From NCBI GenBank assembly GCA_964513145.1, contig CAZELK010000011.1:1-26922 (forward strand): a stretch of DNA of 26,922 bases, in the 5' to 3' direction. A program made the position numbers and the translations under genes. Shown piece by piece: positions 1 to 26,922 of this stretch. Every line of letters begins with the position of its first letter. Positions within the stretch are counted from its first letter, which is position 1. The notes under the pieces are model-generated. The model was not told the DNA's origin, ran no database searches, and saw only the letters and a program-made list of their open reading frames with translations. Origin of the DNA: Candidatus Woesearchaeota archaeon (lineage in GTDB: Archaea > Nanobdellota > Nanobdellia > SCGC-AAA011-G17 > JACPIM01).

Positions 1-577
1 TATTTATTGGAAGTCCTTTTTTCAAAATCATGTAAACATCATAATGGTCTCTCGGCTTATTTCTTCCAATTGTTGCAGCTGTTTTTTCAGCAATCAATTC
101 TTCTTCTGCAACAGTCTTTATAGAAAATTCTGGTATAAATGGAACATAAAAATGATTTATTTTATGAAGTTCAGATGGCAATGATAGTTTTGCTCTTTGG
201 TTTAGGTCAATAAACACATTATCTTTTCCACCATCAAAACTTACATATTCAACAACAATTCTAAGAAAACCTTCTACGTTTTTATCTTCAGTAATCTCCC
301 CAAATAATCCTGATTTTTTAATGATATCAATTATTTCTTTTTGGACATCAGCTACCTTCGCTGTTAATGAAAAATCAATATCTTCAGATAGTCTTGCATG
401 ATCTAGAAATATTTTATTTAGAGCAGTTCCGCCTTTAAAATAAATTCCATTAACATCTTTTATTAAATAAAGAAGCAAGGTAAGGAAATAATCTTTTGTT
501 AGTTTTCCCCTGTTGAATTTAGTTTTTGCTAAAATATCTTCAAATTCTATATTATTGATTCTCTTAATCTCAGCCAT
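1..577 (-). CDS. AbiEii/AbiGii-family nucleotidyltransferase toxin (type IV TA); runs off the left edge
   Basis: Not in the ORF track; translated by hand from ATG at 577: MAEIKRINNIEFEDILAKTKFNRGKLTKDYFLTLLLYLIKDVNGIYFKGGTALNKIFLDHARLSEDIDF..., later IEELIAEKTAATIGRNKPRDHYDVY. FKGGTAL, R.SEDIDF and EK...R.KPRD.YD are AbiEii motifs. Overlaps the end of the upstream antitoxin by 31 bp. Confidence 0.9.
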   Translation of the reverse strand, partial: MAEIKRINNIEFEDILAKTKFNRGKLTKDYFLTLLLYLIKDVNGIYFKGGTALNKIFLDHARLSEDIDFSLTAKVADVQKEIIDIIKKSGLFGEITEDKNVEGFLRIVVEYVSFDGGKDNVFIDLNQRAKLSLPSELHKINHFYVPFIPEFSIKTVAEEELIAEKTAATIGRNKPRDHYDVYMILKKGLPIN

Positions 578-1104
578 TTTTTTGATTCCTTTTTATTTAG
601 TATTTTAAATTCATGATTCGCTATTTTTTTGATAATGTATTTATTTTTATCAATTCTCCTGATTCTATGAAAATATATTTTAGTATTAAGCAAATTTATT
701 TTACCCTGTTTTTTAGTTATGAATACTTCTAGCGTAAATGGAACTTGATTAGTAAGTCTCCAATAATTTGCAGAAGTCCAGCCACCGATATAATATTCTC
801 CTGAATTACATATTTCATCTACAATAACAAATTCATGAGGAATCCATGCACCAGATTTTGCTTTTATTGGAACAAGATAATACTTGTTTTTATTAAGTTT
901 TATTATTCTTTTCTTTTTTACAAGACGTTTAATTGTGTTATATCTCTGAGATTTATTTTCGAAAAATTGTTCTATTTCTTTTATTGTAAAAAAATACTTT
1001 TGGTAAAATTCAAGCCATGCTATTATTTTTACTTCTAGTTTAGAGAGACCTTTTATCTCAATTTCACTGTTTTTTATGCCTTTTTCAAATTTTTGCTTTT
1101 TCAT
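547..1104 (-). CDS. AbiEi-family antitoxin / transcriptional regulator (type IV TA)
   Basis: N-terminal wHTH-like region (FFTIKEI...IKRLVKKKRIIKLNKNKYYLVP) followed by YYIGGWTSANYWRLTNQVP, matching the AbiEi pattern; lies directly upstream of AbiEii. Confidence 0.82.
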   Translation of the reverse strand: MKKQKFEKGIKNSEIEIKGLSKLEVKIIAWLEFYQKYFFTIKEIEQFFENKSQRYNTIKRLVKKKRIIKLNKNKYYLVPIKAKSGAWIPHEFVIVDEICNSGEYYIGGWTSANYWRLTNQVPFTLEVFITKKQGKINLLNTKIYFHRIRRIDKNKYIIKKIANHEFKILNKKESKKWLRLRESII

Positions 1105-1192
1105 TTTTATCTCAGTTACATTGATTAGTCATATTTTAACTAATTCATGTACCTTATAAACTTGCTGTTTTAGACTAAAAACAAAGATTAAA

Positions 1193-1290
1193 CGGGCCCG
1201 CACGGATTTGAACCGTGGACCCTCTGCTTAGAAGGCAGATGCGCTATTTACCCGAATAAATCAATTTTCACCAGGCTGCGCTACGAGCCC
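1193..1290 (-). tRNA. tRNA-Arg(TCT) with a 23-nt non-canonical D-loop intron (1248-1270)
   Basis: Minus strand folds as GGGCTCG/CGGGCCC acceptor, GCGC/GCGC D-stem, TCTGC-CTTCTAA-GCAGA anticodon arm and CACGG-TTCAAAT-CCGTG T-arm. Removing TGAAAATTGATTTATTCGGGTAA gives D-loop AGCCTGGATA and a 75-nt tRNA; no encoded CCA. Confidence 0.93.
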
Positions 1291-1387
1291 TTATTAAAGT
1301 AATGATAAAAATCAGCTTTTAAATTTTGGGTTTTTGTTTTTTAAAAAAATTTATAAATTCTTTAAAACAACAGAATTTTAAAACAAG

Positions 1388-1843
1388 GTGTTTAAAGTGA
1401 CTAAACCTATTGACGATGGATGGGAATTTCCTGATGCTGGAATTTTATTAGATGAACTTGAAACTAAATTTTTTTTACAAGTTTATAAAAAATCAAATTA
1501 TCCCACTGGAAAAGAATTAAGAAAAATTGCTGAAGATTTAGGCGGTTATGTTGATTATGAATGCCAGACTATGGAAAGATATGATGCAATAAATATTCAG
1601 TTCAGTGACGGATTATTAAGAATTGAAAGACCATGGGTTAATCTAGAAGAATGCAATCATAATGGCCACAAAATTATTTTTTATGGGGAAGGAAACTTAG
1701 CTGATTTAGAAACAGAAATCTGCAGCTATTTAGTTGATCTGCATATTACTGAAAGAAAAATGTCAAAAAAAGATTTTTTAGAATATGATGTTGATGAGAC
1801 TGATAATAAAGACTGGGTTAAAGAAGTCAGCAGCTTGTTTTAG
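1388..1843 (+). CDS. hypothetical protein (acidic, 151 aa)
   Basis: Open frame with GTG start and normal composition; no recognised motif. Confidence 0.6.
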   Translation: MFKVTKPIDDGWEFPDAGILLDELETKFFLQVYKKSNYPTGKELRKIAEDLGGYVDYECQTMERYDAINIQFSDGLLRIERPWVNLEECNHNGHKIIFYGEGNLADLETEICSYLVDLHITERKMSKKDFLEYDVDETDNKDWVKEVSSLF

Positions 1844-1859
1844 TTAATTATTTAAATGT

Positions 1860-2150
1860 TTGAAGTCTAGTAAATTTATGGAAGTGGTGATAGGCTTTAT
1901 TTTAGTTGGCTCTTTAGGCGGATTAGTAAGATCTTTATATGGCTTAATGAAGGCAGTAAACAAGGAGAAAAAAATAAGCTTAAATTATTTTGTTATTACA
2001 ATAGTTACTGCAGGCATTATAGGCGGGATTTTAGGAAGTGTCTTTACAACTGATTATAGAATTACAGCATTGGCTGGATATGCTGGGACTGATGTTTTAG
2101 AGAATATTTTCAAGGGGGCAATTGGAGAAACCATAGTTTTACAAAAATGA
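1860..2150 (+). CDS. small 3-TM membrane protein, DUF4257-like; paralog 1 (alternative ATG start at 1878)
   Basis: Hydrophobic helices with GSLGGLVR and LAGYAGTD motifs; family assignment from recalled motif similarity only. Confidence 0.65.
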   Translation: MKSSKFMEVVIGFILVGSLGGLVRSLYGLMKAVNKEKKISLNYFVITIVTAGIIGGILGSVFTTDYRITALAGYAGTDVLENIFKGAIGETIVLQK

Positions 2151-2416
2151 CAGATATTTTTGTTTCAATTGGCTTTGGAATTTTAGGCGGATTAATAAGA
2201 TTGCTAGTAAGCTTGCTAAAAAGCTATCAGAATTCTGAAAAAATTAAATTTGGAAGATTGTGGTTCTTTTTTATTTTGATAATTAGTGTTGGTGCTTTTT
2301 CAGGAATAATCTTGGGAATTAACAAACAATTAAGTTTACTTGGCGGATATGCTGGAATAGACTTAATTGACGGTTATTTTAAAGCATTCAAAAGAAAGAA
2401 AATAAAATTAAAGTAA
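2147..2416 (+). CDS. small 3-TM membrane protein, DUF4257-like; paralog 2
   Basis: GILGGLIR and LGGYAGID motifs align with the upstream gene; ATGA stop/start overlap. Confidence 0.65.
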   Translation: MTDIFVSIGFGILGGLIRLLVSLLKSYQNSEKIKFGRLWFFFILIISVGAFSGIILGINKQLSLLGGYAGIDLIDGYFKAFKRKKIKLK

Positions 2417-2486
2417 TTTATCTGGGTAACTTTTGGCTTTTAGCCTATAACATTTTATCTTTAGTTTGTAAAATTTTAATTTTATA

Positions 2487-2792
2487 TTAAAATTTATCTT
2501 GTTTTTTCTTTATTTCTTCTTCAGTTACATCTATAATATCAATTCCTTCTTCATCTATAATTTGCTGCATTTCCCAGTATTCTACACCCAAAATCTCAGC
2601 AGCTTCCCTAATGGTTAGTTTTTTTTCCTTTAGTGATTCAATTACTTTTATTTTAAGCTCTTTTTTTAATCCTTCTGCTATTAACTGTCTTATTGCAGTA
2701 GATCTATCTTCTAGTTTTTGTTCTGCATAAAAATCTATTCTTTTTAAAAGATTAGGATATAATGTTGTATTAACTCTAACTACCTTTTCCAT
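2487..2792 (-). CDS. UPF0175-family antitoxin (RHH-like N-terminus plus C-terminal HTH)
   Basis: DRSTAIRQLIAEGLK (RHH-like) and KLTIREAAEILGVEYWEM (UPF0175 HTH); 2 bp downstream of the PIN gene. Confidence 0.8.
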   Translation of the reverse strand: MEKVVRVNTTLYPNLLKRIDFYAEQKLEDRSTAIRQLIAEGLKKELKIKVIESLKEKKLTIREAAEILGVEYWEMQQIIDEEGIDIIDVTEEEIKKKQDKF

Positions 2793-2794
2793 TT

Positions 2795-3277
2795 TTATAA
2801 ACCTCCGACTTTCTCATATAATTTTTTTGCCTTTATAGACAATCTTTTTTGCTGCACTAATTTTTGGAGTAATTCACCGAGTTCTTCTTTTGTTATTCTT
2901 TTTGTGTTAGCTAAATTCAATAAAATATCAGGAGTATTTCTAATTTCAATTTGCTCTGCTTTTGCCCTTCTTCCTAACTTAACATCGTCAACAAAGAGAT
3001 AATCTTTTTTCTCCTTTGCGAAACTTATTACTTTTGAATCTATTTCACTAACTCCTGAAAATCTTTCTGGTTTTTTTAAATTATTAACAAGTATTATTTT
3101 TTCATCAAACATTTTCTTAATTTTTATGGCGTCAGCATATCCTAAATCAATGCCTTTTTCTACGCATTCTTCATATACTTCTTGTATGGTTACAATTTCT
3201 GTTTTCAGTAATTTGAGTAAATCTAATCCCTGTATTTTTGCAAAGCTAATAATAGTTGAGGAATCAATTGACGCCAT
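2795..3277 (-). CDS. PIN-domain toxin, DUF3368/VapC-like
   Basis: IDSSTII, VYEEC, EIDSKVI and LFVDD.K.GRR.A supply the PIN acidic residues. ATG 3277 preferred over 3301 because a TATA-like TTTAAATA lies ~27 bp upstream. Confidence 0.82.
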   Translation of the reverse strand: MASIDSSTIISFAKIQGLDLLKLLKTEIVTIQEVYEECVEKGIDLGYADAIKIKKMFDEKIILVNNLKKPERFSGVSEIDSKVISFAKEKKDYLFVDDVKLGRRAKAEQIEIRNTPDILLNLANTKRITKEELGELLQKLVQQKRLSIKAKKLYEKVGGL

Positions 3278-3291
3278 ACTTAGTATGTCGT
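3271..3291. promoter_or_regulatory. imperfect palindrome over the PIN start codon, putative autoregulatory operator
   Basis: acgccatact-t-agtatgtcgt, with 9/10 arm complementarity, between the TATA-like box (3304-3311) and the ORF. Confidence 0.5.
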
Positions 3292-3384
3292 AAGCATACA
3301 AAGTATTTAAATATATTGGTTACTAATTATTATTCATTAGTGGTAAATAGATAGATTTATAAATTATTTATTTTCTTTAAGATT

Positions 3385-3999
3385 ATGGCAAATCTATTAA
3401 ATTATAAAAGCTCTAACTTAGATATGGAGGTTAAAGAAGAAAAAATTCCTTTAATTATAAAACAAAGAAGATTTTTAGAACAATTAATAGAAGGCAATTT
3501 AGATAAAGTAAAAGAATTAGCAAGTTTGCCTGAGGAAGAAAGAGCTAAAATAGTTAGAGGTTATTGGAAAGGCATAGATTTTGATACTTATTTAGAATTC
3601 TTAGGACTTACTCCAGCTTGGGAATTAAAAGACGAACCAAAATATATTAGAGAAAGAATAATTTACCTTAGCTTAAGAGGCATAAGGGAAGGAGTATTAC
3701 AAATAGCTGAAATAGATCGAATCACAGATCCGGAGAAAATAGCTAGACAAGGAAGTACTTATTTTAGACGAAAGCTTTTAGATCCTTTAGATAGAGAACC
3801 AGCAGATATCAATGAAGAAATTAGAAGAAAAATTGGTATAAATCCAATTAGAGAAGAACTTAAAAAAAGATTAGTAAATGACCCAGTTTTAAATGAATAT
3901 TTTAATAACAAAGGGTATACTTTATTATTTGATGCTTTTTGTGCTGGCATTTCATTAGGCATATCAAGGCAATATGACGGAAACTTCTCAGAAGAATAA
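3385..3999 (+). CDS. hypothetical protein (204 aa, helical)
   Basis: Long open frame with ATG; no recognised motif. Confidence 0.65.
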   Translation: MANLLNYKSSNLDMEVKEEKIPLIIKQRRFLEQLIEGNLDKVKELASLPEEERAKIVRGYWKGIDFDTYLEFLGLTPAWELKDEPKYIRERIIYLSLRGIREGVLQIAEIDRITDPEKIARQGSTYFRRKLLDPLDREPADINEEIRRKIGINPIREELKKRLVNDPVLNEYFNNKGYTLLFDAFCAGISLGISRQYDGNFSEE

Positions 4000-4596
4000 T
4001 CTTTTCTTTTTAATTATAACATCAGTATGCTCAATAACCCAGATTTTCTCAAAAAAATACGTCCCAAACTCAGTAAAAGAAGATTTAAATTCAGTTTCTA
4101 ATTTGTTATATTGCTCTTCTGTTAAAATTTCTTTTTCTTTTAATTCTCTTAATCTAATTTTTGGAAAATCAAGATTAATATCACGAAATCTAAAAGATCC
4201 ATTTAATTGATCAGATAGAAATTTATTATTATAAAATATTCTAACCCAATAATCTCTATTATTAAATATATCTGCAATAATTGTATTATTTTTAGTTTTA
4301 AATCCAATTTTTAATAATTCTTCTAATAATCTTCTTACCTCTCCTCTAGTTGGTATATTTTCCTTTCCTTTTACCAAAACAGTAAATTTATTTTCATCAT
4401 TTGGAATTCTGGCACAATGCTTTCTGTAAAAATCATTAAAATCAATTTCAGAATAAATTATTATTTCAGCTTCTGTTCTTTGTTGAGCCTTATTTTGCTT
4501 TAATAATTCCAAAACTTCTAACTTGTCTTTTATTATAGAAAAATCCTTTAATCGAACAAAAACTTGCTCTGGTTTTTCTTTTATCACAAATCCCAT
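3988..4596 (-). CDS. hypothetical protein (202 aa)
   Basis: Long open frame; first gene downstream of the att-like repeat at 4699. Confidence 0.6.
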   Translation of the reverse strand: MGFVIKEKPEQVFVRLKDFSIIKDKLEVLELLKQNKAQQRTEAEIIIYSEIDFNDFYRKHCARIPNDENKFTVLVKGKENIPTRGEVRRLLEELLKIGFKTKNNTIIADIFNNRDYWVRIFYNNKFLSDQLNGSFRFRDINLDFPKIRLRELKEKEILTEEQYNKLETEFKSSFTEFGTYFFEKIWVIEHTDVIIKKKRLFF

Positions 4597-4626
4597 AAAA
4601 TTCAGATCTGAATAAAATATATGATA

Positions 4627-4719
4627 TTTTTGATAAAAATTACTTAGAAATCTGAGAATTCTTTCACACAGGGCTACCAGCTACTCGCTCAGTAAATGTA
4701 TCGGGCCTACGAGGATTCG
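4627..4719 (-). repeat. att-like repeat: 21-bp tRNA-Arg(TCG) 3' core (4699-4719) plus conserved downstream arm
   Basis: tatcgggcctacgaggattcg is identical to 25336-25356. The flank gctacc-agctactcgct...gtaaatg matches gctaccgagctactcgct...gtagaag at 25293-25335. ttttgataaaa lies ~60 bp from the core in both copies (4628-4638 and 25268-25278). Confidence 0.88.
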
Positions 4720-4724
4720 TTTCT

Positions 4725-4805
4725 TCAGTTTTTAGAATTTAGCAGTTCTTCTGCCTTTGAACAATAGGGACAGCCAGTTAAAGTGTATATTATTACTTCA
4801 GCCAT
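4725..4805 (-). pseudogene. truncated glutaredoxin (GrxC-like N-terminus)
   Basis: Hand translation MAEVIIYTLTGCPYCSKAEELLNSKN*: CPYC active site in the usual beta1-alpha1 context. Stops after 26 aa, 5 bp before the tRNA-derived core. Confidence 0.85.
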
Positions 4806-4879
4806 AAGCCATAATTTATTTTTAAATATATAATTATTTTGACAGAAAACTATTTAATTATGCGCTTTCTAATAAATTT

Positions 4880-5311
4880 ATGGATTTTGGAAACTTTAAT
4901 TGCAGACTTTGCGGCGGAAAATTAGTGCCTAAATTAAATGAGTTAGTATGTTCTAACTGCAAATTTATACAACACCCTTTACAAGACATCCAATTAGAAA
5001 TAAGCCCTGAAAATTTAAAGAAGAAATTTGACAATAAAGAAGATATTTTAATTTTGGATGTAAGGGAAAAATGGGAGCATGAAATGGTTAATATCAAAAA
5101 TTCCAAATCAATGCCTTTAAGGGAATTAAAAGATGGAATTAAAACTCTTGATAAAAATAAATTTACTGTTGTTTTGTGCCATCATGGAGTGGAGAGAAGC
5201 CAATATGCTGCAAGATATTTACTGCAAAATGGTTTTAAGAATGTAAAGTCTCTTGAAGGTGGGATTGAGGCGTGGGCTGCAAAAATTGATAATTCTTTGA
5301 AAAGATATTAA
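4880..5311 (+). CDS. rhodanese-domain protein with N-terminal Zn-ribbon
   Basis: CRLC...CSNC ribbon, then ILDVREKWE and active-site CHHGVERS with NVKSLEGGIEAW (MoeZ/Uba4-type rhodanese domain). Confidence 0.88.
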   Translation: MDFGNFNCRLCGGKLVPKLNELVCSNCKFIQHPLQDIQLEISPENLKKKFDNKEDILILDVREKWEHEMVNIKNSKSMPLRELKDGIKTLDKNKFTVVLCHHGVERSQYAARYLLQNGFKNVKSLEGGIEAWAAKIDNSLKRY

Positions 5312-5312
5312 G

Positions 5313-5666
5313 ATGGATAAAGTTAAAGTCAGCTGGATATTGTTAATTATTTACATGTTTATCATATTTTATTTATCTTCTCTGCCCAAAATAGAAGCTA
5401 TAGAAAAAACACCTGAGTTTTATATTAAAGATAAAATGCTGCATTTTCTAGAATATAGTATTTTAGGTTTTTTCAGCTATAATGCTTTTAAGAACCATGA
5501 ATTTTTAAAAGACAAATTATTCTTTTATGTGATTATGTTTGCAACTATCTATGGTATTACAGATGAATTGCACCAGTTATTTACTCCAAACAGAATTTTT
5601 AGTTTTGGCGATATTATAGCTGACTTTTTTGGAAGTTGTTTTATATTAATAAAGAAATTTCTTTAA
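5313..5666 (+). CDS. VanZ-family membrane protein
   Basis: DKMLHFLEYSILG, YGITDELHQLFTPNRIFSFGDIIADFFG. Confidence 0.9.
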   Translation: MDKVKVSWILLIIYMFIIFYLSSLPKIEAIEKTPEFYIKDKMLHFLEYSILGFFSYNAFKNHEFLKDKLFFYVIMFATIYGITDELHQLFTPNRIFSFGDIIADFFGSCFILIKKFL

Positions 5667-5667
5667 A

Positions 5668-5997
5668 TTATTTTTTCAATTTTCTTCTTTCATAAGTTAA
5701 AAAGAAAACCAGGCCCAACAAAGCAAAAAATATTCCAAAATTTGCACCATAATTAACAGTATTTAATACTGAATAAGAAGTTATTGAATTAGAATTAAAT
5801 GACAAGGCAACAAATATAAATACCATTAAAACTACAAACGCCATCTTAGATACAGCCGGACTTATGACCAGAGTTTTTGAAAAATCTTTTTGAGTTTTGT
5901 TTGGTTTTGATTTTTTGTAAATTTTAGTAATCTGATTTAAAGAACTTTCAAAACTATCTGTAATAGTGCTTAAACTATATGATTGCCTCTTTTTCAT
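5668..5997 (-). CDS. hypothetical membrane protein (2 C-terminal TM helices)
   Basis: Two hydrophobic segments separated by NSITSYSV; basic C-terminal tail. Confidence 0.65.
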   Translation of the reverse strand: MKKRQSYSLSTITDSFESSLNQITKIYKKSKPNKTQKDFSKTLVISPAVSKMAFVVLMVFIFVALSFNSNSITSYSVLNTVNYGANFGIFFALLGLVFFLTYERRKLKK

Positions 5998-6069
5998 ACA
6001 AACTTATTGGTTATTTACATTTATAAATTTTTTTAAGGAAAATTTTCAAGAAAAATAGAAATGTTTTAC

Positions 6070-6090
6070 ATCTTTCGGAAATCTTTCGGA
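6070..6090. promoter_or_regulatory. direct repeat atctttcgga x2 (11-bp period) in divergent intergenic region
   Basis: Exact copies at 6070-6079 and 6081-6090, between the divergent genes starting at 5997 and 6202. Confidence 0.35.
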
Positions 6091-6201
6091 TTTTTGTTAC
6101 TAAATAGTACTTAAGAATATAAATATTTAAAAACGGCTGGCTGAAATTTTCTTTTAAGCTTTTTTCGAAAAAAGAGATTAGAAAATTTTGGGGGTGGTAT
6201 A

Positions 6202-7470
6202 ATGAAAAAAATTATTTTGTGTTTGCTGCTTTTGTTTTTAGTGAAAGCAGTTTCTGGAGAAATAGTTTTAACAGAGATAATGTATGATCCAACTCAAGGA
6301 AGTGACACAGATTTAGAATGGGTTGAAATTTACAATAACGGAAGTTCAAGTGTAAATTTAAGCTTGTGGACAATAGATGACAAGAATTTTGAAGATGTTA
6401 CAATTAAACCAAACGAATTTGTTGTAATTGCAAGGGAACTTATAGATGGGACAGATGTTGACAATGAAAGCTTTGAAAGCTTTTATGGAAATAATGATGG
6501 TGTGTGGAACAATCTTGACGGAAACTTTATTGCTTTAGATGGGGATTTTAGTTTAACTGACATAGATAAAATTAATTTATCTGACGGAGTTTACTTAGAA
6601 ACTTTAGAGTACAATACTTCCTTTGGCGGCAATGGAAATGGATTTACTATAGAAAAGATTGATGTAAATACAGGAAATTTCTTTGACAACTGGAGACAAT
6701 CCAAAGTTAGCGGGGGAACTCCTGGTTATGGAAATGTGCAGAAAGACGGATCAAACAATCTTGGTGTTTTAGTTGATGTTGCTGCTTCGACTCCTTTGAT
6801 AAGCCTTTTCAATATAACTGATGACAATGAAGAAACGAATGTACAGATAAGGCCAAATGTAAAAACTGAAAAAGCTATATTGATGGATGTTATAATTAAC
6901 AGCTCAGCAGGCTTAGACAATATTGAAAGCGTAAATTCTGAAGTTGGAGGAAGAAAAACAACTTTTTCCAAGAGCTATGGATTAGACCAATTTTCCGGAG
7001 TTTATAATGGGAGTGCATTGATGAATTATTTTGATAAGCCAGGAATTTACAAAATAAATCTAAGTGTTTCTGACAAATTCAACAATACCAATAGCTTGCT
7101 TGTTGATTTTGAATATCTCGGGTTATTATCCATATCTCTGGATAAAAATGCAGTTAATTTCGGCAGGATGGAACCAGGCAAGTCCAGCTCAGACAAGATT
7201 AAAGTAATTAACCAGGGCAATGTTGATATTGATCTCGAGTTATTTGGAAATGACTTGGAAAGCGGCTTGAACAAGATAAATGTCAGCAATCTGGAGCTTA
7301 ATTATGATGATAAAAACAGGGCTTTGGATTACAGACCAAGTTTAATTGATTTTAATTTAATTAGCGGGCTTGAAGCAAATAAAGATTTACTAGTTAAATT
7401 AAACTTGCCAATTACAACTATGCCTAGTGTTTACGCTGGAAATATCAACTTAGTCGGAATTGCAAAATGA
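6202..7470 (+). CDS. secreted lamin-tail-domain (LTD) surface protein with C-terminal Ig-like/pilin-like domains
   Basis: Signal peptide MKKIILCLLLLFLVKAVSG; LTD motifs IVLTEIMYDP, EWVEIYN and GTPG; beta-rich C-terminus ending YAGNINLVGIAK. Confidence 0.85.
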   Translation: MKKIILCLLLLFLVKAVSGEIVLTEIMYDPTQGSDTDLEWVEIYNNGSSSVNLSLWTIDDKNFEDVTIKPNEFVVIARELIDGTDVDNESFESFYGNNDGVWNNLDGNFIALDGDFSLTDIDKINLSDGVYLETLEYNTSFGGNGNGFTIEKIDVNTGNFFDNWRQSKVSGGTPGYGNVQKDGSNNLGVLVDVAASTPLISLFNITDDNEETNVQIRPNVKTEKAILMDVIINSSAGLDNIESVNSEVGGRKTTFSKSYGLDQFSGVYNGSALMNYFDKPGIYKINLSVSDKFNNTNSLLVDFEYLGLLSISLDKNAVNFGRMEPGKSSSDKIKVINQGNVDIDLELFGNDLESGLNKINVSNLELNYDDKNRALDYRPSLIDFNLISGLEANKDLLVKLNLPITTMPSVYAGNINLVGIAK

Positions 7471-8030
7471 AAATTATTTATTTTTTAATTTTTATTTTAA
7501 TTTCATTTAATGCTTTTGCTTTTGGTGTAAGTCCAAGTAATTTTGAAGTTATGTTAAATAATAATGAAGGCATTGAAAAAGAATTTACTTTAATTAATGA
7601 TGATTATGAAACTAAAGAGTTTGAAATAAAAAGTTATGGGATTGATTTTATTAATTTTACAGAATTTACCTTTAAAATTGCACCACAAAGCCAGGAAAAT
7701 ATTAAATTTTCAATTAATGTTCCTTATGAAACTAATGAAGGAATTTATGAGGGCAGAATTTATATCAACAAAATAAAGCATGAAGAAGGTGGTGTTAACT
7801 TAGATGCTTTACTTGGAATTAAAATTAAAGTAAATGTAATAAGTAATTTTACTGAAAATTATTTTGCTGAAGGAATAAATTCAGAAAATAAATATTTACA
7901 AAATAGAAATGATAATTTTTTAGATGAATTTACTGAAAATCCTGAGATTTTTGTATTTTATATTTTGATTGCAGTAATATTATTTGCTTGTATTTTTGTA
8001 ATATGCAGGAATATATTGAAAAATAATTAA
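7467..8030 (+). CDS. membrane-anchored Ig-like protein, DUF916/WxL-interacting or pilus-chaperone-like
   Basis: Signal peptide, FGVSPSNFEV, FTLIN, YEGRIYI and GIKIKVNV, then a C-terminal TM helix; ATGA overlap with the LTD gene. Confidence 0.6.
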   Translation: MKIIYFLIFILISFNAFAFGVSPSNFEVMLNNNEGIEKEFTLINDDYETKEFEIKSYGIDFINFTEFTFKIAPQSQENIKFSINVPYETNEGIYEGRIYINKIKHEEGGVNLDALLGIKIKVNVISNFTENYFAEGINSENKYLQNRNDNFLDEFTENPEIFVFYILIAVILFACIFVICRNILKNN

Positions 8031-8031
8031 A

Positions 8032-8241
8032 ATGATAATATATGAAAACCATGCAAAAAAGAGAATAATAGAAAGAAAAATAAATGAAATTTGGATATTT
8101 GAAACTGTTAAATATCCAGATTCAATAAGAAGATTTGGAAACAAATATATTGTTACAAAAAAAATCAACGGGCACACCCTAGAGTTGGTTTACATTAAAC
8201 AGCAAAAATATATAAATATTAAAACTCTATACTGGTTATAA
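8032..8241 (+). CDS. DUF4258-family (RelE-like) putative toxin
   Basis: HAKKRIIERKI...LELVY...INIKT; paired with DUF2283. Confidence 0.78.
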   Translation: MIIYENHAKKRIIERKINEIWIFETVKYPDSIRRFGNKYIVTKKINGHTLELVYIKQQKYINIKTLYWL

Positions 8242-8242
8242 A

Positions 8243-8443
8243 ATGAAAATTACATATGATACTAATTCAGATGCAATGTATATATATATTGTAGATAGAG
8301 AGGTCTTTAAAACTAAAAAAATAGATGATAATACAATTGTTGACTTAGATAAAGAAGGTAATGTTATAGGGATAGAAGTTCTTTTTATTAAAGAGAGAAT
8401 GCCTGAATTTCTGGAAGAGATTGAACTTGAGAAACTTGCTTAA
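8243..8443 (+). CDS. DUF2283-family putative antitoxin
   Basis: YDTNSDAMYI...VDLDKEGNVIGIEVL. Confidence 0.88.
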   Translation: MKITYDTNSDAMYIYIVDREVFKTKKIDDNTIVDLDKEGNVIGIEVLFIKERMPEFLEEIELEKLA

Positions 8444-8461
8444 AGCTGCTGAAAAATAAGT

Positions 8462-10978
8462 TTATGCTTGAGAATTTTGCTTTATTTCTTCTAAAAATCT
8501 TTTTGCAGTTTTAGGGACAAATTCCAATTGAGTCTTAAATATTGAGGCTGTTTTTTTCAACAATTCTTCGTCTGTGCCTTTTTCTTTTTTATTTGATGAT
8601 AAAATTAAATCTTCTTTTGCGTACTCTTTCTTTTTAACTACTTTTTTCCATTTTGTAAAAAGCTCTTCTGCTCTTCCTAAAACTTCTTCTTTTGAACAAT
8701 TTAATAGTCTAGCTGTTTCCTCCAAGATTCTGGATTCTTTATTTGTCTCTGACAATGCTGCCTTGCCTGACTTAAATTCAATTCTTACGATACTATCAGA
8801 TATTTTATTTGATTTTGTTATTTTTATCAAGCCAGCTTCTTCTGTGTTATCCAAATGTGTACCACCACAAGCTTCAACATCCAAGCCAGAGATATTTACT
8901 ATTCTGAGATTTTTTCCAATTGGTACTCCGCCCTGATAAATTAACATGCCATATTCTTTTTCAGCTTCAGTTCTTGACATGAACTTTTTTATAATTTTTA
9001 TTTTCTTTTTAACAATTTCATTTGCAGTATCTTCTATTTTCTTTACTTCTTCTAATGATAATGGCTCATAATGAGTTATGTCTATTCTAGCTTTGTCAAC
9101 ATCCTTAAATGCCCCAGCCTGATTTACATGATTGCCCAGAACTTTTTTAGCAGCAGCATTAATTATATGGGTAGTTGTATGGTGCTGCATTAATTGATAT
9201 CTTCTTTCCCAGTTAATTTCTCCTTTTATTACATCATTAATTTTTAAATCTGGTTTTTCTTTTAAAACATGAATAATTACGTTATTCTGCTTGAATACTT
9301 CAATTACTTCATTATTATCTATATATCCAGTATCGTAAAGCTGGCCACCAGAAGTACCATAGAAACATGTTTTATCCAAAATTACATTGTTATTAATTAT
9401 TTTAATTATTTTTGCCTTAAATTCTGTTTGCTTTTCATTTTTATAAAATAATAATTCTGTTTCTTGAATATTTTTTAAATCCAATTTTTCTGATTTCCCT
9501 GTTGCATGTTTTTGTTCTTGTTTTTCATGCAATTCTGAAACTTTTGCATAAAAATTATCTGGTATTTTTATCTGTTTACCTATGTTTAAAGCTTCTTCTT
9601 TAATTATTTCTGGGGGAATTCCATCAGAATCGTATAGTCTCAACAAGTCATTTGCTGTAATGTCTTTTGTAATTAATTTTGAAACAATCTGCTTTGATTT
9701 TTGCCTTGTTGCGTCGTATTTTATTTTTTCTACTTTTATTATTTTTTCAACATCACTTAAATTTTCAGATAATTCTGGAAATAAAGGCTTTAAATAAGAA
9801 GCGTGAAGTTCGAATAACTTACTTAAATCTATATTCCACTTATATTTTTCAATAAATGCCAATGCTCTTCTTAAAATTATTCTTAAGTTATAACCCCCAC
9901 CAACATTAGAAGGAAGGGCTGAGTCAGTAATTGCAACTAATAATGACCTAGTATGTTCAGCAACAGAATATAGGGCTTGCAAAGGCAATATCTGTTCTTT
10001 TAATTCTTCTGATCTTAAATTTAATTTTTTTGCAATAAATTTCCAGGAATTTTCTATATTTTCAACCTCATCTGCGTTTAAATAAGAAGAATATGGAAGA
10101 AAATCCTTCATTAATTTTTGATTTATTTTTATTCCTGTTTGTTTTTTTAAATAATCTATTATTCCTGGAAAAGTTGATTCATAACTTGTTGAAGTACCTT
10201 GTGTAAACCAGGCTGCCCTTTCCTGACCTTCACCCATATCAAGAACTTTTATTTTTAATTCTTCTATTTTATCCCCAAAAACTGCATACTGCATATATAC
10301 TTGGTTACTAATTTCAAGCCCTCTTGAAAAAAACTCCATAGAATTTCCTAAATTGCCACCACCAATCCATGCATCTTCATGAATTGTTAAATCTTTATTA
10401 TTAATTCCAAGACCTTTATTTAACCAAGTCAAATGGTCACTTAAATATTTATCTTTATTGTAATCTTTTGGGGGAACAAAGGCGTGCTGTCCAAGCATTA
10501 CAAATCCTGTAAAATGTCCTGTTAACCCAACATTATCAATATCATTAAATCTTAAACAAAATTGTGGAATTACTAACGGGTTTGCCGGTGGTTCAACTTC
10601 TCCTGAAACTACAAATGGCTGAAATGCTGCTATAGATGCCAATGTAAACTCTGCTGTTGGATTCCATCTGGCGACTGTTGGGAATCTTTTTATTGGTGTA
10701 TAACCCAGATCTTTATGTATTTTTGAAAACTTTTTCCAAACATCAATATAATCTAGTTTATTTTTAGCCGGAGAATTACCTATAAATCTAAAACCGCCTG
10801 AACAGGAAGGGTCTCCACAAATATCATTTGGCTCTATTGACCAGAAGAAATTACTGCATTTTTTACATTGATATCTTTTGAAGTCTAAACTTTTTAATGT
10901 TTTTACTGGAAAATATTTATCCGGGTCTTTTGATATTTCTTTTTTAAAATTTTGCTTTATTTCTTTTTGTGACAGCAT
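8462..10978 (-). CDS. alaS: alanine--tRNA ligase (archaeal type, apparently lacking the C-Ala domain)
   Basis: QFCLRFNDIDNVG, WIGGGNLG, HTRSLLVAITD, FYGTSGGQLYDTG; editing motifs HHTTTH and CGGTH. Confidence 0.98.
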   Translation of the reverse strand: MLSQKEIKQNFKKEISKDPDKYFPVKTLKSLDFKRYQCKKCSNFFWSIEPNDICGDPSCSGGFRFIGNSPAKNKLDYIDVWKKFSKIHKDLGYTPIKRFPTVARWNPTAEFTLASIAAFQPFVVSGEVEPPANPLVIPQFCLRFNDIDNVGLTGHFTGFVMLGQHAFVPPKDYNKDKYLSDHLTWLNKGLGINNKDLTIHEDAWIGGGNLGNSMEFFSRGLEISNQVYMQYAVFGDKIEELKIKVLDMGEGQERAAWFTQGTSTSYESTFPGIIDYLKKQTGIKINQKLMKDFLPYSSYLNADEVENIENSWKFIAKKLNLRSEELKEQILPLQALYSVAEHTRSLLVAITDSALPSNVGGGYNLRIILRRALAFIEKYKWNIDLSKLFELHASYLKPLFPELSENLSDVEKIIKVEKIKYDATRQKSKQIVSKLITKDITANDLLRLYDSDGIPPEIIKEEALNIGKQIKIPDNFYAKVSELHEKQEQKHATGKSEKLDLKNIQETELLFYKNEKQTEFKAKIIKIINNNVILDKTCFYGTSGGQLYDTGYIDNNEVIEVFKQNNVIIHVLKEKPDLKINDVIKGEINWERRYQLMQHHTTTHIINAAAKKVLGNHVNQAGAFKDVDKARIDITHYEPLSLEEVKKIEDTANEIVKKKIKIIKKFMSRTEAEKEYGMLIYQGGVPIGKNLRIVNISGLDVEACGGTHLDNTEEAGLIKITKSNKISDSIVRIEFKSGKAALSETNKESRILEETARLLNCSKEEVLGRAEELFTKWKKVVKKKEYAKEDLILSSNKKEKGTDEELLKKTASIFKTQLEFVPKTAKRFLEEIKQNSQA

Positions 10979-10998
10979 TTTTACCTACTTTTACTTAG

Positions 10999-11011
10999 AA
11001 AGATTTATATA
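10999..11011 (+). promoter_or_regulatory. BRE-TATA promoter (aaagatttatata)
   Basis: TTTATATA ends 23 bp before ATG 11034 (leaderless spacing); the same 13-mer occurs at 18248-18260 and on the minus strand at 25258-25270. Confidence 0.6.
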
Positions 11012-11033
11012 TTAACCTTTTTGAATTTTTCTT

Positions 11034-11462
11034 ATGATAAATACTTATTTAAGAAAGAATCACGACGGGACTTGGACAGATAAAACACCAGATATTCCAG
11101 CATCTATAAATTGCGAAGGCGAGTTTGTAGCTGTTACAAGAAGATACGGTGCTGAAGCTGATTTAGGCCAGGCATTAAATTCAGTAAGAACAAGAAGGGG
11201 GGATAAAGTAAATGCTGCTTTAGAGGTTGCGAAACCTTTTGGAATAGAATTTTTAGCAGCAAAATTCGGGCATTTAAATGAAAAATTAGGATTGAATGCT
11301 GTTATTGTCCCTAATAGTTATCAATTTGATGGCTGTATTTATTTTGAGTATGATTTAAGAACTAATGGGTGCATATATGTCTGTAATGTGAAGAGCAAAA
11401 AAAGCAAGCCAGTAGAAATATCTAAAGTTATTACAGAATTATCAAAAAGAAAAAAGAACTAA
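11034..11462 (+). CDS. hypothetical protein (142 aa)
   Basis: Open frame with a well-placed TATA box. Confidence 0.6.
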   Translation: MINTYLRKNHDGTWTDKTPDIPASINCEGEFVAVTRRYGAEADLGQALNSVRTRRGDKVNAALEVAKPFGIEFLAAKFGHLNEKLGLNAVIVPNSYQFDGCIYFEYDLRTNGCIYVCNVKSKKSKPVEISKVITELSKRKKN

Positions 11463-11815
11463 AATTTTAAACTGTTTAATTTTCTTTCAATCTCTTCAAG
11501 ATCCTGGGTTAATTTGTCCTTATGAGAATTTAATTTTTCTTCTTTTTTTGGTTTAACAATTCTTTCCATTTTTTCTTCAGAAGAACCCAACCATGAAATA
11601 TCCTTAAATTCCAGTGTATTTGCAAGAGATTTAGCTTCTGAAAATAATAACTTTATCTTAAAAACTTCTTTTTTCTTCTGCCTATTAATTTGAATTAATC
11701 TTTCATATTTTTTAGACAGGTAAGTTGTAAGTTTTGCAGATTCAAGAATATTTGTTCTAAGATCCACTTTATCCTTAATCATTACAAAAACTTCGCCTTT
11801 TGGATCTTGCTGCAT
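11459..11815 (-). CDS. hypothetical coiled-coil protein
   Basis: Heptad-rich (KLTQDLEEIERKLNSLKF); 1 bp downstream of the next gene. Confidence 0.7.
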   Translation of the reverse strand: MQQDPKGEVFVMIKDKVDLRTNILESAKLTTYLSKKYERLIQINRQKKKEVFKIKLLFSEAKSLANTLEFKDISWLGSSEEKMERIVKPKKEEKLNSHKDKLTQDLEEIERKLNSLKF

Positions 11816-11816
11816 T

Positions 11817-12296
11817 TTAAACTTCGAATAAATCCTTGTCTACTTTCATTAATTTCTGTCTTACTTCGTCCAAACTAGACTGCCATTCTTGAAGTTCTTT
11901 TTCTTCCTCTTCTCTTAATCTTGTTAAATTCTTAAGAACAGCGTCTGCTTCTTCTAATTTTGACTTAATTGATTCCACTGTTTTTGCAGATTCCTTATAT
12001 TTGTCTACTTTCACAAACAATGGCTTATCATCATTCCTTTCAATTGCTGTTAAAGGAGATTTTCTTGGAACAAAATCATCAAAACTAAGATCTTCTTTTT
12101 CAAAACTTGGAGCCATCTGCTTTTCAAAACTGAAATTTTCTGTTGGTATTATTTTTTTAAATTCTGGTTTAAATGGTTCTTTTTTATCATTTACTTGTTC
12201 ATCATAAAACGAAAAATTTGGCTCATTTGGCAGTCTAGGAAATTCAGGCAAAGGCAGAATTCTCTCTTCTTTTTTCTTTTTACTAAATATGCCCAT
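11817..12296 (-). CDS. hypothetical protein: basic N-terminus, Pro-rich linker, C-terminal coiled coil
   Basis: MGIFSKKKKE, LPLPEFPRLP, PLFVKVDKY plus coiled coil. SD-like aagggggtgt precedes ATG 12296. Confidence 0.75.
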   Translation of the reverse strand: MGIFSKKKKEERILPLPEFPRLPNEPNFSFYDEQVNDKKEPFKPEFKKIIPTENFSFEKQMAPSFEKEDLSFDDFVPRKSPLTAIERNDDKPLFVKVDKYKESAKTVESIKSKLEEADAVLKNLTRLREEEEKELQEWQSSLDEVRQKLMKVDKDLFEV

Positions 12297-12420
12297 TAAC
12301 ACACCCCCTTAAATAATATAAAAATAGGATTTACTTTATTAAACATTTCTTATTATTTATAAGTAGTTATTGTTCTAGAATACATAAATTATTATCAAGA
12401 TTAAATAAATTTATCTGAAA

Positions 12421-12789
12421 ATGAATGATTTAAATGAAATTAAGGAAGAAATAAAAGAATTCATGATTGAAAGAGACTGGGATAAGGCACATAATTCAAA
12501 AGACCTAATTATTGCTTTAGTAAGTGAGGTTGGCGAATTGGCTGAATGCTATAGGTGGCTTAACAATGAACAGATACAACAAATTAATTCTGAGAAAGAC
12601 AAGAAAAGAAAAATTGAAGAAGAAATTGCAGACATTCTTATTTACTTGATAATTTTAGGCTATAAAAATGACATTGATTTAATTAAGATTATTAAGGAAA
12701 AAATGGAAAAGAACAGGCTTAAATTTCCGGCTGATAAATTTAAGGGAGTAAATACTAATCCAATTATTGGGATTAAAGGAAAAACTTAA
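12421..12789 (+). CDS. MazG-like nucleotide pyrophosphohydrolase (dCTP pyrophosphatase type)
   Basis: ERDWDKAHNSKDL, EVGELAEC, EEIADILIYL, KMEKNRLKFP. Confidence 0.92.
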   Translation: MNDLNEIKEEIKEFMIERDWDKAHNSKDLIIALVSEVGELAECYRWLNNEQIQQINSEKDKKRKIEEEIADILIYLIILGYKNDIDLIKIIKEKMEKNRLKFPADKFKGVNTNPIIGIKGKT

Positions 12790-12850
12790 ATTAATTTATA
12801 AAAAAATAAATTAGTAAAACTTTTTATATATAAACAACTTGAATATTTTT

Positions 12851-13477
12851 ATGCAAATTTTAACTGAAAAAGATGCTGAAGATTTTCTTGAGAAAAAAGG
12901 GTTTCCAGTTGCAAAAAGAATTGCTGCAAAAAGTTTAGATGAAACAATTAAGGCAGCAAAGAAAATAAAATTTCCGTTAGTTTTAAAAATTATTTCTAAA
13001 AGAATAATTCATAAATCTGATGTTCATGGTGTAAAATTAAATATTAAAAATCTTGAAGAACTTGAAAAGGCTTTTAATGAACTTAAAAAAATAAAAAATT
13101 TTGAAGGTGTTTTAGTTCAAGAATATTTAGAAGGACAATATTTAATTACTGGATTAAAAAATGACCCTACTTTCGGACATGTTTTGGTTTTTGGGTTAGG
13201 AGGCATTTATACTGAAGTTTTGAAAGATGTTTCTTTTCGCGTCTGTCCAATTAATAATAAAGAAGCTATTGAAATGGTAAAAGAAATTAGGGCTTATAAA
13301 ATTCTGGAAGGAATACGAGGGGATAAGAAAGTTAATTTATATTCTATTTACAGGGTTTTATTGGCTCTTTCAGAATTATCAAAAAGATACAAAGATATCC
13401 AGGAATTAGACATTAACCCATTAATTGCAAATGAAAAATCTGCAAAAATAATAGATGCCAGGATTATATTTAATTAA
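12851..13477 (+). CDS. acdB: acetate--CoA ligase (ADP-forming) beta subunit, ATP-grasp
   Basis: FPLVLKIIS..IIHKSDVHGV, DPTFGHVLVFGLGGIYTEVLKDVSFR, ELDINPL; ATG at 12851. Confidence 0.93.
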   Translation: MQILTEKDAEDFLEKKGFPVAKRIAAKSLDETIKAAKKIKFPLVLKIISKRIIHKSDVHGVKLNIKNLEELEKAFNELKKIKNFEGVLVQEYLEGQYLITGLKNDPTFGHVLVFGLGGIYTEVLKDVSFRVCPINNKEAIEMVKEIRAYKILEGIRGDKKVNLYSIYRVLLALSELSKRYKDIQELDINPLIANEKSAKIIDARIIFN

Positions 13478-13535
13478 TTTCTGTGTAGCCAGACTTTATA
13501 CAAAGAATTAAAAATACTGCCCTGTTTATTTAATT

Positions 13536-14240
13536 ATGCTAAAAATAGATATGCATACACATTGCAATGAAGACCCTATAGACGGGTTTATTTCACATTC
13601 TGCAAAGGAATTGATAGATTATGCAGCAAAATTAAATTTTAATGTTTTATCAATAACATGCCATAATAAGGTTGTTTATTCTAAAGGGCTGCAAGATTAT
13701 GCTAACCAAAGAAATATTTTGTTAGTGCCCGGGGCTGAAAAGGATATAGAGGGAAGACATGTTCTGCTGTACAATTTTACCCAGAATGAAATAGACTTAA
13801 TTGAGAATTTTGAAGATTTAAGAAAAATAAAAAAGGAACATCATTTTGTCATTGCACCGCATCCTTTTTATTTTCACCCAAAGAAGATATCCTTATTTTC
13901 AAAGCTAGAAAATAATATTGATTTATTTGATGGCATAGAATTTTGTCATCTTTATACAAGGAGGTTAAATTCCGGAAACAAAAAGGCTAAAAATATTGCT
14001 TTAAAATACAACCTTCCTTTAGTTGCTGGCTCAGATCTACACAATTTAAAACACATGGACACTAATTTTTCCCTGGTAAACTCCAAAAAAAATATTTCCT
14101 CTTTATTCAAGGCTATAAAAAATAACAATATAGAGGTATCATCAAGACCGAGAAATACTTTTGAATTAACCAAGATTTTTGCTTTCTTTGCAACAAGCCC
14201 ACTAAAACACAAAATATTTAATAGCTTAAAGACGAATTAA
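13536..14240 (+). CDS. PHP-domain metal-dependent phosphoesterase
   Basis: IDMHTHC, SITCH, APHP, GSDLH. Confidence 0.9.
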   Translation: MLKIDMHTHCNEDPIDGFISHSAKELIDYAAKLNFNVLSITCHNKVVYSKGLQDYANQRNILLVPGAEKDIEGRHVLLYNFTQNEIDLIENFEDLRKIKKEHHFVIAPHPFYFHPKKISLFSKLENNIDLFDGIEFCHLYTRRLNSGNKKAKNIALKYNLPLVAGSDLHNLKHMDTNFSLVNSKKNISSLFKAIKNNNIEVSSRPRNTFELTKIFAFFATSPLKHKIFNSLKTN

Positions 14241-14245
14241 TCTGA

Positions 14246-14812
14246 ATGGTGTTTATATCAATTATTGAGGTTTTTTATTTAGTAATTTTAACATTTATAC
14301 TTGGTTATATTTTTTCTGGATTTATAAAAAAACCAAAAACAGAAGTTGATGTAATAGATTATGACAGACATTTTAACTGGGAAGATATTAAATATGCCAT
14401 TATAGTTGCTGCACCAGCAGTTATCCTGCATGAGCTTGCACATAAATTTGTAGCTATGCTTTTTGGATTAGATGCAGTTTTAAGAATTTTCTGGGAAGGT
14501 TTGGGGTTGGCAATATTTTTGAAAATAATAAGTTCGCCTTTTTTAATTGTGGCTCCTGCGTATGTTTCTATTTCCGGGGATGGAACTGCATTTCAAGAAA
14601 TGCTTACTTCTTTTGCCGGACCTTTGATGAATTTAATCTTATTTTTAGCAGCATACATTATTTTAAACATGGCAAGATTAACAAAAAATCAGGCAACAAT
14701 ACTTTACTTAACAAAGCAGATAAATTTATTCTTGTTTATTTTTAACATGGTGCCTATACCACCTTTAGATGGAAGCAAGGTTTTTTATAATTTATTTAAA
14801 ATTATTTTTTAG
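14246..14812 (+). CDS. site-2 protease (peptidase M50)
   Basis: HELAH zinc motif, AGPLMN, NMVPIPPLDG. Confidence 0.93.
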   Translation: MVFISIIEVFYLVILTFILGYIFSGFIKKPKTEVDVIDYDRHFNWEDIKYAIIVAAPAVILHELAHKFVAMLFGLDAVLRIFWEGLGLAIFLKIISSPFLIVAPAYVSISGDGTAFQEMLTSFAGPLMNLILFLAAYIILNMARLTKNQATILYLTKQINLFLFIFNMVPIPPLDGSKVFYNLFKIIF

Positions 14813-15491
14813 GTTTCTTTTTTGGTTTTTTATTTTTTACTGGTAGTTTTACTATTTTCTTTGCAGTTTTTTTTGGCTTTGATTTTTCTTGTCTCTTTTT
14901 CTTTCTTAGTTTTTTTTGTCTTTCTGCTTCTCTTTCCCTTTCTAATTTTCTGTTAAGCAATTTTAATTGCTTGTCTTCAAGATCTTGGAGCTCTTTGAGA
15001 TCATTTTCTATAGCTGCAATTTCCCTGTTGATTTTATCTATATTTTTTTTATTTTCTTCTCTTACAAGAATTCTACCACATTCAGGGCATTTAAACTGAT
15101 ATTCCATTGCATTTGTTGAGTCAAACCTGACACATTCGCTTGGACATGCATAATAAGTTTCGCTGTTTTCTTTTTCAAGCCTTTTTTTCAACATAGTTAT
15201 CTTGGTTTTCTTTAAATTTAATGCCAGTTCTTTAGCTAAACTTAAATTAAAAGACCAGAAATAAATATACCATCCCTTGACTTTGTCTTTTTTTCTTGTA
15301 AAATCCACCAGATTATGGCTGTTTAACCTATAAAGCATATTTCTTGCCTGATTAACAGTAATGTCTAACTTGGCAGCCAGCTTAAATTCAGAAACATTGC
15401 TTTTATTCTTTATTAAATTGACAAGTGGTACAACTTCTTTACCGCCTATTTCAAGAATTAAATCGTCAATAATTTTGTCAAGTATATTCAT
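14802..15491 (-). CDS. tfe: transcription factor E alpha subunit with Lys-rich C-terminal tail
   Basis: wHTH (SEFKLAAKL...RNMLYRL...GWYIYFW) and Zn ribbon (CPSEC...FKCPECG). Confidence 0.92.
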   Translation of the reverse strand: MNILDKIIDDLILEIGGKEVVPLVNLIKNKSNVSEFKLAAKLDITVNQARNMLYRLNSHNLVDFTRKKDKVKGWYIYFWSFNLSLAKELALNLKKTKITMLKKRLEKENSETYYACPSECVRFDSTNAMEYQFKCPECGRILVREENKKNIDKINREIAAIENDLKELQDLEDKQLKLLNRKLEREREAERQKKLRKKKRQEKSKPKKTAKKIVKLPVKNKKPKKKPKK

Positions 15492-15594
15492 GGATTATAA
15501 ATTTATTAAAATTCTTGTTTAAATATGTTGTGGTTTAAGGGCTTTTAAGCAAATAAAAAGGGTTTTATATGGGTTTAATTTAGTTATTTTAGGG

Positions 15595-17514
15595 GTGAAT
15601 GGAATCTTTAAAAAACTATTTATAATTTTATTATTACTATTGGCTTGCACAAGTGCCCAGGACTATAGTCAATATAAAGACTTAGACCTGAATTTTTACT
15701 TGGGTTCTAATTTAAGCATAATCAGGCTCACTGACAAGGCAAATATTGATTATGCAAGCGTTAATGTTCTTCTCTTGCCAAGAAATGAAAGCAGTCTAAA
15801 AATAAAAAACATAGAATTTACTTCAAGCCCGAGTGCATCTGTAAAAGTCAATGATAAGGCTACTTTTACATGGAATGAAATTAATACTGACTTGTTAAAA
15901 TTTGGGGTAATTTCAAATGTTAAAGTTAATAATGATTTTATAAAAATCAGGAGAAAAATAAATTTTCCTGTGAATTTTTCTGATGAATATAAAGAATTTA
16001 CTTTGCCTACAAAGTTTATTGACATTGATGAAGTGATAAGTGAAAAAGCACATGAATTAGTTCAGGGAGAAGAGGATCTTTATTTTGCAGTTTTTAATAT
16101 TGCTGACTGGGTCAGAAATAATGTTAAATATGACTTGAGCACTATAACAGCAAAGGCAGTTCAAAAATCTACCTGGGTTTACTATAATAAAAGGGGGGTT
16201 TGTGATGAAATTACTAATTTGTTTATATCAATGTTGAGATCTGTTGGAATACCAGCCAGGTTTGTATCTGGAACTGTTTACAGCAATTTAATAGGCACTT
16301 GGGGAAATCATGGATGGGCAGAAGTTTATTTTCCAGATTATGGGTGGGTGCCTTTTGACATTACATTTGGGCAATATGGGTGGGCTGATCCATCTCATTT
16401 GAAATTATCTGAAACTGCTGACTCTGGCGAGAACTCTGTGGAATATAGCTGGAGATCAAAAGATGTTGACATAAATATAGATCCTTTAACATTGTCTACT
16501 AACCTTGATAAATCTGGAAATAAATTCGGGTCTTTATTTGACTTAAAAATCAGCACAGTAAATGAAAATAAATTTGGATTTGGGAGCTATGTTCCTATTG
16601 AAGTAACTGCAACAAACTTAAATGATTATTACCTTGGCACGATCATAAGCATGATAAAGGCACCTGAATTAGTTGATGTTAATTTTAAGAATATTTTATT
16701 AAGACCAAGAGAAACAAAGAGTTATTATTTTATAGGGAAATTGCAAAAAAATTTAAGCAGTGATTATGAGTATACTGGTGATATAGAAGCTGTTGAATCT
16801 TTTGGCAGACATGCCTTTTATAATATTTTACTAAAGAATGACTATGCCTCTCTTGGATTTTCAGATGTCAAAGACATTATTGACAAATTAAATAAAAGAG
16901 AATTGAAAAAGATTTCCTCTTCTTTAACACTAAATTGCAAGCCTGAGAAAATTTCTTATTATTCTGATGAAGAAATAAATATTGAATGCAAAGTAAAGAA
17001 TAATGGGAATACTTTGCTTAAAGATGTTAATGTCTGCCTTAAAAACCAGTGCAGAAAGATTGAATTAAGAATTAACCAAGAGGAAATAACAAAATTAAAA
17101 ACTAAAAATGAAAAAAACATATTAATTACAGCTGAAACAAATGAATTTATCTCAAGAAATAATCTAAAAATTGAAATTATAGAAGTTCCAAATATATTTA
17201 TCAGCGGCATAAGCGATCATGTTGTTGATTATAAGGAAAAGATTAATTTAAGCTTTATTTTCAATACAGATGTAAAAGCCCATAATGTAAGCATTTTAGT
17301 CAATGAAAGATTTTTTGAGCTAAATGACCTTGACATGAACAAGGAAGTTAGCCTAACTTTATTTGGAAGAGAACTTTTAGATGGATTAAATATAAGAGCC
17401 TGGTATTATGACAAGAAAGGAAATAAATATGTAAAAGACTTTAGTTTTGAAATTAAAGTTAATAATCTCCCATGGTACAGGAGATTTATACAATTTATTA
17501 CATTCCAGAAATAA
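15595..17514 (+). CDS. secreted transglutaminase-like (Cys-His-Asp) domain protein
   Basis: Signal peptide; GVCDEITNLF..MLRSVGIPARFVSG and HGWAEVYFPDYGWVPFD give the triad; Ig-like C-terminal region. Confidence 0.9.
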   Translation: MNGIFKKLFIILLLLLACTSAQDYSQYKDLDLNFYLGSNLSIIRLTDKANIDYASVNVLLLPRNESSLKIKNIEFTSSPSASVKVNDKATFTWNEINTDLLKFGVISNVKVNNDFIKIRRKINFPVNFSDEYKEFTLPTKFIDIDEVISEKAHELVQGEEDLYFAVFNIADWVRNNVKYDLSTITAKAVQKSTWVYYNKRGVCDEITNLFISMLRSVGIPARFVSGTVYSNLIGTWGNHGWAEVYFPDYGWVPFDITFGQYGWADPSHLKLSETADSGENSVEYSWRSKDVDINIDPLTLSTNLDKSGNKFGSLFDLKISTVNENKFGFGSYVPIEVTATNLNDYYLGTIISMIKAPELVDVNFKNILLRPRETKSYYFIGKLQKNLSSDYEYTGDIEAVESFGRHAFYNILLKNDYASLGFSDVKDIIDKLNKRELKKISSSLTLNCKPEKISYYSDEEINIECKVKNNGNTLLKDVNVCLKNQCRKIELRINQEEITKLKTKNEKNILITAETNEFISRNNLKIEIIEVPNIFISGISDHVVDYKEKINLSFIFNTDVKAHNVSILVNERFFELNDLDMNKEVSLTLFGRELLDGLNIRAWYYDKKGNKYVKDFSFEIKVNNLPWYRRFIQFITFQK

Positions 17515-17515
17515 A

Positions 17516-18136
17516 ATGTATAAACTAATATTATTTGATTTTGATGGTACAATAGCCGACACTATTGAGCTTGGAATACCAATATTTAATGAACTAGCAA
17601 GAAAACATAGGTTCATTGAATTAAAATCAATTGACGAATTAAGGAATGTCAGCTTAAAAGAATTTTTTAAGAACCACAAAATTAAGAGAATAAAATTTCC
17701 CATTTATTTCAGGGAGTTTTTAATTAAACTAAATAAAAGCATGGATAATGTCAAACTATATAATGGAATGGACAAAGTCATAAAAAGATTAAATAAAAAT
17801 TATAAACTTGGGATTGTATCAGCAAATTCAAAAGACAATATCAAAAAATTTCTAAAGGTTAATAATTTAGAATTTTGCTTTGATTTTGTCTATAATTACT
17901 CACTGGTTTTCGGGAAGTCAAAGGTATTCAAGAAGATTTTAAAAAAGAAGAAATTAAATGAAAATGAATTAGTTTATATTGGCGACGAATTAAGGGATAT
18001 TATTGCTGCTAAGAAAGCCAGCATAGATATTATTTCTGTTACATGGGGCTTTAACAATAAATTAATTTTAAAAAGCCAAAAGCCTAATTTTATCGCAGAT
18101 AAGCCTTCGGATATACTTAAATTTTTAGAAAAATAA
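17516..18136 (+). CDS. HAD-superfamily hydrolase (phosphoglycolate-phosphatase-like)
   Basis: LFDFDGTIAD, IVSAN, YIGDELRD. ATG 17516 follows the upstream stop by 1 bp, preferred over the ORF-track start 17447. Confidence 0.92.
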   Translation: MYKLILFDFDGTIADTIELGIPIFNELARKHRFIELKSIDELRNVSLKEFFKNHKIKRIKFPIYFREFLIKLNKSMDNVKLYNGMDKVIKRLNKNYKLGIVSANSKDNIKKFLKVNNLEFCFDFVYNYSLVFGKSKVFKKILKKKKLNENELVYIGDELRDIIAAKKASIDIISVTWGFNNKLILKSQKPNFIADKPSDILKFLEK

Positions 18137-18246
18137 CCCGAATATTGCTTATAATCTGAAAATACCCTAAAACTCCATTTAAAAAAATAAATATTCTTGG
18201 TTTATTTGGGCTTAAAACTACTTTATACAACAATTTCAAGGTTACA

Positions 18247-18260
18247 AAAAGATTTATATA
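18247..18260 (+). promoter_or_regulatory. BRE-TATA promoter (aaaagatttatata)
   Basis: Identical to the minus-strand 14-mer at 25258-25271; spacing favours ATG 18284 as start. Confidence 0.6.
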
Positions 18261-18283
18261 TTAAAAAATGAATGAAATTTTAT

Positions 18284-18493
18284 ATGAAAAATTTAAAGGT
18301 GATTGTAAGTGCTTTTATAATCTTATTATGGAGTTTTACTTTTGCCAAAGTTGACATAACTGGAAAAGCAGTAAAAGAATATACTGTAGGTGGATTTGGT
18401 TTTTTCCCAGTTTTATCTGTTGTTTTTCTGCTTGTTAGTTTTGTTTTAGTATGGTTATATCTGAAGAATGAAGATGAGTATACAACTCATTAA
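18284..18493 (+). CDS. small 2-TM membrane protein with ITGKAV motif
   Basis: Two hydrophobic helices flanking DITGKAV; start moved from 18272 on TATA spacing. Confidence 0.65.
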   Translation: MKNLKVIVSAFIILLWSFTFAKVDITGKAVKEYTVGGFGFFPVLSVVFLLVSFVLVWLYLKNEDEYTTH

Positions 18494-18520
18494 AACTTTT
18501 TTTAAAAAGCTTTACCAAAA
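18491..18520 (+). repeat. short palindromic dispersed repeat (copy between convergent genes)
   Basis: taaaactttttttaaaaagctttaccaaaa matches the copies at 25380-25407, 25411-25440 (inverted) and 25478-25510. Confidence 0.7.
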
Positions 18521-18534
18521 AAATTATTTAATAA

Positions 18535-19977
18535 TTAATAAGTATTAGCTATATAACCTATTTCATCAGAATTTTCTTTACAAATTACGCATTTACCTTT
18601 AACCTGCTTTAAATCTGTTCCAAATAATTCTATTCCTTCAGATATCTCTTTAATTTTAATCCAACATTTTTCTGAGCTGCACCAATTTACTTTAGCAACT
18701 TTTTTGTTTTGCATAGATTCACTAATATCTTTTGCATTTGAAACTTCTACTATTATATTTTTATTGAGCTGCTTAGAATTTTCATAGAGCTTGTCCTGAA
18801 TTTTCTCCAAGATTATTTTTGCTTCTTTTGATATGTCTGATTCTTTTATGATCTTCTTTTCAAATGTCAATCTATTAGTTAAAGTTAATTGCTTATTTTC
18901 AATTTCCTTAAGACCTAGCTCAACTCTTAACGGGACTCCTTTTATTTCCCAATCATAAAATTTTCTTCCTATTGTTATTTCTCTGTCATCTAAATGTGTG
19001 TTTATTCCAGATTCAGTTAAAGATTTCAAAACTTCTTTTGCTTTTTTTACAACTTTTTCTTTATTTTCTTTATTAAATACTGTTGTTATTACAACTTGAA
19101 TAGGAGCTATTTTAGGCGGTAAAATTAAACCTTTATCATCACCATGAATTAAAATAACTCCTGCTAATAATCTTGCACCATTTCCTGTACAAACCTGCCA
19201 AGCATATTCTTCTTTTCCTTTTTCATCTTTGAATTTGATATTGAATTTTTTAGCATAAGCCTGGCCAAGTTTATTTATAGAACCATTTTCCATAGCTTTT
19301 CCATTTGAAATTAAAGAATAATACTCTATGGCACCAACTGCACCAGGAAAGCATTCCCACTTTGGTTTATTAACTCTTAATGGTTCTAATGCCAACTCTT
19401 TCCATATTTTATCATTTAACTTAATATGTAATTCTGCTTCTTTTTCAGCTTCTTCTTTTGTTGCATGAACTGTATGTATCTCATGCCATACAGTTATCTC
19501 CCTATCTCTTATAATTGGCATTGTATGCTTTGTTTCATATCTAAAACTTGAAACTGTTTCATAGATTCTTATTGGCAAATCTTTTTTAGTTCGTGTCCAT
19601 AAAGAAAACATTGGGTACATTGCTGGTTCACCTGTTGGCCTTAAAATATAATTTGCTTTTTCTTCATCTATTCCTTTAACCCAGAATGCTTCTTCTTTAA
19701 AACCATCGAACCACTGATCATTTTGTTTTGCATATTCAATAGGAACCAATAATGGAAAGTACATTTCTTCAATCCCAGAATCTTGAAATAATTTGTCCCA
19801 TATATTTTTTATATTCATCATTGCTTTATATCCATATGGGAGCCATACATAGCATCCCTTGACAAGGTATCTCTTATCAATTAATTTGGCAGTTTCAACA
19901 ATGTTTGTATACCATTTAGAAAGGTCTTCTTTTCTTGCTGGCATTTCTTTTGCCTGCCCTATATCTTCTTTTCTCAT
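18535..19977 (-). CDS. proS: proline--tRNA ligase (archaeal/eukaryotic type)
   Basis: VKGCYVWLPYG, LRPTGEP, FRYETK, IHGDDKGLILPPKIAPIQVVI, anticodon-binding domain, C-terminal Zn domain ending in Tyr. Confidence 0.97.
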   Translation of the reverse strand: MRKEDIGQAKEMPARKEDLSKWYTNIVETAKLIDKRYLVKGCYVWLPYGYKAMMNIKNIWDKLFQDSGIEEMYFPLLVPIEYAKQNDQWFDGFKEEAFWVKGIDEEKANYILRPTGEPAMYPMFSLWTRTKKDLPIRIYETVSSFRYETKHTMPIIRDREITVWHEIHTVHATKEEAEKEAELHIKLNDKIWKELALEPLRVNKPKWECFPGAVGAIEYYSLISNGKAMENGSINKLGQAYAKKFNIKFKDEKGKEEYAWQVCTGNGARLLAGVILIHGDDKGLILPPKIAPIQVVITTVFNKENKEKVVKKAKEVLKSLTESGINTHLDDREITIGRKFYDWEIKGVPLRVELGLKEIENKQLTLTNRLTFEKKIIKESDISKEAKIILEKIQDKLYENSKQLNKNIIVEVSNAKDISESMQNKKVAKVNWCSSEKCWIKIKEISEGIELFGTDLKQVKGKCVICKENSDEIGYIANTY

Positions 19978-20052
19978 AAAATGTACTATTTTAAGACGTT
20001 ATATAAAGTTTTTGAATAAATTTTTATATTAGTTTGAATTATAATAGTTTAA

Positions 20053-20544
20053 ATGGAATTAATAATCCTTGGCTTAGATCCTGGTTCTACTATAGGTTAT
20101 GCTGCTTTAAATTTAGATGGGGAATTACTTAAAATAGAATCTTCAAAAAACAGCAATTTAAATCAAACTATATCTAAAGTAAACATGCTGGGAAAGATTG
20201 TAGTTGTTGGCACGGATGTAAATCCAGCACCTAAATTTGTTGGAAAGGTTGCTAGCAATTTGGGGGCTGAGATAGTTGAACCTAAGGATGACTTGTTATT
20301 AAAATATAAGAAAAAATTAACAAAGGAGTTTTTAAAAGATAAAGAGATCAAGATTAAAAATAAACATGAGCTTGATGCTTTAGCTGCTGCGTTAGCTGCT
20401 TTTAAACATTACAAACCCTTATTTAATAAAATCGATAATCATTTAAATCAAATAAATAAACTATATTTAAATAAAAAAATTAAAAATACTGTTTTAGTAA
20501 ACAAAATGTCAATAAAAAAGGCGTTAGAGAAATATGGTTGTTAA
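20053..20544 (+). CDS. DUF460-family RNase H-fold protein
   Basis: ILGLDPGSTIGYAALNLDG, VVGTDVNP.P..V.K, HELDALAAA. Confidence 0.85.
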   Translation: MELIILGLDPGSTIGYAALNLDGELLKIESSKNSNLNQTISKVNMLGKIVVVGTDVNPAPKFVGKVASNLGAEIVEPKDDLLLKYKKKLTKEFLKDKEIKIKNKHELDALAAALAAFKHYKPLFNKIDNHLNQINKLYLNKKIKNTVLVNKMSIKKALEKYGC

Positions 20545-20836
20545 TGTTGATTTTAAAAGGGATGCATTCTTATTATTTTGTTCATTATTATTTTATTTAG
20601 CTTTTTTATTTTTAAATATAGCGCAAGATAGCGATGCACGAGAAAATCAAAGTTTCAATGACTATGACACACCGCCAGAAATATGCAATAATATATATGA
20701 AGACAGAATTTTTAAAGATGAATCTGGACATGAAATATTAAGATGTGTAAAGCTAGGCATACCAGAAATTACTATTTATCCCAAAACTTGCCAGGAATTA
20801 AAATTTATATCTGATTATCCTTTAAAGGAATGTTAA
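20534..20836 (+). CDS. hypothetical membrane-anchored protein
   Basis: N-terminal TM helix, small Cys-containing extracellular domain. Confidence 0.55.
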   Translation: MVVNVDFKRDAFLLFCSLLFYLAFLFLNIAQDSDARENQSFNDYDTPPEICNNIYEDRIFKDESGHEILRCVKLGIPEITIYPKTCQELKFISDYPLKEC

Positions 20837-20903
20837 TTCTTAGTTCTAAAGTATTGTAAGAATATACAAATATTTTTAAATTATAGGTTAATTCTGAAGT
20901 AAA

Positions 20904-21035
20904 ATGGTATTGAAATGCAAGGAATGTGGAAAAGAATTAAAAGTAATAGTTGACAATAATCCCTATAATTCTGATGTTTATTATATTGGAAACAAGGTTG
21001 TTTGCGGTGAATGCTTTAAAAAACACAAAAACTAA
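20904..21035 (+). CDS. 43-aa zinc-finger microprotein
   Basis: Below the ORF-track cutoff; hand translation MVLKCKECGKELKVIVDNNPYNSDVYYIGNKVVCGECFKKHKN*, with CxxC-x25-CxxC. Confidence 0.75.
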   Translation: MVLKCKECGKELKVIVDNNPYNSDVYYIGNKVVCGECFKKHKN

Positions 21036-21247
21036 GCTAAGTCTATTATTCTTCCAAGACCATCCCACCTAATCACTTTCTTTTTACCAAATATTTCTTC
21101 CTTCGATACTTCTTTTAACGGCTTTTTTATATATTTTAATCCGCTGCTTTTATAATTGAAAAAATCATATATCAACGTAATTTGATTTGTTTCAGAAACT
21201 ATTATTGTTTTTTCTTCAAAAAAATATATTCCGTCTTCCACTAACAA
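21032..21247 (-). CDS. hypothetical protein, possibly a 5'-truncated remnant
   Basis: TTG start, begins just beyond the diverged att-like repeat; no motif recognised. Confidence 0.4.
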   Translation of the reverse strand: MLVEDGIYFFEEKTIIVSETNQITLIYDFFNYKSSGLKYIKKPLKEVSKEEIFGKKKVIRWDGLGRIIDLA

Positions 21248-21282
21248 AAAAGAATTTTAATAATTTATAAATATTTATGTGT

Positions 21283-21382
21283 GGGTCTACAACGATTCGC
21301 TTCTGATTTAGGTTGTAGCTTGTTGCATTTAATATGTAGTAATTTATTTTTTGACATTTTTATCAAATTCTTCATCCTCCTT
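21283..21382 (-). repeat. diverged att-like repeat with upstream arm (SD + MSKNK micro-ORF, 21265-21357)
   Basis: Core gggtctacaacgattcg is 14/17 identical to the tRNA 3' core. The arm cttctgatttaggttgtagct is 19/21 identical to 23290-23310. Both share atgtcaaaaaataaa and aaggagg on the minus strand. Confidence 0.82.
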
Positions 21383-21394
21383 ATTATTCCATAA

Positions 21395-21550
21395 TTATTT
21401 CATTTTTCGTTTTTGAATTTCTTTTAAAAAATTATTTTCTTTTCTGTTTTCTTTTGTTTCTTTTCCTATATCATTTTTAGAAATATTTTTCTCTTTAGCT
21501 GTTTTCCACATAATTTTAAAAGTATTTTCAAATTCAGTAAAGTCTTTCAT
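21395..21550 (-). CDS. 51-aa hypothetical protein cotranscribed with the TA pair
   Basis: Hand translation MKDFTEFENTFKIMWKTAKEKNISKNDIGKETKENRKENNFLKEIQKRKMK*; aggt SD-like sequence upstream; starts 6 bp after the antitoxin stop. Confidence 0.5.
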   Translation of the reverse strand: MKDFTEFENTFKIMWKTAKEKNISKNDIGKETKENRKENNFLKEIQKRKMK

Positions 21551-21556
21551 TTTTAC

Positions 21557-21862
21557 CTATTTTGTCGGAATTAATTTTATTCCTTTTTCATCTGGAATCA
21601 AGACTACTTCTTCTTCATCTTTTAATTTAAATTTTTCTACAATTTCTTTTGGTATTCTTAACCCTAAACTTAAACCCCATCTTGTTAATTTAACGTGGTA
21701 GTTTTTCATAACTCTATATTTTTCTGCAATATTATGCAACTGATTCATATTTAGAATTTCTTCTCCACATTTTTGACATTTAAAATAAATATATTCTATT
21801 CCTTCTGGGGTTTTGTTAATTAATTCTTTCATTTCTCCATTACATTCAGAGCATTTTTTCAT
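21557..21862 (-). CDS. antitoxin: YgiT/MqsA-type zinc finger fused to AbrB/MazE DNA-binding domain
   Basis: CSEC...CQKCGEEIL finger; RWGLSLGLRIPKEIVEKFKLKDEEEV is an AbrB fold. Confidence 0.85.
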   Translation of the reverse strand: MKKCSECNGEMKELINKTPEGIEYIYFKCQKCGEEILNMNQLHNIAEKYRVMKNYHVKLTRWGLSLGLRIPKEIVEKFKLKDEEEVVLIPDEKGIKLIPTK

Positions 21863-22089
21863 TTTTCCTCCTCAATTGTGAATATTTTTATTTTTGTTCC
21901 AATAATTTGACCAACACAAATAATTGTTCTTTTACTTCCTTCACTTATGAACTTGACACCGTGCTTTCCAAATCTTTCTATTTTTCCTTTGATTAAAGTG
22001 TCTTCTATTAAATCTGGATTGATTCCTCTTTTCATAGCTTGTATGAAAACGTGATGTTTAATTTCTAAGTCATACTTGCTTATATCCAT
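21859..22089 (-). CDS. DUF4258-family (RelE-like) putative toxin
   Basis: HVFIQAMKRGINPDLIEDTL...KIKIFTI; ATGA overlap with the antitoxin. Confidence 0.72.
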   Translation of the reverse strand: MDISKYDLEIKHHVFIQAMKRGINPDLIEDTLIKGKIERFGKHGVKFISEGSKRTIICVGQIIGTKIKIFTIEEEK

Positions 22090-22099
22090 TTAATATCAC

Positions 22100-22119
22100 T
22101 TAATATTATAGAATATTAA
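22100..22119. promoter_or_regulatory. inverted repeat, putative TA operator
   Basis: ttaatatt-atag-aatattaa between a TATA-like box (22124-22131) and ATG 22089; all-AT arms, so weak. Confidence 0.35.
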
Positions 22120-22210
22120 ATAGTATTTAAATATTTGCATTTGAATTTTATTCAAGAAAAGTTTAAATTCTTAAATAACATAAACTTTATTAGAAAATCT
22201 TTCAATAATT

Positions 22211-23236
22211 ATGGTTGATTTAGAATTAAAAGAAAAAGTAGAAGAAATAAGGAGAATTAAAGCTAATCGATATTTAGGTACAAAGGATGCTTTAAATTTA
22301 ATTAGACTAAAAGAAGAGTTAGAAGATAGACCAACAAAGATTTCTGATTTGATTAATAAAGAATTGGGGTATGCTAAATATAAGGCTACTCCCGAAGGCA
22401 TAGCTTATATTGATAGGATGGAAAAAGAATTTGGAGGCTCTTTAAGAAGTTCCAATTCTTTTATTCCTACAGAAAATTTAGAAAAAAATATTAGAGAGGT
22501 ATTTCAAGCTTTAGGACTTGGTTTATGTTCTGTTTTTGTTGAGTATGAAGAAAGAACCGGATTCATTAGAAAAGAGATTGATAAAAATATTGTTAAAAGA
22601 TTAATAGATTATTATAAAAAAGCTAATGAAATAGGTGTTGATACTGAAGAAAAATTTAAGCAATTTGTAGTGGACCAATATATATTACCCCTATTCGAAG
22701 GTAGGGTAAAACCTGTTTATATAGACTTTTTTAAGAGTAATCCAAATATTGTTATTGCTAAAGGTGAAAATCTATCTCTTTCTTATAGAAAAGAAAAATC
22801 TCTTAATAACTATTTAATAAAAAAGAAGATTGAAGAAAAAATACCAAAAAGAATTTTAAATGATTTAGTTGGAAGAGAAAAAAAACACGGAAGAGAACTT
22901 ATTGATATTACTCTTGAAGACCATTTGGAACTTTTTTCTATAAAAAGTATGTTCGGAGATGAAAGAGTAATAGATTCGAAAGTTATCTACGAATATATCA
23001 TAAATGAAGATCCAGAAGAAGTATATAATTCTATAATATGGGAATTAAATAGTAGAATAACTGGTTGTTCATCTGTTTTGGCAGAAAGCAAAATTCCACA
23101 AAGTGCAGATAAAAAGAATTTTCTGAAAGAAGTAAATCAAAATCTTCAGAAACTTAGATTAATTCGAGAGGCTTATGGAAGAGAAAAAAGATATGTTATA
23201 CTTAAAATAAAGAATTTTATGCCAAGAAATGAATAA
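22211..23236 (+). CDS. hypothetical protein (341 aa)
   Basis: Long open frame; no recognised motif. Confidence 0.7.
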   Translation: MVDLELKEKVEEIRRIKANRYLGTKDALNLIRLKEELEDRPTKISDLINKELGYAKYKATPEGIAYIDRMEKEFGGSLRSSNSFIPTENLEKNIREVFQALGLGLCSVFVEYEERTGFIRKEIDKNIVKRLIDYYKKANEIGVDTEEKFKQFVVDQYILPLFEGRVKPVYIDFFKSNPNIVIAKGENLSLSYRKEKSLNNYLIKKKIEEKIPKRILNDLVGREKKHGRELIDITLEDHLELFSIKSMFGDERVIDSKVIYEYIINEDPEEVYNSIIWELNSRITGCSSVLAESKIPQSADKKNFLKEVNQNLQKLRLIREAYGREKRYVILKIKNFMPRNE

Positions 23237-23268
23237 ATAAAAAGATATGACGCTTTGGAATAGAAACA

Positions 23269-23355
23269 TATCGGGCCTACGAGGATTCGCTTCTGACTTG
23301 GGTTGTAGCTTTTGGCTTAGCTGGTAGTTTATTTTTTGACATTTTTATCCTCCTT
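23269..23355 (-). repeat. attR-like repeat: 21-bp tRNA-Arg(TCG) 3' core (23269-23289) preceded by conserved arm with SD and ATG (23342)
   Basis: Core identical to 25336-25356; arm homologous to 21300-21382. Confidence 0.9.
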
Positions 23356-23364
23356 ATTTATTAG

Positions 23365-24108
23365 CTATTTCTTCTTTAATTTCCAAATTGAAAATAAAGG
23401 AACTTTTCTATAAAATTCATATTCTTTTGGGTCAATTTTCTTAGCACTACGTAAAGGTTTTGTATCTTCATAATCAATTACTTCAAAACCATATTTTTAT
23501 GTAAGATTAATAATTGTTTTCGGTTTTATAATATAATTAAATATGTTTATTTTTTTACCGCTTTTTGTAGTATAAATTATTTCAGTTTTATCTGTTGTAA
23601 AATAATTCCTTATTCCAAGAACTTTGTATTTCTTTCCTTTTATTTTCATACCTTCTCCAGCTCTTGCTATTGGATTTCCAGTAGAAAAAATAAAAATTCC
23701 ATTTGGTTTTAGTACTCTTGCTATTTCTTGAATTGGTTTATCTAACTTTTTTAAATAATGTAGTGACAATGAAGCGAAAACTATATCAAAATTTTCATTA
23801 AATGGTATATTTATTCCAGACCCAATTTTTATTTCCGTATTTGGATTATTTCGTTTTGCTATCTCAACCATTTCTGGCGAGATATCAAATCCTTTAATAA
23901 TTGCTCCTTTAGATTTTAATTTTTTAATATAAATACCTGAACCACAACCCCAATCTAATATTTTTTTATTTTTAACATTTCCAAGCATCTTCATCATTGA
24001 AGGCATTTCTGTCATTTCGTTGTAAAAAGATTTTTTTGTTCTTGTTTTATGATATTCTTCTGCAAGACCTGAATACATTTTAATTGCATCTTTTTCGTCT
24101 TTGTTCAT
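23365..24108 (-). pseudogene. class I SAM-dependent methyltransferase interrupted by an in-frame TAA (23497-23499)
   Basis: ILDWGCGSG, GFDISPEMV, FDIVFASLSLHY. The frame continues past TAA for 43 codons (KYGFEVIDYEDTKP...KVPLFSIWKLKKK*) with a typical MTase C-terminus. Confidence 0.8.
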
Positions 24109-24653
24109 TTTTTCTTATCCAATTCATTTAATAAAATATTCATCTCAAGCAAAAATTGTTTTGCTCTTTGTAGAGAAGTTTTAGCTTTTGCCTGTTTGTC
24201 AATATCTTCGGTCCTGTATTGGATTTTACTTCTCTTTGCTTTCTCTTGGTCAAAGGATTCAATTAAAGAATCAGCTTTTATTCCAGCCAAATTAAGAGCC
24301 TCATCTTTGCTGTCTTCATATCCTTCAATTAAAGTCTCTTTTAATTTTCCTCTTGCGTATATTATCAAGGCATCAGCAGTTACTTTATGTGCAATTTTCT
24401 CTCCGACTCTATATCCTAATTTGCGAAGAACAGCATTAGCAATATAAAACATTGAATAATAAGAGCAAACAATAACCCATAAGTCAGATATTCTTTCTAT
24501 ACTTAATTTTTTTGCTGAGTCTATACTCTCCTGAGCATTTCTTAACAAAACTCTAAGAGCATCTATGTTTAGAGGTTCTTTTTTTAATAAGCCTTCTTCC
24601 AAATAAGATTTAACATTAGTTTCAGCCTCTTTTATTCTATCTTTCGTTAACAT
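24105..24653 (-). CDS. HEPN-domain protein (UPF0332-like), toxin partner
   Basis: WVIVCSYYSMFYIANAVL, H..T..AL, and R-X4-Y (RSKIQY) at the HEPN catalytic position. Confidence 0.85.
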   Translation of the reverse strand: MLTKDRIKEAETNVKSYLEEGLLKKEPLNIDALRVLLRNAQESIDSAKKLSIERISDLWVIVCSYYSMFYIANAVLRKLGYRVGEKIAHKVTADALIIYARGKLKETLIEGYEDSKDEALNLAGIKADSLIESFDQEKAKRSKIQYRTEDIDKQAKAKTSLQRAKQFLLEMNILLNELDKKK

Positions 24654-25227
24654 TTTTTAATAGCCTATAATACTCCTCTATTCCGATTAATATAAAATTC
24701 TTTTTAAGGACTTCGCTTACAACACTAAATTCTTTGCTTGTTGCCATTAGAATAAAACTTTCATAAGTTACAGGTGTTAAGTGGATATCTTGAGGAAATA
24801 TACTTAGTTTGTCTTGAACTTTTTTAAAGTGTTTCTCATCAGAAATAAGAAGAAAATCTATGTCTGAATGTTTTGTTGCTGTTCCTTTAGCATAGCTTCC
24901 AAATAAAAGAATAATAAATGGAAACTCTAATTTTGACAAGCTATCATAAATTACTGGAAATTCCCTTTTCTTGAATAAATTCTCTCTTCTCAAATACTCT
25001 GCTTTGAAAACCAAATCATTAAATTTATTATTGAATGAACATAAAGTAGTATTCCCTACTTTCTTTAATTCTACAATATTTTCTTTCTCAAGAACTTTTA
25101 AAGCATTATAAGCAGATTTATAATTTATTTTTCTTTGCAAGGCTATTTTTCTTATGCTATAAATTTCTTGTTTATTTTCAATTAATAACTTTAATATTTC
25201 TATTTTCTCACTAGGTTTATTGTCCAT
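24637..25227 (-). CDS. wHTH + minimal nucleotidyltransferase (MNT) antitoxin
   Basis: YSIRKIALQRKINYKSAYNALKVL (HTH); LLFGSYAKGTATKHSDID is GS-X10-DXD; ATG at 25227. Confidence 0.9.
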   Translation of the reverse strand: MDNKPSEKIEILKLLIENKQEIYSIRKIALQRKINYKSAYNALKVLEKENIVELKKVGNTTLCSFNNKFNDLVFKAEYLRRENLFKKREFPVIYDSLSKLEFPFIILLFGSYAKGTATKHSDIDFLLISDEKHFKKVQDKLSIFPQDIHLTPVTYESFILMATSKEFSVVSEVLKKNFILIGIEEYYRLLKNVNER

Positions 25228-25231
25228 ATTA

Positions 25232-25249
25232 AACCATAATATTATGGTT
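25232..25249. promoter_or_regulatory. perfect 18-bp palindrome, putative operator of the wHTH-MNT
   Basis: aaccataatattatggtt equals its reverse complement; lies between the BRE-TATA (25258-25271) and ATG 25227. Confidence 0.65.
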
Positions 25250-25338
25250 AAGAAACATATATAAATCTTTTGATAAAATCTTCGTCGTTTCGTTCCCACT
25301 AGCTACCGAGCTACTCGCTAATCGCTCCGTAGAAGTAT

Positions 25339-25477
25339 CGGGCCTACGAGGATTCGAACCTCGACCAGAAGCTATCTCCTAAACTTTTGAAAAAGTTTAA
25401 TCAAAGATTATCTTTTGCTTAAGCTTTTTCTAAAAGCTTACCGAAGGCTACTGTTCTGTCCATTAAACTATAGGCCC
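25339..25477 (-). tRNA. tRNA-Arg(TCG) with a 67-nt intron at 37/38 (25374-25440)
   Basis: GGGCCTA/TAGGCCC acceptor, GTTT/GAAC D-stem, GTAGC/GCTTC anticodon stem (one U-U), loop CTTCGG|A, CGAGG-TTCGAAT-CCTCG T-arm; 72 nt mature. Central BHB helix CTTC/GGAG with bulges GG|T and AT|A. Confidence 0.92.
25380..25440. repeat. two inverted copies of the palindromic repeat forming the tRNA intron
   Basis: taaacttttgaaaaagtttaatcaaaga (25380-25407, +) versus taagcttttagaaaaagcttaagcaaaaga (25411-25440, -). Confidence 0.85.
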
Positions 25478-25510
25478 AAAAACTTTTTTTGAAAAGTTTT
25501 ATCAAAAAGA
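25478..25510 (+). repeat. palindromic repeat copy abutting the tRNA 5' end
   Basis: aaaaactttttttgaaaagttttatcaaaaaga. Confidence 0.75.
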
Positions 25511-25556
25511 GTAGAAAGGTATATAAAAAGTTGTTTATTATTCTTAATTTGAAAAG

Positions 25557-26870
25557 ATGAGTGATTTAGAGAAATTTTTTTATCCGAAAAGCATTGCTGT
25601 TATTGGCGCATCTAATAATGAAGGAAAGGTTGGCAATGCCTTGATGTGCAATCTAAAAAATTTTGAAGGCAAAGTTTTCCCAATTAATTTAAATGAAAAT
25701 GAAATTCTTGGTTTTAAAGCACATAAAAGCGTTTTAAATGTTAAGGAAAATATAGATTTGGGAGTAATAGCTGTACCTGAAAAATCTGTTTACAAGGTTT
25801 TAGAAGAATGCGGGAAAAAAAGAATCAAGAATGTTATAATAATTACTGCCGGATTTTCTGAAATCGGAAATTTAAATGGACAAGAAGCTTTAAAAAAAAT
25901 TTCCGATAAATACAAAATAAGAGTTTTAGGTCCAAATAATTTCGGCACTGTAAATCCGTATATAAAATTAGACACATCATTCTCAAAATTAATGCCTGAA
26001 AAAGGAAATATTGCATTGATATCGCAATCCGGGGCTTTGTGGGTTTATATATCCCAATTAAGTTTAGAAAAATTTGGGTTTTCTATTTTTGCCAGTTTAG
26101 GTAATATGGTTGATGTTGATTTTGCTGATATTATTGAGTATTTAAATGAAGAAAAAAATACAAATATAATTGTTTGCTATATTGAGACTTTGAAAAATGG
26201 AAAGAAATTTATGGAAGTTTGCAGAAAAAGCAAGAAGAAAATTATTGCAATTAAAGCTGGCTCCACAGATGCTGGACAAAAAGCAGCCTTAAGCCATACA
26301 GGGAGTTTAGCTGGAGAGATTGATATTTATAAAACTGCATTTAAACAAAGCAATGTATTTTTGGCTGAGACTGTTGAGGATGCATTTGACAAGGCTCAAT
26401 TTTTCTTAAGCCAGGAATTAAAAGGTAAAAAAACAATAATAATTACAAATGGCGGTGGTTTGGGGGTGTTATGTGCTGATTACTGTGCAAAGAATTATTT
26501 AGAAATAGTAAAATTACCTGAAAGCTTAATTGAGCATTTAAACTTAAATCATAACTGGAGTAAAAATAATCCTATTGATATTGTGGGCGATGCAGACTAT
26601 ATAAAGTATAAAGAAATATTTTTAAAACTAGAAGAAAATAAGAACTTCTTTGACAATGTAATTGTAATTCTAAGCCAGCAAGAGATGATAAATGTCTTAC
26701 ATGTTGCGAAAGAAATTGTAGAATTTAGAAAAAGAAGCAAAAAGTCTGTTATTTGCTGCTTAGTCGGAATAGGAGAAAATATTGATATGTCCAAAAAATT
26801 ATTAAATGAAAATGGGATTTTAAGTTTTTTTGAGCCTGAACGATGCGCTAAAGTTTTAAAAAACATCTAG
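25557..26870 (+). CDS. acdA: acetate--CoA ligase (ADP-forming) alpha subunit
   Basis: PKSIAVIGAS, VLGPNNFG, ISQSGAL, LGNMVDV, AALSHTGSLAG (phospho-His), ITNGGGLGVLCAD, NPIDIVGDA. Confidence 0.95.
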   Translation: MSDLEKFFYPKSIAVIGASNNEGKVGNALMCNLKNFEGKVFPINLNENEILGFKAHKSVLNVKENIDLGVIAVPEKSVYKVLEECGKKRIKNVIIITAGFSEIGNLNGQEALKKISDKYKIRVLGPNNFGTVNPYIKLDTSFSKLMPEKGNIALISQSGALWVYISQLSLEKFGFSIFASLGNMVDVDFADIIEYLNEEKNTNIIVCYIETLKNGKKFMEVCRKSKKKIIAIKAGSTDAGQKAALSHTGSLAGEIDIYKTAFKQSNVFLAETVEDAFDKAQFFLSQELKGKKTIIITNGGGLGVLCADYCAKNYLEIVKLPESLIEHLNLNHNWSKNNPIDIVGDADYIKYKEIFLKLEENKNFFDNVIVILSQQEMINVLHVAKEIVEFRKRSKKSVICCLVGIGENIDMSKKLLNENGILSFFEPERCAKVLKNI

Positions 26871-26922
26871 AGCTCTGGTGCATTCCTAATTTTTAAATAG
26901 ATAGAGGCATAGCCTTCTATTG

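Follow-up and report, generated by a model that had tools for sequence, protein, structure and literature searches.

CIMEs and the ICE/phage tandems of streptococci are non-autonomous elements that build up as tandem arrays at a single att site. Integron cassettes with attC form arrays of small cassettes, each of one to a few genes, with a recombination module of ~100 bp that contains inverted repeats. The SSV-type ('suicidal') archaeal tyrosine integrases are represented by SSV1, pTN3, and pT26-2 and by Pfam family PF16795 (PMC8371274, PMC7253208), and have so far come from the Sulfolobales, Thermococcales, Archaeoglobales, and Methanosarcinales (PMC8371274). On tandem accretion of non-autonomous integrated elements, see also PMC13651849. 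Mobile elements of DPANN archaea are almost unstudied. The locus described here, from a Candidatus Woesearchaeota archaeon, carries a reading frame across an att core that had been taken, in an earlier sequence-only reading, for the remains of a split SSV-type integrase gene.

Two cassettes at a tRNA-Arg gene

The DNA analysed (the window) is a stretch of 26,922 nucleotides. A tRNA-Arg(TCG) gene with a 67-nt intron was identified on its minus strand with Rfam RF00005 (50.6 bits); ARAGORN agreed when introns were allowed and missed the gene in its default mode. The features of the locus are as follows.

25338-25478, minus: tRNA-Arg(TCG); its 3' end is the integration target (attL side)
25336-25356, minus: att core copy 1, 21 nt from the T-loop to the tRNA 3' end; exact copies at 23269-23289 and 4699-4719
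25285-25335, minus: T arm (P' arm of cassette 1), with the inverted 12-nt motif at 25310-25321 and GTAGC-like units ~7 nt apart
23497-25299, minus: cargo of cassette 1; no recombinase (Pfam and NCBIfam)
24637-25299, minus: nucleotidyltransferase (MNT) of cassette 1 (Pfam/NCBIfam)
24105-24653, minus: HEPN gene of cassette 1 (Pfam/NCBIfam)
23497-24108, minus: SAM methyltransferase of cassette 1 (Pfam/NCBIfam)
23291-23365, minus: P arm copy a, with Shine-Dalgarno, ATG at 23342, and motif copies at 23317-23328 and 23298-23309
23269-23289, minus: att core copy 2, at the junction of cassettes 1 and 2
23245-23268, minus: M arm (P' arm of cassette 2); also present after two P-core junctions of the same-genus genome G001
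21395-23236, mixed strands: cargo of cassette 2; no recombinase
22211-23236, plus: 341-aa ORF of cassette 2, no family
21859-22089, minus: 76-aa ORF of cassette 2
21557-21862, minus: Zn-ribbon/AbrB-MazE-like 101-aa ORF of cassette 2
21395-21550, minus: 51-aa ORF of cassette 2
21301-21385, minus: P arm copy b, with Shine-Dalgarno, ATG at 21357, a degenerate motif at 21329-21340, and a motif copy at 21308-21319
21281-21300, minus: degenerate att core copy 3 (attR); native flank beyond, homologous to the empty site on contig C16 of G001
4668-4747, minus: remote junction; P-arm remnant fused to a truncated glutaredoxin N-terminus, exact core at 4699-4719, and a T-like arm, with the 12-nt motif at 4680-4691

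Read along the minus strand, the tRNA gene is followed by core, T arm, the MNT-HEPN-methyltransferase genes, P arm, core, and M arm, and then by the 341-aa, 76-aa, AbrB-like, and 51-aa ORFs, a second P arm, the degenerate core, and native flank. Window 21283-25338 is made up of two cassettes that lack an integrase and were inserted at the 3' end of tRNA-Arg(TCG). The empty site is found in G001, whose contig C16 matches window 15314-21053 and 25415-26883 collinearly and has only ~320 nt (the tRNA) between the two blocks, so that both flanks are present there and 21283-25338 is missing. The core is repeated at every cassette boundary, and the 3' part of the tRNA forms a direct repeat at both element borders. 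The framework of att sites and cassettes proposed from the sequence alone was borne out.

Copies of the P arm were found at 18 junctions: in the window's own genome, G000 (twice on the window's contig, C11, and on C12 and C1), in G001 (four), in genome G008, and in the metagenome arrays L269, L290, L291, L292, L294, and L295. Homologues of the T arm follow tRNA-Arg(GCG) on C5 and tRNA-Lys on C12 and occur in G001 and the metagenome arrays, and a relative of the M arm lies downstream of tRNA-Arg(CCT) on C1. The called genes of the L290 to L295 cassettes include no recombinase of their own. A native tRNA trailer was ruled out as the source of the T arm, because the arm is absent after three tRNA-Arg genes within the genus (those of G002, G003, and G001 C16). 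In a marker search, the Zn-ribbon/AbrB gene was present in 112 of 240 genomes of the order and the HEPN gene in 107 of 240; as markers for further P arms they were rejected, a P arm following them only in G000, G001, and G008. A scan of genome contigs with a P-arm pattern recovered only G001 and G008, and a gapped version of the pattern, run against metagenomes, gave only spurious loci among the matches listed.

The frame across the att core

All codons quoted in the sequence-only reading were reproduced on the minus strand. The frame K-L-Q-P-K-S-E-A stands upstream of the core at both 23290 and 21300, and the two differences between these copies are synonymous, as had been reported. The core reading NPRRPD is exact at the tRNA, at 23269-23289, and at 4699-4719; it is lost at 21281-21300 because the core is degenerate there. 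After the core, the frame continues as TSTER at the tRNA and as TFTER at 4699, the latter reading originating from the remote junction. The starts also stood as described: a Shine-Dalgarno and ATG (MSKNK) at 21357 open an ORF of 30 codons (21268-21357, minus), and a Shine-Dalgarno and ATG at 23342 open one of 21 codons (23280-23342, minus) that is frameshifted by the 5-nt length difference (60 versus 55 nt from ATG to T-loop) and stops within the core. The open stretch that holds the TSTER frame, 25232-25378 (minus), is without a start codon, and the T frame in the window stops one base ahead of the likely MNT start. The reading frame is thus real, but it is an open frame of 20-67 codons within a conserved inter-cassette junction.

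The case for coding had rested on four of five arm differences being synonymous. The counts are correct, but the proportion is not above chance (P = 0.045 with the frame fixed, ~0.14 over three frames). The downstream comparison of the tRNA and 4699 copies had ended at TSTER, and past this point the two are separated by an indel and by changes at every codon position. The third-position bias, whose loss in a larger set of copies had been named beforehand as one of the refuting outcomes for the integrase reading, was gone when more copies were compared: changes at codon positions 1, 2, and 3 numbered 13:16:19 in 14 P arms and 6:6:5 in nine T arms, with a further T-arm count of 13:11:12. The tRNA fragment is crossed in two phases, as NPRRPD or as GVQI, the Arg(CCT)/Lys-type copies using the other phase. 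P-arm copies a, c, and e are frameshifted, that is, 3 of the ~13 copies found without a protein search, and a hand count of indels in those ~13 copies gave three in-frame (one of them a 21-nt repeat unit) and three out-of-frame.

Other features of the frame are more regular. An ATG is present in all 18 copies, with a Shine-Dalgarno-like element before most and several without a clear one, and by their sequence the starts fall into two distinct configurations that share one frame. In 15 of 18 copies the frame reads through the core without interruption, a count tilted toward intact frames because protein-database searches supplied some of the copies. Between the two core types, the P side differs by +2 nt and the T side by +1 nt, and the P and T frames therefore stay in register. 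Junction ORFs range from 4 to 67 codons, and the joined P-core-T or P-core-M frames, of 34-67 codons, stop ahead of the next gene.

Arms, recombinases, and readings of the junction

The arms have in common a 12-nt motif, GCTACNNGCTAA, which occurs twice in the P arm (direct, 21 nt apart) and once, inverted, in the T arm; "KLQPK" is the translation of one copy of it. Across the genome, all three exact matches and 9 of the 14 one-mismatch matches fall inside P or T arms; base composition would give about 0.6 exact matches by our own estimate. The 21-nt spacing was seen in the eight P arms with both copies detected and no indel between them, and the inverted motif lies 34-35 nt from the T-loop in all T arms examined, even with an unrelated spacer (tRNA-Lys on C12, and L291). 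The first P motif forms an inverted repeat with the T motif ~67 nt away, and pairing between the two is predicted. RNAalifold gave no covariation or compensatory changes for this long-range P:T pairing, and an Rfam search of the P-core-T junction returned no tRNA-like or other known RNA. Ties to the heptad arrays of this genome's DIP1984-associated RNA (CAAAG-type units) and to VIPR vrRNA (5-nt GGY/NN units) were rejected, the units being different. The junction seems to be conserved at the level of DNA, not of protein, and the arm motifs are putative sites at which a trans-supplied recombinase or accessory protein would bind.

No PF00589 gene was found on contig C11, and there is accordingly no IntI/attI beside the array; the genome's three tyrosine recombinases all lie on contigs other than the window's. 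Two integrases on C1 and the 422-aa integrase on C9 of G001 were rejected as candidates, being without a P-like N-terminus and having no att module nearby, as was an IS200 Y1 transposase as the mobilising enzyme, which is absent from G000 and G001. The searches gave no cognate autonomous element, integrase, or binding protein for the cassettes. Circumstantial candidates for mobilisation are the tyrosine recombinases, Xer-like and other, that the genomes encode elsewhere. A profile of the P peptides matched no longer protein except one antisense artefact, and an exhaustive HMMER search of 1.84 billion proteins gave only junction ORFs of 38-67 aa and unrelated or artefactual matches. The 234-aa P0001, whose start resembles the P peptide, is an artefact that reads antisense across an IS200 tnpA gene, and P0013 and P0016-P0018 of the exhaustive search are repeat translations or unrelated proteins.

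Probably, though far from surely, the frame lies inside a conserved att module whose arms are recombination-site DNA for a recombinase acting in trans. A module of ~130 bp (P arm, tRNA-derived core, and P' arm) would then bound a family of ~2-kb cassettes with toxin-antitoxin or defence-type genes and no integrase. In a small set of related Woesearchaeota-like DPANN genomes, tRNA-Arg and tRNA-Lys genes would have received these cassettes successively at their 3' ends. The trans-supplied recombinase or accessory protein would bind the motifs and recombine the module with the tRNA 3' end, and the KLQPK...NPRRPD...TSTER frame would be the motifs and tRNA fragment as spelled from a conserved ATG. 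Against this stand the universal ATG with its frequent Shine-Dalgarno-like element, the frame open in 15 of 18 copies, and genome G008, which has the module but a single, Xer-like tyrosine recombinase. The same start signals, in two alternative configurations, would suit a translated micro-gene of 38-67 codons starting in the P arm, which we regard as possible but rather doubtful. Such a gene would be complete only where P arm, core, and P' arm are contiguous, at a tandem junction or in an excised circle, and could encode a small basic att-binding or directionality factor or be a leader, coupled to whichever gene comes first in the next cassette. The register kept across both core types and the stop one base before the likely MNT start favour it, as do intact P-core-T ORFs, listed by gene callers, at all three L290 junctions and in L291, L292, L294, and L295. 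Codon-position bias is absent from both arms, however, the C-termini and stops vary among copies (40, 46, 53, 58, and 67 aa), the tRNA part is read in two phases, and the ORF is without relatives outside these junctions; the frameshifted copies and the even split of indels also count against it. The sequence-only reading had offered a micro-protein made only from the excised circle. A product across the joined att site is conceivable, but the restriction to the circle falls because intact ORFs of 38-67 codons sit in the chromosome, at tandem junctions of related metagenomic arrays.

It is improbable that the arms are without present function and were conserved through recent cassette spread, with motif repeats and ORF as its residue. 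The copies are 75-90% identical and occur only in a single genus, a sister genus, and a handful of groundwater metagenomes, a close kinship that makes descent and function hard to tell apart as the cause of conservation, and the lack of compensatory P/T changes fits a residue as well. Against it, the inverted motif keeps its position beside unrelated spacers and is nearly absent elsewhere in the genome, and the arms are common to cassettes with wholly different cargo and to four different tRNA cores. Very improbable, in our estimate, is the reading first put forward, which derives the P arm from int(N) by decay and takes the T arm for an int(C) stub, both from an SSV-type integrase whose catalytic part was deleted. 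Genuine SSV-type elements do occur within the order: G091 has an int(C) immediately downstream of a tRNA, both on one strand, and the frame stays open across the tRNA in the matching phase (G-S-N-P), and in L287 an int(C) lies beside tRNA-Met with a 96-codon int(N), preceded by a Shine-Dalgarno, running into a 93-nt att repeat at the far end. The P arm has the geometry of these elements, and the strand and codon phase noted across the T-loop do match those of genuine DPANN int(C) genes. PF16795 is nevertheless absent from G000, its genus, and G008, and when seven DPANN Int(C) proteins and the L287 Int(N) served as tblastn queries, nothing in G000 or the cassette loci emerged as an int(C) remnant (best E 0.11, elsewhere in the genome). 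The L287 Int(N) is unrelated and has ~62 residues before att against 17-24 codons between the P-arm start and the tRNA fragment, the T and M frames stop within 10-45 codons, without a match to any protein above 80 aa, and the Arg(CCT)/Lys-type copies read through the tRNA-derived part in the other phase. In no copy does the TSTER frame run into a tyrosine recombinase, nor did any homologue of either arm peptide continue into a recombinase or another conserved ORF; on its own preset refuting outcomes, then, the integrase reading fails. The peptide shows no sign of selection and is not an integrase fragment.

Comparison with known systems

As in SSV-type elements, an ORF with its own start enters a tRNA-derived core on the tRNA strand, tRNA 3' fragments stand at the borders, and the codon phase across the T-loop is that of DPANN int(C) genes. 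Unlike those elements, the locus has no catalytic half anywhere, the genome has no PF16795, the peptide is unrelated, the stretch before the core is far shorter than in the genuine relative, and the junction ORF does not exceed 67 codons. Repeated DNA motifs and a tRNA fragment can mimic a "split integrase" signature, and genuine SSV-type suicidal integrases are also present in this DPANN order.

Like CIMEs, the cassettes are bounded by att repeats, have an empty counterpart in a relative, lack a recombination module or recombinase gene of their own, and lie head to tail at one target, presumably served by an integrase in trans. They differ in being archaeal (DPANN), in measuring only ~2 kb, in carrying mostly toxin-antitoxin pairs, and in having an att module with long conserved arms and phased 12-nt repeats. 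Small integrase-less toxin-antitoxin cassettes appear to accumulate at the tRNA genes of these reduced genomes via a shared att module, whose 12-nt motif and fixed geometry offer a handle for recombinase searches and for cataloguing cassettes. Like integrons, they form arrays of small cassettes parted by a conserved module of ~100 bp with inverted repeats; unlike integrons, they have no IntI/attI beside the array, their module is built on a tRNA 3' fragment, and the cassettes are multigenic, with genes in either orientation that apparently have promoters of their own. Tentatively, the whole may be a DPANN integron-like system of ~2-kb toxin-antitoxin or defence cassettes at tRNA-Arg and tRNA-Lys, with a ~130-bp module of mirrored 12-nt repeats, a junction micro-ORF completed only once the arms are joined, and a recombinase in trans.

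Two cassettes at the 3' end of a tRNA-Arg gene

The genome (G000; 977 kb, 28% GC, 98.8% complete), whose closest relatives bear the name Candidatus Woesearchaeota and of which the window is the entire contig C11, carries here a tRNA-Arg(TCG) gene that was overlooked by ARAGORN in default mode, together with copies of a 21-nt att core derived from the tRNA 3' end and two sets of genes between cores, referred to as cassettes:

25338-25478, minus strand, tRNA-Arg(TCG) with a 67-nt intron (ARAGORN with introns, and Rfam)
25336-25356, 23269-23289 and 4699-4719, minus strand, exact copies of the 21-nt att core
21281-21300, minus strand, degenerate copy of the att core
Between the tRNA and 23290, first cassette: nucleotidyltransferase (MNT), HEPN and methyltransferase
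23269 to 21300, second cassette: 341-aa orphan ORF, 76-aa ORF, Zn-ribbon/AbrB-like 101-aa ORF and 51-aa ORF

Gene and domain annotation placed no recombinase gene in either cassette. The DNA from 4720 to 21280 holds housekeeping genes throughout (AlaRS, ProRS, TFE, and others). Contig C16 of the same-genus genome G001 is collinear with window positions 15314-21053 and 25415-26883, with the tRNA alone in between, and its sequence past the tRNA is similar to that of the window beyond the degenerate core. Because collinearity is found without the cassettes and the flanks are similar, 21283-25338 is, on sequence comparison, a pair of cassettes inserted at the 3' end of the tRNA. Cargo varies among the cassettes of G000, its relatives, and metagenome arrays (MNT-HEPN, MazE-PIN, HicAB-like, Fic, TrmB, methyltransferases, and an Ig-like protein), and none of them contains a recombinase.

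The 341-aa ORF (22211-23236, plus strand) matched nothing in Pfam, NCBIfam, or the sequences of PDB. The 101-aa protein with Zn-ribbon and AbrB/MazE-like domains (21557-21862, minus strand; also loci L209-L238) had matches (E <= 1e-5) in 112 of 240 order genomes, about 28 of these matches being close orthologues (53-93% identity), and its gene directly adjoins a tRNA gene in two genomes (L224 and L229).

Arms flanking the att core

Of the arms, P denotes the stretch that precedes each distal core (Shine-Dalgarno, ATG, and about 55-80 nt), T the one 3' of the tRNA, and M the one 3' of the core at 23269. T arms were also found 3' of tRNA-Arg(GCG) on C5 and tRNA-Lys(CTT) on C12 of G000 and in G001, and an M-like arm lies 3' of tRNA-Arg(CCT) on C1 of G000. 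Since no T arm follows the tRNA-Arg genes of the genus genomes G002 and G003 or tRNA-Arg(TCG) on G001 C16, the T arm belongs to the element. P arms were found at 18 junctions in all, across genomes and metagenome contigs:

Window, two junctions
G000 C12, cassette at tRNA-Lys
G000 C1, cassette at tRNA-Arg(CCT)
Elsewhere: G001 (four), the order genome G008, and L269, L290 (three), L291, L292, L294 and L295

The P arm holds two direct copies of the 12-nt motif GCTACNNGCTAA at a spacing of 21 nt, and the T arm a single inverted copy at an offset of 34-35 from the T-loop, which is kept even at tRNA-Lys and L291 despite unrelated spacer sequence. In both arms, motif halves continue onward in a series with a 7-nt period. 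Genome-wide in G000, the motif has three exact matches, all of them in P or T arms, and 14 with one mismatch, of which 9 lie in these arms. The peptide KLQPK is motif copy 2 in translation, and LASS is the inverted copy.

At 4668-4810 of the window, a 26-codon CPYC glutaredoxin N-terminus is followed by a P-arm remnant, an exact core, and a T-like arm, which looks like a decayed P-core-T junction that lies 16.5 kb away from the array, within housekeeping DNA. Beside the same EF-1beta and HIT genes, tRNA-Arg(GCG), core, and T arm point away on G000 C5 (L006), whereas P, core, and T have the opposite orientation on G001 C14 (L033), a difference consistent with inversion between inverted att sites. 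On G000 C12 (L039, 5546-9015), a TnpB (OrfB_IS605) gene lies just upstream of tRNA-Lys(CTT); beyond this tRNA come, in order, a T-like arm, the MNT-HEPN genes, a P arm, and a degenerate fragment of a tRNA 3' end. The tRNA-Arg(CCT) cassette (L270; G000 C1 164000-171000) encodes MNT, a HEPN-like ORF, a PIN fragment, and a histidine phosphatase, and an adjoining 524-aa gene encodes LAGLIDADG and intein-splicing domains. Longer arrays of three or more junctions lie beside ProRS or EF-1beta in relatives (L290 1-7100; L292 and L294), with cassettes for MNT-HEPN, TrmB, MazE-like, Fic, MazE-PIN, HicA, and DUF3368/UPF0175 pairs in an order that differs among these contigs.

Coding potential of the junction frame

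The sequence-only reading had taken a minus-strand frame across the core (KLQPK...NPRRPD...TSTER/TFTER) either for fragments, int(N) and a stub of int(C), of a split SSV-type integrase or for a micro-protein made only from the excised circle. Its quoted readings were all reproduced, as was the Shine-Dalgarno and ATG start, which opens a 30-codon ORF from 21357 and a frameshifted 21-codon ORF from 23342. The "4 of 5 synonymous" differences offered as a signal reach P = 0.045 if a single frame is considered and about 0.14 across three, and the third-position bias looked for with more copies did not emerge. Minimum changes at codon positions 1:2:3 were 10:14:17 (n = 10), 6:6:7 in the best-aligned block, and 13:16:19 (n = 14) for P arms in the ATG frame; T arms in the proposed frame gave 6:6:5 (nine copies) and 13:11:12. 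The ATG-to-T-loop distance modulo 3 is 1, 0, 1, 0, and 2 in the five Arg(TCG/GCG)-type copies found initially and 2 in every Arg(CCT)/Lys-type copy, so that the tRNA fragment is read in two phases; at their most divergent, the distances are 59 and 80 nt, one 21-nt repeat unit apart. Indels counted by hand, in copies not found via protein databases, were three in-frame versus three out-of-frame.

An ATG is present in 18 of 18 P-arm copies, in two sequence configurations, with a Shine-Dalgarno-like element ahead of it in most; in 15 of the 18 the frame stays open across the core, and with both core types P and T remain in frame with each other. Intact P-core-T junction ORFs of 38-58 codons occur in L290, L291, and L292, and that of P0015, known from its protein entry, has 67 codons. 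The conserved ATG and the open, in-register frames are compatible with, but do not prove, a translated junction micro-ORF of unconstrained sequence.

Recombinases and split integrases in the order

SSV-type integrases were searched for with a word-indexed protein search, a P-peptide profile, HMMER with six core-T frames, and PF16795, the SSV-type catalytic family. The core-T frame peptide matched no protein of >80 aa in the word-indexed search, and P0001, the sole match of the P-peptide profile, is an antisense artefact. It had been asked whether the TSTER frame elsewhere runs into a recombinase; exhaustive HMMER with the profile of six core-T frames returned no such case, finding junction ORFs of 38-67 aa only (P0012, P0014, P0015, P0019, and cluster members), and its remaining matches were unrelated or artefactual. 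PF16795 is absent from G000 and has one clear match among the 240 order genomes, in G091. Real DPANN Int(N) and Int(C) leave no trace in G000 or the cassette loci, which argues against the int(N)/int(C) fragment reading.

G000 has three tyrosine recombinases: one, on C12, is Xer-like, and the other two are integrases encoded by an island on C1. The only one in G008 is Xer-like. The C1 island (14000-24000) holds large ORFs besides its pair of tyrosine recombinases (294 and 322 aa), and probably represents a separate integrated element. Neither G000 nor G001 has a Y1 transposase. On the metagenome contigs L269 (189-593, minus strand) and L294 (6127-6588), an IS200-type Y1 transposase gene directly adjoins a P-core junction.

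Within the literature library searched, no paper linked suicidal integrases and DPANN. In G091 (C3 5538-6409; L278/L284), a PF16795-containing int(C) is encoded immediately after tRNA-Met and on its strand, its reading frame open through the tRNA in the phase G-S-N-P. The metagenome contig L287 contains a full split pair, with int(C) beside tRNA-Met, again on the tRNA's strand, and a 96-codon int(N) 9 kb away that ends in a 93-nt att repeat:

L287, 9785-10672 and 18606-18896, split-integrase features

The L287 element encloses VRR-NUC, AlbA_2, Avd-like, and DUF5906 genes. Ten Int(C) homologues were found, each of them an integrated form (149-289 aa). Judged from sequence against the defining features of SSV-type integrases (PMC8371274), genuine SSV-type ("suicidal") split integrases are present in this DPANN order.

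Follow-up and report, generated by a model that had tools for sequence, protein, structure and literature searches.

Two small recombinase-less cassettes, likely serially inserted, at the tRNA-Arg(TCG) gene of a Woesearchaeota archaeon

DPANN archaea have tiny genomes and, to our knowledge, their mobile elements have barely been described. The window considered here, a stretch of 26,922 nucleotides from a tiny groundwater archaeon of the Woesearchaeota (genome GC 28%), raises the question of how the 3' end of a tRNA-Arg(TCG) gene came to recur twice downstream of that gene with different genes in each interval. The genome of the window (G000) was compared with a same-genus Woesearchaeota MAG that represents a sister species (G001). 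Positions 21300–25335 probably hold two serially inserted cassettes, small integrative elements without a recombinase that belong to a single family.

Occupied and empty states of the tRNA-Arg(TCG) locus

The tRNA-Arg(TCG) gene, which serves as attB and forms attL, lies on the minus strand at positions 25339–25477 (Rfam RF00005, 50.6 bits). It contains a 67-nt intron after position 38, i(39,67), and was called by ARAGORN when introns were allowed but not in the default run. Both programs report the gene as intact despite the insertions, and its orthologs could be aligned across four relatives. The last 18 nt of the tRNA followed by ATA make up the 21-nt core CGAATCCTCGTAGGCCCGATA, which extends from the T-loop to the tRNA 3' end plus ATA (copy 1, 25336–25356, minus strand). 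As the initial annotation had reported, the core recurs exactly (21/21) at 23269–23289, 2067 bp away at the junction of units 1 and 2, and in diverged form (14/17) at 21283–21299, another 1990 bp beyond copy 2, both on the minus strand; a match to the 21-mer was absent from all 100 shuffles. Both inserts are thereby bracketed, with exact boundaries, by directly repeated copies of the tRNA 3' segment, the arrangement of a Campbell-type insertion.

At the syntenic locus of G001 (contig C16), the 4.05 kb between the tRNA and the degenerate core are absent. The order there is ProRS, DUF460, o100, o43, ~300 bp, tRNA-Arg(TCG) and ACS with zero units, and the tRNA abuts native flank, which aligns with the window flank just past the degenerate core at 21283. 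The 4.05-kb segment is a real insertion, and the degenerate core is the displaced original tRNA 3' end (attR), followed by the native flank. The neighbors of the array are the tRNA and a CoA-ligase-like gene. The order of events can be read from the locus itself: the core next to the native flank is the distal, degenerate copy, in keeping with the earlier proposal that the distal unit is the older one. The locus of a further relative, G008, holds an AbiEi gene in place of the units (AbiEi/AbiEii in the window's copy), and the content of this locus varies among relatives.

Gene content of the two units

By its domains and motifs, unit 1 carries a putative MNT-HEPN toxin-antitoxin pair, followed by a methyltransferase, in line with the initial annotation. 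The minimal nucleotidyltransferase (MNT; 24637–25227, minus strand) has an N-terminal wHTH and matches PF01909 (1.5e-9), PF18765 and PADLOC PDC-M05A, and its translation contains a GS...DxD motif. The ATG at 25227 yields 196 aa, the length also given by the Logan gene call, while the longest ORF extends to 25299. The gene overlaps by 17 nt with that of the HEPN protein (24105–24653, minus strand), a putative RNase toxin which matches PADLOC PDC-M05B, falls just short of the PF05168 cut-off (2.6e-4, 21.5 bits against 22), contains the R-x6-H motif (RVGEKIAH) and shares 61% protein identity with a copy in G001:C6. The remaining cargo is a class I SAM-dependent methyltransferase (23497–24108, minus strand; PF08241 at 1.5e-22).

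Unit 2 holds a toxin-antitoxin pair at 21557–22089 on the minus strand, in which the gene of a 76-aa putative toxin (21859–22089) overlaps by 4 nt with that of a 101-aa Zn-ribbon and AbrB/MazE antitoxin (21557–21862; PF04014 at 2.9e-6). The initial description of this unit as DUF4258/YgiT-AbrB plus two orphans held for the Zn-ribbon/AbrB protein and for the orphans; DUF4258 is only a lead, as the 76-aa protein has no Pfam match at E<=5 and its language-model neighbors fall into clusters with PF14076 in 12–37% of members. The larger orphan ORF, of 341 aa (22211–23236, plus strand), has no match in Pfam or PADLOC and no recombinase motifs, a search of 5.8 billion proteins returned nothing but the protein itself, and its AF2 model has a pLDDT of 38. 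The smaller one, of 51 aa (21395–21550, minus strand), has no family match, and gene calling on an independent assembly recovered it as well. The unit 2 toxin-antitoxin pair has a counterpart at a different locus of G001, on C6, with 94.1% DNA identity over 573 nt, whereas the flanking housekeeping genes of G000 and G001 share 70–79% DNA identity, a difference which indicates that the pair probably moved between the species recently.

Arms, family members and recombinase searches

Upstream of both downstream core copies lies the same P-type arm of ~65–90 bp, termed arm A. Its copies A1 (23290–23369; nhmmer, 2.8e-10) and A2 of unit 2 (21300–21383; nhmmer, 1.2e-11), both on the minus strand, are 80.5% identical over 82 nt, which bears out the earlier observation of a shared arm. 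For the 5' part of arm A (AAGGAGG...ATGTCAAAAAATAA), a ribosome-binding site plus start and part of a split integrase were considered and rejected; this segment, included in A1, is what remains of a HEPN gene 3' end, and the corresponding HEPN tail (..KEDKNVKK*) is still intact on G000:C12 and G008:C15, in units related to these. The opposite ends are formed by P'-type arms. Arm F1 (25281–25338, minus strand; nhmmer and alignment), a GC-rich segment of ~55 nt directly downstream of the tRNA, had been missed initially. The orthologous tRNAs of G001 and G008 are not followed by it, and it therefore came with the element, namely with unit 1. Arm F has five copies in G000 (nhmmer), and of the 201 genomes of the order searched by BLAST, only G000 and G001 contain it. 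Unit 2 instead ends in arm P'2 (23234–23268, minus strand), identified by sequence identity, which contains TTCTATTCCAAAG and shares 85.7% identity with two G001:C6 junctions; the TTCTATTCCAAAG motif is also found after tRNA-Arg(CCT) on G000:C1. Arm A meets the core through a T-stem-like half-site 2 nt shorter than that of the tRNA, a geometry that is awkward for a crossover in the T-loop.

These ends define a family. Arm A has four copies (and one weak one) in G000 (nhmmer) and occurs apart from the array, as the cassette proposal had foreseen, on G000:C12 and C1, at four places in G001, and in G008; in further copies, on G008:C15 and G001:C4, a tRNA 3' fragment comes directly after the arm. 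In G001:C6, the same A-core-P' junction (87% identical over 132 nt) divides cassettes of different cargo. Throughout the family the ends are constant, with arm A on one side and arm F or the TTCTATTCCAAAG arm on the other, while the cargo is variable and consists mostly of toxin-antitoxin pairs in cassettes of 1.7–2.8 kb. Members lie at tRNA-Arg(GCG), tRNA-Arg(CCT) and tRNA-Lys(CTT) across this genome, G001 and a neighboring genus. A displaced tRNA 3' copy (<=4 mismatches, within 12 kb) accompanies only tRNA-Arg(TCG), tRNA-Arg(CCT) and tRNA-Lys(CTT), that is, 3 of 24 tRNAs, and the copy at tRNA-Arg(GCG) is more degenerate.

A third unit of the family lies in the same window at a non-tRNA site (2417–4810, minus strand). 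It combines a third exact core copy (4699–4719) with arm F3 (4644–4701; nhmmer) and a truncated A-like arm (2426–2462; nhmmer), and contains a truncated glutaredoxin-like ORF and ORFs of 202, 204, 168 and 101 aa. It has no flanking core repeats and is missing at the syntenic G001 site, while its G001 homolog lies at tRNA-Arg(GCG). On G000:C5, a unit is inverted relative to its tRNA, so rearrangements beyond clean site-specific events also occur.

The units have no integrase of their own. Six-frame searches with PF00589 found three genes in the genome and 0 on this contig, PF16795 had zero matches in the genome, neither family had a match inside the units or closer than ~1.5 kb to an arm, and the ORFs of the units are devoid of recombinase domains. 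Integrase halves, int(N) and int(C), are likewise missing: PF16795 is silent, the frames of the ORF in the arm differ between copies, and its conserved start is the HEPN C-terminus. The initial annotation suggested looking elsewhere for a tyrosine recombinase with the same arms; of 29 tyrosine-recombinase loci in 16 genomes of the family, 0 had arm A or F within ~1.5 kb. G008, which is 98% complete, has units and a single tyrosine recombinase of the XerA type. No circular junctions and no population-level empty site were found in the few public contigs. The units have attL and attR but no integration or transfer genes, the configuration that defines cis-mobilizable elements (CIMEs).

Insertion mechanism, alternatives and related systems

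Serial site-specific insertion is well supported. The circular form would carry arm A, the tRNA 3' copy and P' as attP, and would recombine with a tRNA-Arg or tRNA-Lys gene over the stretch between T-loop and 3' end. The element's own 3' copy would then rebuild the tRNA, and the old 3' end would be shifted downstream behind arm A. At this locus, unit 2 (341-aa ORF, 76-aa and AbrB pair, 51-aa ORF) was inserted first, and unit 1 (MNT, HEPN, methyltransferase) entered the regenerated tRNA afterwards, so that the newest unit adjoins the tRNA. The reaction would be catalyzed by a site-specific, probably tyrosine, recombinase acting in trans, which either the host or a helper element outside the MAG would supply. 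The original proposal of successive integration of small non-autonomous circles thus stands with respect to serial, non-autonomous units (the empty G001 site, the core gradient from 21/21 to 14/17 and the shared arms), while mobilization in trans and excision to circles are steps that we infer. The refuting observations listed in the initial annotation were all looked for, and none of them was made. The toxin-antitoxin pairs may stabilize the cassettes by addiction. The arm pattern was recovered from this genus and one neighbor alone, so the cassettes are only possibly active at present. In archaea, elements are known to re-use a single att site in tandem and to lose their integrase (PMC8371274; PMC6563490), and integrase-less, att-flanked CIMEs accreting in tandem are known from bacteria (PMC5704250).

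About ten units in three genomes retain both arms without even an integrase fragment, and their narrow sizes (1.7–2.8 kb) and constant arms coincide with wholly different cargo. It is therefore rather unlikely that they are dead remnants of larger autonomous elements which lost their integrase and most genes by deletion and are immobile now, even though post-integration integrase loss is documented in archaea ('gene capture'; PMC8371274) and decay is the standard proposed origin of CIMEs (PMC5704250). The degenerate distal core (14/17) would fit such decay, but the proximal core is still 21/21; likewise, the HEPN relic in arm A implies that cargo beside the arm was replaced or deleted, and no helper was found, but the toxin-antitoxin pair is far closer between the species than the housekeeping genes, which argues for recent movement.

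Entry and exit of circles or fragments by RadA-dependent homologous recombination over 21–75 bp of shared sequence (the tRNA 3' copy and F), with no site-specific recombinase, has a certain basis at the tRNA-Arg(GCG) loci, where attL and attR share up to ~75 nt (core and F). Homologous recombination has been proposed to exchange modules between tandem archaeal elements (PMC8371274), and both the inverted C5 unit and the 2417–4810 copy, which lies at a non-tRNA site, resemble products of general recombination. Such a process is nevertheless very unlikely to have built the array: only 18–21 nt are shared at tRNA-Arg(TCG), the P arms are conserved on the side without target homology, where homologous recombination does not require them, and the arm-core junction lies at an identical position in independent copies. 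That the repeats arose as an assembly artefact or by simple tandem duplication of a chromosomal segment is effectively refuted. The contigs of G002, G003 and G008 end at or near tRNA-Arg(TCG), so the region is hard to assemble, but two independent run-level assemblies are 100% identical to the window across both junctions, the units share only their ends and no genes, and the G001 site is cleanly empty.

Serially inserted cassettes, the preferred reading, invite comparison with integrons, with which they share small recombinase-less cassettes, a recurring junction of ~130 bp and the position of the newest cassette beside the anchor. The initial likening to an integron array is upheld for this layout and topology and fails in other respects. 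No IntI or attI lies beside the array (PF00589, 0 matches on the contig), and four A-core-P' strands and one core-F strand fold no better than shuffles (z -0.40 to +1.18) and thus form no attC-like hairpins. The cassettes hold complete operons in either orientation rather than promoterless genes driven by Pc, and a tRNA gene anchors them. Host Xer recombinases are exploited by IMEX elements such as CTX, TLC and the gonococcal island. Like these, the units lack an integrase, lie in tandem at one chromosomal site and would rely on a host tyrosine recombinase, the only one found in G008 being of the XerA type, but their target is a tRNA 3' end and not dif; a dif-like inverted repeat is not evident in the core.

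Elements of the SSV integrase type and 'gene capture' in archaea were reportedly described by She et al. in 2001. Elements of this 'suicidal' type share with the units an archaeal host, a tRNA target, direct repeats of the tRNA 3' part and entrapment in the chromosome, from which only an exogenous integrase can excise them (PMC8371274; PMC7253208), but leave int(N) and int(C) halves, whereas the short ORF in arm A is a HEPN tail and not int(N). Archaeal proviruses, plasmids and casposons in tandem at one att site re-use the regenerated att as the units do, but encode their own integrase or casposase and measure 5–50 kb as opposed to ~2 kb (PMC6563490; PMC8371274). These tandem integrations and the bacterial CIMEs are the closest known kinds. 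CIMEs of Streptococcus and other bacteria likewise have attL and attR flanks without integration genes, lie in tandem at a tRNA 3' end, need a recombinase encoded outside the element and in many cases bring addiction modules (PMC5704250; tandem accretion after Pavlovic 2004 and Bellanger 2011, as cited there). In contrast, the present units occur in DPANN archaea, are much smaller (~2 kb), use several tRNAs (Arg TCG, GCG and CCT; Lys CTT), have no known integrase-bearing relative with the same att and, with their ends kept and their cargo exchanged, resemble members of one family more than products of separate decay.

Since the site in the sister species is empty, the array looks like an archaeal version of bacterial hitch-hiking mobile cassettes. 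The very small cassettes form a defined family with recognizable ends, sister species offer both an occupied and an empty state of the site, and a toxin-antitoxin pair was probably exchanged recently. In practical terms, the array accounts for the breaks at tRNA-Arg genes in MAG contigs of this group, and it flags tRNA 3' fragments which annotation pipelines may miscall. The attP of ~150–200 bp and the tRNA attB are concrete substrates for finding the archaeal recombinase that would act in trans, and the family offers a route to asking whether toxin-antitoxin and defence genes in DPANN archaea travel as cassettes. More tentatively, Woesearchaeota might possess a working tRNA-anchored cassette system, a possibility we hold with less than even confidence, in which a chromosomal and possibly Xer-like recombinase draws on a pool of recombinase-less modules of ~2 kb with common ends (arm A, a tRNA 3' copy, and arm F or P'2), inserts them serially into tRNA-Arg and tRNA-Lys genes and swaps them between loci. 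If so, it would work like an integron without kinship to integrons, and symbiont genomes of ~1 Mb could use it to shuffle toxin-antitoxin and defence genes.

The insert at tRNA-Arg(TCG)

The window is the complete contig C11 of a 978 kb genome (G000; 28% GC, 98.8% complete) and carries a tRNA-Arg(TCG) with a 67-nt intron (25339-25477, reverse strand), which is matched by the Rfam tRNA model and called by ARAGORN when introns are allowed, but missed in a default run. A 21-mer from its 3′ end, CGAATCCTCGTAGGCCCGATA, which starts in the T-loop and ends three bases past the discriminator, occurs exactly at 25336-25356 and at 23269-23289, a spacing of 2067 bp, and found no match in any of 100 shuffled sequences. 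A degenerate core (14/17) lies at 21283-21299, 1990 bp past the second copy, and both downstream cores are preceded, in tRNA orientation, by an arm (arm A) whose copies A1 and A2 share 80.5% identity over 82 nt. All of these repeats had been described in the initial annotation and were recovered here; a third exact copy of the core, at 4699-4719, had been overlooked. The tRNA intron (25372-25438) holds a palindromic element, AAGCTTTT..AAAAGCTT, which recurs at dozens of sites in this and related genomes, the matches covering query intron positions 40–68 and 76–101.

Two units lie within 21300-25335. Unit 1, proximal to the tRNA, encodes a minimal nucleotidyltransferase (MNT), a HEPN protein and a SAM methyltransferase, while unit 2 comprises two orphans, one of 341 aa on the strand opposite to the rest and one of 51 aa, and between them a 76-aa ORF with its coupled Zn-ribbon/AbrB antitoxin. 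This gene content is as claimed, apart from the DUF4258 label of the 76-aa protein, which is a lead only. The 341-aa ORF sits next to a junction, where integrases are often located, and was considered as a new recombinase; this was rejected, as homologue searches, family searches and AF2 modeling (pLDDT 38) yielded neither a homologue, nor a domain, nor a usable model.

An empty site is found in the same-genus MAG G001. Its syntenic contig runs o639, o229, ProRS, DUF460, o100, o43, approximately 300 bp, tRNA-Arg(TCG) and a CoA-ligase-like gene, without units between o43 and the tRNA, and the proteins at the locus share 56–88% identity with those of G000 (ProRS 74%, DUF460 72%; o100 41% over a partial match). 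The flank right after the tRNA in G001 can be aligned with that right after the degenerate window copy at 21283, which identifies 21283-21299 as the original tRNA 3′ end, displaced 4.05 kb by incoming DNA. Arm F1, a GC-rich segment of about 55 nt following the window tRNA, has no counterpart behind the orthologous tRNAs of G001 and of G008, a MAG of the neighboring genus, and must therefore have come with the element. A native tRNA trailer can be dismissed on the same grounds and because the segment was detected in only 2 of 201 genomes, as can a structured RNA (RNAalifold −2.5 kcal/mol, almost none; single-fold z = 0). The locus thus holds a 4.05 kb insert with exact ends. Searches by exact protein for variants among strains, for unoccupied sites and for circles returned only window-identical contigs, one apparent variant contig end being a Nextera adapter. 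Another variable spot is seen in the relative G003 (C11; L119 1077-2883), where genes for a 279-aa nucleotidyltransferase-like protein and a 321-aa metallophosphoesterase, neither of them present in G000 or G001, separate the o100 orthologue from that of o43 some 1 kb away from the tRNA.

The relatives differ in content at this tRNA, with two units in G000, none in G001 and an AbiEi gene in G008 (AbiEi/AbiEii in the window copy); the comparison covers these three genomes, as the contigs of G002 and G003 break at or near the tRNA. Since the proximal repeat is 21/21, whereas the distal one, next to the native flank, is 14/17, unit 2 arrived first and unit 1 later, into the regenerated tRNA, in agreement with the greater age initially proposed for the distal unit. 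Two instances of high identity point to recent movement. The 76-aa/AbrB pair shares 94.1% DNA identity over 573 nt with its copy on G001:C6, the flanking housekeeping genes showing 70–79%. Likewise, window positions 786-1160, within an AbiEi/AbiEii unit downstream of tRNA-Arg(TCT), are 90.7% identical to G008 sequence downstream of tRNA-Arg(TCG), in another genus. This tRNA-Arg(TCT) (1193-1290, reverse strand) has an insertion in the D-loop region, Rfam reporting 1193-1253 only, and the AbiEi-like and AbiEii toxin-antitoxin (TA) pair that follows it (2-1104, reverse strand) runs off the contig end.

Constant ends and exchanged genes

The initial proposal implied that the arm should occur elsewhere, and an nhmmer profile of arm A indeed detected four good copies in G000, namely the two in the window, C12:8933-8993 and C1:166720-166777, as well as a weak fifth at window 2426-2462, with further copies in G001 and G008. 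On C1, an intact tRNA-Arg(CCT) stands 2.4 kb upstream of the arm, and a copy of its 3′ end with two mismatches comes after the arm; on C12, the arm lies 1.8 kb beyond the end of tRNA-Lys(CTT), and the tRNA 3′ fragment after it is degenerate. Just upstream of this tRNA-Lys(CTT) is a 209-aa ORF (C12:6000-6628, reverse strand) whose N-terminal region appears by eye to be TnpB/OrfB (IS200/IS605)-like. A displaced 3′ copy within 12 kb and with at most 4 mismatches was seen for just three of the 24 detectable tRNAs, namely Arg(TCG), Arg(CCT) and Lys(CTT); that of Arg(GCG) is more degenerate. At the opposite end, arm F is present in five copies (after tRNA-Arg(TCG), tRNA-Arg(GCG) on C5, tRNA-Lys(CTT), a displaced fragment on C5 and the core at 4699), and a second type of P′ end (P′2), with TTCTATTCCAAAG, follows window core copy 2, tRNA-Arg(CCT) on C1 and two junctions in G001.

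These G001 junctions belong to an array on contig C6, which reads partial tRNA-Arg(GCG), arm F, two MNT/HEPN pairs, A-core-P′2, a 352-aa ORF with others and a 79-aa/101-aa pair, and again A-core-P′2. The A-core-P′2 junction and the window junction at 23234-23359 share 87% identity over 132 nt, with unlike adjoining cargo. At the head of this array (L021 6869-6960), the tRNA-Arg(GCG) is a copy without the 5′ exon rather than a whole tRNA, and it adjoins an IMPDH gene with no counterpart in G000. MNT, HEPN, arm A and a tRNA fragment also succeed one another on G008:C15 and G001:C4. In these units, the ends are what is common and the genes are what is exchanged. Scans of genome, viral and metagenome collections with arm patterns returned only the same Woesearchaeota lineages and chance bacterial matches; the carriers with a name are Candidatus Woesearchaeota MAGs, obtained from groundwater and from sediment at Rifle.

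Arm A was suspected to be the int(N) portion of an SSV-type split integrase, owing to an AAGGAGG-N7-ATG motif reading into the core, with one frame kept in three copies. SSV-type capture is rejected, as other copies are frameshifted, the conserved start corresponds to the HEPN C-terminus in intact units, and a genome search with PF16795 gave no match. These bases code for the last HEPN residues (..KEDKNVKK stop) in the units on G000:C12 and G008:C15. Arm A therefore keeps a relic of the 3′ end of a HEPN gene, also in unit 1, where its neighbor is now a methyltransferase gene, and in unit 2, where it is the 51-aa ORF. This relic shows the cassette ends to share common descent, and suggests that about 90 bp beside the core travel with the cassette. 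Reading arm A as an inverted degenerate core plus F was not convincing (a common 10-mer only, TAGCTGGTAG; z = 4.3 in one of eight comparisons, at most 2 in the others). Of 240 genomes in the order, 107 have more distant homologues of the HEPN gene; the 18 best loci were inspected, and those among them below 86% identity have neither arm A nor a tRNA fragment downstream. In a HEPN subfamily apart (46–50% identity; L131, L133 and L134 in G172, G119 and G037), a conserved GC-rich non-coding stretch, AACGCCCGCCCCCACGACTAAC...CAACTCAAAAACTCTTCG, lies downstream and is found in three genomes of different families.

Recombinases and alternative histories

A tyrosine recombinase carrying the same arms had been envisaged, and none was found: 16 genomes of the family have 29 tyrosine-recombinase loci between them, all of which are free of arms to a distance of about 1.5 kb. 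A six-frame search with PF00589 identified three genes in G000, on C12 and C1, and none on the window contig. G001, G002 and G008 have in common an XerA-type gene (68–71% identity), which is missing from G000 and G003; the latter two share another, 287-aa recombinase, with 79% identity between them and 28–30% to XerA. The gene for the latter is syntenic with a 212-aa neighbor; its G000 locus (C12:12296-13159; L005 1162-2025) was compared with G001:C18, G002:C2 and G008:C52. The 287-aa enzyme could represent an Xer replacement, or else a candidate helper of the cassettes. In G008, which carries units, the sole tyrosine recombinase found is the XerA-type gene, and the helper could possibly be a host Xer-like enzyme or an element outside the MAGs. 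The identity block begins in the T-loop, as first noted, but a putative crossover in the T-loop is made awkward by the join of arm A and core, which contains a T-stem-like half-site (AGAAG) two bases short relative to the tRNA.

Several histories can be weighed against these observations. An assembly artefact is exceedingly improbable, since two runs assembled separately in Logan reproduce window 20244-25364 and 21830-25441 with 100% identity. Homologous recombination without a recombinase is improbable as the origin of the array, yet some members point to general recombination. A third family member (2417-4810) is not at a tRNA, its G001 homologue being at tRNA-Arg(GCG), and is absent from the syntenic G001 site, where a 95-aa ORF, 108 bp and a rhodanese gene run on. 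At its start the core is fused to a glutaredoxin-like ORF that is truncated, and at its end arm A is also truncated and lacks a second core. This ORF (CPYC motif; 4726-4803, reverse strand) ends after 26 residues exactly at the start of core copy 3. Furthermore, the MNT/HEPN module on C5 is inverted relative to its tRNA and bounded by a reverse-complement TTCTATTCCAAAG arm, which replaces arm A before the displaced tRNA-Arg(GCG) fragment (G000:C5:66400-66470, L124; L063 1290-1370), and a Rifle metagenome contig has the same junction. The non-tRNA member and the inverted module indicate that general recombination also reshapes the arrays.

In archaea, a regenerated att site can be re-used in tandem, and integrases are lost after integration (PMC8371274, PMC6563490). 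Immobile relics of once-autonomous elements are a conceivable though rather unlikely account of the units. We consider serial insertion of trans-dependent cassettes the probable explanation; the history and layout first proposed are largely right, while the mechanism is a hypothesis. The array is not an integron: no IntI lies beside its anchor in the window, attC-like folding of the junctions was sought and not found, and the cassettes bring their own operons. It rather fits the concept of bacterial CIMEs, which are att-flanked, devoid of integration genes and accrete in tandem at tRNA genes (PMC5704250). Compared with CIMEs, however, it resides in DPANN archaea and has no recognizable autonomous relative; its cassettes measure about 2 kb, use several tRNAs and make up an entire family, in which the ends are standard and the TA cargo is interchangeable.
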